From Clostridia bacterium (GTDB lineage: Bacteria > Bacillota > Clostridia > Oscillospirales > Acutalibacteraceae): a DNA stretch of 45,832 nucleotides. The stretch spans positions 1-45,832 of the forward strand of contig JAKSQF010000001.1 of NCBI GenBank assembly GCA_024404235.1. The letters are read 5' to 3'. Below the pieces are notes generated by a model, which ran no database searches, had not been told where the DNA came from, and saw nothing but the letters and a program-made list of their open reading frames with translations. How positions within the stretch are numbered: position 1 is the stretch's first letter; every line of letters starts with the position of its first letter. The position numbers were made by a program, and so were the translations under genes. This document shows, piece after piece, positions 1 through 45,832 of the stretch.

Positions 1-2048
1 AGATCAATGGCCGTGGAAATAGCACTGGAGGTAGAAAGCTGCAAACGCAGATGGTTCCAGCCGGCATGGAGGTTCAGTCTTGCCGGATTCCAGTTGATTT
101 CGTTCAAATCCGACTGACCGGAGCTGGTCAATTCGATCTGACCTTCGGTGCAGAAGCCGTCAACACTATTGCTGTCCTCAGTATTTTCAACGTAGATGCT
201 CATCAAAAGATAGAGATCTTCCTTCGGGAAACGGGAAGCATTGATGCTGAAGCTGTTATTGCTGTAAGAGAAGGTGCCGGTGCCCGTCCAATCCTTTTCG
301 CCCGGAATATTCCAAGAAGTTTCCGGTTCGGGTTCTACATAAACGGCTTTGACATTATCGACCTTATAAGTCGTTCTTTCCGGCACAGAAGTGTTGGCGG
401 AATTGACCGTAACGTACATAGCGACCGAGGTGATAGTGGCCAAATTAACGTTGGTTGCCTTGGTCAAATCAGCCGAAAGCCGGTACCAGTTATGTCCCAG
501 TGCCGAAACTTCCATATTGGCGTAACCGATAGTAGCCGTATTGGTGCCGTCGCTGATTTCCAGCTTGATTTCAGAAGCGTAGGCCGATTCGATTGCATTC
601 CAGATATCGGTCATTCCGCTGTTCTCCATATTAAAGAGATCCCACTGAATACGATTATAGCCCGACAGATTGAGGGCGGTTTCCGGAGTATAGGTCAAGC
701 GGCGCAGTGCACCGTAACCGGCCGTCATCAAGATAGCCTTGCCGGTGTAACCCGCATTACTGACGTTAATGCCGCCGTTACCGGAATAGACCCAACCGTC
801 TGCGCTTTCGCATTCGGAAATGATGGTGTCTTCCGTGGGTACGGCAGGATGATCGGGCGTTGTGCCCACATAGGTTGCTTTCAGGTTATCTACCTTATAG
901 GTAACGCCCGACGGCAAAGAAGTATTGGCGGAATTAACAGTAACGTACATAGCGACCGAGGTGACAGCCGAAAGGTTGACGCCGGCAGCCTTGGTCAAAT
1001 CAGCCGAAAGCTCATACCAGTTATGTCCCAATGCCGTGGTTTCCATATCGGAAAAACCGATGGTGGCCGTATGGGTGCCATCGCTGACTTCCAACTTGAT
1101 TTGCGAAGAGTAAGCCGCAATAAGGTCTTCCCAAATATCGGTCATATCGCCGTTTTTCATATTGAAAAGATCCCAGGTAATACGATTATAAGCCGACAAA
1201 TCGACGGCCGTTTCCGGCGTATAGGTCAGGCGGCGCAATGCACCGTAGCCGGTGTTCATCAAAATGGCTTTTCCGGTGTAACCGGCGTTGCTGACGTTGA
1301 TGCCGCCGTTACCGGCATAGTTCCAACCGTCTGCACTTTCACAGTCGGAAAGAACAAAATCCTCGACCGGCGTTTCGGGATCGGCAGGATCTTCCGGATC
1401 TTCGGGTTCTTCCGGCGGGGTGACGACCGTTTTGGTGGCTTTAATGTTATCCAAACGAATGAAGCCGTTGTCCACCGTGGTGTTGACGGCGCCATCAACC
1501 GTAGAGAAGTAGAAAGCGGTCAGCTGAGTAGCATCAAATGTGCCGCCGATTTCGGAGGTATAATCATCAACCGTGGCGGTAAAGTGTACCCAGTTGGAAT
1601 TGGTGGTGCTGACAACCGAATTCAGTTTGGAAAAACGGTATACACGATAAGCACCGTTGGCAGAAACCAACTTTAAATAGAGGTTATTACCGTTATCGAC
1701 ATAGTTGGCAACGATCTGTTCCCACATGGTGCCTTCGGCGCCGTTTTTGGTTCTGCTGTAGAACATTGCATCCCATTCCACTGCAGTATAATCGGAAATA
1801 TCCAATGCAGCGGGCAGATTGTAGGTCAATGCGCGGTAGGCACCGTAATTGATATCACGGTGAATGGCACTGTTGGTGCCGTAACCGTTTACATTGACGG
1901 TAACACCGTTACCGCTGGTATTGACCCAGCCTTCGGTGGTGTCACAATCGGTGATGACCAGTTCCGTGGTTTCAGCCGAAGCAGTAACGGCAAAAAGCGT
2001 AAACAGCAATGCCGCCACCAAAAGGACTGATAAAATACGTTTGATCAT
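1..2048 (-). CDS. Secreted multi-module surface (glycan-binding-like) protein, C-terminal part cut off by the window edge; paralog of 2942..4885 and 4981..7008
   Basis: It is absent from the ORF track only because no stop codon lies inside the window. The minus-strand frame is open from ATG 2048..2046 (MIKRILSVLLVAALLFTLFAVTASAETTELVITDCDTTEGWVNTSGNG...) down to position 3. I checked the frame at 1500-1502 (..FYFSTVDG..) and 132-134 (..GQIELTSSGQSD..). AGGAGAG lies at 2055-2061, 6 nt from the ATG. It has a signal peptide and aligns residue for residue with the N termini of the two paralogs. The ATG overlaps the TGA of the upstream esterase fragment (ATGA, 2045-2048). The + ORF 51..1676 is its antisense shadow. 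Confidence 0.85.
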   Translation of the reverse strand, partial: MIKRILSVLLVAALLFTLFAVTASAETTELVITDCDTTEGWVNTSGNGVTVNVNGYGTNSAIHRDINYGAYRALTYNLPAALDISDYTAVEWDAMFYSRTKNGAEGTMWEQIVANYVDNGNNLYLKLVSANGAYRVYRFSKLNSVVSTTNSNWVHFTATVDDYTSEIGGTFDATQLTAFYFSTVDGAVNTTVDNGFIRLDNIKATKTVVTPPEEPEDPEDPADPETPVEDFVLSDCESADGWNYAGNGGINVSNAGYTGKAILMNTGYGALRRLTYTPETAVDLSAYNRITWDLFNMKNGDMTDIWEDLIAAYSSQIKLEVSDGTHTATIGFSDMETTALGHNWYELSADLTKAAGVNLSAVTSVAMYVTVNSANTSLPSGVTYKVDNLKATYVGTTPDHPAVPTEDTIISECESADGWVYSGNGGINVSNAGYTGKAILMTAGYGALRRLTYTPETALNLSGYNRIQWDLFNMENSGMTDIWNAIESAYASEIKLEISDGTNTATIGYANMEVSALGHNWYRLSADLTKATNVNLATITSVAMYVTVNSANTSVPERTTYKVDNVKAVYVEPEPETSWNIPGEKDWTGTGTFSYSNNSFSINASRFPKEDLYLLMSIYVENTEDSNSVDGFCTEGQIELTSSGQSDLNEINWNPARLNLHAGWNHLRLQLSTSSAISTAID
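345..1365 (-). repeat. Internal tandem duplication, two ~531-bp (177-aa) units, inside the partial surface-protein gene
   Basis: The stretch ttggcggaatt..aacgtacatagcgaccgaggtga..cttggtcaaatcagccgaaagc..ccagttatgtccca at 394-500 recurs at 925-1031, an offset of exactly 531 nt. I estimate 75-80% identity by eye. Each unit encodes one SDCESADGW...YKVDN(L/V)KA module. Confidence 0.8.
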
Positions 2049-2893
2049 AGCGTTCTCTCCTTTGGGGTTTTCAGGATTTCTTTTAAGAAGCGAATGGAAT
2101 GTGCGATCCATTCGGCATTACACGCCGCAAGAGGATCGACCTTGCGGTTCGTTTCATCATCTACCGTAGACATTCCGTGAATGCCGCACGGGTAAATATG
2201 CATCTCATACGGCACGTTATGTCGTGCCAACGCCTCGGCGTAGACCAAAGAATTTGCAACCGGGACGTTTTCATCGGCCGCTGTAGACCAAATAAAGGTG
2301 GGCGGCGTATTGGCAGTAACCAACTTTTCGGTTGAAAAATCGGCCGCCGTTTCATCGGTCGGAAATTGACCCAACAGATATTTAAAACTGTTTCGGTGTG
2401 CGATTGCGGGATCTGTTGAAACGACCGGATAGCACAGTACACAAGCCTGCGGCAAAAACGCTTGCGACACCACGGTGGTGACGGCCGGCGTATGACAGGC
2501 ATTTACGTAGTGTGACACCTATTGTCCCCCGGCCGAAAAGCCCATAATGGCAATTTTCAGCGAATCACACTGTAATCGAGAAGCGTTTTCCAAAATCCAG
2601 CGAAGGGCAACCGCAACCTCCCGCAGTTGTGCGGGATAGCGATTCGGCTCGACCGAGTATTCCAGCACGAACACCGAAAAACCGGCCGCAAGATAGTGAA
2701 AGGCTACCGGTTCTTCTTCATATTTACTGCAGAAAAGATAAGCACCGCCGGGACAAATCAAAATTGCGGGACGCAGTTGATTTTCCTTTGAAGCGGGAGC
2801 TACCGTTGAGCTGTAAATATGCAGAAGCGGATCGCGCCCGTTTTCGCCGAGCATCGGCTCAAACGTTTTTAAATGAATAACCTGATGTTCCAT
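2045..2893 (-). pseudogene. Alpha/beta-hydrolase (esterase/lipase-type, GFSAGG nucleophile elbow) interrupted by an in-frame TAG
   Basis: ORFs 2519..2893 and 2045..2518 are contiguous and in the same frame: ...KIAIMGFSAGGQ-TAG(2521..2519)-GTG(2518..2516)SHYVNACH.... The N fragment carries the G-x-S-x-G serine. The C fragment carries the likely Asp (STAADENVP) and His (YPCGIHGM) of the triad. AGGAG RBS lies upstream of ATG 2893. Confidence 0.7.
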
Positions 2894-2903
2894 TTTTGCT
2901 CCT

Positions 2904-2936
2904 AAAGCCCGGATAATGAAGCATTATCCGGGCTTT
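2904..2936 (-). terminator. Hairpin between the dockerin-protein gene and the esterase gene (weak or partial terminator)
   Basis: aaagcccggataatg / cattatccgggcttt forms a 15-bp perfect stem with a 3-nt loop. On the minus strand only TTT follows before the esterase RBS. The U-tract is better on the + strand, where there is no gene. Confidence 0.45.
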
Positions 2937-2941
2937 TGTTT

Positions 2942-4885
2942 TTACGGTTTGACCGTTTCGCTCCAACCGAGGTTGGACAGGAACGGCACAACGTCAATTT
3001 CGCCGGTCAGAATGTAATGCTGTAAAGCAACCACATCGGCAGCGTTAATGGCGTTGTCTTCATCCATATCCATTGCGGCAACCGCCATTGTAACGGCCTC
3101 GCCGCCGTTATAACGCTTTAAGCGAATTAAGTCGCGAACATCGACCGTACCGTCACCGTTGGCGTCACCTGCGATCGCCGGATCGCTGACAAGAGCCGAC
3201 AGATCGTCCACGCGCAGGTTGGAGTTTGCAAGTTCTGTGTTGCCCGTGCCGGAAACGAAGAAGGTGACCGAAACGATTTTGGAAAGATCCAAGGTATTTG
3301 CACGGTTCAGTTCCAAAGAAACCGCATACCAGCCGGCAGTTTCCGTCGGAACGACCGACATTGCCGAAAGCGGATAAGCGTATTTTTCGCCATTGGCATC
3401 AGCCAAGGTAACCGTAAAGGCATCGCCGTAGGAAACAAGGTTTGCAAAGGTATCATCGGCAGCGCCGGCCTTTAAGGCACGAATCTTGAAGCCGAAATAG
3501 TTATAACGGCTGAGGTTTACAGCCGAATCAAAGGTATAAGCAAGCGGCCAAGCAATGCGGGAGTTCGGTGCATAAGCCTGAACCGCACCGCCCTTATAAC
3601 CGTTGGCGTTATAACTTAAGTTGCCGCTGCTTGCGTTACCGTTCAACGTCCAACCGGCAGTATTGCCGCCGTTATTATCGACGAGGACGGTATCGGAAAT
3701 GCGGGCATATTCAATGCCGTTCGGTACGACTTCCAAATCGGTAGCGACCATATTATCCAGCTTATAAATGGTGTTGTCAACGGTGCTGTCTACCCCGGCC
3801 GTGCTGACGTAGATGGAAATACCGGTAACAGCCGAAAGATCACATTTGGCATCGGCCAAGGATACCGCCATATGCCACCACACAGCGTTGGTTTCGGTGA
3901 TCTGCCAATCGGTCAGAGCGAATTTGTCGGTCGTGGTGCCGTCGGTGACTTCGAAACCGATCAAATCGGTATAAGCATCGGCAATAATGGCGAACTGATC
4001 GGTAATGACCCCTGTTTTCAAAGCGGCCATATCCCACTCAATAGCCGAATAATCGCTGAGGTTCAAAGCGGCAGACGGCGTATAGGTCAGTTTACGCAAC
4101 GCACCGTAACCGGTGTTCATCAAAATGGCGTTTCCGGTAAAACCTGAACTGCTGACGTTGACACCGCCGTTCCCGGCATAGGTCCAATTGGTTTCACCTT
4201 CGCAATCGGAAATTACAACCGGTTCTTTTGCGGGAGCGGTAAACCCGGTAGCGACAATGTTATCCAAACGGATGAAGCCATTATCCACCGTGGTATTAAT
4301 TGCGCCGTCGACCGTAGAGAAGTAGAAAGCGGTCAGCTGAGTAGCATCAAAGGCGCCGCCGATTTCGGAGTTATAATCATCAATCGTGGCAGTAAAGTGT
4401 ACCCAGTTGGAATTGGTGGTGCTGACAACCGGATTCAACTTTGAATAACGGTATACACGGTAAGCACCGTTAGCGGAAGTCAGTTTTAAGTAGAGGTTAT
4501 TGCCGTTTTCGACATAGTTGGCAACGATCTGCTCCCACATAGAGCCGGCAGCACCGTTTTTGGTTTGGCTGTAGAACATCGCATCCCATTCGATGGCGGT
4601 GTAGTTGGAAATATCCATAGCCTCGGGCAGGTTGTAGGTCAATGCACGGTAGGCACCGTAATTGACCTGACGGTGAATGGCGCTGGTGGTGCCGTAACCG
4701 TTTGTGTTGACAGTAACTGCATTACCGCCGGTATTGACCCAGCCGGCGGTGGTATCACAATCGGTGATGACCAGCGGATCGGCATTTTCAGCAAAAGCAA
4801 CTACACCCGTAAGGCAGGTAACCAAAACCATACAACCGGCTAAAAGCACGGAAACAGCCTTTGAGAAAGAAAATCTGTTTTTCAT
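2942..4885 (-). CDS. Secreted three-module surface protein with C-terminal dockerin
   Basis: 647 aa with a signal peptide (MKNRFSFSKAVSVLLAGCMVLVTCLTGVVAFA). It has three ~180-aa modules, each opening with an (I/V)(T/S)DC(D/E)...W-type motif and closing with an x(L/V)D(N/D) motif. GGGAGA RBS lies upstream and the stop is TAA. Confidence 0.92.
   Translation of the reverse strand: MKNRFSFSKAVSVLLAGCMVLVTCLTGVVAFAENADPLVITDCDTTAGWVNTGGNAVTVNTNGYGTTSAIHRQVNYGAYRALTYNLPEAMDISNYTAIEWDAMFYSQTKNGAAGSMWEQIVANYVENGNNLYLKLTSANGAYRVYRYSKLNPVVSTTNSNWVHFTATIDDYNSEIGGAFDATQLTAFYFSTVDGAINTTVDNGFIRLDNIVATGFTAPAKEPVVISDCEGETNWTYAGNGGVNVSSSGFTGNAILMNTGYGALRKLTYTPSAALNLSDYSAIEWDMAALKTGVITDQFAIIADAYTDLIGFEVTDGTTTDKFALTDWQITETNAVWWHMAVSLADAKCDLSAVTGISIYVSTAGVDSTVDNTIYKLDNMVATDLEVVPNGIEYARISDTVLVDNNGGNTAGWTLNGNASSGNLSYNANGYKGGAVQAYAPNSRIAWPLAYTFDSAVNLSRYNYFGFKIRALKAGAADDTFANLVSYGDAFTVTLADANGEKYAYPLSAMSVVPTETAGWYAVSLELNRANTLDLSKIVSVTFFVSGTGNTELANSNLRVDDLSALVSDPAIAGDANGDGTVDVRDLIRLKRYNGGEAVTMAVAAMDMDEDNAINAADVVALQHYILTGEIDVVPFLSNLGWSETVKP
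2999..3166 (-). other. Dockerin module (two Ca-binding repeats)
   Basis: DANGDGTVDVRDLIRLKRY ... DMDEDNAINAADVVALQHYIL shows the duplicated EF-hand-like D-x-N/D-x-D-G/N...D pattern typical of type I dockerins. Confidence 0.85.
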
Positions 4886-4907
4886 AGAAGGATCTCCCTT
4901 TTTACCG

Positions 4908-4939
4908 TCGGTCGGAATCCGATTACGGGTTCCGACCGA
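4908..4939 (-). other. Intergenic stem-loop between paralog genes (function unclear)
   Basis: tcggtcggaa / ttccgaccga forms a 10-bp stem, with inner ccg/cgg pairing possible. No U-tract follows on the minus strand; the RBS of gene 2942..4885 follows instead. Confidence 0.3.
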
Positions 4940-4980
4940 GTCGGCATATTATTGAAACAGAGATATTGATTTTTGAAAAA

Positions 4981-7008
4981 TTATTTTACTGCCTTGACAG
5001 CACCGCTGACGGTATTGCCGTCAACCGTAACAAGACCCTGTGCGATAACAGAGGTTGCAGACTGGATATTACCGATTTCAAGAATGGCAACATAGGTGCA
5101 GCCCAAAGATTCGGCAGTAACAAGCGTTCCGTTGTTATAGAAGGAGTCATATACGCAGTCAACGTCGATCGTTTCGGCAACGCCGTCAACGACGACCTTG
5201 AAGCTGACCTGCTCGTAAGCTTCGATTTCTTCCGCAGAAGCGGTCAGTTTCATGATCAGGCGGGTTTCGCCATTACGGGTCTGCTTACCGATGACCAAAT
5301 CGCCAATCGGGTTTTCAACCAAAGCAGTCAGATCGTCAATACGAACGTTGGCATTGACCAGTGCGGTATTATTGCTGCCGCCGGTCAGCCAAGTGATGGA
5401 TTTAACGTTTGCAAGATCAATGGAAGAAGCCTTTGCAAGATCCAAAACAAAGGTATTCCAACCGGCAGTAGCCGTCGGAACAATGGACATTGCAGAAAGC
5501 GGATAGGTTGCCTTGGCACCGTTTACATCAGCAATCGTAACGGTGAAGTTGCTGCCGTAACGAAGCATTTGATCCAAAACATCGTCGGCAGAACCGGCCT
5601 TCAATGCACGCATCTTAAAGGTAAAGTAACCGTGGCGGCTGAGGTTGGCCGGAGTATCAAAGGTGTAAGCAAGCGGCCAGGCAATGCGAGCATACGGGGC
5701 ATAAGCCTGAACAGCACCGCCGGTATAACCGTTAGCGGTATAGCTTAAGTTGCCGCTGGCGGGATTGCCGTTCAAAGACCAACCGTCTTTGGTGGAGCAA
5801 TCGTTTAAAACCTTATCGGTAAGCTTTGCGTAGTTATAGCCGTTCGGCACAACTTCCAAATCGGAAGCAACGAAATTATCCATTTTGTAAGTGGTGTTGG
5901 CAACGGTGTTGTCTACACCGGCTGTGCTGACATAAACGGCAATGCCGGTAACAGCCGAAAGATCACACTTGGCATCAGTAAGAGATACGGCCATGTGCCA
6001 CCAAACGGAGTTGGTTTTGGTGATTTGCCAATCGGTCAAAACAAATTTGTCGGTCGTGGTGCCGTCGGTAACGTCAAAACCGATCAAATCTGTATAAGCT
6101 TCGGCAACCACGGCAAACTGATCTTTTAAATCGTCTGCCTTAAGGGCAGCCATATCCCATTCGATCGCAGAGAAGGTGCTTAAATCCAAAGCGGCGGCGG
6201 GCGTATAGGTCAACTTGCGCAGTGCACCGTAGCCGGTGTTCAACAAAATTGCTTTGCCGGTAAAGCCGGCGTTGCTGACGTTGACACCGCCGTTGCCCGA
6301 ATAAACCCAACCGGTTGCACTTTCACATTCGGAAATAGTCGGGTCAGCTTCGGAAACATCGGAATAGCCGGTAGCAAAGATGTTATCCAAACGGATGAAG
6401 CCGTTATCGATTGTGGTGTTGACCGTATTGTCGGTAGTGGAGAAATAGAAGCCGGTCAGCTTAGTAGCGTCAAAAGAACCGTTTTCCGAAGAGAAATCAT
6501 CAACGTTGGCAACAAAGTGTACCCAGTTGGAATTGGTGGTGCTGACAACCGGATTCAGTTTGGCATAACGGTATACGCGGTAAGCACCGTTTTCGGAAAT
6601 AAGCTTTAAGTAGAGGTTATTGCCGTTGTTGACATAGTTGGCAACGATCTGTTCCCACATGGTGCCTTCGGCGCCGTTCTTGGTTTGAGTGTAGAACATA
6701 GCGTCCCATTCAACTGCGGTGTAGTTGGAAATATCCAATGCTGCAGGCAGGTTGTAGGTCAATGCACGGTAGGCACCGTAATTGACCTGACGGTGAATGG
6801 CGCTGGTAGTGCCGTAACCGTTTGTGTTGACGGAAACTGCATTACCGCCGGTTTTTACCCAGCCATCGGTGGTATCACAATTGGTGATGACCAACGGATC
6901 GGTTCCTTCGGCAGAAGCGATCACAGTACCGGTGAAGCAGGCAACGGCGATCATACAAATCGCCAAAAGGGATGCGATCATTCTTGAAATTGCGAGTTTG
7001 TTTTTCAT
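4981..7008 (-). CDS. Secreted three-module surface protein, paralog of 2942..4885, with a non-dockerin C-terminal domain
   Basis: The ORF track extends to 7074. I prefer ATG 7008..7006, which is preceded by AGGAGG (7017-7022, 8-nt spacer) and gives a classic signal peptide (MKNKLAISRMIASLLAICMIAVACFTGTVIASA). The longer form would overlap the upstream gene. The C terminus is a ~110-aa beta-rich domain (..FKVVVDGVAETIDVDCVYD..) in place of a dockerin. Confidence 0.9.
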   Translation of the reverse strand: MKNKLAISRMIASLLAICMIAVACFTGTVIASAEGTDPLVITNCDTTDGWVKTGGNAVSVNTNGYGTTSAIHRQVNYGAYRALTYNLPAALDISNYTAVEWDAMFYTQTKNGAEGTMWEQIVANYVNNGNNLYLKLISENGAYRVYRYAKLNPVVSTTNSNWVHFVANVDDFSSENGSFDATKLTGFYFSTTDNTVNTTIDNGFIRLDNIFATGYSDVSEADPTISECESATGWVYSGNGGVNVSNAGFTGKAILLNTGYGALRKLTYTPAAALDLSTFSAIEWDMAALKADDLKDQFAVVAEAYTDLIGFDVTDGTTTDKFVLTDWQITKTNSVWWHMAVSLTDAKCDLSAVTGIAVYVSTAGVDNTVANTTYKMDNFVASDLEVVPNGYNYAKLTDKVLNDCSTKDGWSLNGNPASGNLSYTANGYTGGAVQAYAPYARIAWPLAYTFDTPANLSRHGYFTFKMRALKAGSADDVLDQMLRYGSNFTVTIADVNGAKATYPLSAMSIVPTATAGWNTFVLDLAKASSIDLANVKSITWLTGGSNNTALVNANVRIDDLTALVENPIGDLVIGKQTRNGETRLIMKLTASAEEIEAYEQVSFKVVVDGVAETIDVDCVYDSFYNNGTLVTAESLGCTYVAILEIGNIQSATSVIAQGLVTVDGNTVSGAVKAVK

Positions 7009-7021
7009 AAACTTTTCCTCC

Positions 7022-10000
7022 TTAAATCCACCAGCCAAACTTTTCCATGACCCTTTCACGGAATTCTTCCGCAAAAGAGAGGTGGTAGTTTGACGGTGCT
7101 ATATGCGACGATTTCGTTCTGATCAGATTGCCGATCAAACTTAATCGACCGCTATTGGCTAAAATGAAATGGGTGGGTCGTTCCGGCAACATTGCGCTGT
7201 AAAGACACATTGTTGCATCGCCGACCCGGGCGATATAATCGGTTTGCTCGAGATTGTAATAGAACAGTTGAGAAACGAGTAGCTTTCCACCGCTGACCAC
7301 AATGGAACAGTCCTTCGGATGCGACCACGCAACCATATTGAACTGGGCAAGCGTGCCCGTAACGGTGTCTTTCATCACGATATGGTGGACGTCCTCTTCC
7401 CCGATCATGGAAACCAGTTCGGAGTTGAGCATTACCACGCAATCCAGCTGATCTGCAACGAGGGCGTTTTGGCACCCGTCCGATCCGTGGCCGATGAAAA
7501 TACCGTTTGTTCCCTTTCCGTTCTGTGAGCGAAAGACCAGAACGTCCTTCGCACCGTATGCAAAAGTGCCTAAAACGTGTTCGGAAGCGTTATCGCCGAA
7601 GATCATCGCCTCCGAAACCGTATTGACCACGTTGTTAAGCAAGGCCTGATCAGTCAAATCCATATCGGAAATGAGGGCCCGCTTCCAATAGTGCGGATTA
7701 AACTGGACGTTTTCGACCCAGCCGTTACCGCTGTTGTTTCCGACGAAAATACCTCGCCGCAGCGGACTGCCGCTGACGTACTGAATATAGTGATTATCGG
7801 AAGGATAGGTGCCGAAATCCAACGCATTATAGGAATTGATAAAGACCGCGTTGATGGCCCAACAATCGGTATCGGCGCTTTGTACCGTCCACGAATACGG
7901 AATAAAGTCCGTAAAGCTTTGTTCGGGATAATAGAAGCTGATGCCGTTTACACCGGATTTCTTTTGTAACGTAATAAAGGGCGTGCCGTTTTCGTCATTT
8001 TTACCGACCGTGGTTCGGATGACTGATCCTGCCGAAACCGGATGGGTGGGCACATCGTAAATGCCACGTAATTCAACCCCGGTGGGTACCGTTAACGGGC
8101 TGTTGACGGTGTATTCACCGCCCGGAACGTAAACGATGCCGCCACCGTTCTTTTCCGCCGCCTGCAAGGCCGCGCGGAAAGCATCGGTGCAATCATGACC
8201 CGCCACCGCACCGAAATCGGTAACGTCAAAGACCGTTGTTTTGGCGGCGGTCGGTATGGCATTGCGATAGGTGTGGTGATAATCGGCCGATGGTAATGAG
8301 AGCGGATGATCGTCAAACTTGAATTTACTTTGTTTACCCGACGGACGGGAGATATCGGCAACCGACGGGAAGGTGCATCCAAGCACCGAAACCGCACCGG
8401 CCGTATTTTCCATACGAATATGGTGATCGGGCTGTGTAAAGGTACATTGCTGAAGGCTAAGCCCGCCGCTGACGACGTTTACGGCATAGCCGGAGGCGAC
8501 ACGACAGTTAAATACGGAATCGGTCACGGTGACCTTGCCGTCTTTGGTCGAGCGCAACACAAGCGGTGCGCCGCACTTCCCTTCTACCTGAAGGCGGGTG
8601 ATGTTGAAAGCCGAAATAAAGGCCGGTGAAAATTCCATTCCGACGGAGCAGTCACGAATGACCATATCGGTCAGCACATAGCCGATGGCGTTTGTATAGG
8701 TTACGTCAACAGCCGTATTACAGTTGGTGATTTCCACGCCGAGCATCTGACCGTTACTGCCGCGAACACGGTCGTTATCAGACGCATCAATATAACTTTC
8801 AAAGGCCATACCTCGATTGACGCCGTCAATCTTCAAACCGTAAACGTATTCCCAGTCGGAACGCTGGATATAAAGGCCGTCGGCATTTTGTCGGATGTAA
8901 TCCGAAATCTCTTTCGCCTTTTCGGCGGTGACGGGCATCAGCGCATTTTTCAACAGATACCGCGGCGAAACCGAAACGTTTTCCAGACGACCGATATCGG
9001 TCACGTTATTGATGCGAATCGCCTGCCCGATGGCCGAAATGTAAACGTTTTTCAGATAATGCAGTTCGCTCCAGGCGGTGGCGGCGTCAAAACCGACCGT
9101 AGCGCCCAAAATCGTAACGTTGCGCACCGTATAGCTGTCACTGCCGCCGGCAGGGGTTTGGGCAATGGTTGCGCTGTAGGGAGCAAAATCGCCGTTTGTG
9201 ACCGACGGATAAATGACCGTCATATTACAGAATCCGCCGCCCGTTTTCAGGCTGATAAACGGATCCATACATTCTTCGTAATTGCCGGTATTCACGACCA
9301 AAACCGTACCGCAACCTGCCGCCGGCTTTGTTTCGGGCGAAATCCATTCGCCCCGAAGGGTCACGGAGCTTGGAATGCTGAGCACCTGATCGCAACGGTA
9401 GACCCCCTCCGGCAGATAGACGGTGCCACCGCCTGCCATTTTGGCCGCATTCAACGCACGCTGAATGGACGGAGTAGCATTGCTGTTTCGGTTGACGGGC
9501 GCCTTGAAATCACGCACTGCATCGTAGATAGCAACGCACAAACCGTCGCCGGTATCGTATTTTACGGGGACCGTATAGGGTTTGCCCGCAGGATGAATGC
9601 CGGTATCCTTTGCAGGATTTTCGGCAACAGTTGTATCCGGAATTTGATTTAATCCTTTCAATGAAACCTCCGTTTCCTTTGCCGCTGCCGCCACAAACAA
9701 CGTGGACACGTCAAAGCAATACCCACCGCAGTAGGAATCGTCATAAGAATAGATCCATTCACCGACCCCCGTATCCGAACGGGTACCGTACACAAACGCA
9801 CGGATTGCGACCTTTTTTATATCGGAAAAGTCATTCTTTGTGAACGTTGCCGCCAAAAGATAGTTTTGTGCGTTGTCGGGATCTAAATAAAGTTTTTCAC
9901 TGAGGGTCGTTCGGTAATTTAACGGGCCGTCCAGCGTGAGTGCCAAATCGGCATAGCGTTCGGCATCGGCATATATAAAGCCGTATGAAATTTTGGTATG

Positions 10001-10678
10001 TGTGCTTTGGAAGGCATCCATTTCAGCACGGTCTAACGCCGCCTTAAAACGGATCTTTGTATTGCCGGCCGTTTGCGCACCGACAAGGCGCACCGACAAC
10101 GGCTCCGGCAAGGCTGCCTGCAATGAATCCAACACGAAGGTGGCTTGCGGTAAAGAGGTATCAAACCCGACCCCGCGCAGGATTTCAAACTGAAATTCGG
10201 TCATATTCGTCGGCCGACGGTCACCGCACTGCAACGGAACGTATACCTGATACCATCCGTTTCCCATACCGGTGATCTGCAAAGCCGTGCGGGGATAATC
10301 AAAGGATTCTTCCCCCTCTAAAACGGTGACGTGGGTCGTATCCCCGTAAGCCGAAAGCGCCTGCGGTAAAATATCGTTATTATCGAGATCCGATGCCTTA
10401 AAATCAAAAGTGATCGCACCGAAGGAGGATAGATCGAAATCGCATTGATAGGAAAGCTTACGCATAACCCCGTAACTTCCTCCGACCTTCAACGCCCGAC
10501 CGTCTGTACCCGAAACCGAGTAATCAATAGCGCTGTTACCGGAATACTGCCAACCGGAAGTACAATCCGAAATCAGCAGGGCATTTCCGCTGAGGGGCGG
10601 TGCCTCGCAAAGTAAAATTGAAAGAAGCAGTGCGATAACCAAAAACACAGACAAACTTTTTTTGGAAACAGTTTTCAA
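7022..10678 (-). CDS. Secreted GH55-like enzyme (two tandem pectate-lyase-fold beta-helix domains) with an N-terminal locus-specific binding-like module
   Basis: 1218 aa with a TTG start at 10678, GGGGGG 6 nt upstream, and a signal peptide. The N-terminal module begins LLISDCTSGWQYSGN. It has two copies of the beta-helix N-cap motif: SIQRALNAAKMAGGGTVYLPEGVYRC..VTLRGEW and DAFRAALQAAEKNGGGIVYVPGGEYTV..VELRGIY. It is a paralog of 36718..39522. The family call (GH55-like) is motif-based and tentative. Confidence 0.85.
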   Translation of the reverse strand: MKTVSKKSLSVFLVIALLLSILLCEAPPLSGNALLISDCTSGWQYSGNSAIDYSVSGTDGRALKVGGSYGVMRKLSYQCDFDLSSFGAITFDFKASDLDNNDILPQALSAYGDTTHVTVLEGEESFDYPRTALQITGMGNGWYQVYVPLQCGDRRPTNMTEFQFEILRGVGFDTSLPQATFVLDSLQAALPEPLSVRLVGAQTAGNTKIRFKAALDRAEMDAFQSTHTKISYGFIYADAERYADLALTLDGPLNYRTTLSEKLYLDPDNAQNYLLAATFTKNDFSDIKKVAIRAFVYGTRSDTGVGEWIYSYDDSYCGGYCFDVSTLFVAAAAKETEVSLKGLNQIPDTTVAENPAKDTGIHPAGKPYTVPVKYDTGDGLCVAIYDAVRDFKAPVNRNSNATPSIQRALNAAKMAGGGTVYLPEGVYRCDQVLSIPSSVTLRGEWISPETKPAAGCGTVLVVNTGNYEECMDPFISLKTGGGFCNMTVIYPSVTNGDFAPYSATIAQTPAGGSDSYTVRNVTILGATVGFDAATAWSELHYLKNVYISAIGQAIRINNVTDIGRLENVSVSPRYLLKNALMPVTAEKAKEISDYIRQNADGLYIQRSDWEYVYGLKIDGVNRGMAFESYIDASDNDRVRGSNGQMLGVEITNCNTAVDVTYTNAIGYVLTDMVIRDCSVGMEFSPAFISAFNITRLQVEGKCGAPLVLRSTKDGKVTVTDSVFNCRVASGYAVNVVSGGLSLQQCTFTQPDHHIRMENTAGAVSVLGCTFPSVADISRPSGKQSKFKFDDHPLSLPSADYHHTYRNAIPTAAKTTVFDVTDFGAVAGHDCTDAFRAALQAAEKNGGGIVYVPGGEYTVNSPLTVPTGVELRGIYDVPTHPVSAGSVIRTTVGKNDENGTPFITLQKKSGVNGISFYYPEQSFTDFIPYSWTVQSADTDCWAINAVFINSYNALDFGTYPSDNHYIQYVSGSPLRRGIFVGNNSGNGWVENVQFNPHYWKRALISDMDLTDQALLNNVVNTVSEAMIFGDNASEHVLGTFAYGAKDVLVFRSQNGKGTNGIFIGHGSDGCQNALVADQLDCVVMLNSELVSMIGEEDVHHIVMKDTVTGTLAQFNMVAWSHPKDCSIVVSGGKLLVSQLFYYNLEQTDYIARVGDATMCLYSAMLPERPTHFILANSGRLSLIGNLIRTKSSHIAPSNYHLSFAEEFRERVMEKFGWWI

Positions 10679-10710
10679 GGCATTCCCCCCTTTTTGGTTT
10701 TTTTACTGAA

Positions 10711-12777
10711 TCAATCACATAAAAAGACGTATTTATGGCCGTACAGAACCGAATCGCAGAACCCGTCGGGTGCAAGTGCGGATGAATACGGCTGTTCGAT
10801 TTTATAATCGTACGGCGTATGGTTAATGACCAAGGTGCCGTTTTCAAAACGGATACGCTCAATGCCGCGCAAACGCTCATCGGCAATACCGGCATCGGTC
10901 AGCCATTGCTCGATCGGAGTACGGCGGATCATGGTCAACGGGTACTGAGCTTCACGTCCGTAAGCGACGGGAACGGGTTTTTGCACCCGCTCGCAATAGC
11001 AACGACCGAAATCCAAACCGGTGGCATAAACAACACCCTTGCCAACCTGCTTTTTGGCGATGGCGCAGGCCCCGTCCGAACAGTAGGAAGCCAGCATTTC
11101 GGCATTATTAAAGGCAAAGAAACGTTCGGCAAAATCGGTAACGGTTTCCTCCCAAGCGAAGGAATCCGACGAATGCGGTACGGCTTCAATATCGAAAATA
11201 CCGTGCAATCCGCAGGAAGCACCTGCAATAACGGTACCGCCCGCTTCCACGTAGGAGCGCAGAGCATCCTCCAGTTGTTTGGAGGGCAACCATTCATAGA
11301 ACGGGTCGGCCGGAAGAACGACGACCTTGTACGGATGAAGCGTTTCGGCGGTAATTTGAGAGCGATCCAGAATATCGGCATTCAAGCCAAGGTCTGCCAA
11401 TTGACGGTAATGTCCGAGCAGATCATTTCGCGAAGCACGGTAAAGGCTTTCGTCACGGTGACGGTGATCCATCGTGAAGCTGGCATACGGGAACACAATG
11501 GCGGCCTTTTTTTCGTCCAAGCGTTTGCCCGAAACCTCACGCACGGCCGCAAACCAATCCAGCGCCTTTTGAACCGAGGACTTGCGATCGGCATCCCATT
11601 TGCCGAAGTTGCCGCCGTCATCCAAGCCGCTGTAACCGTAGAAGAACATATCGGTAGCCCCTGCCCCGTAGCAGGAAGCAATGGATTCACCGGGCGTAAC
11701 ATAGGCATAAATATCATTATAAAGGTATCTGCCCAAGAAGAGCCCTGCAACCGGATCCTTACCGTTGCAGGCACTGCGCAGAATGGCGTTTTCAAAAGAG
11801 ACGGCATAACAATCGGCCTCGCCGTAGGCATCGGCCGGAAGCGTATAGAAGGACGGCGAATCCAAAAATTCGGCCAAGCGCCACAGATCCAAGCCGCGTT
11901 CGCTGATTTCGACCCAATCGGTCAGAAAATATTTCCACTGGGAGAGGCAATCATACAGGAAAATATCGGGCAGTTCGCGGCGGACACCGGCCGTCAGTTC
12001 CCGATAAAAATCGGTCAGCAGATCCTGACGGAACAGCATATTATCCCGATACATCGCAAGTCGAACGTTGCCGTTCGGTTCGCGGTAATCCTGCGCGGTC
12101 ATTTCGGGCCAAACCTGCAGCATATCAATATCTTCAAACGATTCATAATCGGTATGATACACGGCGTTCATTTCAGCAACGGTTGAATAGTGCTTTTTCA
12201 ACCAATTAACGTAAACGCTTTTGCCGTCCTCATCAAACGACGGCATCAATGCAGGACTGTGATAAAAATAGCAGGGCGTTTTGGGCGTACCGTTTTCGTC
12301 GACCGCCTTGGCCGCCGCCGATTTCGCCAGCCTACGGTACAGATTGACCGTATGCTCAACCAACGCATCGGTTTGCTGTTTGTCCCAATGCTTTAATCCG
12401 CGGAAAGGCTTTCCTTTGCGGTCATACACGGGACGAATGATATCGGGTGCGCTGTCACGAATGTGGGGATACAGATTATCGCCGTTATAGAAAAGGGTCA
12501 AAAAGTTGATGCCCATTCCGTTTTCGGCAGCCTGCTCGATCATAAATTTTTGCATGGCAACGTAATCGGATTCTTCCCCCGTGCGGAAGAAGGCGGTGAA
12601 ATCTTCCCACAGCTTGGAATCCAAAATAATGGAATTGAAGCCCATCTGTGCGATTTCGCGCATTCCCGAACGAACTAACTCCCGATCGGAATGGTACGGT
12701 TCAAAAAAGTTGCCGAACCAAAGCGAAAAATGGGGTCTTTTATTCTTTCCGACGCATTTTTCCTGACTGTAAAGCAT
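10711..12777 (-). CDS. Cytoplasmic glycoside hydrolase, GH42-like (TIM barrel plus glutamine-amidotransferase-like trimerisation-type domain)
   Basis: 688 aa with no signal peptide and a GAGGGAG RBS. The N-terminal segment REIAQMGFNSIILDSKLWEDF is barrel-like. The central segment YKVVVLPADPFYEWLPSKQLEDALRSYVEAGGTVIAG resembles the GH42 middle domain. The family call is tentative. Confidence 0.8.
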   Translation of the reverse strand: MLYSQEKCVGKNKRPHFSLWFGNFFEPYHSDRELVRSGMREIAQMGFNSIILDSKLWEDFTAFFRTGEESDYVAMQKFMIEQAAENGMGINFLTLFYNGDNLYPHIRDSAPDIIRPVYDRKGKPFRGLKHWDKQQTDALVEHTVNLYRRLAKSAAAKAVDENGTPKTPCYFYHSPALMPSFDEDGKSVYVNWLKKHYSTVAEMNAVYHTDYESFEDIDMLQVWPEMTAQDYREPNGNVRLAMYRDNMLFRQDLLTDFYRELTAGVRRELPDIFLYDCLSQWKYFLTDWVEISERGLDLWRLAEFLDSPSFYTLPADAYGEADCYAVSFENAILRSACNGKDPVAGLFLGRYLYNDIYAYVTPGESIASCYGAGATDMFFYGYSGLDDGGNFGKWDADRKSSVQKALDWFAAVREVSGKRLDEKKAAIVFPYASFTMDHRHRDESLYRASRNDLLGHYRQLADLGLNADILDRSQITAETLHPYKVVVLPADPFYEWLPSKQLEDALRSYVEAGGTVIAGASCGLHGIFDIEAVPHSSDSFAWEETVTDFAERFFAFNNAEMLASYCSDGACAIAKKQVGKGVVYATGLDFGRCYCERVQKPVPVAYGREAQYPLTMIRRTPIEQWLTDAGIADERLRGIERIRFENGTLVINHTPYDYKIEQPYSSALAPDGFCDSVLYGHKYVFLCD

Positions 12778-12788
12778 TTTTTACTCCC

Positions 12789-15362
12789 TCATTCCCGGGT
12801 TTTCAATAATAGTGTTACAATGCGGTGGGCCGGAACATCCAGCGAAACCGCACCGCCGACGACCGGATAAGACGTTCCGGTCGGCTCTTCGGCCAAATTC
12901 AGTAATTGTGCTTCGACAAAGCGGTCGGAAAGCCGCAATACGGCGTGGCGTTCTTCGGTACCGGTGTTATAAACACGCAGTACAAGGCCGCTTCCCTTTT
13001 CCGCATTTTTAAAGGCGGTATTCCAAAGACCGTTTGTTTCCATTCGGCAAAGGCTGTATTCGGCAGAACCGTCACAGCACTGCGGATCGGTGATTTGCTT
13101 TGCAGGCATTGTACCGGCGGTATACTGCAGAGCCTGCATTTCGGCTGATTCATAATTCTCTGCCTTGCCGAAGAACAGAGCATATTCTGCCGTGTTGACA
13201 CGGTTTTTACACTGTGCATCGGGCGTTGGGAAGTAACCCCAATCCCCCAATTGATCAATACAGCGAAGCAACGTCACACAAAGGGTGTTACTGCCGTCCC
13301 GCAAAACTTCATACTCGTGCAGGCCGCGAGTCGCCACCAGCAGATGCGCATCGGCATCCTTCAAGGCGGCAAAGTTGAGCATGATCTGCTCGTTCGACGG
13401 GGCCGTCCATACAGAATCGGTCGCAATAGAACGGTGCAACGTATCGTATTGACCGCCGACCAGTACGGTTTCGGTTTTGATATCATTTTTGAAGAGGGCC
13501 CGAATGCGATGATTTTCAGCACCGTTTTCGATTTTGACGGCAAAATCAAGGCGGCGGGAGCCCTTGGTTAAGGTAACTTCGGTTTCGATTTCGACCGGAG
13601 TCGTTTCATCCGAAAAACGGATTTCAGAACGGTCAAAATATTTGGGCAGTTGCAACGTATGCCTGATAATAAAGGTTACCGCCGACGAAGTTGCACATTT
13701 GAGTTCTACGCCGGCAACAGCATTTTCGGTTGTAACAGCCGGACGGTCATAACGAATAAACTTGTATTCGTCTCCGATATCGGCCATATCCTCATACAAA
13801 TTGATGCCGCTGACAACACGACCGGTTTCAAGATCGGTCACGGTTAGGGAACCGTTGTTTTCAATATCAACGTGCAGATATTCGTTTTCAGCAGAACGAT
13901 CGGTATGCTTTAATGCCGAAGATGCATCGGTCGCATTTGTTGCATAATAAATCTTATACCCGCAGGCAGGTACCGCCTGCGCCGAGAAGGTGAAGGTGTA
14001 GCGGTCTACGTAAACGACCTTGCGGAAAGCGTCATCCGGCAGCGTATAGGTAAAGACGTTTTTTTCGACCTTTGCCGGTACGGCGACTACCGTACCCGCC
14101 TCATCCGTTAATGCACTGACGGTTTTGCCCGATTCCACGGGAACGTCGACCGTTACGGTCACCAAGTCGGTACGGTCATAAACCGAGGTGTTGTACACCG
14201 CTACGGGGATTCCCTTCGTACAATCGACCTTTAAGTGGCTTTCCAGTCTTTCGACGGCGCGCGCCGTAATACATCCGGCCGCCTTTAACACCTCGCCGAA
14301 GCGGGTTTCCATATCGCGGTGGACCGGATCGACACTGCAGCCGCAGATGGAATCGTGTGCGTGGTTTTTAAGCAGTTGTTTCCACGCATAGAAGAGATAA
14401 TCTTTATCGTAAATCCCGCCGTAAAGAGAGGCCATTGCGCTAAGCGGCTCGGCTTCGCGCTCTAATGCATTTTCGGCCAGACGGTTTAACTGCTTGAGAT
14501 AAATTCTGGCACTTGCCGTGCAGATCAGCAAACCCTTTCCGTTGGTGTGCTGACCGGCCAGTTCTTCCACAATAACGGGGTACTTGCTTGTGTCTTTTTT
14601 CACGATTTGCATATAGGTTTCCAAATCGCTTTGAATATATTGAACGGAAGGATCCAACTGATTGAAAGCAGCGATCGCTTCCGGCAGATTTCGTTGTAAA
14701 GGTTGATGATGCGGTCCATTCATACCGAGATAGTCGTGAATGGCGGATGCTTTTCTGAAATTACCGAGTAATTTTTCTGCCCTTGCCTGCACTGCCGTGC
14801 TTTCGACCGGCAATTCGGCGGCATTGTTATACCACGGTGCAAAGTGTGCGGCGACTACGCGGCTGCCATCCGGCGAGCCCCAAATCAGTTCGGAAATGGC
14901 GGGAACACCACGCCCGAAAACGGCACAGTCGATACCGAATCCGCAGAAAATCTGCGGCATTTGAGCAATATTGCCGAAGCTGTCCGGCAAATAACCGACC
15001 ATTTGCGGTTTTACGTTCATTTTTTCGGCGACCTGCAAACCGATAAGCATATTGCGTACGTTTGCTTCGTCGCTGATCAAGTATTCATCCTGTAATACAT
15101 ACCACGGGCCGACCTTGATGCGTCCGGTGTCGATCGCGTGCTTTAAGCGGTCAAAGTTATACGGTTTGATTTGCAGATAATCCTCTAAAACGACCATCTG
15201 TCCATCCAAATTGAAGGAACGGAATTCCTGCGAGGCTTCGGTTTCCTCCAAAATGGAATCAATCAGATCAATCAAACGGTAGCGGTGCTCTTCAAAGCTC
15301 ATATACCACTCACGGTCCCAATGGGAATGCGGTATGATATGTACAGTTTCCATATTAGGCAT
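12789..15362 (-). CDS. GH38 alpha-mannosidase (cytoplasmic)
   Basis: 857 aa. The N terminus VHIIPHSHWDREWYMSFEEHRYRL is the hallmark GH38 metal-binding motif. It has no signal peptide. AGGAGA lies upstream. Confidence 0.92.
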   Translation of the reverse strand: MPNMETVHIIPHSHWDREWYMSFEEHRYRLIDLIDSILEETEASQEFRSFNLDGQMVVLEDYLQIKPYNFDRLKHAIDTGRIKVGPWYVLQDEYLISDEANVRNMLIGLQVAEKMNVKPQMVGYLPDSFGNIAQMPQIFCGFGIDCAVFGRGVPAISELIWGSPDGSRVVAAHFAPWYNNAAELPVESTAVQARAEKLLGNFRKASAIHDYLGMNGPHHQPLQRNLPEAIAAFNQLDPSVQYIQSDLETYMQIVKKDTSKYPVIVEELAGQHTNGKGLLICTASARIYLKQLNRLAENALEREAEPLSAMASLYGGIYDKDYLFYAWKQLLKNHAHDSICGCSVDPVHRDMETRFGEVLKAAGCITARAVERLESHLKVDCTKGIPVAVYNTSVYDRTDLVTVTVDVPVESGKTVSALTDEAGTVVAVPAKVEKNVFTYTLPDDAFRKVVYVDRYTFTFSAQAVPACGYKIYYATNATDASSALKHTDRSAENEYLHVDIENNGSLTVTDLETGRVVSGINLYEDMADIGDEYKFIRYDRPAVTTENAVAGVELKCATSSAVTFIIRHTLQLPKYFDRSEIRFSDETTPVEIETEVTLTKGSRRLDFAVKIENGAENHRIRALFKNDIKTETVLVGGQYDTLHRSIATDSVWTAPSNEQIMLNFAALKDADAHLLVATRGLHEYEVLRDGSNTLCVTLLRCIDQLGDWGYFPTPDAQCKNRVNTAEYALFFGKAENYESAEMQALQYTAGTMPAKQITDPQCCDGSAEYSLCRMETNGLWNTAFKNAEKGSGLVLRVYNTGTEERHAVLRLSDRFVEAQLLNLAEEPTGTSYPVVGGAVSLDVPAHRIVTLLLKTRE

Positions 15363-15382
15363 AAAAAACGTTCTCCTGTGAA

Positions 15383-15410
15383 GTCCTGCACAGCCTCGGC
15401 TGTGCAGGAC
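15383..15410 (-). other. Intercistronic GC-rich hairpin directly after the SBP gene
   Basis: gtcctgcacagc-ctcg-gctgtgcaggac forms a 12-bp perfect stem. No U-tract follows on the minus strand; the GH38 RBS follows. Confidence 0.5.
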
Positions 15411-15429
15411 AAAAGATTGCTGAAAGGCG

Positions 15430-16854
15430 TTATCTGCTTTCGTTTACAAGTTCATCCAAAAGCGTTTGGACGGTTTCCTTACCGGCGGAAATGATGGTTG
15501 CCGGATCGGTATTCGGGTCACGGGCGATCGGCTTAAAGATCGCGGTGATGGTATACATTTCAAAGTTACGGTCAATTCGGCTGTACATAAATACCGGATC
15601 GTATACGATGTTCGGAAGAATATCCTTTTCAAGAACTTCTGCCGACTCTTCGTCACGGTAGTAGGTCGAGGAAATTTCATCCTGCCAAATGGACAGTTCG
15701 CCGTAAGATGTACCTGCCATAGCTTCCAGAATCAAACCGGTTGCTTCGGGATTGTCGATGGACTTTGGTACGCATACGATCGGGGTGTTGTGGTCGATCG
15801 CACTGTAGTAATGATCAACGTCGGGGCCCATCGGAATCGGAACAAGACCGAAGTCATCGTTCATTTCACGCAAGGCCTGACCGCGCGTGGTCAAATTCAG
15901 GTAGAAGGTGACTTGACCGTTGATGAACATTTCGGTACAAAGCGAAGCATCGCCGCCACCGTAGTAGTAAGCACCCGGTGCGCCGAACATCTTCTTCATT
16001 TTGGTCAGGGTCGGAATAACGTTGGGGTCGGTCATACCGTAGGTTACGGTGCCTTCCTTGCTGATTTTAAGCATATCCAAACCATTTGCGAGGAAGAAAG
16101 CCGTCATACCGCCGTCCAAGCCGCCGGTAACACCGTAAATATCGCTGTTGTCAAACACGGCGTCAGAATTGACGTCCTTCATGGATTTAGCAACCATTGC
16201 CGAGAAGGTATCCCAGTTCCACTTGCCCTGAGCCATCAATTCATACGGATCGTCCAGATTGAGTTCTTCGATCAAACGCTTGTTGAAATAGACGCCGAAG
16301 CCGTGGGTGTAAGGATTGGCAAAAGCGGCGGAAGCGCCATAGCGTTCACCCGAGAACAGAACGGCAGTATCATCATAGATGTTCAGCCAATGATCCTGCT
16401 TAAAGTCGGTATTCGGCAATTTGGACATATCGTAGAGATAGTCGCCGGTAGCCAGCTTACCGTAGGTGAACAGGGTAACGTCCATGACGTCGGCAACCTT
16501 TTCGCCCGACATAATAGCCGGATACATTTCATCATAGAAGCTGGTCGGATCGTAGTATTCATATCTGATTTTGCAGTTGAATTTGTCTTCGATCGCCTTA
16601 TTGCGAGCCAGGATGGCATCGGAAAGTTCCGAAGCGCCGGCTTCCATTACCGGACGGTCATCGGTACCGTAGTAGCAGGCTTCGGCAATGACAAATTCAT
16701 AACCCTTTAAGTCCTTGTTCGGCAGTTTGTCAAGATAGGCAAAATCCGCATTGCCGCCCGCGGCTTTTTTGCCTTCGGAACCCTTACCGCAACCGGCAAA
16801 AGCACCCAGCACCATGACCACGCACAGTGCCATGCAAATCATTCTTTTTTTCAT
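15430..16854 (-). CDS. ABC sugar transporter substrate-binding lipoprotein
   Basis: 474 aa with a lipobox (VLGAFAG-C-GK), an AGGAGG RBS and family-1 solute-binding-protein-like composition. Confidence 0.9.
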   Translation of the reverse strand: MKKRMICMALCVVMVLGAFAGCGKGSEGKKAAGGNADFAYLDKLPNKDLKGYEFVIAEACYYGTDDRPVMEAGASELSDAILARNKAIEDKFNCKIRYEYYDPTSFYDEMYPAIMSGEKVADVMDVTLFTYGKLATGDYLYDMSKLPNTDFKQDHWLNIYDDTAVLFSGERYGASAAFANPYTHGFGVYFNKRLIEELNLDDPYELMAQGKWNWDTFSAMVAKSMKDVNSDAVFDNSDIYGVTGGLDGGMTAFFLANGLDMLKISKEGTVTYGMTDPNVIPTLTKMKKMFGAPGAYYYGGGDASLCTEMFINGQVTFYLNLTTRGQALREMNDDFGLVPIPMGPDVDHYYSAIDHNTPIVCVPKSIDNPEATGLILEAMAGTSYGELSIWQDEISSTYYRDEESAEVLEKDILPNIVYDPVFMYSRIDRNFEMYTITAIFKPIARDPNTDPATIISAGKETVQTLLDELVNESR

Positions 16855-16888
16855 AAGTATCCTCCTTATTTTTCCGAAACGGAAAAGT

Positions 16889-17839
16889 TTATCCTACGAT
16901 GCCGCTGCGTTCGATTCCCTGAATCAATTGACGCTGGAACACCAGATAGAATACAAATAACGGTGCGATGATCATAACAACCGCCGTGTTCTGCATTACC
17001 GAGGACATCATCGTTCCGTTGGAAATAGCCTCGGTCGAGATGGCGGTGACCTTATTGAGGATCATCGGCAAAACGGTCATACTGCGATTGAACAGACCGG
17101 AATAGAACGTATCGGTCCATTGCCACGCAAAGGAAAGCACGAAAATGGAAACCAGCATGGAACGTGCCATGGGGAACATAATGGAGAAGAAGGCTTTAAT
17201 GGGATTACAGCCGTCTACCCAAGCTGCCTCATTCAGTTCCTGCGGGACGCCCTTGAAAAACTGGCGTATTACGAAAATGTACAAGCCGTTTTTGAGGCCT
17301 AACGCCGTAAGTGAAAGTAAGATGGACGGCACAACCGTTTCCAGCGGTTTGATCGGCCCGATGCCGAACAGTGAAAGCAAACCGTAAATATCGAAATAAC
17401 GGAAACGGGTATACAGCGCCAAATACAACGTTTGCGGCGGAATGACGATGGTGAAAACCGCCATCAGGAAGAAAAACGTTTTTCCCCTAAACTTAAACTT
17501 GGCAAAACCGTAGCCGACCATACAGCAAACCAGCGTTTGCAAAATGGCGCAGGACAGCGAAATCAACAGGGAGTTGGTGAAGGCCTCCCAGTAGCCGCCG
17601 TACTTCAGCACACGGGTCACGTTATCCCAAGTAGGACTTTGCGGAATTAACCAAACGGTCGGGTTTTGCAGGTCGTCAAGGCTCATAAACATTACCGAAA
17701 TTCTTTTCAAAAACGGCAACAGAATGATGTAGGACAGACCGATCATCAAAATCAGGCGGAACAGCAGCCACGCCCAATTCTTCGGGTGGAATGCGAGCAC
17801 CCAATCCGGTGCATTGATTTTTCTCTTTTTCATACGCAT
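16889..17839 (-). CDS. Carbohydrate ABC transporter permease (MalG/LplC-like)
   Basis: 316 aa with multiple TM helices and a binding-protein-dependent transport signature region (..ELNEAAWVDGCNPIKAFFSIMFPMA..). The true start may be the third codon, ATG 17833, which lies 7 nt from GGGGG. Confidence 0.9.
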   Translation of the reverse strand: MRMKKRKINAPDWVLAFHPKNWAWLLFRLILMIGLSYIILLPFLKRISVMFMSLDDLQNPTVWLIPQSPTWDNVTRVLKYGGYWEAFTNSLLISLSCAILQTLVCCMVGYGFAKFKFRGKTFFFLMAVFTIVIPPQTLYLALYTRFRYFDIYGLLSLFGIGPIKPLETVVPSILLSLTALGLKNGLYIFVIRQFFKGVPQELNEAAWVDGCNPIKAFFSIMFPMARSMLVSIFVLSFAWQWTDTFYSGLFNRSMTVLPMILNKVTAISTEAISNGTMMSSVMQNTAVVMIIAPLFVFYLVFQRQLIQGIERSGIVG

Positions 17840-17845
17840 ACCCCC

Positions 17846-18781
17846 TTAATCACGTTCCTGGTAGAAGGTGAATCGGTAGCAAAGCAACGAAACAAGCCCC
17901 AGTATGATCAGCACAACACCAAAATACAGCCACGCCATTGCCGACGATCCGCTGTAGTTGTTTTTGGCAAAGGCCACGTCGTCGATCAAAAGCATGATCG
18001 GGTTATTGGAACGGGTAAATCCGTCGATGATGACGTAAATCGCATTGACGAAAATGATCGGGCTTAACAGCGGCACGGTGATCTTCCAAAAAGATTCCCA
18101 CGCATTGGCGCCCTCGACCCGAGCCGATTCGTACACGGCAGGTGAAATGCCCTGCAGGCCGGACAAAAACAGGATGATCGGAACACCGGCGTAATTGACG
18201 ACGCTGTAAATATTGTTGACCAGTGCCACCAAATATTCGACCATACCAGTCGGGATCATCATACGTTCAAGCATAGACTGGATATTGGAAATATCAAACC
18301 CGCCCGCGGTCACGGTGGAAACGCCGGTATCAATACCGGCCGATCCGTTGAGGCTTTCGAGCATGGCGTTCATCATATCGGCCTTTAATACCACGCCGGT
18401 AGCCATAATGACCGGCAGGAAGAAAATGGCACGGAAGATGCCGCGACCCGGCATTTGCTGATTGAGAACGACGGCGATGAACAAACTGAAAATCAAGATA
18501 GCGGGGCTTTGTACCAACAGCGTACCGATGAGCGACAGCGTGTTGCGCACAAAGTCGGGGTCCTTAAACAAGGCGTAGCGATAACTCTCCAAGCCGACAA
18601 ACTTTAAGGCGTAACCGTCCTGCCCGACAGACAACTGGTTAAAGCTGAAACGGAACGAGTTGAAAATGATCGGGAAATACAGAAGCACTAATCCGATCAC
18701 AAAGGGGGAAATAAAAAACCAGCCGTAGCGTCCGTTTTTCCGGATCAAAGAAGTCTTTTTCTTTTCCGCTTTTCGGATCAT
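17846..18781 (-). CDS. Carbohydrate ABC transporter permease (MalF/LplB-like)
   Basis: 311 aa with 6 predicted TM segments and an EAA-like loop (..YESARVEGANAWESFWKITVPLL..). Its ATG overlaps the upstream TGA (ATGA, 18778-18781). Confidence 0.9.
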   Translation of the reverse strand: MIRKAEKKKTSLIRKNGRYGWFFISPFVIGLVLLYFPIIFNSFRFSFNQLSVGQDGYALKFVGLESYRYALFKDPDFVRNTLSLIGTLLVQSPAILIFSLFIAVVLNQQMPGRGIFRAIFFLPVIMATGVVLKADMMNAMLESLNGSAGIDTGVSTVTAGGFDISNIQSMLERMMIPTGMVEYLVALVNNIYSVVNYAGVPIILFLSGLQGISPAVYESARVEGANAWESFWKITVPLLSPIIFVNAIYVIIDGFTRSNNPIMLLIDDVAFAKNNYSGSSAMAWLYFGVVLIILGLVSLLCYRFTFYQERD

Positions 18782-21393
18782 TGTACTGCACTCCCCCCCG
18801 CTTTTACTCGGTAATATCCGCCTGCGGGAACCGTGATTCCGTCGGCAGTATAATCGGTTGAATTATAGTTTACATAGATAACGTCACCGGTGGAATAAGT
18901 GACGGCGGAAACCCCTTCGGTCAAAACCTTGTAATCGGTCATGGTGGCGCTCTTCAAATCACCGATGGCTTCATCCACCTGCTTGTAAGCCGAAACGATC
19001 GGCTTTTCCCACGTGTTATAATCCACGGAATAATAATCACTGAAAGCCGTGGATTTCAACACCTTGGCATTGCGGTAAGCGATTTCAAAATACAGATCCG
19101 AGCCGGTTTCGATGGCATTCAAAACAGCGTTTTGATAATTGCCCGAAAGGTTGACTGCACCGGCAGAATAATCCACACGGCCGTGCAAGATCATTTGCAG
19201 GAACGGAACCGCATAATCGGCATCCGGATAACCGCTTGCCACCGACGGAACGTCCAGCAGACGGGAAACGTACGGATAGCAATAGGCGTTTGCACCGGCG
19301 ACCATCAGATCATTCTTTTTATCGGCGCGGGAAAGGATCTCGCAAATATAACGTTTGGATTCGCTTCGGTTTAACCCGTTGCTCTTGCTCTTATCGCTGT
19401 TGAGCGAGGTGCCGAAGCTGCCGAGTGACAAACCGTTTGTTTTCAAAGCGGTATATTTCTTTTCAAAACCGCTATACGAGGCGAGCATGACACGCGGATT
19501 GACGGCATACATAAACTTATCCGGATCGGTAAGGCCCGAGCTGAAAAGTGTTTTGGTATATCCGCTGTAAGTCTTATTCAGCATTCGGCAGGTATCTGCC
19601 TTAGCGGAAAAGTTGACTGCACCCTTGGTCGTATCGACGTAGGTCAGTTCGTTTTCAAAGAAGCGCGAATCGCCCTTTGATTTGAGTTGTTCGGTCAGCT
19701 GTGCCGCCCCCGACTTGCCGCCGATTTTACCGCGGACCGACGACGAAGCGTTGGACACGCGGTTTAACCCGTCCGAAGACCAACCGAGGTAGCGAACGTC
19801 CATCGAAGAAACGCCCTGCTTCTGCAATTTACCAACGGCTTCAAGTGCATCGTCAAAGGTCGTCAGTGCGACCTGCTTTTCAACCGGCACAAACAGGAAA
19901 CTGTCGGTGTGCTTGACGCTGCCGAATAATCCTACCGTGAGATTGGTATTCGTTTTATTTAACGGCTTCAGTTGCAGGCGATCACTGTAATACTCCGCCA
20001 TTTTTCCGTAACCGGAATCGGCCTCCAAAGCCTTATAGCAAACGCGGAAATTACCGTCGAATACGTGCTTATCCGCCAACGTCCAAGAATACTGCGTGTT
20101 GGTATCCTTGTATTCAAAGCTGTCATAATCCGTGTAACGGAAGCTGACGCCGGCATGGGCGTATCCGCTGGAAACACCGCCGGTATTAGCCAGAATATCA
20201 GCCACGGCATCTCCCCCGTCGATCACAGCAAAGAGGGTCTTCTTCTCCGCCTTAACACCGAACACCGGAACCGAAGCCGTCATCAGGTTTTCGTAACCGG
20301 CATTAAAGTTCAGCGAACGGTCGTAACCGTAGACAGGTACGGAAAGATCATTGCCCAGCTTACTGCCGGTGCGGTTAAAGCCCAAAACAGCACCGCATCC
20401 GTCGGGATAAAGAATATAGCCGTCTTCCTTACAATCGGCAGCGGCCAGATATTCCAGCGTGCCGATGTTTAACAGTGTAAAATATTTTTCATCGTAATGG
20501 ATCAGCGAGGACGGAACCGTGACGACCAATTCACCGTCAATCAGCTGATAGCAAACCGAAATTTCAAAACGGGGCGAAGCCTTTTCGACCACGCTTGCGC
20601 CGACAGCCTCAAGATCCTTATCCATATCATCGAGCGTGTAGCCGGCATCCTTGAAATAGCCTTCCAACTCGTTCATTTCACGGTCGGTGATCTTTTTCAG
20701 TACGTAAATCGGTTCTTTGTCAACAATCGGGAAACGGTCACGAATCATTTCCAACTGAGATTCCGACGTTTTTTCGGGATCGTACAGCTTATAAAATGCC
20801 TTTAGCCGACGGGGTGCACGGCCGTCCAGTTGCTCGACTAAATCATTGAATCGCTGTTGCGGAAGAGCGCCCGGTAACAGACGGCGTTGTTCGGCACGAC
20901 CGAGTATCATATTGACCTGAACACCGTTTTTCAACGGCTCGGCAGTATATTGACCCTTAATGACACACTCGTCAAAGCTGTAGATGTGATTGACCTTTTG
21001 TGCGCTGTCTAAGTAGGTCAAATGCAGTTGCGAAGCGATGCGCTGCTTTTGGGTTTGCACGGAACGGTTATCCTCCGCCAAATTCCACGGTGTTGAAAAC
21101 CAAGTACCGTTTTTGGTGACCAGCGCGATATCCGCCGTACTGCTGTCAAACCACAGCTCATTCCCCTGCTCAGTAGCGATCAGTTCCATGGCCGCCAAGC
21201 GTTCCGACTCACTGCCGAAAGAAGGGATTTGTTTCACCGGCGTTTTTAACTTCAACGGTTTGCCGGTTACGGCCGGTGCTTCTTCCTTTTGCCAAGTCAA
21301 AGCTTCCGCATGCGGTTTACGACCGATCAGAAATACGGATGCAACGATGGCAACAACTAAAAGAACAACAATTATTGATCGTAATCTTTTCAT
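18778..21393 (-). CDS. N-terminally membrane-anchored extracytoplasmic protein of unknown function (DUF5696-like by recollection)
   Basis: 871 aa with a single N-terminal TM helix (RSIIVVLLVVAIVASVFLIG) and a large ectodomain. I recognised no catalytic family. The conserved-looking segments VRYLGWSSDGLN, LSLGSFGTSLNSD and VPFLQMILHGRVDYS hint at a TIM-barrel-like fold. Confidence 0.85.
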   Translation of the reverse strand: MKRLRSIIVVLLVVAIVASVFLIGRKPHAEALTWQKEEAPAVTGKPLKLKTPVKQIPSFGSESERLAAMELIATEQGNELWFDSSTADIALVTKNGTWFSTPWNLAEDNRSVQTQKQRIASQLHLTYLDSAQKVNHIYSFDECVIKGQYTAEPLKNGVQVNMILGRAEQRRLLPGALPQQRFNDLVEQLDGRAPRRLKAFYKLYDPEKTSESQLEMIRDRFPIVDKEPIYVLKKITDREMNELEGYFKDAGYTLDDMDKDLEAVGASVVEKASPRFEISVCYQLIDGELVVTVPSSLIHYDEKYFTLLNIGTLEYLAAADCKEDGYILYPDGCGAVLGFNRTGSKLGNDLSVPVYGYDRSLNFNAGYENLMTASVPVFGVKAEKKTLFAVIDGGDAVADILANTGGVSSGYAHAGVSFRYTDYDSFEYKDTNTQYSWTLADKHVFDGNFRVCYKALEADSGYGKMAEYYSDRLQLKPLNKTNTNLTVGLFGSVKHTDSFLFVPVEKQVALTTFDDALEAVGKLQKQGVSSMDVRYLGWSSDGLNRVSNASSSVRGKIGGKSGAAQLTEQLKSKGDSRFFENELTYVDTTKGAVNFSAKADTCRMLNKTYSGYTKTLFSSGLTDPDKFMYAVNPRVMLASYSGFEKKYTALKTNGLSLGSFGTSLNSDKSKSNGLNRSESKRYICEILSRADKKNDLMVAGANAYCYPYVSRLLDVPSVASGYPDADYAVPFLQMILHGRVDYSAGAVNLSGNYQNAVLNAIETGSDLYFEIAYRNAKVLKSTAFSDYYSVDYNTWEKPIVSAYKQVDEAIGDLKSATMTDYKVLTEGVSAVTYSTGDVIYVNYNSTDYTADGITVPAGGYYRVKAGGSAVQ

Positions 21394-21403
21394 ATTGCAC
21401 CCG

Positions 21404-23569
21404 CTACATTCTGAACGTGATTTCGTTATAGATATTCTTGAGCATTGAACCCATCTGACCGATCAGGTTGACGAACAGCAGTCCCAAGAAGACGATGATC
21501 AGCATACCGACAACGGTGAGTATCACGGCAATTACATTCTTGCCTAACTGGTAATCGTGCGTGGAAAGAACAGAGCAGAACAGCAGGAAGCCTGTCCACA
21601 GATAACCGACGGTAAAGAAGAAGTTGACGAACATCAACTCGTTTGCCGTAACGAAATTACTGAGGATGGTTGCCGGAACAGTGAAGAACACCAGCGGCAC
21701 TAAAGCATAGCAGGTAGCTACGTAAATATCCTTCAAGCCGCCTTCGCCGTACATCAAACTGGTCAAGCACCAGTTGGCGATGCACCAAACCGCCACCACA
21801 CCGATGATAACCATCAGGTTGGCAAAAATATTGGTGTCAACATTTTGGCGGCCGGTATAGATATAACCCATTCCGACGGTACGGAACAGCAGCGAAACTG
21901 CCGCAAGTGCCAAAATGACGGTTGCCCCGCGTACGCCACCGCGTTTTGAACGTTTCAGTTCCCAATAGCCGTCAAACGGGTGGAAAATAACGTAGAAGGC
22001 AAACATAATTTCCTGACGGAGCGGGCGTTTACCCGTTACCGTAGAAGGAACGGCGCTGTTGAACTTTTTGGCGAATTTAAAGAATCTTGAAATTAAATAG
22101 CAAAGGAGAACTGCCAACACAGGCACCAGCAAAATATAATTGCCGAGCTTTTCACGGCGGTATTCGGAATAGGCCTCCGAATAATCCTCGACGTCGTTGG
22201 CAAGCTCGAAATAACCCATCGCTTCCTTATATTTGCCCTGCCGACGAAGTGCCGTGCCGATTCCGATATTGGCTAAATCGAAATTGGCGTTTTCAAGCAA
22301 AATCTTCTTATAAACGCCCACGAGCTGTTCGTACTCACGGTCGGCCGATAACTGAATGGCATTCAACACCAGAGCACCGTAGTTGGTCTTTTCAAAAACT
22401 GTAATACTGCCGGCCGCGGCATCCAATGCGTACATATTCATATCGGTATCGTATTCGATGGCGCTGAGCTGACGGAAAAGACCGAACTGATAACCCGTAC
22501 CGCCGTAGGCATACAGCAGGTTACCGTTTTCATCATAGGTAAAGATCTTACCGCGCTTTTGGTCGGCCAATGAATAAACACCGTTATACCCGACCGCCGC
22601 ATCCATAATACTGGAAGGGCCGTAGAAAATATCGGTATTCGTGGCGTTGCCGCCGGTAGCCATGGAGATTTCAACGTCACCGGCCGGCGGGAATGCACCG
22701 TTACGGATCAGCACGTCTTCTCCGGCGGAATTCAGCTTTTTGATCATTGCAAAGCGGTTTTCCGTGCTGCGGCTTTGAATGGTTTGAATAACGGCATTGA
22801 CGTCGGAGTAGGTCGAAGTAACGTACAAAAATCCTTTTTCGTCAATGGCGATATTGTTGTAGTTGGTAGGAACATAGCTTAACGTACGTTTTTTCTGTTC
22901 CTCGGTCATAAAGCGACGCCAGATGCGGTCTGCGACCGAAACGGTAACCTTTTGCGCACCGATGAAGGTGGAAAATTCGCCGTCCGGATTCAGTGCAACA
23001 ACACCGTAGGTATTACCGACCGAAACAATATAAATACGGCCCGCTTTATCAACCGAAAGCTTTGTCGGAATGTAGGAAAAATCGTGCGGCAGCAAACCGG
23101 ACACCGGTCGCTCGACTACCTGCACGCAGGTCAAATCCCGATCAAAAACGTAAATCTTCAAGCCGGTGGAGTCCGCCACGTACAGCTTGCCGTCTTCAGT
23201 GACAAAAACACCCGTCGGCTTCGTTAAGGCGTATTCTTTTCCTTCAAATTGAAATGAAGAAATGGCCTGTGCAGAGGAACGGTCCGCAGAAGTGACCACC
23301 ACTCGAGCGTTATCCGTATCGGCAATATAGATCCTGCCGTCCTTGTCCACACACAGATCCTGCGGATTTGCAAGCTTGCCGATGCCGAGGTTAGCTCCGT
23401 CAATTCGTTTTTCCGGAACGTAGGCATGCGGCGATTCAACCGACTCACCCTCATAATTATAAGAATAGGTCGAATAAGGGACATTATTATCCGCTGACAC
23501 GGAAAGCGATGCTGAAAATACCGTCAGCAAAGCCAGTACGAACATTAAAATCCGCTTAGCGTATTTCAC
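21404..23569 (-). CDS. Fusion protein: secreted 6-bladed NHL-repeat beta-propeller plus TPR-like segment plus C-terminal Yip1-type polytopic membrane domain
   Basis: 721 aa with a GTG start and AGGAAGGGA 5 nt upstream, and a signal peptide. NHL-like blades include PQDLCVDKDGRIYIADTDNARVVV, PTGVFVTEDGKLYVADSTGLKIYVFD, PTKLSVDKAGRIYIVS and three more. The TPR-like segment is ..GTALRRQGKYKEAMGYFELA... About 6 TM helices follow, with a Yip1-like entry motif (FYVIFHPFDGYWELKRS). The stop is TAG. Confidence 0.88.
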   Translation of the reverse strand: MKYAKRILMFVLALLTVFSASLSVSADNNVPYSTYSYNYEGESVESPHAYVPEKRIDGANLGIGKLANPQDLCVDKDGRIYIADTDNARVVVTSADRSSAQAISSFQFEGKEYALTKPTGVFVTEDGKLYVADSTGLKIYVFDRDLTCVQVVERPVSGLLPHDFSYIPTKLSVDKAGRIYIVSVGNTYGVVALNPDGEFSTFIGAQKVTVSVADRIWRRFMTEEQKKRTLSYVPTNYNNIAIDEKGFLYVTSTYSDVNAVIQTIQSRSTENRFAMIKKLNSAGEDVLIRNGAFPPAGDVEISMATGGNATNTDIFYGPSSIMDAAVGYNGVYSLADQKRGKIFTYDENGNLLYAYGGTGYQFGLFRQLSAIEYDTDMNMYALDAAAGSITVFEKTNYGALVLNAIQLSADREYEQLVGVYKKILLENANFDLANIGIGTALRRQGKYKEAMGYFELANDVEDYSEAYSEYRREKLGNYILLVPVLAVLLCYLISRFFKFAKKFNSAVPSTVTGKRPLRQEIMFAFYVIFHPFDGYWELKRSKRGGVRGATVILALAAVSLLFRTVGMGYIYTGRQNVDTNIFANLMVIIGVVAVWCIANWCLTSLMYGEGGLKDIYVATCYALVPLVFFTVPATILSNFVTANELMFVNFFFTVGYLWTGFLLFCSVLSTHDYQLGKNVIAVILTVVGMLIIVFLGLLFVNLIGQMGSMLKNIYNEITFRM

Positions 23570-23596
23570 GTTATTCCCTTCCTTCTGTTTATAAAA

Positions 23597-24463
23597 TCAA
23601 TCTTTCATACCCGAGGTTGCAAGTGTTTCAACAACCTGCGACTGAGTCAGTACAAAAATCAAAATCGGAACGATCATCATCAGTACCGTAGCCGCCGCCG
23701 AAGCGCCGACGCGGGTAACGCCGCCCGAAAGAATTTGATGCAATGCATAGTTCAGCGGTTTTAAATCTTCACGGTAAATGTAGTTTGTATCTGCCAAGTT
23801 CCACAGTCCTTGGAACGAGAAGATGACCAACGTAAGCCATGCAGGCTTGACCATCGGCATTACGATGCGGAAGAATATCAAAAATTCGCCGGCACCGTCA
23901 ATTCGTGCCGCTTCCAGAATACCGTCGGGTATCATCTGCTCAATAAACTGCTTCATTAGGTACAGTCCCAAGGATGACCCGAACGCGGGAACGACCAATG
24001 CCGCCAGCGTATCGACCCAGTGCAACCGTGCCATAATGATAAAGTTCGGAATGGCAGTAACGGTGGCATTGAACATCAACGACAAAACAACAATATTAAA
24101 CAGGAAATTCTTTCCGCGGAAATCGAATTTACAAAGAGCGTATGCACACATCGAGGCCAGCACAACGTGTCCGCCGGTGCCCACGATGGTGACAAACAGC
24201 GTATTGAAAATGTAACGCGAGAACGGAACGGTCGAATCGTCCAAAATGCGGAACAGCTCTTTGAAGTTTTTGAACGTAGGATTATGAACGAAGAAGCGCG
24301 GCGGATAAACCCATAATTCATCGGCCGGTTTCAGCGAGGTGCAGATGGCGTAAATCATCGGCAAAGCCATAAACAAGCCTACCGTAAACAGGAAAACGCC
24401 GATGCAGATATCCCCGCCCAAAGAACGGTTCAAACGGTGTGTGTGTAATTTGATTTTAGCCAT
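23597..24463 (-). CDS. Carbohydrate ABC transporter permease (MalG/LplC-like)
   Basis: 288 aa with 6 TM segments and an EAA loop (..ILEAARIDGAGEFLIFFRIVMPMV..). Its ATG directly abuts the TAA of the upstream gene (24461-24466). Confidence 0.92.
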   Translation of the reverse strand: MAKIKLHTHRLNRSLGGDICIGVFLFTVGLFMALPMIYAICTSLKPADELWVYPPRFFVHNPTFKNFKELFRILDDSTVPFSRYIFNTLFVTIVGTGGHVVLASMCAYALCKFDFRGKNFLFNIVVLSLMFNATVTAIPNFIIMARLHWVDTLAALVVPAFGSSLGLYLMKQFIEQMIPDGILEAARIDGAGEFLIFFRIVMPMVKPAWLTLVIFSFQGLWNLADTNYIYREDLKPLNYALHQILSGGVTRVGASAAATVLMMIVPILIFVLTQSQVVETLATSGMKD

Positions 24464-25360
24464 TTACTCACCCACCTTCGAAATAATTCTGCGAATAACA
24501 AAGTTACTGATAACCATAATGATAAACAGCACCGTGGCGATTGCAGAAGCATAACCCAATTCGTAACGGGCAGTACCGTAATCCTGCAGGTGGTTTACCA
24601 TGGTATGCGCGGCATAGTTGGTGGACGGGTTACCGGCCAACTGCGTAACAATGGCACCCACGCCGAAGGAGGCGGTAATGCTTAATACCGCACTTAACAG
24701 CATTTGCGGCCGCATCAGCGGTAAGGTAACGTACCAAAGCTCCTGCCAGCGGTTGGTGATGCCGTCGATCGAGGCGGCTTCATAATAAGTTTTATCCACA
24801 CCCTGAAAACCTGCAATAAAGGTCAAGAAGCTGGTACCAAGGCTGCTCCACAAAGCAACGACGGCAATGATCGGCAGAATGTAATCTTCGTTTCTCAGCC
24901 AAATGATCGGTGCGGAAATTAAGCCGCTGCGCATCAAGAAGCCGTTTAAGTAACCGTAAGCGTCACCGCTGAAAACAGCCTGCCAAACGAGGTACATATT
25001 GCCCGAAATGGACGGAGCATAGAAAATAAGGGTTACGATCGCGCGGGCCGTCGGCCGAAGCTCGTTGATAAACCATGCAAACAGCAGGCAGAGAATATAA
25101 CCGAGCGGGCCGGTGATCAAGGCCAGAATAAAGGTGTTCCCGATAGACTTGATGAAGATTTCATCCTGCAGAAACAGGCGTATATAGTTCTGCATTCCGA
25201 TGAATTTCGGAATTTGGAACATATTGAAATCGGTGAAGCTGAGGAAAATAGACATCAGAACCGGGAGAACCGTAAACGTGAAGAAAATGCAAAAGTACGG
25301 CAGTATAAAGAACCACACAACGCCCTTTGACTGGCGCTTGTATGCTTTTCCCAATTTCAT
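24464..25360 (-). CDS. Carbohydrate ABC transporter permease (MalF/LplB-like)
   Basis: 298 aa with 6 TM segments and an EAA loop (..YYEAASIDGITNRWQELWYVTLPLM..). AGGAGGGG RBS lies upstream. Confidence 0.92.
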   Translation of the reverse strand: MKLGKAYKRQSKGVVWFFILPYFCIFFTFTVLPVLMSIFLSFTDFNMFQIPKFIGMQNYIRLFLQDEIFIKSIGNTFILALITGPLGYILCLLFAWFINELRPTARAIVTLIFYAPSISGNMYLVWQAVFSGDAYGYLNGFLMRSGLISAPIIWLRNEDYILPIIAVVALWSSLGTSFLTFIAGFQGVDKTYYEAASIDGITNRWQELWYVTLPLMRPQMLLSAVLSITASFGVGAIVTQLAGNPSTNYAAHTMVNHLQDYGTARYELGYASAIATVLFIIMVISNFVIRRIISKVGE

Positions 25361-25373
25361 TCTATCCCCTCCT

Positions 25374-28250
25374 TTATTCAGTCGGCAAACCGAATTCGGC
25401 GCGCTTGCGGGTAATTTCGCTGTTCAGCATTTCAACCTGCTTTAAGATGGCCGCATCCGGCTTTTTGCCGTTGGCATAAACCGAAGCGAAAGCAAAGTCG
25501 ATGGCACGGGCCGTGTAGTAGCCGCCCGGAATTTCCGGTGTGCCCTGCAGGTGCTGTGACTGATCCTTCAAAGCCGCATATTCGGCATCGGTCCAGGACA
25601 TTCCTTCAATGGCGCCGAGGTTTGCGGTGGCGTGCTTTGCGGCAACGCCCAAAACCGATTCGACCTCGATTGCATAACGGCTTTGAGTTTCGGTCGAGGT
25701 GACCCACTTCATAAACTCCCAAGCCTTATCCTTTTGCTTGCAGGATTTCAACATCATAATGCCCGAGGAAGCGGCCGGTGCGGTGTAGTTGATCGAGCCG
25801 TCCGCCTGCTTTGTTCCGGGAACGGGAGCCATTGCCCAAAGTCCCTTAATTTCGGAAGCAAAGATGGTCAACTGATTATACATCGTGTATTCCGTAATGC
25901 CGATAGGCATTTCACCGCTTCTGAAACGGTTGGCAAAGTCGTAATCGACCGGCAGACGGTACAGGGTAAACAGTTCGGACATCCGTTCAAAGCAGCGGAT
26001 GTTCAAATCCTGCGACATCTGCGATTTTGTAAATTTATCGTTATACAGCGAGCCGCCGTTTTGATAAAGGAACAGCTCCAAGCCGTACAGATTCATATTG
26101 GAAACGACCGACGTTTTGGCATTGATTGGATAACCGAAGTCCAGATTCTGCTGTTGCAGCTTCCAAATGACCTCATAGAATTCATCCCACGTTTTCGGCG
26201 GTTGCAGGCCGAGTTCTTCAAAGATGTCCGTACGGTAGAACATCATTAAGAAGGTCATCGTTTCGGGCAGCGCATAGGTTGCCCCGTTAAACGAGAACGG
26301 CGTCAGCGCAGCGCTGTGGAAACGGGTAGTGGTTTCCTCGAAGCCGGGCATATCTTTCAGATCAACAGCCGCGCCGCGGATGGCAAAGTCGATCGGCATA
26401 TGGGAGGTGACGTTCATGGCGACGTCCGGTCCGGTGCCTGCCAGTACCGACGGCAGCAACGCGGTCGGTGTAACCAACTGAACGTTGACCTTGATACCCG
26501 TTTGCGGGGTGAAGTACTGTTCGGTCAGCTTCTGCATGATCTGGCATTGCTCACGTCCGTTTGACATCCAAACCGTGATCACGTTTCCTTTTTTGTAGTC
26601 ATCTTCCGTGATATCACCCGCAAAGGACTGATAATCCTGGAAGAAGCTGAGGAAGAAACGCTTGATCTTAAACCAAAGGTTTTTGAAGAAGGAATCACTC
26701 GATTCGGGTGCTTTTTCATCGGCCGGGCTGATATACAGCTGATCCAAATCCAACGGTTGAACCATAATCGACTGGATCCAAGTACCCAATGAAGAGAGGT
26801 TATCTTTATAGGTCGAGAACAGCTCCGAAATGGATTCGGGGTTTTCGCACATCTTATCCAACACAATGGTCAGCTTACCGATCGAATTGGTAAAATCACC
26901 CTTGGAGTTGGTCATTTCGTTTAACGCATCAATCGTTTTATTCAGTTCCTTACTTTGCTTTGCAAAGTCTTCCAAAACTTCCGGAATCAGCTCGTCATAA
27001 CCGTAGTCACGGTAGATATCCGGTGTCGGGCCCGTGATGATCAAAATACGGCGGTAGTCGGCGTTCAAAGCAGACAGTGCATCCTGTATGCGGGCGATCA
27101 CCGGTGCCATATCGCCGAGGACGACCTCTAACTTGAGGGTATGTTTGCCTTCCTCTAAGAAGAAGCGGAACGGTTCTTCGGCACCGAGGGCCGCATTTTT
27201 CCAAGTGTCGGTATAATCGAAGCGGATCCACTGTGCTTCCTCGAACGGGCAAACATCATCAATGTAAAGCTTTCGGGAGGTAAATCCGCCGTCGTAATAA
27301 TCCTGCTTGTAGCGGGTGGAGATTTTATAATATCCGGTCTTTTTGACGTCGATATCCCAAGAGAGCCATTGACCGGTTTGACCCCATTTGTCACCGCTGA
27401 TCACATTCAGCACCGTTTTAACCGGATGCTGCGGTGAAAGCGAAGCGGAGGATTTATCCCCCGTGGGGTAAACGGTGAAGGTCGATTTTTCGGTGACCTT
27501 TTCGGCCTCGACGGTGATGGTTTCACAATCGACCGAATCACCCGGATGGGCTGCAAGGTAATCTTTATAAGTCGGGACGGTGATTTCCGGATAGAAGCGC
27601 AGGCCGATGACCTCTAACTTTTCACGGTCGGCCCGCAGGGATACGGTATGCTCCCCTTTAGTCAGATGAACCGAAAGGTTGCCGGGTACGTAGTTTTCGG
27701 CATCGTGCAACGTATAGGTCATCACACGCGGGGCCTCCAACTGCTCCGGCGTGACTTCGTCACCTTTGGCGTTGGTTTGAACAGCGTCGTCTTTATAAAC
27801 GCGGGAGAAGTTGAGGTACTGTGCCTGATCGTACGGAACTTTGCCGTCAATCAGCAAGGTACGCTCGATCATACCGCCCTTGGAAACCGTCGGGAAATAT
27901 GAAACGTCCAACTGATAAAAGCCTTCGCTTTGGGCCGTGAATTTCCAGGTTGCCGTGCTGTCCCCTTCGGTCAGCAGGCCACCGTTTTCACCCTTGGAAA
28001 CCGTTCCGGTAGTTGAGGCAGTATCAAGACCGGCAATATTGATTTCACCTTCGGCAACGGCAGGCTTTTCGATTTCCGCCCGATATTTTGCATAAGCGGA
28101 CTCCAAAACCAGCGTGCCGGGTGCCGTTTTTTTCTGATCCTTCGATGCCCTTCCGGCCGAAACAACCGACTGCAAAATAAAGATCAGCACCAAACATATT
28201 GCCGTTATTATACAAATTAATTTTTTCTTTTGTTCAAAAAAACGTGCCAC
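25374..28250 (-). CDS. Very large extracellular solute-binding protein: signal anchor, two CBM6/35-like beta-sandwich regions, a helical region and a C-terminal family-1 sugar SBP domain
   Basis: The ORF track start, ATG 28313, sits inside the -10 box of the promoter, so I prefer GTG 28250..28248, with GGGGTGG 4 nt upstream. The protein begins VARFFEQKKKLICIITAICLVLIFILQSVVSA. The SBP fold starts about 26591 (GNVITVWMSNGREQCQIMQKLTEQYF...). The exact start remains uncertain. Confidence 0.85.
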   Translation of the reverse strand: MARFFEQKKKLICIITAICLVLIFILQSVVSAGRASKDQKKTAPGTLVLESAYAKYRAEIEKPAVAEGEINIAGLDTASTTGTVSKGENGGLLTEGDSTATWKFTAQSEGFYQLDVSYFPTVSKGGMIERTLLIDGKVPYDQAQYLNFSRVYKDDAVQTNAKGDEVTPEQLEAPRVMTYTLHDAENYVPGNLSVHLTKGEHTVSLRADREKLEVIGLRFYPEITVPTYKDYLAAHPGDSVDCETITVEAEKVTEKSTFTVYPTGDKSSASLSPQHPVKTVLNVISGDKWGQTGQWLSWDIDVKKTGYYKISTRYKQDYYDGGFTSRKLYIDDVCPFEEAQWIRFDYTDTWKNAALGAEEPFRFFLEEGKHTLKLEVVLGDMAPVIARIQDALSALNADYRRILIITGPTPDIYRDYGYDELIPEVLEDFAKQSKELNKTIDALNEMTNSKGDFTNSIGKLTIVLDKMCENPESISELFSTYKDNLSSLGTWIQSIMVQPLDLDQLYISPADEKAPESSDSFFKNLWFKIKRFFLSFFQDYQSFAGDITEDDYKKGNVITVWMSNGREQCQIMQKLTEQYFTPQTGIKVNVQLVTPTALLPSVLAGTGPDVAMNVTSHMPIDFAIRGAAVDLKDMPGFEETTTRFHSAALTPFSFNGATYALPETMTFLMMFYRTDIFEELGLQPPKTWDEFYEVIWKLQQQNLDFGYPINAKTSVVSNMNLYGLELFLYQNGGSLYNDKFTKSQMSQDLNIRCFERMSELFTLYRLPVDYDFANRFRSGEMPIGITEYTMYNQLTIFASEIKGLWAMAPVPGTKQADGSINYTAPAASSGIMMLKSCKQKDKAWEFMKWVTSTETQSRYAIEVESVLGVAAKHATANLGAIEGMSWTDAEYAALKDQSQHLQGTPEIPGGYYTARAIDFAFASVYANGKKPDAAILKQVEMLNSEITRKRAEFGLPTE

Positions 28251-28280
28251 AAAACCACCCCTGCGACAATTTGTTGTATT

Positions 28281-28290
28281 TTTTGTATTA
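28281..28290 (+). promoter_or_regulatory. Candidate operator box TTTTGTATTA in the 5' leader of operon A
   Basis: It matches 9 of 10 positions of the ATTTGTATTA box. It lies between the predicted TSS (~28305) and the start codon (28250) of the minus-strand operon. Confidence 0.5.
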
Positions 28291-28311
28291 AATGATAATT
28301 CTACCAATCGC

Positions 28312-28340
28312 ATTATATCATATATTTTTCAACAAAGCAA
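28312..28340 (-). promoter_or_regulatory. Sigma-A-type promoter of operon A: TTGCTT - 17 nt - TGaTATAAT (extended -10)
   Basis: The minus strand reads TTGCTT (28340..28335), a 17-nt spacer ending in TGA, then TATAAT (28317..28312). Confidence 0.65.
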
Positions 28341-28385
28341 TAATTTTTTTGCATTTATTCGTCATTTTTTTTACACAATAAATAT

Positions 28386-28418
28386 ATTTGTATTAAATTC
28401 CAAAAGATTTGTATTACA
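28386..28418 (+). promoter_or_regulatory. Two candidate operator boxes ATTTGTATTA (28386-28395 and 28407-28416), 21 nt apart
   Basis: These are exact 10-mer repeats located between the two divergent promoters. The second extends to ATTTGTATTACATTT, an imperfect 7-1-7 inverted repeat. Confidence 0.6.
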
Positions 28419-28427
28419 TTTTACATC

Positions 28428-28456
28428 TTGACAAATTTGTCGAAAAGTTGTATCAT
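28428..28456 (+). promoter_or_regulatory. Sigma-A-type promoter of the regulator gene: TTGACA - 17 nt - TATCAT
   Basis: TTGACA is at 28428-28433 and TATCAT at 28451-28456. The spacer contains a partial box, AATTTGTCG, which would allow autoregulation. Confidence 0.6.
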
Positions 28457-28512
28457 ATTTTTTGAAATTGATATTATGAAAAGGAGGGTTTTCGGCATTT
28501 TGCCGCACAATT

Positions 28513-29583
28513 ATGTCGTATACCGGTAAAAAATCCGCTATTGCAACCGAATATATTGAAAATTATATTAAAACCCACGCATTAAAGCCGGGCAGCCGCT
28601 TACCGACCGAGTCGGAATTATCCAAACAGATCGGTACCAGCCGTGTAACGCTTCGACGTGCATTGGCCAATCTGCAGGAGCGGGGATTGATTTACAGCAT
28701 TCAAGGCTCGGGTTACTTTGTTTCCAGCCCGACGCTGGATTTGAAGGACGCTACCATTCCGCTTGTAATTTCTTACAATCACGAGGATTCCAAAATTCTG
28801 AATATCGTACGCGGCGCGCAGGACTATTTGGGTCAAAAGAAATGCCAGCTGGACGTACATATTTCCAAGAGAGATCCGCAGGTTGAAAAGGAACTGCTGC
28901 AAAATCTGTATGATTCCGGACACCGTTGCTGCATCATCTTCCCCGTTTCCAGTGAGGATAACGTTTCATTCTACTTCAGCCTGATCCAAAAAGGGATGCA
29001 TTTGGTTTTTCTGGACCGTCAGCCGCAGAACATCAGCTGTTGCAGTTTGGTAAAGTCGGACAATATGACGGGCGGTTACCTCGCAACCAAGCATTTGATC
29101 GAGCAGGGGCATCAGCAAATCGCCGTATACGGGTTAGAGCCGTTGACCCACACCTCTGCCAGCTACGAACGGTATTTAGGTTATATGCAGGCTATGGCTG
29201 AAAGCAATTTGCCCGTTCCCGAAAAAAGTTATTACTTTTCGCCCTACCGCAAGCTGAGTAGCGACGCACGCAGTTTGCTTTCAAAAGAAAGCGGCATTAC
29301 CGCCGTGTTTGCCATCAACGACCATGCCGCCGTTGATATTGCGACCCACGCATACAATTTGGGGTTGAAAATTCCGAACGACTTTGCCGTAGTAGGCTTT
29401 GATAATTTGGACATCACCACCATTTTTACCCCGCAGCTTTCCACCGTGGAACAGCCCTTTACACAGATCGGACGCGCGGCGGCACAAATCGCCTTCCGTT
29501 ATTTTTCGGAACAGAATTTCGGGATTACCCAACAAATTCTTCCAATTAAGCTGATCGTACGCGAATCCAGCGTAAGCCGTTAA
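28513..29583 (+). CDS. AraR-type transcriptional regulator (N-terminal GntR winged-helix DNA-binding domain plus LacI/GalR-like periplasmic-binding-fold sugar sensor)
   Basis: 356 aa. The N terminus ..LPTESELSKQIGTSRVTLRRALANLQERGLIYSIQGSGYFV is a GntR-type HTH. The C-terminal part ..AVFAINDHAAVDIATHAYNLGLKIPNDFAVVGFDNLD.. is a LacI-family effector fold. The nearest GGAGG is 25 nt upstream, so the RBS is weak. Confidence 0.9.
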   Translation: MSYTGKKSAIATEYIENYIKTHALKPGSRLPTESELSKQIGTSRVTLRRALANLQERGLIYSIQGSGYFVSSPTLDLKDATIPLVISYNHEDSKILNIVRGAQDYLGQKKCQLDVHISKRDPQVEKELLQNLYDSGHRCCIIFPVSSEDNVSFYFSLIQKGMHLVFLDRQPQNISCCSLVKSDNMTGGYLATKHLIEQGHQQIAVYGLEPLTHTSASYERYLGYMQAMAESNLPVPEKSYYFSPYRKLSSDARSLLSKESGITAVFAINDHAAVDIATHAYNLGLKIPNDFAVVGFDNLDITTIFTPQLSTVEQPFTQIGRAAAQIAFRYFSEQNFGITQQILPIKLIVRESSVSR

Positions 29584-29603
29584 TTCAAAGCATATTAAGA
29601 CAA

Positions 29604-29640
29604 CAATCCCCGAACCGAAATCGGTTCGGGGATTGTTTTA
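29604..29640. terminator. Bidirectional intrinsic terminator between convergent genes
   Basis: caatccccgaaccga-aa-tcggttcggggattg forms a 15-bp perfect stem (29604-29635). TTTTA follows on the + strand. It lies between the stop of the regulator (29583) and the stop of the giant gene (29648). Confidence 0.85.
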
Positions 29641-29647
29641 CTTTGCA

Positions 29648-32600
29648 TTATTTTGTCGCTTCATCCTTTTTCTTTTTCTTGCGGAAGAAGAACGGAATGA
29701 TGAAGAATACCACGGCACCGGCGCCTAAGCCGATGATGATCGTGCGGAGCTGCTCGATCTTATCGGCAAGCTTCTGCGGATAGGGTGTTAATTCCGCACC
29801 CTTCAAGCCGCCGTTGACCTTATTGCCAACGTTTTTGCCGGCCGCTTCACTACGCATGAAGACGATCGGCTCGACCGGGTTATTGTTAGCGGTGGAACCG
29901 CCTTCGGCCGTTAAGCGCAGGTTGTCGATGTAAACCATACAATCCGGCGTTCCCTCATCGCATCCGAGGAAATAGATACGGAAGAAGTTAAAGGCTTTCT
30001 TGTTTAGACCGCCGTTGACCGAGCTTTGCGGTTTATCCAAATCGAATTCAAAATGGTACCACTTATTGCCCTTGTTACCCTCGGTCAAATCCTGAGCGAG
30101 TTCCGGACAAGCCAGCAGGATCAGCGAACGGGTATAACGGTCGGATTCCTTATCGCAGGTACCGGAGGAGGTCAATTCAACCATAAATCCGGTAGAGGTC
30201 TGCAAGCAGGTAATATCCGAAAGGAACATATCAAACTGCAGGGTGTGATACTTGGAAATATCCAGCGGTTCCGACGGAATGAAGGCAAGCTGCTTCAATA
30301 CACCGCCGGGTGCCAGTACCGATACAGAGCCCGTGCCTTCAACCTTGTTTTTGGTATCCACACGGATTTCCTGACGACAGCTCCAACCGAAGGAACTGTC
30401 GCAATCGCTGAGGATCATATAGCGATCATTTTTGATAATGCCGGGGGCCTTTTCACCCTTAACAAAACGCATATTATCAAAGGCGATCGTATAATCCTTT
30501 GTACCCTTTTCAACATCGACCGTATAGAAGCGGAAGTAATTGAACGCCGACTTATTCAAGCCGCCGCGTACTTCTGCGTGCGGACGGTCAAGATCCAGCT
30601 TGAAATGGTACCAGCCGCCGCCCTTGCCGGCATCAATATCAGCCGCAAATTTGGGGCAGGCTTCAAGCATGGAGGATTTTGTAAAGCGGCTGGATTCATA
30701 GTCGCACTTACCGGCAGAGGTCAGTTCGAACATCGTGCCGCCGGCCTTATTAAACCAATCAAGATTGGAGAAATAAACGTCAAATTCAAGATAACGGTAA
30801 TCCGAAACGTTTATCGAAGCGGACGGAACGTAGGAAATCTGCTTAAGCAAGCCGCCCGGAACCGTAACAGAAACAGAAGAATTGCCCTGTGTCTTCAGTT
30901 TGCGGTTCAGTTGCGGATCGCCGACCGAGGATTTCCAGTAAGCCGAAGCATCGCCGTCGGTCATATACATCGAATTGGAATCGATCTTCTTACCGTAGGA
31001 CGGATCGGCCGAAAGCGGACCGTCGCCCGAGTTACCCTTTGTAAAGGTCAGATTATCGAAATTAAGGACGTAATCTTTTGTGCCCGACTGAACGTCGACC
31101 GTGTAGAAGCGGAAGTAGTTGAACTTGGATTTATTCAAGCCGCCGCGTACCGAGGTGTGCGGATTATCCAAATCTAGCTTGAAGTGATACCAGCCGCCGC
31201 CTTTACCGGCATAAACGTCCGAAGCGAACTGCGCACTAGCTTCCAAAATAGAAGATTTGGTATAACGGGCAGACTGATCGTCGCACTTGCCGGCAGAGGT
31301 CAGTTCGAACATCATACTGCCGGTTTTGTCAAACCAATCCAAATTGGAGAAATAGACGTCAAATTCCATATAACGGTAGGCCGAAATATCCAGCGGGACG
31401 CCCGGAACATAGGAAATTTGTTTCAACAAGCCGCCCGGAACCGTTACCGTTACCGAGGAGTTGCCTTCAGTCTTGTTTGCGGTGTCCAACTGCGGGTTAC
31501 CGACAGAAGAATTCCAGTAAGCCAGCGTATCACCGTTGGTCATATACATCGAAGAACCGTTGATCTTCTGACCGAAGGACGGATCGGCCGATTGCGGTTT
31601 GTCGCTGCCGCCTGCATCCTTGGTGAACTTCATATTATCAAACTTGATATCGCAATCAGCAGTACCGGCAGGCGAACCGATGGCGAAGAAACGGAAGTAA
31701 TTGAAACGTTTCATATCCAAGCCGCCGCGCACCTGAGTTTGTGCAGAGCCGAGTCTCAGTTTCAAATGATACCAACCCGGTTCTGCCGTACCCGAAACCG
31801 CATTGGTGTAGAATTCGGTTTCGTTATCACGCAGATAGCCCTTCATATAGCGGTCGGATTCATTATCCGCAGCGCCCGAAGAGGTCAATTCGAACATCAT
31901 ACTGGTACAGCTGTTGAACCATTCCATGTTCGAGAAGTAAACGTCGAATTCCAAATAATCGTACTGGGAAATATCCAATGCCGTGCCGGGCAGTACAACA
32001 AACTGACGCAAGTTACCGTTAACGGCGGTCACCGCAGCAGAGCCCTTGCCCTGCGTGAGGTTTTCTTTATCGGTGGTGACCGTTGCACCCGAAACGGTGA
32101 TGCCGGTCAGGGTGTCGCAATCCGACAGCCACATATTGCCCTTGCTGTCGATACTACCGGCCGAGGTATCTGCCGCGGCGTCGGTGATTTCATCGGTAGC
32201 CGAGCCGGGAGTCGGCAAAACGTCGGTACGAAGCGTAATATCGTCAAACAGAACCGTTGCATCGGTGCCGGTGACGGCAAAACGCAATTCGGTCATATTC
32301 TTCAAAACGCCGGTGCTGTCCGAAAGGACTTTATCCTCACTGTTGGTCAAGCGGGCAAAGTTGAAGGTGTAGGCCGTGTACTGATCCTTACCGACGGTAT
32401 AGGACGTTGCACGCTTAGTGCCGGTAACGATGGTGGCGTTATAGATTTCATCGGCCGAAACGATCTGAACAGACAACTGTGCAGTGGTTTTCGCCTTAGC
32501 ATAAACCGTAATGCCGCTGTAATTCTGATACTGCTTAACCGTGCCGCCGTAATTTAACACGGGGGTCATATAGCCGTTTGCACCGCTGTAGGTCATCTTG

Positions 32601-35600
32601 ACCGCAGTGCCGCCTTCGTATGCATCGCTTGTATCCAGCGAAAGTGCCGCTGTTGCCGAGGTGCTGAAGGCCGGCTGATAACCGGCGTCGGTCGAAGTCA
32701 GCGCATTCCAAGTAGACAAATCGTTACAATCGGCCCAATCCATCGACAGATAGTAAACCGACTTGACTTCGTCACTGCGATAAGGTACCGCCGGAATGCC
32801 ATTGGAGTTGCAAAGATTGGCCTGTAACGGGAATGAAGACCATGCATAGGTCACGGCGACCGGTTTGGTGATGTTGGGGTTATAGACCTCCACCGTATCC
32901 TTCGATACGATTTTGGCAGTTGCCTTTGTAAACACGCGGGAGGAATCGGCGACGGCGAAGCCGTAAACCGTACTGCCGCTGACCGTGTTAAGGCCGGTAC
33001 CCACGTTCCTGACTTTTACCGTGATCTTATTACCGCTGACCGTGTAAGAAGTAGCCACGGGGGCGGTTGCGGCGTCTGCTGTGCCCTTGCCGTAAACACC
33101 GGAAAGGGCGGCATCGGCGAAACGGAGGCCGACCGCATACTTGCTGTTCGGGTGGATCGGATCGGGGTTATTGAGCGGCGGATCATAGAAATTTAGCGAA
33201 AGATCATAGATCGGCAACTGTAAAACCTTGGCCTTTGCATTCTTGGTGACGTTGGAAAGCATTACCGAGAAGTCGGCCAAAATCGTCATATAATCCGAAC
33301 GAACGCTGCTGTAATTGTAGGGAGCCAAGTGTGCGCAGAGAACCGGCATATTACCCGAGAAGCCGAAATCGGCACTATACGAGTTGATCAAGGCCGTCAA
33401 GGCATGCTCGTAGAAGGTGTTATAGCCGTTATCGTCGGCATACTTGATATTGCTTTCGCCTTGATACCACAGCAAACCGCTGATGCCAATACCGGCCAAC
33501 GGAGCGACCTTGGTATTATAAAGGGTCGTAAGATAGGTCCAGTTAGAAGAAGTTTTGCCTAAGGATGCAACGTCCTTATAAAGGCCGCGCTTTTCAAGGG
33601 TGGATTTAATAACGCTGTCGTTTTCAATCGCTTCACGGGGCAACCACGATTCGATGACCGAAGCACCCTTTGCCGCATTGATAAAGCCGACCGGAACATC
33701 CAATTTTTCCTGCAGCTGCAGGGACATATAGTAACCGATAGCCGAGGTATAGATGACGTTCATGGCGTTGGAGCCGTCTACCCACTTGGCTTCCGGAACA
33801 TCGGAAGTCGGGGTTGCCGACAGCGCCGAGGTTACACCGCCCGGTACCAACGGTTCATCGAACACGCGTACGTACTGATTCAGCGGAACGAGAGAATAAT
33901 CATAGTTCTTGATGGTTTGGGAAACAAAGTATTCCATATTGGATTGGCCGGCCGCCAGCCAGACCTCACCGAACAGGATATCCTCGATTTTCTGTTTGGA
34001 AGCGCCGTCTACCAGCAATTCCAAAGAGTAGGCTTCATAGCCGCCCTGCTGTGCCGGCAGTTTGACAGTAAACGCACCGTTTTTGTCGGCTGTGGTAGTA
34101 GCCGTTGCAACTTCGGTATTGCCCTTGGAAAGCACAGCCGTTACCACGGCGCCGTCCTTTTGGGCATTACCCGAAATGTTGATCGGCTTATTGCGGGCAA
34201 TGATCATACCGTCGGCATAGTAGGAGCTGACGATACGTTCTTCACGCTTATTGGTCAGCGCAATGTCCGTAATTTTAACCTCATAAGTATCCGTGCTGCC
34301 GGCAATCGGGCGATTGTAAAAACGCAGATAATTGATCTTGGAAAGGTCAAAATCCTGCTTGGCGTTATTGCCGTTTGCCAAACACAAACGAAGTTCATTC
34401 CAGCCGGACTTTAAGCCGAGCTTCGGTACAGACCAGTTCAGTTCCTGAACATCACTTTGTCCGGAGGAGGTCAGTTCCAGCTGACCGTCGCCGGAGAAAT
34501 TCAGCACGTTGTTGGTGCCGTCGGTATTCTTGACATAGACACGCATGGTCAGATACAGATCGGATTTCTGATACTTTGAAAGATTGTACTCAAAGTTTTT
34601 CGCAACGAACTGGAAGCTGCCGTTATTGGTAGCCGAATAGGTGTCGTTGATTTTCCAAACGCCCTCTTCATCGGGTTCTTCTTCCGAAGGACCGTCGGCC
34701 GACTCATCATAACGGGCAATCACGTTATCGAAACGGAAGTTGCCGTTCGGCACGCTTTGGACGAGCGCAGAATTGATATTGGTGCTGATGGAGAAGGATT
34801 GGAAATGTGCCAAATCCAGCGTACCGCCGGTTTTCTGATTCAGCGGAACGGCTACGTGATACCAGCCGTTGCCAAGCGGCGTAACATCCCATTTTTCCAA
34901 AGCATAGGTAGCCGTACCGGCGGCACCCGCAACCTCGAACCGAATGTTGTCGCCGTAGGCCGCAACGATATCATCCCAATAGGCATAGGTCGAATCGCCG
35001 ACCTTAATGCTCATCATATCAAATTCAATCACATTATAAGCGGAAAGATCGGCCGAAACGCTGTAGGTCAGCTTACGCAGAGCGCCGAAACCGACATAAA
35101 CCTGTACCGCACCGGCAGTTAAACCGTTGGGGCTGACGGTAACGTTATCAATGTTGCCGCTGTAGCTCCAACCGGCAAGCGATTCACATTCCGTGATAAC
35201 GGCGTCATTGGTCGGCTCGGGGCCGGGGCCGGGATCGGGTTCGGTCGAACCGCCGGCTGTACCGACAGCGTAAAGGTTATCAATACGGATGTGACCGTTA
35301 CGAACGGACGAGCTGACGCCACCGTCCTTGGTAGTAAAGGTGAAGTAGGACATTTTGCTCGGATCAAATTTACCCGAGGTGCCCGTATAATTATTCAGCG
35401 TGACCGAGAAATGATACCAAAGGTTATTGGTTTCATTTTGGGTGACCGTCATTTTAGAAAGGCGGTACAGGTTATAGTCAGAAGCGGAGGAACCGATTTT
35501 GACGTAAACCTCATCCCCATAGGTAGCTTTGATATCGTCCCACATACCGGGTTGACCGCCGGAATGCATCATAACATCCCATTCTACCCTTTCGCAGGAG

Positions 35601-35866
35601 GAAATATCCACGGCGGTAGGAGCCGTAAAGCTGCAATCACGGAAAGCACCGCAGTTAATATCGGCAGCAACTGCTTTGCCGGTAAGACCGCCGTTATGGA
35701 CTACCAACGCATTACCGGAAGTCTTCGTCCAACCGGTCAGCGTTTCGCAATCGCTGATGAGCACGCGGTTTTCTTCGGCGGCAACTCCGAACAGCGGAAT
35801 GCACACAAAAGCACCGGAAACGATTATTGCCAGTGCCAAGGCCACGGCAAGAATTTTCTTCTTCAT
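29648..35866 (-). CDS. Giant (2072 aa) cell-surface protein: signal peptide, several binding-like beta-sandwich modules, an SGNH/SASA-type (sialate-O-acetylesterase-like) carbohydrate esterase domain, four tandem ~190-aa modules and a C-terminal TM anchor
   Basis: The signal peptide is MKKKILAVALALAIIVSGAFVCIPLFGVAA. The esterase motifs are FGEVWLAAGQSNMEY (GQSN at 33938-33949) and NPDPIHPNSKYAVGLRFA (about 33141-33176). The C terminus is LRTIIIGLGAGAVVFFIIPFFFRKKKKKDEATK. Its ATG overlaps the TGA of the upstream gene. Confidence 0.92.
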   Translation of the reverse strand: MKKKILAVALALAIIVSGAFVCIPLFGVAAEENRVLISDCETLTGWTKTSGNALVVHNGGLTGKAVAADINCGAFRDCSFTAPTAVDISSCERVEWDVMMHSGGQPGMWDDIKATYGDEVYVKIGSSASDYNLYRLSKMTVTQNETNNLWYHFSVTLNNYTGTSGKFDPSKMSYFTFTTKDGGVSSSVRNGHIRIDNLYAVGTAGGSTEPDPGPGPEPTNDAVITECESLAGWSYSGNIDNVTVSPNGLTAGAVQVYVGFGALRKLTYSVSADLSAYNVIEFDMMSIKVGDSTYAYWDDIVAAYGDNIRFEVAGAAGTATYALEKWDVTPLGNGWYHVAVPLNQKTGGTLDLAHFQSFSISTNINSALVQSVPNGNFRFDNVIARYDESADGPSEEEPDEEGVWKINDTYSATNNGSFQFVAKNFEYNLSKYQKSDLYLTMRVYVKNTDGTNNVLNFSGDGQLELTSSGQSDVQELNWSVPKLGLKSGWNELRLCLANGNNAKQDFDLSKINYLRFYNRPIAGSTDTYEVKITDIALTNKREERIVSSYYADGMIIARNKPINISGNAQKDGAVVTAVLSKGNTEVATATTTADKNGAFTVKLPAQQGGYEAYSLELLVDGASKQKIEDILFGEVWLAAGQSNMEYFVSQTIKNYDYSLVPLNQYVRVFDEPLVPGGVTSALSATPTSDVPEAKWVDGSNAMNVIYTSAIGYYMSLQLQEKLDVPVGFINAAKGASVIESWLPREAIENDSVIKSTLEKRGLYKDVASLGKTSSNWTYLTTLYNTKVAPLAGIGISGLLWYQGESNIKYADDNGYNTFYEHALTALINSYSADFGFSGNMPVLCAHLAPYNYSSVRSDYMTILADFSVMLSNVTKNAKAKVLQLPIYDLSLNFYDPPLNNPDPIHPNSKYAVGLRFADAALSGVYGKGTADAATAPVATSYTVSGNKITVKVRNVGTGLNTVSGSTVYGFAVADSSRVFTKATAKIVSKDTVEVYNPNITKPVAVTYAWSSFPLQANLCNSNGIPAVPYRSDEVKSVYYLSMDWADCNDLSTWNALTSTDAGYQPAFSTSATAALSLDTSDAYEGGTAVKMTYSGANGYMTPVLNYGGTVKQYQNYSGITVYAKAKTTAQLSVQIVSADEIYNATIVTGTKRATSYTVGKDQYTAYTFNFARLTNSEDKVLSDSTGVLKNMTELRFAVTGTDATVLFDDITLRTDVLPTPGSATDEITDAAADTSAGSIDSKGNMWLSDCDTLTGITVSGATVTTDKENLTQGKGSAAVTAVNGNLRQFVVLPGTALDISQYDYLEFDVYFSNMEWFNSCTSMMFELTSSGAADNESDRYMKGYLRDNETEFYTNAVSGTAEPGWYHLKLRLGSAQTQVRGGLDMKRFNYFRFFAIGSPAGTADCDIKFDNMKFTKDAGGSDKPQSADPSFGQKINGSSMYMTNGDTLAYWNSSVGNPQLDTANKTEGNSSVTVTVPGGLLKQISYVPGVPLDISAYRYMEFDVYFSNLDWFDKTGSMMFELTSAGKCDDQSARYTKSSILEASAQFASDVYAGKGGGWYHFKLDLDNPHTSVRGGLNKSKFNYFRFYTVDVQSGTKDYVLNFDNLTFTKGNSGDGPLSADPSYGKKIDSNSMYMTDGDASAYWKSSVGDPQLNRKLKTQGNSSVSVTVPGGLLKQISYVPSASINVSDYRYLEFDVYFSNLDWFNKAGGTMFELTSAGKCDYESSRFTKSSMLEACPKFAADIDAGKGGGWYHFKLDLDRPHAEVRGGLNKSAFNYFRFYTVDVEKGTKDYTIAFDNMRFVKGEKAPGIIKNDRYMILSDCDSSFGWSCRQEIRVDTKNKVEGTGSVSVLAPGGVLKQLAFIPSEPLDISKYHTLQFDMFLSDITCLQTSTGFMVELTSSGTCDKESDRYTRSLILLACPELAQDLTEGNKGNKWYHFEFDLDKPQSSVNGGLNKKAFNFFRIYFLGCDEGTPDCMVYIDNLRLTAEGGSTANNNPVEPIVFMRSEAAGKNVGNKVNGGLKGAELTPYPQKLADKIEQLRTIIIGLGAGAVVFFIIPFFFRKKKKKDEATK
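29912..32140 (-). repeat. Four tandem coding repeats (~555-590 bp each) encoding an uncharacterised ~190-aa module
   Basis: The units start at NMWLSDCDTLTG (~32135), SMYMTNGDTLAYW (31549), SMYMTDGDASAYW (30970) and RYMILSDCDSSFGW (~30420). The middle two are 579 nt apart and roughly 80% identical at protein level. Shared blocks are LDIS.Y.Y(L/M)EFDVYFSN, MFELTS(S/A)G, WYHFKLDLD, GGLNK..FNYFRFY and FDN..F. Confidence 0.85.
33090..33985 (-). other. SASA/DUF303-like SGNH esterase domain inside the giant protein
   Basis: A GQSNME block, a LWYQGESN block and a D-x-I-H-P..K..VG.R block occur in the order typical of 9-O-acetylesterase-like carbohydrate esterases. Confidence 0.75.
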
Positions 35867-36702
35867 TTCGCACCCTCCGATTTATTTCTTTTGATTCTGA
35901 TAATCAGTACAACCACAAAACGAATGATCAACAGCAGCAGCACGACGGCAACCGCAATGGCAACGGTATATTCGGTTTGCAGTTTTTTGTTCAGTTCTTT
36001 GTCGACACCCTTGTTGGGATCGCTGTGCTTCGGCACGTAGATCTCCGACTCGGCCGCTTGATTACCCGTTTCCTCTTCCTCGGCGATCGGCGTATAGTTT
36101 GACGGGTTATTGGTGAAACGGAAATTGTCAAATCTTACAGTATAATCCGGTGTGGACGTGATCGGATCGACCGAATAGAAGCGGAAATAGTTGAAGTTGG
36201 CTTTATCCAATCCGCCGTTTGCTACGCCCTGAGGATTGTCGATATCCAAGACGAAGTGGAACCAGTTTTGCTGATCCTCGATTGCGCCCGTTTCAAACAG
36301 TTCGCGCAACGTTTTTTTCATATAACGGTTGGATTCTTTATCGCTGGTACCGGAAGAAGTCAATTCCATCATGACCGATCCGCAATCGTTGAACCAAGTG
36401 ATATTCGTAAAATAAATATCAAATTCAAGATAACGGAAATCCGTAATATCGATCGACTTTTCCGGCTTATAGCAGATTTGATTCAGTTTACCGTTCATGG
36501 CCGTAGCACCGATCGAGCCGGCACCCTCGGTCTTGTTATTGGCATCGGATTCGAGCGCGTCCATACCCTGCGTGCTGGCCGACCAGTCTTTCGTACTGTC
36601 GCAGTTGCTCATCACAAGGTCACCGGCACCTGCGGCGGATACGGGGAAATTGAGTAAAACGAAAGCCAAAACAAGGCAAATCAAAGCAGTTAAACGTTTC
36701 AT
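35863..36702 (-). CDS. Small anchored surface protein: signal peptide, one copy of the giant protein's repeat module, a linker and a C-terminal TM anchor
   Basis: 279 aa starting MKRLTALICLVLAFVLLNFPVSA. The module blocks are LVMSNCDSTKDW...IDITDFRYLEFDIYFTN...MMELTSSGTSDKESNRY...WFHFVLDIDNP...GGLDKANFNYFRFYS...FDNFRF. The anchor is TVAIAVAVVLLLLIIRFVVVLIIRIKRNK. GGGGGAGGAAAGGAA RBS lies upstream. Confidence 0.9.
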   Translation of the reverse strand: MKRLTALICLVLAFVLLNFPVSAAGAGDLVMSNCDSTKDWSASTQGMDALESDANNKTEGAGSIGATAMNGKLNQICYKPEKSIDITDFRYLEFDIYFTNITWFNDCGSVMMELTSSGTSDKESNRYMKKTLRELFETGAIEDQQNWFHFVLDIDNPQGVANGGLDKANFNYFRFYSVDPITSTPDYTVRFDNFRFTNNPSNYTPIAEEEETGNQAAESEIYVPKHSDPNKGVDKELNKKLQTEYTVAIAVAVVLLLLIIRFVVVLIIRIKRNKSEGAK

Positions 36703-36717
36703 TTCCTTTCCTCCCCC

Positions 36718-39522
36718 TTACGACCACCAAGTGGCCTTTTCCGTAATGGTTGCACCCTTATTGAGAATGGTGGTGCCGAATTTTCCGTTGGGTGACAACA
36801 CTGCCAACGACTGACGGGCAATGTCACCGATCAGGTGAACCTTAGCGCCGCTTTGTGCCACGACTTGATAGGTCTTGGGCGGCATCATAACCGAGCAATA
36901 GTAGGTTTCGCCGCCGTATGCACCAAGCAATACGTCGGTGCTGTCAAGGTTATAATAAAGCAACTGTGCAATGACCAAACGACCGCCGTAAACACGGATG
37001 GCGTCGGGTCGGGGCTGTGCCCACATCATGGAGTTGAACAGTGCGACCGTTCCGGTAACGGTGGGCTTCATCGTGATGTGATGCTGCTCGCCCGAGCCGT
37101 TCATGGAAACCATTTCGGCGTTGATAAACTCGACCGTGTCGGCTTCTTCAACGATCAATGCGTTACAGCAACCGTCCGAGCCGTGACCGATAATGGTACC
37201 GTTCAATCCGCCCTTGCCCTGCGAGGTCAAAACCAACAGGTTAAGACCGGCATAAGCAAAGTTACCGAGCATATGTTCCGATTTATTATCACCGAAGATG
37301 AAAACGTCAAGCGTGGTATTGACCACGTTATTCAATTCTTCATTCGGCTCATTGGGTTTGACCGAAATGTCGGCACGCTTCCAGTAGTGCGGGTTAAACT
37401 GGCAGTTTTCCACCCAACCGTTTTTGTCGTTGTTGCCGACGAAAACGCCCTTCTTAAGCGGAGCGCCGCTACAATAGTTGATGTAATGTCCTGCAGAGGG
37501 GTTGGTACCGAAATCCAACGCTTGATAGGAGTTGATAAAAACGCAGTTGATTGCCCAGCAGTTTTCACCCAACGAGCGAACCGTCCACGGATACGGAATA
37601 AAGTTGATATAGCTTTGTTCCGGATACAGGAAGCAGACGCCGTTGACACCGGCACCTTCTGCCAGATTGATCAGTGCTTCGCCGTCGGCTTTTCCCTTCC
37701 CCAAACGGGTGGTAATGGTAGAGCCCTTCGTGGCAGTGTGGGTCGGTACGTTGAAGATACCGCGCAGTTCAACACCGGTAGGTACCGTGACCGATTCGGA
37801 AAGTCCGAATTCGCCCTGCGGGATATAGACGACACCACCGGTTTTACCGGCTTCTTCCAAAGCCTTTTTAATGGCGGCCGTGCTGTCGCTTCCGTTCTTG
37901 GCACCGTAATCTACGATGTTATAGACCTTAGAAGCGGAAGCCGTCGGAATACTGCGGCGATAAACGTGCAGTCGACCGCTGGTGACCGGCAAATTCAACG
38001 GAGTATGATCGATGGAAATATAGCCGGCACGTTCTTTATCATAGTTGATATCAGCCGCACCGCCGAAGGTAGAACCTACGACCGAGCAACCGCCACAGCT
38101 CTTTGCAATCTGAATATGCTTTTTCGCACCGGTAAAGTTACATTGCTGTACGCTGATACTGCCGCGATGCATATTAAGAGCGTAACCGTTCTCATCCCAA
38201 TCCGAGAAGGTGCTGTTGACCATGGTCATATGACCGTTGCCGAGGCAGGCAAACGGCTCTTGGATATTACCGCTGATACGCAGATTCTGGAAATCACAGT
38301 TTTCCGAGAAGCCGGCATTCATCAGTACACCGTACTGACAGGTCTTGTCGCCGGTGATCTCAACGTCGGTAAAGCAGTCACCGATTGCGTTGGTGGCCTG
38401 AATGTCAATACCGATGGTGCAATCCTTGATTTTCAGATTGCAGTACTGTGCGTTGGCTGCACGATTTTCACGGTTGTAAATCTGACGAATGGCGCAGTAC
38501 AAACCGGTTGCTTCAAAATCATAGGTATATTCCCAGTCGGAGCGCTGCATCCAAAGGCCGACCGCGTACTGACGCATATAGTCCTTTAAGATCTGCTGAT
38601 CTTCCTTGCTGAAAGCCGAGTAAGCGTTTTCGGCAAAATACTGGGACGAAAGGCGAATGCCCTCCAACCGACCGATATCGGTAACATCATCCAGCATAAT
38701 GGCATTATTGAAGGCTGAAATGTAGACGTTCTTCAAGTAGTGCAATTCGCTCCAGCTCAGGTTTCCCTGATAACCGTTCCAACAGCCGGCAACCGTCACG
38801 TTCATTACCGTGAAGCTGTCGCCGCCCATTTCCTGAATGGCGGCCGGATACTTCTGCACGTCCAATGCCGTCTGGTCGGGATAAAGGATCGTCAAATTGC
38901 GCATACCGGAGCCGGGACGCATTTTCATAAAGGCCGAGCCGCTTTCACGACCGCGGTTTTTACTGCGTACCAAAATGACCGAGCCGCAGCTACCGGCCGG
39001 AGCCGTTGTGGGGGCTACCCATTCACCGCGCAGGGTAACGCCTGCCGGAATTTCAATATTGTTTTCGCAAAGGTACTTACCCTCCGGCAGGTAAACCACA
39101 CCGCCGCCGAGCTTAGCAGCCTCTTTCAAAGCACGCTGGAGCTGACCGCTGGTATCCTTTGAACCGTCGTTGCAAACGTCGAAATCCTCTACGGCGTTAT
39201 AAATCGCAACGCAAACGCCGGTGCCATCATCGTACTTCACGTCTACCGCATAGGGCTCGCCCGGAGTACGGTCGACCTTTTCCGGCTTTTCGGGGACGAT
39301 CACGGGGGTGTCGTCATCAATAAAGTTCAATCCGGAAAGAAAATCGTTGTCTTCAATTCCCTGCGGAATTTCTACCTTGTTGACGGCTTCGGTCGGGTAC
39401 GGGAAAGAATAGGAAAAATTCCCGAATTTTTGTGCGGTATTCTTTTCTTGCTTACCGCAACCGCTGAATAACAGCGCCATCATGGACACGCAAAGCAAAA
39501 TTGCAATTATTTTTTTACTCAT
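36718..39522 (-). CDS. Lipoprotein GH55-like double beta-helix enzyme (paralog of 7022..10678)
   Basis: 934 aa with a lipobox (ALLFSG-C-GK). The two N-cap motifs are GQLQRALKEAAKLGGGVVYLPEGKYLC..VTLRGEW and STAAIKKALEEAGKTGGVVYIPQGEFGL..VELRGIF. It is collinear with the 1218-aa paralog through to the C-terminal W-W end. Confidence 0.9.
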   Translation of the reverse strand: MSKKIIAILLCVSMMALLFSGCGKQEKNTAQKFGNFSYSFPYPTEAVNKVEIPQGIEDNDFLSGLNFIDDDTPVIVPEKPEKVDRTPGEPYAVDVKYDDGTGVCVAIYNAVEDFDVCNDGSKDTSGQLQRALKEAAKLGGGVVYLPEGKYLCENNIEIPAGVTLRGEWVAPTTAPAGSCGSVILVRSKNRGRESGSAFMKMRPGSGMRNLTILYPDQTALDVQKYPAAIQEMGGDSFTVMNVTVAGCWNGYQGNLSWSELHYLKNVYISAFNNAIMLDDVTDIGRLEGIRLSSQYFAENAYSAFSKEDQQILKDYMRQYAVGLWMQRSDWEYTYDFEATGLYCAIRQIYNRENRAANAQYCNLKIKDCTIGIDIQATNAIGDCFTDVEITGDKTCQYGVLMNAGFSENCDFQNLRISGNIQEPFACLGNGHMTMVNSTFSDWDENGYALNMHRGSISVQQCNFTGAKKHIQIAKSCGGCSVVGSTFGGAADINYDKERAGYISIDHTPLNLPVTSGRLHVYRRSIPTASASKVYNIVDYGAKNGSDSTAAIKKALEEAGKTGGVVYIPQGEFGLSESVTVPTGVELRGIFNVPTHTATKGSTITTRLGKGKADGEALINLAEGAGVNGVCFLYPEQSYINFIPYPWTVRSLGENCWAINCVFINSYQALDFGTNPSAGHYINYCSGAPLKKGVFVGNNDKNGWVENCQFNPHYWKRADISVKPNEPNEELNNVVNTTLDVFIFGDNKSEHMLGNFAYAGLNLLVLTSQGKGGLNGTIIGHGSDGCCNALIVEEADTVEFINAEMVSMNGSGEQHHITMKPTVTGTVALFNSMMWAQPRPDAIRVYGGRLVIAQLLYYNLDSTDVLLGAYGGETYYCSVMMPPKTYQVVAQSGAKVHLIGDIARQSLAVLSPNGKFGTTILNKGATITEKATWWS

Positions 39523-39531
39523 CGTTGCACC

Positions 39532-42468
39532 TCATATTTTATAAGAGATAATGCTGTATGGCTGATATTCCACATCTGCCGCCTTTTCGGGAAGAACATC
39601 CTCTTTCAAATCGCAAAGCACGATTTCTTCACCGTCCAGTTTCGAGCAGAGATTTGCTTCACTGCGGCGGCCCTCTGCCTCATAGGTTCTAACGACCAGC
39701 GATTTTTCATCCTGCGAAAGCTTGATGCCGTCGATCAGCACGTTTTCGCAATCGGTTGACAGGTAGCTGTTCGGGACCGTTTCTGTGGCAACGGGAACAG
39801 CGGGAACGGTCACGTTGAATTCGTATCCGCGCTTGACAACGTCGATCAAGCCGGCGGCCGCATCGGCATAGATGCCGTAGCTGAAGTGATGCACACCGTG
39901 ATCCAACGCTTTGGCCGGATAGTCGGTACCGCGCAGAGCACAAAGTTCAATTTGGTTATCCTCTACACCGTAGCCGTACTTGCTGTCGTTCAAAATCGCG
40001 AAATTCAGTCCCGGTCTTGACAAAGCCAACCATCTGTGAACGGCCATTTCGATCTGTGCCTGTTGTTCGGTCGTGTTGTTCTTGGTGGAACGCTTTACCG
40101 TACCGAACTGGGTTTCACAGCTGACAAGATCCGAATAAACCGAGCTGTCAAAAGCAATACGCAACATCTTGCCCAACTCATGCCAATCGGCACAAACGTC
40201 AAAACGCAAAACGTCGTCGTTTTGACCGAGCGAAATGCGTACCGTAAATTCCGATTTACGGTAGGTGTACTTCTGCGTAACGGTATATCCGTCGACAGTA
40301 GCCGCACCGACCGTTTCGGTAGCAAACAGTTGCGTGGGAACCTGATTGCGGTAGTCGTATTGCAGATTCCACGCATTTTCAATATCATCGTAAATTAAGA
40401 AGCGGTTGGAAGCGCCGTTCAGCAGTTCTTCCCCGATCTTTTTATTATAGATACTGCCGATCGTACCGTCGGCATTGAAGGTGACCTTTAAGAAATCGTT
40501 TTCAAGATCGGTCATCGAGGCCGTGCGGGTGGCTTCCTTCGGGTCGATCACGCCATAACCCATTGCCGGCAAAACGGTTTCAAGATAGCCGTTTTCGGTT
40601 TTGTAGACGTAGCGGCGCGGGAAGGAAAGCGAATTGAACAGCGCCAGCTTTTCGCCCGCCTGACCACCGACGATCGCCGCAAGAGCCTCCTCGCGAATGG
40701 CATCAATCTGTTGCAGTAAAACAACGTAGCGTTCGTGGGATTCGTTATAGACCCGATTGATCGAGGAACCGGGCAAAACGTCGTGGAATTGATACAGAAG
40801 GACTTCCTTCCAAATTTCTTCCAGTTGATGCTTCGGATAAGCAAAGCCGTACTGACGGTGCGCGATCGAGCACCAGATTTCAGCCTCGCGCAAGGCAAGT
40901 TCGCATTTGCGGTTGTACATCTTGCTTTTGGCGGCCGAGGTATACACACCCAAGTGGCGTTCCAAATACAGTTCTTCATCCAGCACGGGCAGATCCGCCG
41001 CACGTTTTTCAAGGCGGTGGAAGAACTCACCCATTTTGCCCTGCTCTACCGGGCAGAGTCCCGGCAGATTTTTTTCACGCTTGAGATATTCAAGGTGGAA
41101 CGGACTGGGTCCGCCGCCGCCGTCACCGATACCGTAGGGCAACAGGCCTTCACCGAACTGACCGCACTTTGCCAAATGGCGGCGTGCATTGATCAGCGAA
41201 CCGGGAGTGGCTTCACTGAGGTAGTTTCCTTCGGTAGGCAGGTGAACCAAAACCTCACTGCCGTCGATACCGCGCCAACGGAAGTTGATATACGGGAAAT
41301 CGTTGATCAAGTTCCAATTCAGCTTGATCGTTGAAAAATAGTTGATACCGGATTTTTTGAAAATTTGCGGCAGGGCTGCCGAATAACCGAAGGTATCCGG
41401 TGTCCAGACAAAGTCGACCGTTTCGCCGAATTCCTGCTTCCAAAACTCGTTACCGTAAAGCAGTTGACGAACGACCGATTCACCGCTGATGAGGTTGAAA
41501 TCGGATTCGACCCAAGTAGCCCCCAGCAATTCCCAGCGGCCGGCCTTGTAAGAATCCTTTACCTTATTATATAAGACCGGATATTCCTCCTTGACCCAAC
41601 GGTAAAGTTGCGGCGAGGACGAGCCGAAAAGGTAATCTTCATAACGATCCATCAGTTGACGTGCCGTTGAGAAGGTGCGCGCCCCCTTGCGCTTGGTTTC
41701 ACGCACGGGCCACAGCCACGCAAGGTCGATATGTGCATGGCCGAATGCCACCAACGAAATAGCGGGATCATCCCCGCCCTTTAACGCAAGGCGGGCTTTG
41801 GTGATTTCACGGCAGCGGAGCATCTCTTCGTCCGTATAATCCACCAATGCACGACGGCATTTTGAAAGCACGTCCAACAATTCGTAATGTATGGCATCTT
41901 CTTTAGAGGTTTTATCTGCCTGAATAAACAGCAGATTCATATCATAATACAAATCACGGGCAAGGTCGTTGCAAACCGCCACGTACGCTTCCTTGATCGT
42001 ACCGTTTTCACGCAGATTTCCGACAAGGTCGTTACAACCGGCATCCATCCAAAAATCAATCGGCTGACCGGCAACGGCTTCTTCACAGAACGGCACGATA
42101 CGCTTGCCCGGATTGCCCTTTGCACGGTCAAAGGCAGAATTCAGATTGGTGATACCGCGCAACGGACAGCCGCTGTCATCATAAATCAGGCCTTCACCGT
42201 TGATATCAATGACGTAAACCAGCTTTTTGCCGGCCGCTTCGGCGGGAACGGTCGCCGTGCAATGAAACCACGCACAATCGAACAGATCGCCCCACTTTTC
42301 ACCGACCGTGATCCGACGGTAATCGCCGGCGGTACGATTCTCATAAGAAAGCGGTTCCTTTGAGGAATAGATTTCCAGATTCAAATCACATACTTTTGTA
42401 TAAACGGCTGATTTTACCCGCATAATACAATTTTTGATGTTTTCAATTACGTACTTTTCGTTATACAT
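39532..42468 (-). CDS. GH38 alpha-mannosidase (cytoplasmic, long MngB/Ams1-like form)
   Basis: It contains VAFGHAHIDLAWLWPVRETKRKGARTF, a GH38 motif. The ORF track start (42543) lies inside the promoter -10 box, so I prefer ATG 42468 (MYNEKYVIENIK...). It has no signal peptide. Confidence 0.9.
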   Translation of the reverse strand: MYNEKYVIENIKNCIMRVKSAVYTKVCDLNLEIYSSKEPLSYENRTAGDYRRITVGEKWGDLFDCAWFHCTATVPAEAAGKKLVYVIDINGEGLIYDDSGCPLRGITNLNSAFDRAKGNPGKRIVPFCEEAVAGQPIDFWMDAGCNDLVGNLRENGTIKEAYVAVCNDLARDLYYDMNLLFIQADKTSKEDAIHYELLDVLSKCRRALVDYTDEEMLRCREITKARLALKGGDDPAISLVAFGHAHIDLAWLWPVRETKRKGARTFSTARQLMDRYEDYLFGSSSPQLYRWVKEEYPVLYNKVKDSYKAGRWELLGATWVESDFNLISGESVVRQLLYGNEFWKQEFGETVDFVWTPDTFGYSAALPQIFKKSGINYFSTIKLNWNLINDFPYINFRWRGIDGSEVLVHLPTEGNYLSEATPGSLINARRHLAKCGQFGEGLLPYGIGDGGGGPSPFHLEYLKREKNLPGLCPVEQGKMGEFFHRLEKRAADLPVLDEELYLERHLGVYTSAAKSKMYNRKCELALREAEIWCSIAHRQYGFAYPKHQLEEIWKEVLLYQFHDVLPGSSINRVYNESHERYVVLLQQIDAIREEALAAIVGGQAGEKLALFNSLSFPRRYVYKTENGYLETVLPAMGYGVIDPKEATRTASMTDLENDFLKVTFNADGTIGSIYNKKIGEELLNGASNRFLIYDDIENAWNLQYDYRNQVPTQLFATETVGAATVDGYTVTQKYTYRKSEFTVRISLGQNDDVLRFDVCADWHELGKMLRIAFDSSVYSDLVSCETQFGTVKRSTKNNTTEQQAQIEMAVHRWLALSRPGLNFAILNDSKYGYGVEDNQIELCALRGTDYPAKALDHGVHHFSYGIYADAAAGLIDVVKRGYEFNVTVPAVPVATETVPNSYLSTDCENVLIDGIKLSQDEKSLVVRTYEAEGRRSEANLCSKLDGEEIVLCDLKEDVLPEKAADVEYQPYSIISYKI

Positions 42469-42484
42469 ATCATCATCTCGCTTG

Positions 42485-42530
42485 ATTTGTATTATAATTT
42501 GTATTACAAATGTATATAACGATACAAATT
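42485..42530 (+). promoter_or_regulatory. Operator cluster in the operon B leader: ATTTGTATTA (42485-42494), the perfect 7-1-7 palindrome ATTTGTA-T-TACAAAT (42497-42511) and an inverted half-site ATACAAAT (42522-42529)
   Basis: I read these directly from the sequence. All lie between the predicted minus-strand TSS (~42535) and ATG 42468. Confidence 0.65.
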
Positions 42531-42541
42531 TGGTCAAATAC

Positions 42542-42570
42542 ACTATAGCATAATGCTAATTAAAAGTCAA
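42542..42570 (-). promoter_or_regulatory. Sigma-A-type promoter of operon B: TTGACT - 17 nt - TATAGT
   Basis: The minus strand reads TTGACT (42570..42565), the 17-nt spacer tttaattagcattatgc, then TATAGT (42547..42542). A second, weaker candidate (TTGACC at 42537..42532, 17 nt, TACATT) follows. Confidence 0.65.
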
Positions 42571-42607
42571 GTTTATTTATTCTTTTTAACCATTTTGCTT
42601 TTTTCTA

Positions 42608-42636
42608 TTGATTTTTTCAAAAAAATATGATATCAT
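42608..42636 (+). promoter_or_regulatory. Sigma-A-type promoter of the oxidoreductase gene: TTGATT - 17 nt - TGaTATCAT (extended -10)
   Basis: TTGATT is at 42608-42613 and TATCAT at 42631-42636, preceded by TGA. The ORF-track ATG at 42627 lies inside this promoter. Confidence 0.6.
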
Positions 42637-42644
42637 TATTAAAA

Positions 42645-42654
42645 ATTTGTATTA
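42645..42654 (+). promoter_or_regulatory. Candidate operator box ATTTGTATTA at about +1 of the oxidoreductase promoter
   Basis: This is an exact copy of the 10-mer seen at 28386, 28407, 42485 and 42497. Confidence 0.55.
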
Positions 42655-42668
42655 AAACGGTGATCAAA

Positions 42669-43982
42669 ATGAATTTAAACTATTCCAAAACACTTCCGGT
42701 ACGGTATGACGTGGACGTTTTTGTCATCGGCGGAGGCCCTGCCGGTGTTGCCGCAGCGGTCAGCGCAGCCAATGAAGGACGCAGCGTTTTGCTGGTGGAA
42801 TCGTTCGGTGCATTCGGCGGAGCTGCCGTAAACGCACTGGTACCCGCCTTTATGCAGTTCGGTGACGGCGTCAACTTTTTGGCGGGTGGTATCGGCAAGC
42901 AGGTGCGGGAATACATCCGCGAAAACTGCGTTGCCGAAAGTAAGAAATGCTGTCCCGACAGTATTCCGGTGGAAACCCTGAAACTGTGCTATGATGAAAT
43001 GATCACCAAAGCCGGTGTTCAGTTCCGCTTTTTCACCTCGGTCAGTGATATGATCGTGGAGGACGGCACGGTACAGTATGCCATTTGCTCCGGCAAGGGT
43101 GAGATTTTTGCCGTAAAGGCCAAGATGTTTATTGACTGCACGGGTGACGGAGACGCCGCCGTGGCCGCCGGTGCCGAATTTGAAATGGGCGACGAAAACG
43201 GTGATACCATGGCCGCAACGCTGTGTGCGTTATGGCACAACATCGACTGGAAGCGGGTTGTTCGACCCGACAGCCGTCGCCTGGACGATGCCTTTGCCGA
43301 TCACGTTTTCACCAACGAAGACCGCCACCTGCCCGGCATTTGGCCGATCAGCACCTCGACCGGCGGATCGAATGCGGGACACGTTTACGACATTGACGGT
43401 ACCAGTGCCGAATCGCTGACACGCGGTATGGTTGAGGGTCGCCGCCAGTTATTGGAATACCGTAATTACTATAAGAATTATCTTACGGGCTACGAGGAAT
43501 CCGAGCCGATCATCAGTGCGACCCAAATCGGCATTCGTGAAACGCGCCGTATTATGGGTGACTACGTACTGAACGTAGAGGACTTTTTAAGTCGCGCGGT
43601 ATTTGCAGACGAAATCGGCCGCTACGCCTACCCCATCGACATCCATTCCGGCAAGAATACCGCCGAAGGTTACAAGGAGTATGAAAAGAAATTTGCCGAC
43701 CTGCGTTACAGCAAGGGCGAAAGCTACGGCATCCCCTACCGCTCCATTTTGGTAAAGGGATTGCACAATATGTATACGGCCGGCCGTTGCATTTCAACCG
43801 ACCGTTCCATGCAGGCTTCGGTACGCGTAATGCCCTGTTGCTTTATTACCGGACAGGCCGCCGGCACTGCCGCCGCAATGGCTGTTGAAACCAATGTGGA
43901 CAGCCGCGGTATTGACATCGTCGAATTACAGCGCCGCCTGCAGGAAAACGGCACCTACATTACGCCTGCGGCCGCTGAATAA
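42669..43982 (+). CDS. FAD-dependent oxidoreductase (GxGxxG dinucleotide-binding N terminus)
   Basis: YDVDVFVIGGGPAGVAAAVSAANEGRSVLLVE is a classic FAD/NAD Rossmann motif. It has no signal peptide. I chose ATG 42669 (MNLNYSK) because 42627 falls inside the predicted promoter. GGTGA lies 5 nt upstream. Confidence 0.88.
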   Translation: MNLNYSKTLPVRYDVDVFVIGGGPAGVAAAVSAANEGRSVLLVESFGAFGGAAVNALVPAFMQFGDGVNFLAGGIGKQVREYIRENCVAESKKCCPDSIPVETLKLCYDEMITKAGVQFRFFTSVSDMIVEDGTVQYAICSGKGEIFAVKAKMFIDCTGDGDAAVAAGAEFEMGDENGDTMAATLCALWHNIDWKRVVRPDSRRLDDAFADHVFTNEDRHLPGIWPISTSTGGSNAGHVYDIDGTSAESLTRGMVEGRRQLLEYRNYYKNYLTGYEESEPIISATQIGIRETRRIMGDYVLNVEDFLSRAVFADEIGRYAYPIDIHSGKNTAEGYKEYEKKFADLRYSKGESYGIPYRSILVKGLHNMYTAGRCISTDRSMQASVRVMPCCFITGQAAGTAAAMAVETNVDSRGIDIVELQRRLQENGTYITPAAAE

Positions 43983-44014
43983 TTCCGAAACAAAAATTCA
44001 AATGCAAAACAAAT

Positions 44015-44050
44015 GACCCGCTTTGGTGTATACCAAAGCGGGTCGCTTTT
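44015..44050. terminator. Bidirectional intrinsic terminator between convergent genes
   Basis: gacccgctttggt-gtat-accaaagcgggtc forms a 13-bp perfect stem. GCTTTTATT follows on the + strand and ATTTGTTTTG follows on the minus strand. Confidence 0.85.
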
Positions 44051-44068
44051 ATTCTATTCAATGACAGA

Positions 44069-45706
44069 TCACGCAATGCCTGCCGCGATCTTTTTCAAGC
44101 GTACAAGATCACGCACATCGACAGTCGCATTAGCGTCTATATCATAAACCGAACTGATTACTCTGTGCAACAGCGCCTGCTTCAGCAGAGCAATATCCGT
44201 GCCGTTTACTCTGTTATCACTGTTCAGGTCACCCAAAAGGGCGCCTTTTAACAGTATCACCGTGCCGGTAATCCCCTGCATGCTTTCAGCGCTGTTATAA
44301 ACCGTGCCGACGGAACTGTGCCACATCGGACTGATCTCTATGAGCTGATCAGCCGTTTGGGAAATGACGCTGTTGTTGGCACGGATTACTGCCAATGCAG
44401 TGCAATTTTTGAACATGCTCCTTACTGTCACGCCGGTCAAATCAAGATTGCCAAAGTTGACGGTCATCAAAGAACTGCAACCGGAGAACATCAAATACGC
44501 TGTTTTCATATTGAAAGTATTCAGCTGTTGCAGGTCGGCACCGGTCAAATTCTTACAGCCTGCGAACAATCGCATACCGTTTTCAACGCGGCCGCCTTCT
44601 TCTACCACGACCGTCTTGATTTGATCCTTGTAATTTTCCCACGGCGTTTTGCCGACGGTTGTTGTACTGTTGTTTGTAACCAAGCCGACGATGTGCAAAC
44701 AGCCGGAAACGTCCAGATACCATCCTTCGTCCGTACTGCCCAAGATCGGCCGTACCAGCGTCACCTTGCCGGAAACGGTGCCCAATGCAGTTAAGGTCTT
44801 ACCGGTTGTTTCATCGATCCAATCGAGCGACAGCGTTTTTAACTGCACTGCATCTTTGTTGATAACGTCCGCGCTTGCATTGATTTTTTTCAAAGCCGTA
44901 CAATTGCTGAAAAGCTGCGTCCGATACGTTGCCTTGGCCAAATTGAAATTGCTTACATCCAACACCTGCAGGCTACTGCAATCGGCAAACAGTAAGCGCA
45001 TGGACGCTACCCTTGCGGTGTTAAAATGGCTGAGATCCAGTTCGGTCAAACTGCTGCAACCGTTAAACATATAGTCCATAGCCGTTACCATCGTGGTGTC
45101 GAAATTCTTAATATTCAGCGTTCTTAAATTACTGCAACCGGCGAACATAGAGGCCATATTCATTACCCTTGCGGTATTGAAATTGCCGAGATCCAACTCC
45201 GTCAAGCTGCTGCAATTCGCAAACATACTGTGCATCAACGTCACTTTTGTAGTATTAAAGCCGCTTAAATTAAGAGAAGTCAAGCTGCTGCAACCGTTAA
45301 ACATATGGTACATTTCCATAACGTTTGATGTATCAATACCGGTGAGATTTACGGTCTTTAAGCTGCTGCAGTCACGGAACATACCGGACAGAGTGTTTGC
45401 ACTTGAGGTATCCAAGTGGCTTAGGTCAGCCGAAACCATATTGGTGCATCCGGCAAACAGCGAAGCACCGCTGTCGATCTTTGCACCGTCCTGCGTAATC
45501 ACCGAGGTGATTCTCGTTACGTAGTTGTGCCACGGTGATTCCTTTGTATAGTAAGCATCATTTTCCACCGAGCCGAAAATACGCAGGCGGCCCTTGTCAT
45601 CAATTTCCCAGCTTCTATCGGTGGCGATATACATCGCATGAACCGTTGGCATCAATGCAAAACACATCGCCACGCAGAGAAATAAACTGATGATTCTCTT
45701 TTTCAT
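44069..45706 (-). CDS. Secreted BspA-type leucine-rich-repeat protein with C-terminal dockerin
   Basis: 545 aa starting MKKRIISLFLCVAMCFALMPTVHA. It has many ~23-aa repeats of the form F..C.SL..(L/V)(N/D)L..F.T..V..M..MF (LRR_5/BspA type). The C-terminal dockerin (44072-44230) reads DLNSDNRVNGTDIALLKQ...DIDANATVDVRDLVRLKK. Confidence 0.9.
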   Translation of the reverse strand: MKKRIISLFLCVAMCFALMPTVHAMYIATDRSWEIDDKGRLRIFGSVENDAYYTKESPWHNYVTRITSVITQDGAKIDSGASLFAGCTNMVSADLSHLDTSSANTLSGMFRDCSSLKTVNLTGIDTSNVMEMYHMFNGCSSLTSLNLSGFNTTKVTLMHSMFANCSSLTELDLGNFNTARVMNMASMFAGCSNLRTLNIKNFDTTMVTAMDYMFNGCSSLTELDLSHFNTARVASMRLLFADCSSLQVLDVSNFNLAKATYRTQLFSNCTALKKINASADVINKDAVQLKTLSLDWIDETTGKTLTALGTVSGKVTLVRPILGSTDEGWYLDVSGCLHIVGLVTNNSTTTVGKTPWENYKDQIKTVVVEEGGRVENGMRLFAGCKNLTGADLQQLNTFNMKTAYLMFSGCSSLMTVNFGNLDLTGVTVRSMFKNCTALAVIRANNSVISQTADQLIEISPMWHSSVGTVYNSAESMQGITGTVILLKGALLGDLNSDNRVNGTDIALLKQALLHRVISSVYDIDANATVDVRDLVRLKKIAAGIA

Positions 45707-45731
45707 ACCGTTCTCCCTTTATAATAAACTT

Positions 45732-45832
45732 TTATGCAATGCCCGCAACAAGTAATTTGAGGTAGACAAGGTCACGCACGTCGACGGTCTTGTCACCGTT
45801 GATATCGCAATATGAACTGCCAAGCTCGAACA
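45732..45832 (-). CDS. 3' end of another dockerin-bearing protein (N-terminal part outside the window)
   Basis: The minus-strand translation is ..FELGSSYCDINGDKTVDVRDLVYLKLLVAGIA-TAA (stop at 45734..45732). This is the second half of a dockerin, and it ends like the neighbouring gene (..KKIAAGIA). Confidence 0.7.
   Translation of the reverse strand, partial: FELGSSYCDINGDKTVDVRDLVYLKLLVAGIA

Follow-up and report, generated by a model that had tools for sequence, protein, structure and literature searches.

CUT1 importers of Firmicutes normally have no ATPase gene of their own, and an MsmX/MsmK-type ATPase is common to several of them. In B. thetaiotaomicron, polysaccharide utilisation loci (PULs) for yeast alpha-mannan were reportedly described by Cuskin et al. 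in 2015. These alpha-mannan PULs employ GH76, GH125 and GH38 enzymes, and in Sus-like "utilisomes" a transporter is held together with a glycan-binding protein and an endo-enzyme, both at the cell surface. Polysaccharide utilisation loci have also been conceived for Gram-positive bacteria, as gpPULs (PMC5320581), and in the B. subtilis system YknWXYZ the Yip1 protein YknW modulates assembly of the ABC transporter (PMC4887032). Here, we analysed a 45,832-nt stretch of DNA from a Clostridia bacterium (the window) and compared one of its loci with these systems. The locus resembles gpPULs in its regulator, solute-binding protein (SBP), EAA-loop-bearing permease pairs of the MalF/MalG type, lack of an ATPase gene, surface glycosidase-like protein and probably cytoplasmic exo-glycosidases. 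It differs from them in a fixed set of seven genes with two permease pairs and usually one SBP, a block that is conserved while its flanks vary. In addition, its SBP is ~950-1300 aa long, TM-anchored and fused to CBM-like modules, and it invariably includes a Yip1 membrane protein. The logic and the partner enzymes are shared with the Bacteroidota system, but the cassette has neither an outer membrane nor SusC/D, and uses ABC importers and a putative Yip1 scaffold instead; the Sus-like utilisome is an analogue of the cassette, not a homologue. We found no paper on this arrangement in the literature. We propose, with a probability of roughly 0.5, that it represents a widespread uncharacterised Firmicute cassette by which a glycan is captured and cut at the cell surface and the pieces are imported. 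The gene content and order, domain identities, predicted topologies, conservation and absence of an ATPase gene are shown here; the mechanism outlined below is inferred.

A preliminary description of the window had listed eight tightly packed co-directional genes, which was borne out by an ORF check: all eight are present on the minus strand from 28250 to 15430 (Table 1), with intergenic gaps of 13, 0, 27, 10, -4, 6 and 34 nt along the operon. The ATGA overlap of the DUF5696 stop and the P3 start at 18778-18781 reads GTACAATGATCC and the TAA/ATG abutment of P1 and P2 at 24461-24466 reads GAGTAAATGGCT, both exactly as claimed, and every gene identity was confirmed by Pfam HMMs. The first gene probably starts with the GTG at 28250, because this codon lies behind a ribosome-binding site (AGGGGTGG), whereas the competing ATG at 28313 falls within a promoter-like box (TATGATATAAT), and homologues of this protein are ~957 aa long. 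The best sigma-70-like matches, on both strands, were located in the AT-rich interval upstream. No ABC ATPase was detected among the scanned large ORFs of the window, nor was an ATPase gene found within the cassettes examined. The importers had been called ATPase-less, which agrees with this result but does not distinguish them, as CUT1 importers in Firmicutes ordinarily lack this gene.

Table 1. Features of the window discussed in the text, in order of position.
Feature	Position	Strand	Evidence
GH42-like protein: trimerisation domain and weak catalytic-domain match	10711..12777	-	Glyco_hydro_42M 1.9e-11, Glyco_hydro_42 8.7e-6
GH38 alpha-mannosidase, downstream, same direction	12789..15362	-	Five GH38 Pfam domains
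SBPs, accessory lipoprotein SBP, 474 aa	15430..16854	-	SBP_bac_1 1e-11; signal peptide ends ...FAGC
P4, second TMD of second pair; last core gene	16889..17839	-	BPD_transp_1 1.5e-9
P3, first TMD of second pair	17846..18781	-	BPD_transp_1 3.6e-7; start overlaps DUF5696 stop
DUF5696 ectoprotein	18778..21393	-	Pfam DUF5696 4.9e-146
YIP, NHL-TPR-Yip1 membrane protein	21404..23569	-	Pfam NHL 5.3e-14, Yip1 9.2e-13
P2, MalG/UgpE-like TMD, first pair	23597..24463	-	BPD_transp_1 1.7e-12
P1, MalF/UgpA-like TMD, first pair	24464..25360	-	BPD_transp_1 7.5e-13
SBPg, giant membrane-anchored SBP, ~958 aa	25374..28250	-	Pfam SBP_bac_1
AT-rich divergent promoter region between cassette and regulator	28251..28512	.	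GC drops to 0.41
Divergent regulator, GntR-type HTH and LacI-type periplasmic-binding-protein sensor	28513..29583	+	GntR 6.1e-16, Peripla_BP_3 1.7e-29

Conservation was assessed in 170 loci drawn from either middle gene (YIP or DUF5696). Wherever the contig permitted, the core order SBPg-P1-P2-YIP-DUF-P3-P4 never varied; the sole oddity, locus L096, is probably a chimeric contig. Of 80 genome loci retrieved through YIP, 59 contained the entire core, as did 37 of a second set of 83 loci (80 metagenome loci found via DUF5696 and three look-up loci); all incomplete loci broke off no more than 576 nt from the end of a contig. SBPg was the first cassette gene in every complete locus, positional orthologues of P1 were present in all loci, and all loci examined had DUF5696 inside the seven-gene cassette, with the order maintained even at 24% DUF5696 identity (L004, L088-L090). 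The same order in 170 independent loci is far beyond chance. The cassette occurred in Clostridia and in Paenibacillus/Bacillus, and with at least 561 confirmed stretches the family is very common in some lineages of Clostridia. The seven-gene core recurs in identical order in hundreds of Firmicute genomes. A lack of conserved synteny between the Yip1/DUF5696 pair and ABC permeases, which would have spoken against the preliminary description, was decisively ruled out, since the pair is locked to them in the 170 loci. Of the earlier picture of two importers bracketing two genes, the ABC-permease context holds, but the conserved unit is seven genes: one giant SBP, two permease pairs, YIP and DUF5696. 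The lipoprotein SBP is accessory and outside this core because its relatives were found within 10 kb of the cassette, upstream or downstream, in only 20 of ~170 loci. The divergent regulator is likewise local context, with a close relative only in L001 and weak ones in L005, L037 and L007.

These data bear on the possibility that two ordinary, independent CUT1 importers were co-inherited with a surface glycosidase and an unrelated membrane protein, YIP being outside the machinery and no complex being formed. All parts except YIP are standard in Gram-positive glycan loci, each permease pair in the window has its own SBP, and descent alone can preserve operon order. However, between Paenibacillus and Oscillospirales, at protein identities of 24-45%, neither order nor content changed although the flanks were completely reshuffled, and the second permease pair lacked a nearby SBP of its own in ~150 of 170 loci. 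YIP also showed stronger conservation than DUF5696, the enzyme (40% versus 26% median identity to the respective window protein), and co-varied with P3 and P4. Specifically, mean r was 0.91 within the block of YIP, DUF5696, P3 and P4, 0.85 within that of SBPg, P1 and P2, and 0.78 between the two blocks; when taxa were bootstrapped 300 times, the difference was reversed in 0 replicates for the former block and in 11 for the latter. YIP and DUF5696 thus co-varied most tightly with the second permease pair, a pattern that could instead have arisen from recombination between operon halves. Overall, we regard independent importers as unlikely.

Given their N-terminal TM anchors or signal peptides, SBPg, YIP, DUF5696 and SBPs are predicted to face the exterior of the cell. 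In SBPg, an N-terminal TM helix (residues 33-51) precedes two beta-sandwich regions that resemble CBM35; next come a helical region and, at the C-terminus, an SBP_bac_1 domain, the Pfam match to which (8.9e-30) was limited to residues 593-877 of the 979-aa ORF. Conservation of the N-terminal half extends throughout the family (occupancy 0.97), and in it CBM_35 was matched in 8 and Golvesin_C in 12 of 30 members. All four permeases retain an intact EAA coupling loop; its E and G were invariant in 65 of 65 sequences in P1 and in P3. P2 matched the UgpE-like NCBIfam model at 8.5e-25, which is under the cut-off.

Neither the Yip1 fusion nor DUF5696 was assigned to a characterised family by the HMM check, as had been anticipated. 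A fold-orphan status of DUF5696 was ruled out by a confident AlphaFold model (AF2, pLDDT 88, pTM 0.84) matching GH129. Behind an N-terminal TM anchor (residues 6-24), the body consists of a beta-sandwich, a TIM barrel and a second beta-sandwich. Foldseek retrieved the GH129 structures 5opq (1e-28) and 5wzq (8e-23), followed by GH101, GH31 and GH36, with TM-scores against GH129 of 0.53 when normalised to query length and 0.68-0.70 when normalised to target length. Searches with a sequence profile gave matches at 1.5e-6, to GH129 NagBb, and at 4.9e-6, and NagBb-like fragments had Pfam matches in common with DUF5696. Characterised GH129 relatives include the B. bifidum alpha-N-acetylgalactosaminidase NagBb and the Zobellia 3,6-anhydro-D-galactosidase ZgGH129; GH101 is also related. 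DUF5696 has in common with these families a whole-chain fold match, profile matches and the three-domain layout, but differs in its low identity (~10-13%), its N-terminal membrane anchor and in that no conserved pair of nucleophile and acid/base could be mapped. The candidate residues did not yield a firm catalytic pair: D667, at beta4, was Asp in just 57 of the 65 sequences, and at beta6 the candidates varied (N/D at 714; D/E/other at 718; D714 and V718 in the window protein). By fold and profile, DUF5696 is a remote homologue of the GH129/GH101 retaining alpha-glycosidases, and because of this homology it is more likely a surface enzyme than a transporter subunit. The earlier proposal that both middle genes are parts of, or accessories to, the uptake machinery is consistent with the ABC-permease context of the 170 loci, but for DUF5696 the role of a subunit is less likely.

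YIP begins with a signal peptide, a six-bladed NHL beta-propeller (~30-395) and TPR-like helices (396-475). A single TM helix and a conserved HPFDGxW loop, for which a cytoplasmic location is predicted, then lead to the Yip1 domain with its five TM helices (546-720), giving six TM helices in total and a propeller predicted to be extracellular (AF2 model, pLDDT 86, pTM 0.71). Pfam did not call the TPR in the window protein, but did so in homologues, and the model shows the helices. Its homologues (E<=1e-30) formed 1,495 clusters at 50% identity; among the best 150, nearly all were near full-length, the rest being fragments or longer variants. YknW had been cited as a precedent, and like YIP it is a bacterial Yip1-domain membrane protein encoded with an ABC transporter, which in the case of YknW needs it. 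The parallel stops at the Yip1 domain, since YknW serves a MacB-type exporter (PMC4887032). YknYZ has a membrane-fusion protein and its own ATPase, whereas the cassette transporters are type I importers, and YknW has no propeller or TPR ectodomain. Alternatively, YIP might act not as a scaffold but as a sensor or gate, the propeller binding an extracellular glycan or a loaded SBP and the conserved loops switching one or both importers. The propeller indeed resembles ligand-binding NHL domains, including the sensor domain of PknD, and Foldseek matched it only to binding-type NHL propellers; the best-conserved motifs (HPFDGxW, NWCLTxL.DGEGS and THDY.LGKN) were placed on the cytoplasmic side by hydropathy. 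On the other hand, Pfam recognised no output domain, the topology comes from hydropathy and an AF2 monomer, and such a function is compatible with a scaffold rather than exclusive of it. We consider the sensor or gate very unlikely. The likeness to binding and sensor propellers says nothing specific about the partner.

For the proposed surface capture-and-cut cassette, transcription would start from the AT-rich interval under control of the divergent GntR/PBP regulator. SBPg, tethered by its N-terminal TM helix, would hold a polymer or large oligosaccharide with its CBM35-like modules and pass oligosaccharide through its C-terminal SBP domain to P1P2. DUF5696, tethered by its N-terminal helix, may cut an alpha-linked sugar or oligosaccharide extracellularly as a GH129-like enzyme. 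YIP could act as a scaffold or assembly factor through its extracellular propeller, TPR and six TM helices and keep DUF5696 beside P3P4, which would take up the second product, assisted in the window by the lipoprotein SBP. A shared MsmX/MsmK-type ATPase encoded elsewhere would power both permease pairs, and cytoplasmic GH38 and GH42-like enzymes would complete the breakdown.

With regard to substrate, alpha-mannan enzymes flanked cassettes in unrelated taxa: GH76 in L005, L037, L039 and L042, GH125 in L005 and L037, and GH38 in the window, L001 and L002. The GH38 gene occupies the same place in L001 and L002/L003, and an NAGPA phosphodiester glycosidase was found near the cassette in L052 and L151. 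Most cassettes, however, were located amid housekeeping genes (nifS, nifU, mnmA, RNase H, alaS, PFOR) and had no CAZyme in their vicinity, so that the case for nutrient foraging, and for alpha-mannan as the substrate, comes from a minority of the loci. This location, the absence of nearby sugar regulators, the non-conserved local regulator and the wide distribution in certain Clostridial lineages would fit a housekeeping role, in which the bacterium trims and recycles an alpha-linked cell-wall or capsular glycopolymer of its own and re-imports the fragments. We give this role little credence: the informative neighbours are foreign, fungal-type alpha-mannan enzymes and CBM6 proteins, the window copy is part of a large locus with CAZymes and dockerins, under a regulator of the sugar type, and CBM-like modules as on SBPg are typical of foraging systems. 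The most likely substrate of the window copy is an alpha-mannoside-rich glycan, for example fungal/yeast alpha-mannan or high-mannose glycans. A hydrophobic-segment scan found no TM or signal segment in the GH38 and GH42-like proteins; the GH38 alpha-mannosidase is therefore probably cytoplasmic. The GH42-like protein, whose gene is kept in L001 and L002, is probably cytoplasmic as well. Besides this protein the window encodes pectate-lyase-fold proteins, and neither kind is obviously a mannan enzyme.

We found eight ORFs in this region, all running the same way on the minus strand and spaced by -4 to 34 nt, which bears out the eight packed genes of the preliminary description: a giant SBP (SBPg), a first permease pair (P1 and P2, together P1P2), an NHL-TPR-Yip1 protein (YIP), a DUF5696 protein (DUF), a second permease pair (P3P4) and a lipoprotein SBP (SBPs). 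Both gene junctions singled out there, an ATGA overlap (18781-18778) and a TAA/ATG abutment (24466-24461), were read as claimed, and Pfam searches supported the SBP, permease, NHL/Yip1, DUF5696 and lipoprotein SBP identities (see the table); none of the eight proteins was named by NCBIfam above its cut-offs. Judged by signals around the two candidate start codons, SBPg probably begins at the upper coordinate 28250 and not at the upstream ATG at 28313, because the GTG at 28250 is preceded by a AGGGGTGG ribosome-binding site and the ATG lies inside a promoter-like TATGATATAAT box; SBPg homologues are about 957 aa long. In an intrinsic-terminator scan, terminator-like hairpins inside the operon were no commoner than in shuffled sequence. 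Near the locus, a single intrinsic terminator was convincing: it lies where the regulator gene and the gene of a 2072-aa protein converge, and consists of a perfect hairpin of 16 bp, 9 of them GC pairs, with a T-rich tail behind it. Rfam had no match anywhere in the window, and an RNA leader was rejected as a shared element on this ground.

Genes and other features of the window, with their main matches
Feature	Coordinates	Strand	Length (aa)	Matches and remarks
SBPg	25374-28250	-	979 (longest ORF, from the ATG at 28313)	SBP_bac_1, confined to residues 593-877 of the 979-aa ORF, E 8.9e-30 (Pfam)
P1	24464-25360	-		BPD_transp_1 (Pfam)
P2	23597-24463	-		BPD_transp_1 (Pfam)
YIP	21404-23569	-	721	NHL repeats and C-terminal Yip1 domain (Pfam)
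DUF5696 protein	18778-21393	-	871	DUF5696, E 4.9e-146 (Pfam)
P3	17846-18781	-		BPD_transp_1 (Pfam)
P4	16889-17839	-		BPD_transp_1 (Pfam)
SBPs, lipoprotein SBP	15430-16854	-	474	SBP_bac_1, E 1e-11 (Pfam)
GH38 alpha-mannosidase				downstream of operon, same direction
GH42-like protein				downstream of operon, same direction
Pectate-lyase-fold protein				downstream of operon, same direction
GntR-HTH/PBP regulator	28513-29583			upstream, divergent
Terminator hairpin	29602-29637
SASA protein	29648-35866	-	2072	SASA (sialate O-acetylesterase-like), sole match
Two large Pect-lyase_RHGA_epim proteins, a second larger GH38, PF12831 FAD-dependent oxidoreductase	7022-10678; 36718-39522; 39532-42543; 42627-43982	-; -; -; +
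Dockerin protein	2942-4885	-	647	type I dockerin at the end
DUF285/BspA-LRR protein	44069-45706	-	545	type I dockerin at the end
Further ORF	51-1676	+	541	no Pfam match
Further ORF	4981-7074	-	697	no Pfam match

Homologues of the DUF5696 and Yip1-fusion proteins were collected and their contigs inspected, and systematic sampling from both genes followed. The order SBPg-P1-P2-YIP-DUF-P3-P4 was found in a close relative (locus L001), in a 43%-identical relative (L002/L003), in Paenibacillus castaneae, in a Ruminococcaceae genome, in another metagenome contig and around three further distant DUF5696 proteins; it was kept in locus L004 though the DUF5696 protein was 24% identical and the downstream genes were different. 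A scan with a Yip1-fusion alignment, taking one genome per GTDB species, gave at least 561 confirmed stretches, and 59 of the 80 loci examined among them carried the complete core, the other 21 being sub-strings of the same order that broke off no more than 576 nt from the end of a contig. A DUF5696 scan of metagenome contigs, for which a narrower alignment was used (two broader ones were too divergent), gave 199 relatives; here 37 of 83 loci (80 metagenome loci plus L088-L090) were complete and the remainder were cut by contig ends. Across loci, each permease matched its positional counterpart best. The neighbourhood of the Yip1/DUF5696 pair and the ABC permeases thus recurs from both sampling sides, and at the level of gene order this synteny strongly backs the earlier suggestion that YIP and DUF5696 form part of the uptake system. 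The accompanying picture of two complete importers did not hold: among about 170 loci, only 20 had a relative of SBPs within 10 kb of the core, upstream in some and downstream in others. As the seven genes are constant and SBPs is rarely nearby, we regard the seven genes as the conserved unit and SBPs as an accessory.

No flanking gene was accepted as a conserved partner, flanks varying among loci, and the window regulator was likewise rejected, as it is not kept across loci. The largest flank gene family was present in 16 loci and flanks were otherwise not conserved; frequent flank genes were nifS, nifU, mnmA, RNase H, a ROK protein, alaS and PFOR. In many Oscillospirales-type genomes (loci L006, L010, L015, L017, L023, L036, L045, L047 and L067) the cassette was located among housekeeping genes with no CAZyme or regulator nearby, a setting which is unusual for a glycan-utilisation module. 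Carriers were Clostridia of gut, rumen, termite and bioreactor habitats, and Paenibacillus. In an all-against-library search (E<=1e-30), relatives of the Yip1-fusion protein formed 1,495 clusters at 50% identity; among the best 150 of these, nearly all were near full-length (~690-790 aa), the rest being a few fragments and longer variants. The sole locus that broke the pattern was L096 (1-4348): its Yip1 gene is 5'-truncated by ~155 codons, with atpA/atpG/atpD fragments ahead of it, and either contig chimerism or decay of the copy is the probable cause.

In the AlphaFold2 model of YIP (64 sequences; pLDDT 86, pTM 0.71), a signal peptide precedes a propeller of six blades (~30-395), after which come five helices of TPR-like type (396-475) and one TM helix (481-506). 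A near-invariant HPFDGxW motif then sits on two short helices, and the Yip1 domain follows with five TM helices (546-720); the count of TM helices from hydropathy agreed with the model. The Yip1 domain (PF04893) was matched over residues 526-695 (E 9.2e-13, 48.9 bits vs a cut-off of 28.6). An NHL match (E 5.3e-14) was accompanied by PDB sequence matches to TRIM71, Pizza and PknD, and Foldseek of the model returned NHL propellers only (target-normalised TM up to 0.82), with nothing for the Yip1 TM domain. These propeller matches were of the binding type (TRIM71, Brat and the PknD sensor domain) and included no enzyme. The most conserved motifs, HPFDGxW, NWCLTxL.DGEGS and THDY.LGKN, are predicted by hydropathy to lie on the cytoplasmic side. 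Median identity to the window protein was 40% for YIP vs 26% for DUF5696.

The DUF5696 protein matched PF18952 along nearly the whole model (488 bits vs a cut-off of 25.6; profile positions 3-612 of 612), and its single N-terminal TM helix suggests that it faces outward. Its AlphaFold2 model (24 sequences; pLDDT 88, pTM 0.84) has the GH129 fold, with an N-terminal beta-sandwich, a (beta/alpha)8 barrel and a C-terminal beta-sandwich. Foldseek against the PDB placed GH129 first (5opq/8rzk/5wzq, E 1e-28 to 1e-22, probability 1.00), the best matches being ZgGH129 (5opq, 1e-28) and NagBb (5wzq, 8e-23), followed by GH101, GH31 and GH36. These four families are alpha-glycosidases with a TIM barrel between beta-sandwiches and a retaining mechanism. 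The single DUF5696 sequence had no match among PDB sequences; a 24-sequence profile reached NagBb (1.5e-6) and ZgGH129 (4.9e-6) over partial stretches only, and NagBb-like fragments (74-97% identical to NagBb) had precomputed Pfam matches to both the GH101 and DUF5696 models. Membership of a CAZy family is based on significant sequence similarity to its members, and we read the profile and Pfam matches as remote homology to GH129, not as GH129 family membership; DUF5696 is a remote GH129/GH101 homologue.

With regard to catalysis, D358 and E762 were invariant across 65 cassettes, and D331 was Asp in 64 of them. D667 follows barrel strand 4, a position that makes it the likely nucleophile, but only 57 of the 65 sequences have Asp there; the acid/base candidates on beta6, 714 and 718, were variable, neither being an invariant acid in the 65 sequences. 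A search seeded with a NagBb fragment, by which GH129 catalytic residues were to be placed, returned short fragments only, and a profile of the C-terminal half of the barrel matched no GH structure, only interferon-gamma and encapsulin, both spurious. DUF5696 is probably an enzyme, with its catalytic pair as candidates only. The earlier picture changes for this protein in that it is GH129-like. The length of DUF5696 among cassettes (noted at the DUF5696 genes of loci L012, L016, L031, L054, L062 and L084) ranged from 738 to ~1990 aa and that of SBPg from ~940 to 1340 aa, and Oscillospirales-type copies had large extra regions.

The N-terminal half of SBPg was conserved across the family and gave recurrent weak matches to CBM_35 (8 of 30 members) and Golvesin_C (12 of 30), which fits glycan-binding modules fused to an SBP. 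All four permeases scored above the gathering threshold for BPD_transp_1 (PF00528), and each of them keeps the EAA-loop E and G in all of 65 sequences. Retention of this coupling loop suggests that both pairs should engage an ATPase. Neither the scanned large ORFs of the 45.8-kb window nor any cassette gave an ABC_tran match; a shared ATPase encoded elsewhere is usual for Firmicute sugar importers, so that the lack of an ATPase gene should not count as a peculiarity. The cognate SBP that a CUT1-like importer needs is supplied in the window by SBPg and SBPs, of which only SBPg is always present in the family.

Co-variation was measured as the Pearson correlation of pairwise-identity vectors across the 65 cassettes, with bootstrapping over taxa, and separated two blocks. 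SBPg, P1 and P2 formed block 1 (SBPg-P1 r 0.81, SBPg-P2 r 0.84, P1-P2 r 0.89), and YIP, DUF5696, P3 and P4 formed block 2 (YIP-DUF r 0.95; YIP-P3 and YIP-P4 r 0.91; DUF-P3 r 0.88; DUF-P4 r 0.90); comparisons across blocks gave r 0.69-0.85. The excess was reversed in 0 of 300 bootstraps for block 2 and in 11 of 300 for block 1. Such a pattern could result from recombination between operon halves; read functionally, these correlations hint that YIP and DUF5696 work with P3P4.

The most economical reading of the cassette is a surface module for capture, cleavage and import. SBPg would tether the glycan and feed P1P2, the GH129-like enzyme would cut outside the cell, YIP would scaffold the enzyme or assemble it with P3P4, a shared ATPase would power both permease pairs, and cytoplasmic exo-glycosidases would finish the breakdown. 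A more specific proposal, that the seven genes make one stable surface machine, a Gram-positive counterpart of the Bacteroidota utilisome, in which YIP, with its Yip1-anchored propeller and TPR, brings the GH129-like enzyme directly onto P3P4, so that substrate comes from this complex and not from a free binding protein, is tentative, and we put its probability at roughly one in five. If true, a type I ABC importer would here be supplied with substrate in a new way, and a bacterial Yip1 protein would for the first time have an assigned role in nutrient uptake. As functional precedent for such a protein we found only YknW, a modulator of the assembly of YknXYZ, a MacB-type exporter (PMC4887032). 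A transporter of the YknWXYZ type has a MacB/FtsX-type permease, an ATPase of its own and a membrane-fusion protein encoded next to the Yip1 protein; the neighbours of YIP are BPD_transp_1 permeases and SBPs, with no FtsX, MFP or ABC_tran domain. The economical reading follows the logic of a Gram-positive PUL (gpPUL; PMC5320581) and, in function, that of a Bacteroidota utilisome. A gpPUL brings together a transporter, one or more glycan-degrading enzymes and a transcriptional regulator. The window has all of these, with its regulator, importers and GH38 and GH42-like enzymes together, whereas most other cassettes have no nearby regulator or CAZymes. Literature searches on DUF5696/PF18952, the YIP1 family and combined transporter/GH topics returned no account of this arrangement, and the gene composition of the cassette has not been described before in the literature searched. 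Glycan foraging by gut Firmicutes is far less understood than the Bacteroidota Sus paradigm, and the cassette is a rigid multi-protein module which gives testable hypotheses for DUF5696, as a GH129-like alpha-glycosidase, and for the role of bacterial Yip1 proteins. Genetic work is feasible in those Paenibacillus carriers that can be cultured, P. castaneae among them.

For most cassettes the neighbouring genes were uninformative, and some enzymes of the window are of uncertain specificity. GH76 endo-alpha-1,6-mannanases, some with CBM6, were found beside the cassette in four different taxa (loci L005, L037, L039 and L042), GH125 in two of these loci (L005 and L037), GH38 in the window, L001 and L002, and an NAGPA-type phosphodiester glycosidase in L052 and L151. 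As the flanking CAZymes all point toward alpha-mannan, our best guess for the substrate of the window copy is an alpha-mannoside-rich glycan, and the cassette may mark a Firmicute alpha-mannan route. The GH38 and GH42-like proteins of the window had no hydrophobic segment and are probably cytoplasmic. With its further large enzymes (see the table), the 45-kb window in its entirety resembles a single glycan-degradation island. The two window proteins ending in type I dockerins imply cellulosome-type surface anchoring in this organism, and in L151 the phosphodiester glycosidase that adjoins the cassette (15311-18658) bears a dockerin. In L001, a 2259-aa counterpart of the 2072-aa SASA protein adjoins the cassette in the equivalent position.

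Follow-up and report, generated by a model that had tools for sequence, protein, structure and literature searches.

A widespread Firmicutes membrane protein family joins an NHL beta-propeller to a Yip1 domain and may serve a conserved glycan-uptake cassette

The window, i.e., the whole 45,832-nt stretch of Clostridia DNA that was analysed, carries on its reverse strand one continuous open reading frame that covers exactly positions 21404..23569 (721 aa plus the stop codon). It starts with GTG, and the ribosome-binding site GAAGGAAGGG lies 6 nt upstream. The gene is part of a cassette encoded on the same strand. In the order of transcription, this includes a large membrane-anchored solute-binding protein (SBP) of 979 aa (25374..28313), whose SBP_bac_1 domain (residues 593-877) follows a long N-terminal extension; the permease pair A/B, of 298 and 288 aa, matching BPD_transp_1 (23597..25360) and immediately upstream of the gene under study; the NHL-TPR-Yip1 gene itself, hereafter NHL-Yip1; a DUF5696 gene (18778..21393, 871 aa); the permease pair C/D, of 311 and 316 aa (16889..18781); and a small solute-binding lipoprotein of 474 aa with the lipobox FAGC (15430..16854). 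A regulator that combines a GntR-type HTH with a LacI-type sugar-binding domain is divergently transcribed from the forward strand (28513..29583), and a homologue of it adjoins the cassette in several other loci. The intergenic gaps from the large to the small SBP gene range from -4 to 34 nt and are followed by 67 nt before a GH38 gene. A scan for promoters and terminators gave counts near the shuffle expectation and no convincing internal terminator. The window's genes from the large to the small SBP are consistent with a single operon.

The NHL-Yip1 protein begins with a Sec signal peptide and continues with an NHL beta-propeller of six blades, some five TPR-like helices, a transmembrane (TM) anchor, a basic loop, and a five-TM Yip1 domain. 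This order had been proposed in the first-pass annotation of the window, and it is supported by the Pfam matches to NHL and Yip1, both of which score above their cutoffs in HMM searches, by hydropathy, and by the AF2 model (pLDDT 83.7), where the propeller (residues ~33-394) precedes five helices (396-475) and then the TM helices. The signal peptide (residues 1-26, 23492..23569, reverse strand, as are all features of this protein) shows as a hydropathy peak at 7-25 followed by a cleavage-type site, SVSA|D, without a lipobox. The model has a helix at 2-19 in this region and a low-confidence linker next.

The propeller (residues 29-394, 22388..23485) matches Pfam NHL (PF01436) at residues 66-92 (51.9 bits, cutoff 20) and Pfam SGL (SMP-30/gluconolactonase/LRE-like) at residues 67-201 (30.2 bits, cutoff 26.3). 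A sequence search against the PDB matches it to NHL domains with E values from 1e-15 to 1e-9. In the AF2 model, six blades cover residues 33-394 with pLDDT mostly between 84 and 95, including a conserved helical insert (~204-235) and a low-confidence loop (~285-320). Its Foldseek neighbours are the NHL domains of TRIM71, TRIM2 and Brat and the ectodomain of PknD, with target TM-scores of about 0.8 (0.77-0.83 for TRIM71, Pizza6 and PknD). The count of six blades initially made from the sequence is thus borne out by the structure model, but the blade motif quoted for it fits only three of them: one is an exact match and two others carry a single substitution each, against 0.03 matches expected in shuffles. 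The fourth blade fits the motif only if five substitutions are allowed, and it takes the structure model to recognise blades 5 and 6. The invariant aspartates D71, D133, D336 and D383 sit in the repeated NHL blade motif. Matches to the NCBIfam families ScyF, ScyE, CIS12 and a PVC haem protein were rejected, being far below their cutoffs and reflecting generic propeller similarity. The propeller may plausibly bind glycans.

The propeller is followed by a stalk of five antiparallel helices (residues 395-475, 22145..22387), modelled at 396-409, 413-426, 431-443, 447-456 and 460-475. Its description as TPR-like draws on this helical model, on weak PDB matches of residues 409-468 to designed CTPR and to CTR9 (E 0.03-0.4), and on precomputed TPR matches (PF00515, PF07719, PF13432) in several homologues; but Pfam TPR has no match at E<=0.01 in the 721-aa protein itself. 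Besides the signal peptide, hydropathy reveals six TM segments, whose topology was predicted solely by hydropathy and the positive-inside rule. TM1 (residues 479-497, 22079..22135, also present in the AF2 model) leads into a loop (residues 498-548, 21926..22078) that contains HPFDGYWELKRSKRG and 11 K+R. The loop is therefore predicted to be cytoplasmic and the propeller to face the outside of the cell, as the first-pass annotation had it, with no indication of a cytoplasmic propeller. In this topology, the cytoplasmic parts of the protein are only this loop of about 50 residues and the short loops between helices.

The five-TM Yip1 core (residues 549-721, 21407..21925) is delineated by Pfam, hydropathy, AF2 and conservation. 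The match to Pfam Yip1 (PF04893) scores 48.9 bits (cutoff 28.6), with residues 526-695 aligned to positions 2-171 of the 173 in the model. Five hydropathy peaks occur within 549-700, downstream of the basic loop, and the AF2 helices are at 546-566, 581-605, 612-636, 642-671 and 675-720. The entry motif FHPFDGYWELK (residues 529-539, positions 21953-21985), described as Yip1-like in the first-pass annotation, is part of the family's most conserved 15-residue stretch (the most conserved motif being HPFDGYWELK). Two further conserved Yip1 loops, NWCLTSLMYGEGGLK (599-613) and STHDYQLGKN (669-678), are predicted to face the cytoplasm, so that this side of the membrane holds, by prediction, all three of the most conserved motifs of the Yip1 region. 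A Foldseek search with the full-length model was dominated by the propeller and provided no information on the Yip1 part.

We found hundreds of full-length homologues, with 32-70% identity, in Clostridia, Oscillospiraceae, Ruminococcus and Paenibacillus. Among the scored candidates there are 484 matches, essentially all of about 700-745 aa and with 94-100% coverage. A search with the Yip1 part alone returned 145 new cluster representatives at 50% identity, of which 93 are at least 650 aa long. The fusion is therefore real and not rare, and its first description as unusual holds only in a relative sense, as the architecture is common in Firmicutes. In a minority of lineages, the protein is broken just after TM1, at the basic loop, into two adjacent genes at the same operon position. 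These independent split lineages encode an NHL-TPR protein ending in TM1 beside a Yip1 protein of 201-212 aa. Hence, the fused form is the dominant natural form, and NHL-Yip1 is a real, widespread and unstudied family of Firmicutes membrane proteins. Since the Yip1 part is kept even where the ectodomain has its own TM1 anchor, it probably does more than anchor the protein.

To place the gene in its genomic context, we used a set of 95 loci, taken from Paenibacillus genomes and from metagenomes of sheep, the human gut and other sources. The cassette has the order large SBP, two permeases, NHL-Yip1, DUF5696, two permeases, and often a small SBP. DUF5696 lies directly downstream of NHL-Yip1 in all 75 evaluable loci, an obligate gene pairing, and permease pair C/D follows DUF5696 in 61 of 62. 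Permease pair A/B is immediately upstream of NHL-Yip1 in 62/71 loci and missing in the other nine. The large SBP is found in most loci, including those of Paenibacillus isolates. The functional link to sugar ABC permeases, initially suggested by adjacency in a single window, is thus supported by synteny conserved over the 95 loci. The first-pass annotation had overlooked the locking of the gene into the cassette, where its invariant partners are DUF5696 and permease pair C/D, not the upstream pair.

The AF2 model of DUF5696 (pLDDT 87.4, pTM 0.83) shows an N-terminal beta-sandwich, a (beta/alpha)8 barrel and a C-terminal beta-sandwich. With Foldseek, it matches ZgGH129 (E 4e-29), NagBb (E 8e-23) and GH101 (E 1e-15). 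A profile search against PDB sequences also retrieved NagBb (9e-6) and ZgGH129 (1.5e-5), but a search of the PDB with the single sequence had no match, so that GH129 was found only by profile and structure model. The near-invariant residues D667 (in LNSDK), D726 and E762 fall in the barrel region. DUF5696, which has an N-terminal membrane anchor, thus models as a membrane-anchored glycosidase-like protein with a GH129/GH101-like fold.

The carbohydrate-active enzymes (CAZymes) flanking the cassette vary by locus and include GH38, GH76 with GH125, GH10, GH28, or none, so that the cassette is a generic module. We considered an alpha-mannan-specific system, suggested by GH38 in the window and by GH76 and GH125 in Paenibacillus, and dropped it as a general rule because other loci have GH10, a GH140-like apiosidase, GH28, and GxGYxYP or pectate-lyase-like proteins, and some are without any CAZyme. 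As these enzymes are variable and sometimes missing (e.g., in locus L012), the substrate of the cassette, and even its nutritional role, are tentative.

We propose, with a probability of roughly one half, that NHL-Yip1 is a dedicated and probably non-catalytic accessory subunit of a conserved glycan-uptake cassette of Firmicutes, coupling capture and processing at the surface to CUT1 import. Cleavage of the signal peptide would leave the N-terminal 450 residues outside the cell, with the propeller on a short TPR-like stalk. TM1 would tether this ectodomain to the five-helix Yip1 module, whose conserved surfaces are predicted to point toward the cytoplasm. The propeller and the TPR-like helices could then keep near the membrane the substrate glycan, the partner ectoproteins, or both, these partners being the solute-binding proteins and DUF5696, a putative GH129-like enzyme anchored in the membrane. 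Within the membrane, the Yip1 module would dock on the CUT1-type ABC permeases, and oligosaccharides released at the surface would be handed straight to the importer. We infer that the protein enters a physical complex, binds glycan or partners, and catalyses nothing itself. Such a mode would resemble that of YknW, a Yip1-family protein of Bacillus that is required for the YknXYZ ABC transporter and modulates its assembly (PMC4887032). A stronger version, which we put forward tentatively and consider doubtful as it stands, is that NHL-Yip1 and DUF5696 form the core of a new and widespread Gram-positive machine for the capture, cleavage and hand-over of surface glycans built on type I ABC importers, in which Yip1 would be the transmembrane coupler to the transporter or its ATPase.

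The protein could instead act transiently in assembly or biogenesis, by inserting, folding or positioning DUF5696 and the 979-aa SBP or by assembling the two ABC importers. TPR motifs are typical modules of protein-protein interaction, YknW modulates the assembly of its transporter, and eukaryotic Yip1 acts in trafficking. Across the same loci, NHL-Yip1 is more conserved (38-41% identity) than DUF5696 (~26%) and the large SBP (32-37%), as expected of a substrate-independent role, and the cassette accompanies many different sets of CAZymes. Yet, the gene occurs 1:1 in an operon with structural genes, and a large, well-conserved propeller exceeds the apparent needs of a chaperone. We regard this explanation as rather unlikely.

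A somewhat less likely alternative is that the propeller has an enzymatic activity of its own outside the cell, for example as a lyase, lactonase or hydrolase of the glycan or of a decoration, with Yip1 as its tether at the membrane. Beta-propeller polysaccharide lyases and hydrolases are known, and six-bladed propellers of the NHL clan can be enzymes. Together with the SGL match above its cutoff, this keeps a catalytic propeller under consideration, to which one may add the weak similarity to the ScyF and ScyE propellers. However, these NCBIfam scores are far under their cutoffs, the propeller's closest structural matches are to NHL domains that are not enzymes (those of TRIM71, TRIM2, Brat and the PknD sensor), the four invariant aspartates lie in the blade motif without an obvious single active site, and the cassette already has a glycosidase-like protein.

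The first-pass annotation suggested a sensor or a substrate-handling receptor that feeds the adjacent permeases. As a sensor, the propeller would detect a glycan outside, and the protein would regulate the operon by a signal through the membrane. The sensor ectodomain of PknD is indeed a six-bladed NHL propeller and among the structural matches, and the conserved cytoplasmic motifs could touch a regulator. Nevertheless, a Pfam search of the protein found no output domain, be it a kinase, HTH, GGDEF or any other, the operon has its own cytoplasmic regulator with GntR-HTH and LacI-type sugar-binding domains, and at every locus the gene is inside the structural operon, between the permeases and DUF5696. 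A sensory role is therefore unsupported and seems improbable. Finally, an artefactual fusion, by misassembly or read-through of two genes, is effectively refuted and of negligible probability: separate genes do encode the two halves in some lineages, but these are intact neighbours in the same cassette and not frameshifts of the present sequence, which argues for a functional unit, and the fusion is upheld by a continuous frame with a conserved junction loop and by hundreds of independent fused full-length homologues from isolates, MAGs and metagenomes.

Glycan uptake by Gram-positive Firmicutes of the gut, rumen and soil is usually pictured as the work of enzymes, secreted or anchored, together with an ABC importer that depends on an SBP. 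The cassette adds to this picture two large, conserved, membrane-tethered proteins. In the literature, we found no paper on DUF5696 or on the cassette, only the YknW work for Yip1 with NHL and ABC, and none that links Yip1 to a glycoside hydrolase and a permease in an operon. Neither Yip1 nor NHL appears in a 2026 review of the glycoside transporters of bacteria, and the cassette is not described in the GH76/GH125/GH38 literature or in the xanthan-locus paper. If the accessory-subunit reading is true, monoderm bacteria would have in the cassette a general module that organises their use of polysaccharides, DUF5696 would gain a function, and bacterial Yip1 proteins would gain a concrete role. 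In the stronger version, this role would be the first defined one of a bacterial Yip1 protein in nutrient import, and DUF5696 would found a new GH129-related enzyme family. The proposal is directly testable, because culturable Paenibacillus (e.g., P. castaneae or relatives) carry the cassette, and it lies there beside GH76 and GH125 alpha-mannan enzymes.

These features recall several known systems, each in part. Eukaryotic Yip1/YIPF proteins have the Pfam Yip1 domain, in which an N-terminal entry segment in the cytoplasm precedes five TM helices, but they work with Rab GTPases in vesicle traffic between ER and Golgi and lack an extracytoplasmic propeller, so that the likeness is one of domain only. 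PknD of Mycobacterium tuberculosis also exposes a six-bladed NHL propeller on a TM tether (target TM-score ~0.77); its tether leads to a cytoplasmic Ser/Thr kinase, whereas here a TPR-like stalk precedes a five-TM Yip1 domain without a signalling module. YknW is, like NHL-Yip1, a bacterial polytopic Yip1-domain protein sharing an operon with membrane components of an ABC transporter. However, it has no large ectodomain and works with an exporter of the MacB type and a membrane-fusion protein rather than with a CUT1-type sugar importer that depends on a binding protein; the window's cassette has no MacB/FtsX or MFP gene. The relation considered here is the shared Pfam family, and we take YknW as a loose analogue without placing NHL-Yip1 among the YknW-like ABC accessory proteins. 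The Sus-like utilisome of Bacteroidota, of which the cassette would be a monoderm counterpart in the stronger version of our proposal, would be similar in function, with non-catalytic surface proteins and a surface glycosidase feeding a dedicated transporter. The proteins and the envelope are entirely different, and the SusC/D TonB-dependent transport across the outer membrane would be replaced by an ABC importer in the monoderm membrane.

The NHL-TPR-Yip1 gene is a single open reading frame of 721 aa (21404–23569, minus strand) that starts at a GTG codon, with a ribosome-binding site (GAAGGAAGGG) six bases upstream. The first-pass annotation had assigned NHL and Yip1 domains to its product, and both Pfam models score above their cutoffs (NHL repeat, 51.9 bits vs 20; Yip1, residues 526–695, 48.9 bits vs 28.6), with further clan-level propeller matches to SGL, SBBP, and TEN_NHL. 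A search of a 5.8-billion-protein collection gave 484 significant matches among the scored candidates. Nearly all of the matches listed are 700–745 aa long, span 94–100% of the query sequence, and have PF04893 together with PF01436; on the evidence of these homologues, the reading frame is not due to chance. The TPR assignment is softer. The stretch proposed as TPR-like is modelled as five antiparallel helices (residues 396–475), residues 409–468 weakly match designed CTPR and CTR9 in a PDB sequence search, and several homologues have Pfam TPR matches, but Pfam finds no TPR in the protein itself. The source organism has its nearest relatives among uncultured Clostridia of the rumen and omasum, with 70% identity to a sheep omasum MAG (locus L001).

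We modelled the protein with AlphaFold2 from a 33-sequence alignment (mean pLDDT 83.7, pTM 0.67). The model comprises an N-terminal signal peptide helix (residues 2–19), a six-bladed beta-propeller (residues ~33–394) with a conserved helical insert (near residues 204–235) and a poorly modelled loop (residues 285–320), the five antiparallel helices, a long TM helix (residues 481–506), a helical juxtamembrane segment (residues 517–540), and, C-terminal to this segment, five more membrane helices. Foldseek against the PDB matches the model to the NHL domains of TRIM71, TRIM2, Brat, and Thin, and also to designed Pizza6 propellers and the PknD extracellular sensor domain (target TM-scores ~0.75–0.83); the PDB sequence search agrees for the propeller. 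The blade motif read earlier from the sequence fits one blade exactly and two with one substitution (0.03 expected in shuffles); a fourth blade resembles it loosely, and the last two, blades 5 and 6, can be seen only in the model. Kyte-Doolittle hydropathy gives a signal peptide at residues 7–25, followed by SVSA|D, and six TM segments after it. The loop 498–548 has 11 Lys+Arg vs 3 acidic residues and is predicted, from hydropathy and charge, to be cytoplasmic, which would place the propeller and TPR stretch outside, as first proposed, and give the Yip1 domain the N-in topology, with five TM segments, expected of its family. The family's most conserved 15-residue window (HPFDGYWELKRSKRG) lies within this predicted cytoplasmic loop, and two other top-ranked windows (NWCLTSLMYGEGGLK and STHDYQLGKN) lie in the remaining predicted cytoplasmic loops. 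The domains are all conserved to about the same degree (43–53% pairwise identity).

The gene belongs to a tightly packed minus-strand run encoding a 979-aa membrane-anchored SBP, two BPD_transp_1 permeases (A/B), NHL-TPR-Yip1, an 871-aa DUF5696 protein, two further permeases (C/D), a 474-aa SBP lipoprotein, a GH38, and a GH42-like protein. Gaps are −4 to 34 nt from the large to the small SBP gene and 67 nt between the latter and the GH38 gene. The run is divergent from a regulator gene (28513–29583, plus strand) encoding a GntR-type HTH and a LacI-type periplasmic-binding-protein-like sugar domain, homologues of which adjoin the cassette in L001, L010, L013, L014, L055, and L088. The comparison covered nine loci from genomes, 80 from metagenomes, and several contigs with chosen homologues, two Paenibacillus genomes among them; the window's proteins were mapped onto each, and loci with enough flank were counted. 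DUF5696 is directly downstream of NHL-Yip1 in all of them (75/75), the C/D pair follows in 61 of 62, and the A/B pair is directly upstream in 62 of 71. Two of the nine loci without an adjacent upstream pair were looked at (L053 and L075), and they have neither this pair nor the large SBP. Because permeases A/B are not adjacent in 9/71 loci, the invariant core is NHL-Yip1, DUF5696, and permeases C/D, rather than the adjacent permeases named in the first-pass annotation. Upstream, L053 has a GH140-like apiosidase with acid-sugar genes and L075 has a GH10, an SBP, and a Laminin_G_3 (lectin-like) protein. Minimal cassettes, which lack both the large SBP and permeases A/B, occur in L053, L075, and L067 (two in tandem), and also in L064, L074, and L091. 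The large SBP (25374–28313, minus strand) is unusual in its size: besides a TM anchor, it has an extension of ~560 aa N-terminal to SBP_bac_1, with a weak CBM35 hint only. Cassettes from Clostridia to Paenibacillus share this long form (939–1050 aa).

The DUF5696 protein (18778–21393, minus strand) has an N-terminal membrane anchor and gave no PDB match by single-sequence search. Its AF2 model, built from 25 homologues (pLDDT 87.4, pTM 0.83), starts with a membrane helix and ends in a beta-sandwich, with beta-sandwich domains and a (beta/alpha)8-like barrel in between. In Foldseek it is matched to the GH129 enzymes Zobellia 3,6-anhydro-D-galactosidase (E 4e-29) and Bifidobacterium NagBb (E 8e-23), to GH101 endo-alpha-GalNAcases (E ~1e-15), and more weakly to various GH31 and GH36 structures; the family sequence profile reaches NagBb (E 9e-6) and ZgGH129 (E 1.5e-5). 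Since both the structure matches and the profile reach GH129, the best reading of the protein is a glycosidase-like relative of GH129 that is anchored in the membrane and faces outward; candidates for its catalytic residues are the near-invariant acidic residues D667 (LNSDK), D726, and E762 of the barrel region.

Alpha-mannan was considered as the cassette's general substrate, given the GH38 enzymes in the window and GH125 and GH76 beside the cassette in Paenibacillus (L010 and L014, which also have a GntR-HTH/LacI-domain regulator there). GH125 and GH76 are hallmark enzymes for fungal alpha-1,6-mannan. We rejected this as a general rule, as other loci are flanked by GH10, GH28, GxGYxYP, pectate-lyase-like or apiosidase-like genes, or only by housekeeping genes. 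With flanks varying in this way, the cassette is a portable module joined to varying enzyme sets. Across loci, identity is ~26% for DUF5696, 32–37% for the large SBP, 38–41% for NHL-Yip1, and 43–58% for the permeases; the faster divergence of the first two fits substrate-specific DUF5696 and SBP alongside a more generic NHL-Yip1. Around the window's cassette lie two GH38s, the GH42-like protein, an FAD-dependent oxidoreductase, two large pectate-lyase-fold (Pect-lyase_RHGA_epim) proteins, and three sizeable ORFs without Pfam match (these last five at 7022–10678, 36718–39522, 4981–7074, and 35863–36702, minus strand, and 51–1676, plus strand), which suggests a complex target glycan. In a 2072-aa ORF (29648–35866, minus strand), only a SASA-type carbohydrate esterase domain is recognised (residues 634–850). 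Two proteins (2942–4885 and 44069–45706, both minus strand) end in a type I dockerin, one with DUF285/BspA-type leucine-rich repeats, so the source organism is probably cellulosome-bearing.

We favour, with a probability of about 0.5, NHL-Yip1 as an accessory or scaffold subunit of the importer. The propeller and TPR stretch would keep the glycan, the DUF5696 and SBP partners, or both at the surface of the membrane, and the Yip1 domain would associate with the permeases or their ATPase via its conserved cytoplasm-facing motifs. That it is instead a transient assembly factor seems unlikely. A catalytic propeller is slightly more doubtful still: the SGL match exceeds the Pfam cutoff, yet none of the nearest structures is an enzyme. 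The sensor role offered in the first-pass annotation is improbable, given that NHL-Yip1 lacks an output domain and that the locus already has a sugar-binding regulator in the cytoplasm (GntR-HTH/LacI-type).

The fusion might also have been a misassembly, with its halves separate in other strains. Searching residues 470–721 only, the Yip1 part, against 1.84 billion cluster representatives gave 1654 matches at E<=1e-3, of which 1168 reach E<=1e-10. The best 150 of the 1654 include 145 new representatives: 93 have at least 650 aa with the matched region at the C-terminus, and 22 have at most 260 aa, mostly complete 200–215 aa proteins starting just ahead of the HPFDGFW motif. Genomic context was checked for five short proteins. 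For three (L015/L016, L017/L018, and L099), a separate gene of 479–493 aa directly upstream, in the same operon slot, encodes the NHL propeller and TPR stretch and ends in a TM anchor; on a fourth, short contig (L100), DUF5696 directly follows the short Yip1 gene, and the fifth contig (L101) is very short and uninformative. The split-form Yip1 genes of the first four encode 201–212 aa, lie 6–35 nt from their neighbour, and keep their cassette position. The split falls in the cytoplasmic loop that follows TM1. Separate halves thus exist, but as intact neighbours, and the chance that the fusion is an artefact is negligible: it is the natural and dominant form, sometimes split. Adjoining genes of this kind are a classic sign that both halves act jointly, and retention of the Yip1 module beside an ectodomain with its own anchor argues that Yip1 likely does more than tether it.

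Databases carry the NHL-Yip1 family as "YIP1 family protein". Our literature search found DUF5696 in no paper, and the searchable literature, including a 2026 review of bacterial glycoside transporters, yielded no description of the NHL-Yip1 family, DUF5696, or the cassette. What is new is the domain combination, its obligate pairing with a GH129-like protein, and its embedding in sugar importers. The cassette would be no shock to a specialist; it is an unknown of Gram-positive glycan utilisation that is widespread and clearly delimited and lends itself to experiment, with culturable hosts in Paenibacillus (L010 and L014). The single domains of NHL-Yip1 are all of known kinds, and there is one precedent for a Yip1 protein as an ABC accessory, the Bacillus protein YknW, which modulates assembly of the YknXYZ transporter (PMC4887032). 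The likeness lies in a Yip1 protein serving as an ABC-transporter accessory, but the transporter of YknW is a MacB-type exporter, which makes the comparison an analogy rather than a case of family membership.

Follow-up and report, generated by a model that had tools for sequence, protein, structure and literature searches.

A repeated, unnamed beta-jelly-roll module, probably glycan-binding, in a sugar-harvesting locus of uncultured rumen/gut Clostridia

The window analysed here (the whole stretch of 45,832 nucleotides) carries a sugar-harvesting locus of uncultured rumen/gut Clostridia, six proteins of which contain copies of one module of about 160-180 aa. The module is real and without a name, yet it is not a new kind of thing: with a probability of roughly two in three, it is a non-catalytic beta-jelly-roll glycan-binding domain, forming a divergent, unnamed branch of the type-B superfamily of CBM30, CBM28 and CBM11. 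Its most likely role would be to hold surface enzymes onto polysaccharide. The observations are the repetition of the module, its predicted fold and remote homology, its domain partners, the synteny kept between genomes and the placing of relatives in PULs; from these we infer sugar binding, the ligand and a role in capture.

Profile searches distinguished 19 sure modules in the window, i.e., five type-A core copies and 14 divergent ones (Table 1). The giant protein contains seven of them, the left paralog four, the 697-aa and 647-aa paralogs three each, and the small protein and the 1218-aa enzyme one each; the last module of the left paralog (L4) is cut by the window edge, leaving 18 full modules. 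A phmmer search with the small-protein module (aa 25-205) as the query matched the giant at aa 1243-1417, 1439-1613, 1633-1803 and 1817-1987 (domain E-values 6e-36 to 7e-45). Pairwise identity among these five copies is 38-45% (73% for G5 and G6), and the small-protein module has its nearest kin in the C-terminal copies of the giant (39-44%). The same single-sequence query reached the first modules of the 647-aa and 697-aa proteins (E 2.8e-9 and 1.8e-7, respectively) and the N-terminal modules of the giant (E 3e-4 to 1e-3). Every sure copy had an E-value of 1e-24 to 1e-57 after iteration and, independently, with an external HMM built from 265 modules of other genomes (full modules; 4.4e-13 for the cut L4); with this HMM, no further module-bearing protein was found in the window (next best E 0.26). 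At least two module subtypes are present: type A, with the motif ELTSSG, and type B, without it, whose copies lack the Glu of ELT. A candidate eighth module of the giant begins with ..WADCNDLSTW and ends with ..LFDDITL.

These results largely bear out an earlier note on this DNA, which had described five copies over two coupled genes: the gene bounds are as given there, and phmmer places four copies in the giant and one in the small protein. The motifs it listed (SDCD..GW, LDISxYxYLEFD, ELTSSG, WYHF.LDLD, FNYFRFY and FDN) are all in register in the alignment, and the divergent modules it proposed for the giant N-terminus, the GH55-like enzyme and the three paralogs were matched by phmmer, iteration and/or the external HMM. 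Two of its figures were corrected: six module-bearing proteins were counted instead of seven, and the unit is shorter than the ~190 aa proposed.

The TGA of the small gene overlaps the ATG of the giant gene (ATGA at 35863-35866) and GGAGG is located 8 nt upstream, so the two genes are translationally coupled. The catalytic core of the giant matches PDB entries 9ega (E 9e-47), 7kmm (E 1e-42) and 9h4u, a "carbohydrate esterase FI8" (E 1.9e-41). Besides modules, the small protein and the 647-aa, 697-aa and left paralogs contain no more than an anchor, a dockerin or, in the 697-aa paralog, an unassigned ~110-aa tail. The 697-aa and 1218-aa proteins possess a signal peptide and lack a membrane anchor, dockerin and sortase signal. 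The window also encodes ABC importers (including two ABC-importer binding proteins), signal-peptide-less GH38 alpha-mannosidases and a GH42-like enzyme.

Table 1. Genes, modules and other features of the module-bearing proteins (positions in the window).
Feature	Position	Strand	Remarks
Small protein gene, 279 aa	35863..36702	(-)	Signal peptide, one module, acidic linker, C-terminal membrane anchor and short basic tail
S1, small protein aa 25-205, type A (ELTSSG subtype)	36088..36630	(-)	phmmer query; AF2 model
Small protein transmembrane anchor, aa 245-268, then RIKRNKSEGAK	35899..35970	(-)	Read from sequence
Giant gene, 2072 aa, membrane-anchored multi-module O-acetylesterase	29648..35866	(-)	
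G1, giant aa 33-201, type B	35264..35770	(-)	E 1.4e-42, external 265-module HMM
G2, giant aa 219-386, type B	34709..35212	(-)	E 3.2e-37, external HMM
G3, giant aa 395-539, with ELTSSGQSD, without N-terminal DC(D/E)..GW strand	34250..34684	(-)	E 2.7e-28, HMM positions 38-163
Giant catalytic core, aa 547-1032, SASA / sialate-O-acetylesterase-like carbohydrate esterase	32771..34228	(-)	Pfam SASA E 1.8e-9
Possible eighth giant module, very divergent, aa 1043-1214	32225..32740	(-)	Only iE 0.24, broad HMM; not established
G4, giant aa 1243-1417, type A	31616..32140	(-)	phmmer E 1.5e-42
G5, giant aa 1439-1613, type A	31028..31552	(-)	phmmer E 1.9e-44
G6, giant aa 1631-1804, type A	30455..30976	(-)	phmmer; 73% identical to G5
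G7, giant aa 1817-1988, type A	29903..30418	(-)	phmmer E 5.7e-36
Giant transmembrane anchor, C-terminal, aa 2043-2061, then RKKKKKDEATK	29684..29740	(-)	Sequence
1218-aa double beta-helix (GH55-like) enzyme gene	7022-10678	(-)	Pfam Pect-lyase_RHGA_epim matches remainder beyond module
H1, N-terminus of 1218-aa enzyme, aa 32-188	10115..10585	(-)	External HMM E 3.8e-24
697-aa secreted paralog gene	4981-7074	(-)	True start likely 7008
A1, 697-aa paralog	6367..6906	(-)	phmmer and HMM
A2, 697-aa paralog	5863..6345	(-)	HMM
A3, 697-aa paralog	5323..5817	(-)	HMM
647-aa dockerin-bearing paralog gene	2942-4885	(-)	
B1, 647-aa paralog	4244..4783	(-)	phmmer and HMM; AF2 model
B2, 647-aa paralog	3737..4225	(-)	HMM
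B3, 647-aa paralog	3194..3676	(-)	HMM
Type I dockerin, C-terminus of 647-aa paralog	3008..3172	(-)	Pfam Dockerin_1 E 7.9e-11
Left paralog gene, runs off left window edge	1-2048	(-)	
L1, left paralog	1428..1970	(-)	HMM
L2, left paralog	870..1364	(-)	HMM
L3, left paralog	342..836	(-)	HMM
L4, left paralog, ELTSSGQSD type like G3, cut by window edge	3..296	(-)	E 4.4e-13

No Pfam-A or NCBIfam model was reached by any module. The 18 full modules matched no Pfam model at E < 0.02, Pfam CBM30 (PF21582) had no match at E <= 1 in either protein of the coupled pair (giant and small) or in any of the 18 modules taken singly, and PF18329 did not reach the window modules (best E 0.1), though it matches a module of the relative P0048 (whole-protein E 1.9e-10). 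Orthologs carry the name "hypothetical protein", and the module family, as the earlier note had it, is apparently uncharacterised. The note had not placed the module in a known CBM family; profile-profile comparison and bridging sequences make it a remote relative of CBM30. In a search of the module profile against PDB, the two best matches were CBM30 of C. thermocellum CelJ (E 0.011; 0.004 with a broader profile), with CBM28 next (E 0.0087, nearly full length). Alignment to the CBM30 sequence with hhalign gave 86.8% with the 18 modules and 93.8% (E 1.7e-7) with the 265 modules, as compared with at most 6.5% for 40 shuffles and 0.2% for the reversed sequence; a profile of the five-copy subfamily alone did not detect CBM30. 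Three relatives exceed the gathering cut-off (27) of Pfam CBM30, namely P0048 (66.8 bits), P0063 (36.8) and P0143 (30.0), in each case on stretches matched by the module HMM. The bridging domain of P0048 (aa 1608-1765) is matched by the module HMM (2e-17) and covers positions 21-169 of 170 of the CBM30 model. Judged by sequence comparison, CBM30 is the nearest known family, and the module and the CelJ CBM30 share a detectable, remote common ancestry. An established CBM or Pfam match, which the earlier note had set against its own reading, was found at the superfamily level only, the window modules staying under every family threshold.

CBM30 (PDB 1WMX/2C24, the N-terminal module of C. thermocellum CelJ/Cel9D-Cel44A) and the module have in common, and in register, D-(L/I)-S-x-Y...YLEFD as well as W-x-H-(V/F)...L...G-x-D-x-S. 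Both are beta-sandwiches of ~170 aa and of Clostridia origin that are joined to polysaccharide-degrading enzymes. In contrast, only the module family has the N-terminal DC(D/E)..GW and C-terminal (F/I)xxDN strands and the ELTSSG motif, and the enzymes of the window are an acetylesterase and beta-helix hydrolases rather than cellulases. CBM30 ligands are beta-1,4-glucans and xyloglucan.

The AF2 models of both subtypes are beta-sandwiches (S1, type A: 12 strands, pLDDT 85.7, pTM 0.84; B1, type B: pLDDT 93.5), type A carrying an extra helical insert. The best Foldseek matches of both models in PDB are almost all CBMs (E 1e-6 to 1e-4, TM 0.5-0.62), i.e., CBM11 (1v0a/6r31), CBM8, CBM28, CBM27, CBM30/44 (2c26), CBM4, CBM29 and CBM22, together with the laminarin-binding X584 (8qx6) and the CBM-like N-domain of GH50 agarases; these are matches at fold level only (TM <=0.62, identity <=18%; 10-17% for CBM11, CBM28, CBM27, CBM30 and X584, all type-B modules). 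With the CBM30/44 pair 2c26 (E 2.3e-4, TM 0.52), the module shares the beta-sandwich fold of ~170 residues. CBM11 of C. thermocellum Lic26A-Cel5E (1V0A, 6R31) is structurally nearest: it is the best match of B1 and best or near-best for both subtypes (E 1.6e-6 to 2.5e-5, TM 0.54-0.62), with the same jelly-roll topology and size. Its identity to the module is, however, 10-14% and the RMSD 5-6 A, which indicates a shared fold-level similarity only, and CBM11 chains were not among the module-profile matches in PDB at E <= 10, nor at E <= 1 with the broader profile. This CBM11 binds beta-1,4 and beta-1,3-1,4 glucans. CBM28 (3ACF, Clostridium josui Cel5A) and X584 (8QX6; profile E 0.1-0.13) are weak, borderline matches by both profile and fold (Foldseek E 1e-4 to 6e-4, TM ~0.5), with no family-level similarity to the module. 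CBM28 binds non-crystalline cellulose and X584 laminarin, and this likeness only suggests a beta-glucan ligand. The module is distant kin of known cellulose/beta-glucan-binding modules.

The carbohydrate-binding type proposed in the earlier note fits this fold and the genomic company of the module, whereas its "locus-specific" part does not hold: the module profile matched 820 proteins among 1.84 billion representatives, a small family spread over two phyla and many different partner domains. In 32 relatives, the partners include SASA esterases (5), GDSL esterases (4 and 3, with two GDSL models), beta-helix hydrolases (5), dockerins (5), GxGYxYP (2), GH5, GH39 and CE2, and a cohesin in one relative. 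The module also occurs on membrane-anchored repeat proteins. The gene order FAD-oxidoreductase, GH38, beta-helix lipoprotein, small protein, giant, regulator and binding protein is conserved in five MAGs of different species. Among 29 small-protein orthologs (43-61% identity), the layout and 44 module columns are invariant, while the linker and anchor are variable. Many of the invariant residues are polar or aromatic and alternate with hydrophobic ones on predicted strands (E93, D95, Y97, E113, T115, W147, H149, R174 and Y176).

True relatives of the module also occur in PULs of Bacteroidota. The lipoproteins P0115 and P0104 are encoded directly downstream of SusC/SusD/DUF3823, which is exactly the gene place of surface glycan-binding proteins (SGBPs), and P0104 has GH43, GH92, GH95 and GDSL genes as neighbours. 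P0180 lies between a DUF3823 gene, which comes first, and a GxGYxYP gene; a SusC/SusD pair is located further downstream. SGBPs are SusE/SusF-positioned lipoproteins of glycan-utilisation loci (e.g., SGBP-B of the Bacteroides ovatus xyloglucan PUL, PF18329), enzyme-less and built of tandem beta-sandwich binding domains. The small protein and the 647-aa, 697-aa and left paralogs resemble them in their non-catalytic, module-only build within a glycan locus. The window organism is, in contrast, a Gram-positive-type member of Clostridia with ABC importers instead of SusC/SusD (not found among the window proteins), and the small protein, which carries a signal peptide, is held by a transmembrane helix at its C-terminus rather than by a lipid anchor.

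As the small protein is a module with nothing else functional, the module itself must be its working part. We propose that the module decorates every exported protein of the locus that has to meet the polymer: the anchored O-acetylesterase (three N-terminal and four C-terminal copies), the GH55-like hydrolase, the one-module anchored protein, and three proteins that have three to four modules each and no enzyme domain, one of which is docked via its dockerin. The multivalent modules, of at least two subtypes, would capture polysaccharide at the cell surface and keep it beside the esterase, the beta-helix hydrolases and the two importer binding proteins; the freed oligosaccharides would be imported and then finished by the GH38 alpha-mannosidases and the GH42-like enzyme. 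We see in the small protein a possible SGBP counterpart of Gram-positive, membrane-anchored type, which would be made through translational coupling in a fixed proportion to the giant. Judging from the enzymes present in the locus, our best guess for the ligand is either a beta-glucan or a mannose-containing glycan that is O-acetylated and comes from fungi, yeast or microbes. A comparable logic is known from the xanthan-utilisation locus of Ruminococcaceae UCG13, in which two GH38 alpha-mannosidases occur with carbohydrate esterases and a secreted enzyme that depends for its activity on three tandem CBMs (bioRxiv 10.1101/2021.06.02.446819); PL8, GH88, GH94 and GH5 were not found in the window, and the likeness is one of locus logic only. 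A bolder combination, which we regard as possible but rather doubtful, is that the module founds a new CBM family by the CAZy sequence criterion, with a specificity outside current families (e.g., an O-acetylated mannose-containing glycan or fungal/microbial cell-wall beta-1,3-glucan), and that the coupled one-module anchored protein is the Gram-positive SGBP equivalent, which uncultured rumen Clostridia and Bacteroidota PULs would have through common descent.

In the giant, the four C-terminal copies are placed exactly as a stalk joining the esterase core to the membrane anchor would be, relatives carry up to 17-18 tandem copies, many ending in a C-terminal anchoring helix, and orthologous giants vary between 5 and 8 copies, a variation common in stalk repeats. 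This arrangement would suit structural spacers without a ligand of their own, projecting the esterase and other domains from the membrane through the cell wall. We consider this unlikely: the single module of the small protein sits on its own flexible linker with nothing to display, three copies form the distal N-terminus of the giant, and another heads the anchor-less secreted beta-helix enzyme. In addition, ortholog conservation centres on the alternating polar/aromatic strand residues and not on the core alone, the fold comparison leads to CBMs rather than to Ig or Big stalk domains, and the Bacteroidota relatives occupy the SGBP position.

The translational coupling, together with the closeness of the small-protein module to the C-terminal copies of the giant, could also reflect protein-protein assembly, in which cohesin-like or self-associating modules would let the small protein nucleate or anchor a complex with the giant and the module-only paralogs. 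The organism uses dockerins, one relative combines the module with a cohesin, and the cohesin fold is likewise a beta-jelly roll. Assembly nevertheless appears improbable, as the modules had no match to Pfam Cohesin (PF00963), cohesins were absent from the best 50 Foldseek matches of either model, and a two-module small protein is present without a giant in one locus (L005). Moreover, the module occurs in Bacteroidota PUL lipoproteins, which to our knowledge have no cohesin-dockerin system.

Something must keep the 697-aa and 1218-aa proteins near the cell, since they lack an anchor, dockerin or sortase signal, and a sugar-binding fold would be equally suited to binding the bacterium's own wall or capsular polysaccharide instead of a nutrient glycan. 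Such a retention module would add nothing to the giant, the small protein and the 647-aa paralog, which are already anchored or dockerin-bearing; the module is partnered by esterases and hydrolases of polysaccharides, and the Bacteroidota relatives are lipoproteins of nutrient-acquisition PULs, which leaves retention on the own wall a slim prospect.

A small catalytic jelly roll (a GH16- or lectin-like hydrolase/lyase) acting through the conserved Glu/Asp of LEFD and ELT is hardly credible: the small-protein orthologs always have the acidic residues E93, D95 and E113, on neighbouring predicted strands, and the GH16 fold is also a jelly roll, but the GH16 signature ExDxxE is absent (the small protein reads EFDIYF and the copies (Y/L)LEFD(I/V)YF, with no second Glu), the ELT Glu is missing from type-B copies, the best structural matches of both models include no glycoside hydrolase catalytic domain, and up to 18 tandem copies per protein are unlike a catalytic domain. 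Family-wide, the best conserved residues are the Trp of WxH (99%), the Asp of DN (98%), the Cys-Asp pair and the Asp of the DxS motif, and these may be structural rather than ligand-binding.

The module present in the small (279 aa) and giant (2072 aa) proteins was traced with the copy of the small protein (S1, aa 25-205) as a single-sequence phmmer query. Four tandem copies were recovered in the giant (aa 1243-1417, 1439-1613, 1633-1803 and 1817-1987; domain E-values 6e-36 to 7e-45), sharing 38-45% identity among the five copies and 73% between modules G5 and G6 of the giant. The same query also matched the first modules of two module-only paralogs, the 647-aa (E-value 2.8e-9) and 697-aa (1.8e-7) proteins, as well as the three N-terminal modules of the giant (3e-4 to 1e-3). 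On iteration within the window all copies reached E-values of 1e-24 to 1e-57, and every copy also fell in this range with an independent HMM made from 265 modules that belong to other genomes. In all, six proteins carry 19 sure modules, and a doubtful eighth copy lies in the giant (aa 1043-1214; iE 0.24). The earlier note had described five copies across two coupled genes, which is borne out, all its motifs being in register; its count of seven module-bearing proteins was one too many. No module match was found in the remaining window proteins (next best E-value 0.26).

Two module types were distinguished: (i) type A, composed of S1, G4-G7 and the N-terminally shortened G3 and L4 (the latter from the left-truncated paralog), carrying the ELTSSG motif, resembling the family-wide consensus and, in the full-length copies (S1, G4-G7), containing an extra helix; and (ii) type B (G1, G2, L1-3, A1-3 of the 697-aa protein, B1-3 of the 647-aa protein and H1 of the 1218-aa beta-helix enzyme), which is 13-28% identical to type A. 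A signal-peptide-like N-terminus was identified in all six proteins. At the C-terminus the giant and small proteins have a hydrophobic helix and then a Lys/Arg tail, and a type I dockerin forms the C-terminal end of the 647-aa paralog.

Nearly every window gene is on the minus strand; the genes make up a Clostridia-type glycan-utilisation locus. The small-protein and giant genes are the last in a run of same-strand, tightly spaced genes, which starts at a promoter-like site upstream of a GH38 gene and ends at a strong bidirectional hairpin. The start codon of the giant overlaps the stop codon of the small protein (ATGA), with GGAGG 8 nt upstream; the two genes are therefore translationally coupled, as had been claimed. 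The hairpin (16 bp, GC-rich, flanked by T runs on both strands) is placed between the convergent giant and regulator genes and is likely a bidirectional terminator.

Features of the window, with positions, strand (where given) and content
Feature	Position	Modules	Remarks
Left-truncated paralog	1-2048 (-)	4	last module cut by window edge
541-aa ORF	51-1676 (+)		rejected as a gene
Alpha/beta-hydrolase-type esterase	2045-2893 (-)		in-frame TAG at 2519-2521
647-aa paralog		3	
697-aa paralog	probable start 7008	3	
1218-aa beta-helix enzyme	7022-10678	1	double beta-helix
DUF5696 protein and NHL/Yip1 membrane protein	18778-23569 (-)		
Solute-binding protein, 979 aa	25374-28313 (-)		
Regulator, GntR/LacI-type	ends 29583		
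Hairpin	29602-29637		
Giant protein, 2072 aa	29648-35866 (-)	7	
Small protein, 279 aa	35863-36702 (-)	1	
Beta-helix lipoprotein, 934 aa	36718-39522		double beta-helix
Promoter-like site	~42570		
GH38 alpha-mannosidases			two
Large beta-helix proteins			two (the double beta-helix proteins above), each with two Pect-lyase_RHGA_epim stretches
GH42-like protein			
ABC importers			two, very large binding proteins
FAD oxidoreductase			
Dockerin-bearing proteins			two

Searches of Pfam-A and NCBIfam with the whole proteins and with each of 18 modules gave nothing relevant (best E-values 0.02-0.3, unrelated families), the small-protein orthologs have no Pfam domain over the module and are recorded solely as "hypothetical protein", and the literature searches turned up no description of the module or of the locus. 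AlphaFold models of one type-A (pLDDT 85.7, pTM 0.84) and one type-B module (pLDDT 93.5, pTM 0.89) are both beta-sandwiches of approximately 12 strands, for which the Foldseek matches in PDB were nearly all carbohydrate-binding modules (CBMs): CBM11 (1v0a, 6r31), CBM8, CBM28, CBM27, CBM4, CBM29, CBM22, the CBM-like N-domain of GH50 agarases, the CBM30/44 pair (2c26) and the laminarin-binding X584 (8qx6). One non-CBM, the turret of Haloferax tailed virus 1, was matched as well. With E-values of 1e-6 to 1e-4, TM-scores of only 0.5-0.62 and 10-18% identity, the agreement of the predicted structures with CBMs is at the level of fold only.

In sequence terms, CBM30 is the closest of the known families. 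The 18-module profile placed the CBM30 of Clostridium thermocellum CelJ (1wmx, 2c24) as the top two PDB matches (E-value 0.011), and a 34-sequence profile gave CBM30 an E-value of 0.004 over profile positions 18-140; CBM28 came next (3acf; 0.0087). In hhalign comparisons with a CBM30 sequence, the values were 86.8% (18 modules) and 93.8% (265 modules; E-value 1.7e-7), with the motifs D-L-S-x-Y..YLEFD and W-x-H..L..G-x-D-x-S aligned, versus at most 6.5% for 40 shuffled CBM30 sequences and 0.2% for the reversed sequence. Moreover, three family members score above the gathering cut-off of the Pfam CBM30 model, in the same stretches as are matched by the module HMM; in the relative P0048 (aa 1608-1765; module HMM 2e-17) the match spans model positions 21-169 of 170. 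The five-copy subfamily profile alone does not detect CBM30, so the relationship is real but remote, and a narrow profile of small-protein orthologs was not significant against CBM30 (1.7%), which limits the link to the superfamily level. By these profiles the modules are a separate, unnamed branch of the CBM30 superfamily, outside CBM30 as now delimited.

The family extends well beyond this locus. Among 1.84 billion representative proteins, the module profile matched 820 at E <= 1e-3, 358 at 1e-10 and 82 at 1e-30. Its members are few and highly varied (at 40% identity, 265 modules form 89 clusters), and a typical one has a signal peptide, from 1 to 17-18 tandem modules, and either a membrane anchor with a basic tail or a dockerin at the C-terminus. 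The partner domains in 32 relatives large enough to hold any were SASA esterases (5), beta-helix hydrolases (5), dockerins (5), GDSL esterases (4 and 3, with two GDSL models), CE2, GxGYxYP (2), metallophosphatases (2), and GH5, GH39 and cohesin (1 each). The small protein has orthologs solely in uncultured herbivore-gut MAGs (Oscillospiraceae, Ruminococcaceae RUG11203, sheep-omasum Clostridia, a rabbit MAG and a Bacillota MAG). In five of these (L001-L004, L006) the order FAD-oxidoreductase, GH38, beta-helix lipoprotein, small protein, giant, regulator and binding protein is kept, and the giants have 5-8 modules. Locus L005 of a rabbit-gut Oscillospiraceae MAG (8089-9573) has no giant, and its small protein is a two-module one (494 aa). 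In L007 of a Bacillota MAG (4064-9196), two ORFs (664 and 1016 aa) occupy the place of the giant; the gene may be split, or the assembly may be at fault.

Lipoprotein signals of the Bacteroidota type occur in several of the more distant relatives, and the genomic context was checked for three. The genes of P0115 and P0104 come shortly after SusC/SusD/DUF3823, where a surface glycan-binding protein (SGBP) is usually encoded, and the P0104 gene adjoins GH43, GH92, GH95 and GDSL genes; the P0180 gene stands between a preceding DUF3823 gene and a following GxGYxYP gene, and a SusC/SusD pair is found further downstream. The Bacteroidota module relatives are located inside polysaccharide-utilisation loci (PULs) with DUF3823 genes (L008, L009 and L010). 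The order in L009 (2681-18009) is SusC, SusD, DUF3823, an unannotated protein of ~445 aa, the module protein, two GH43 and GH92, with GH95 and GDSL upstream; a theme of alpha-mannosidase plus esterase recurs across phyla. Given this breadth and the Bacteroidota relatives, the module is not locus-specific. The earlier reading of an unannotated, CBM-like module stands, and its two qualifiers, that the module was locus-specific and could not be placed in a known family, are to be dropped, the module being a divergent branch of the beta-sandwich superfamily of CBM30/CBM11 type: the observation is confirmed and extended, and the interpretation was partly right.

Alignment of 29 small-protein orthologs (43-61% identity) revealed 44 invariant positions in the module, with drifting linker and anchor. 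Many of these are polar or aromatic and alternate with hydrophobic residues on predicted strands (E93, D95, Y97; E113, T115; W147, H149; R174, Y176), an alternation typical, as far as sequence can tell, of a sheet with a binding face. A structural role may instead explain the residues that are conserved throughout the family, namely Trp in WxH (99%), Asp in DN (98%), Cys and Asp in DC(D/E), and Asp in DxS. In type A, the DC(D/E) cysteine goes together with another one in N(D/S)C(G/T): S1, G4 and each of the 29 small-protein orthologs (invariant C34 and C107) have both, and G5 and G6 have neither; most type-B modules retain the first only. Joint presence or absence suggests a disulfide or a shared metal site.

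Among the enzymes, residues 547-1032 in the middle of the giant form a carbohydrate esterase that resembles sialate-O-acetylesterases (PDB matches 9ega, 9e-47; 7kmm, 1e-42; 9h4u, "carbohydrate esterase FI8", 1.9e-41). The best PDB matches of the beta-helix family profile were GH55 beta-1,3-glucanases (5m5z, 5.5e-10 in three stretches; 3eqn, 8jhh), solely through a beta-helix cap motif present twice per protein, and thus "GH55-like" denotes the double-helix architecture and is not an assignment; a single-sequence PDB search with the 934-aa lipoprotein gave no match. Both double beta-helix proteins of the window share a conserved C-terminal WW motif (...GWWI or ...TWWS); relatives elsewhere end with HGWWI, RRGWWV or HSWWV, and both Trp are invariant in a 9-sequence alignment. 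No signal-peptide-like N-terminus was seen on the GH38s and the GH42-like enzyme. The Ruminococcaceae UCG13 xanthan locus was rejected as an identification, as the window has no PL8, GH88, GH94 or GH5.

The module is repeated, conserved, exported and remotely homologous to type-B CBMs; its synteny is conserved, it is attached to polysaccharide esterases and hydrolases and occurs in enzyme-less surface proteins, and its relatives stand in an SGBP-like context. We infer that the modules probably bind a polysaccharide. Displayed in seven copies by the anchored esterase, in three or four by every module-only paralog and singly by the small protein at the membrane, they would capture the polymer multivalently at the cell surface, close to the esterase, to the beta-helix hydrolases and to the binding proteins of the importers, and the GH38s and the GH42-like enzyme would finish the oligosaccharides after import. 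A working surface on the module itself is favoured because the small protein is otherwise empty, apart from linker and anchor, and because of its invariant positions and their alternation on strands. The nearest CBMs are beta-glucan binders, and the locus encodes beta-helix hydrolases, alpha-mannosidases and an O-acetylesterase; hence our best, and only tentative, guess for the ligand is a beta-glucan or an acetylated mannose-containing glycan (fungal, yeast or microbial).

That the modules are pure spacers or stalks is unlikely: G4-G7 do sit between esterase and anchor, and copy number is variable, but this leaves unexplained the one-module protein, the distal N-terminal copies and the relatives in SGBP position. 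Cohesin-like protein assembly would agree with the translational coupling; it finds no support in Pfam and fold searches, on which the cohesin reading was rejected, or in the Bacteroidota relatives, and is improbable. There is a similarly slim chance that the modules retain proteins by binding the cell's own wall glycan, which is conceivable for the two anchorless proteins but redundant for the anchored ones. A catalytic role is very improbable, given the missing ExDxxE motif, on which a GH16-like reading was rejected, and up to 18 tandem copies per protein.

The module gives a name and boundaries to a domain now blank in annotation pipelines. In hundreds of large surface proteins recorded as "hypothetical", from uncultured rumen and gut Clostridia and from some Bacteroidota PULs, it contributes most of the mass. 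It changes no concept; beta-sandwich CBMs on esterases and hydrolases are the rule in loci of this kind. Were binding shown, a new CBM family would be added, a substrate would be identified for a conserved utilisation locus (two GH38, two double beta-helix hydrolases, a SASA-type esterase, DUF5696 and two ABC importers), and a Gram-positive membrane-anchored protein would be clearly placed in the SGBP role. The interest lies chiefly in a candidate new CBM family and in a handle on this conserved locus of uncultured rumen Clostridia.

Several further observations concern neighbouring genes. DUF5696, for which no mention was found in the searchable literature, belongs with the NHL-repeat/Yip1 membrane protein to a conserved block, also present in L005, that contains the 979-aa solute-binding protein; the latter has ~590 unassigned N-terminal residues before its SBP_bac_1 domain. 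Taken mechanically, the 697-aa ORF starts with TTG at 7074, inside the last codons of the 1218-aa gene (7022-7074), and the ATG at 7008 where the signal peptide begins (MKNKLAISRM...) is the more likely start. The 541-aa ORF has no Pfam hit and is an antisense shadow of the left paralog. The alpha/beta-hydrolase-type esterase is cytoplasmic, with a GFSAGG nucleophile elbow and no signal peptide, and is interrupted by one stop (...GGA CAA TAG GTG TCA...) between 124 and 157 aa in unchanged frame, which could indicate a pseudogene, an assembly error or read-through.
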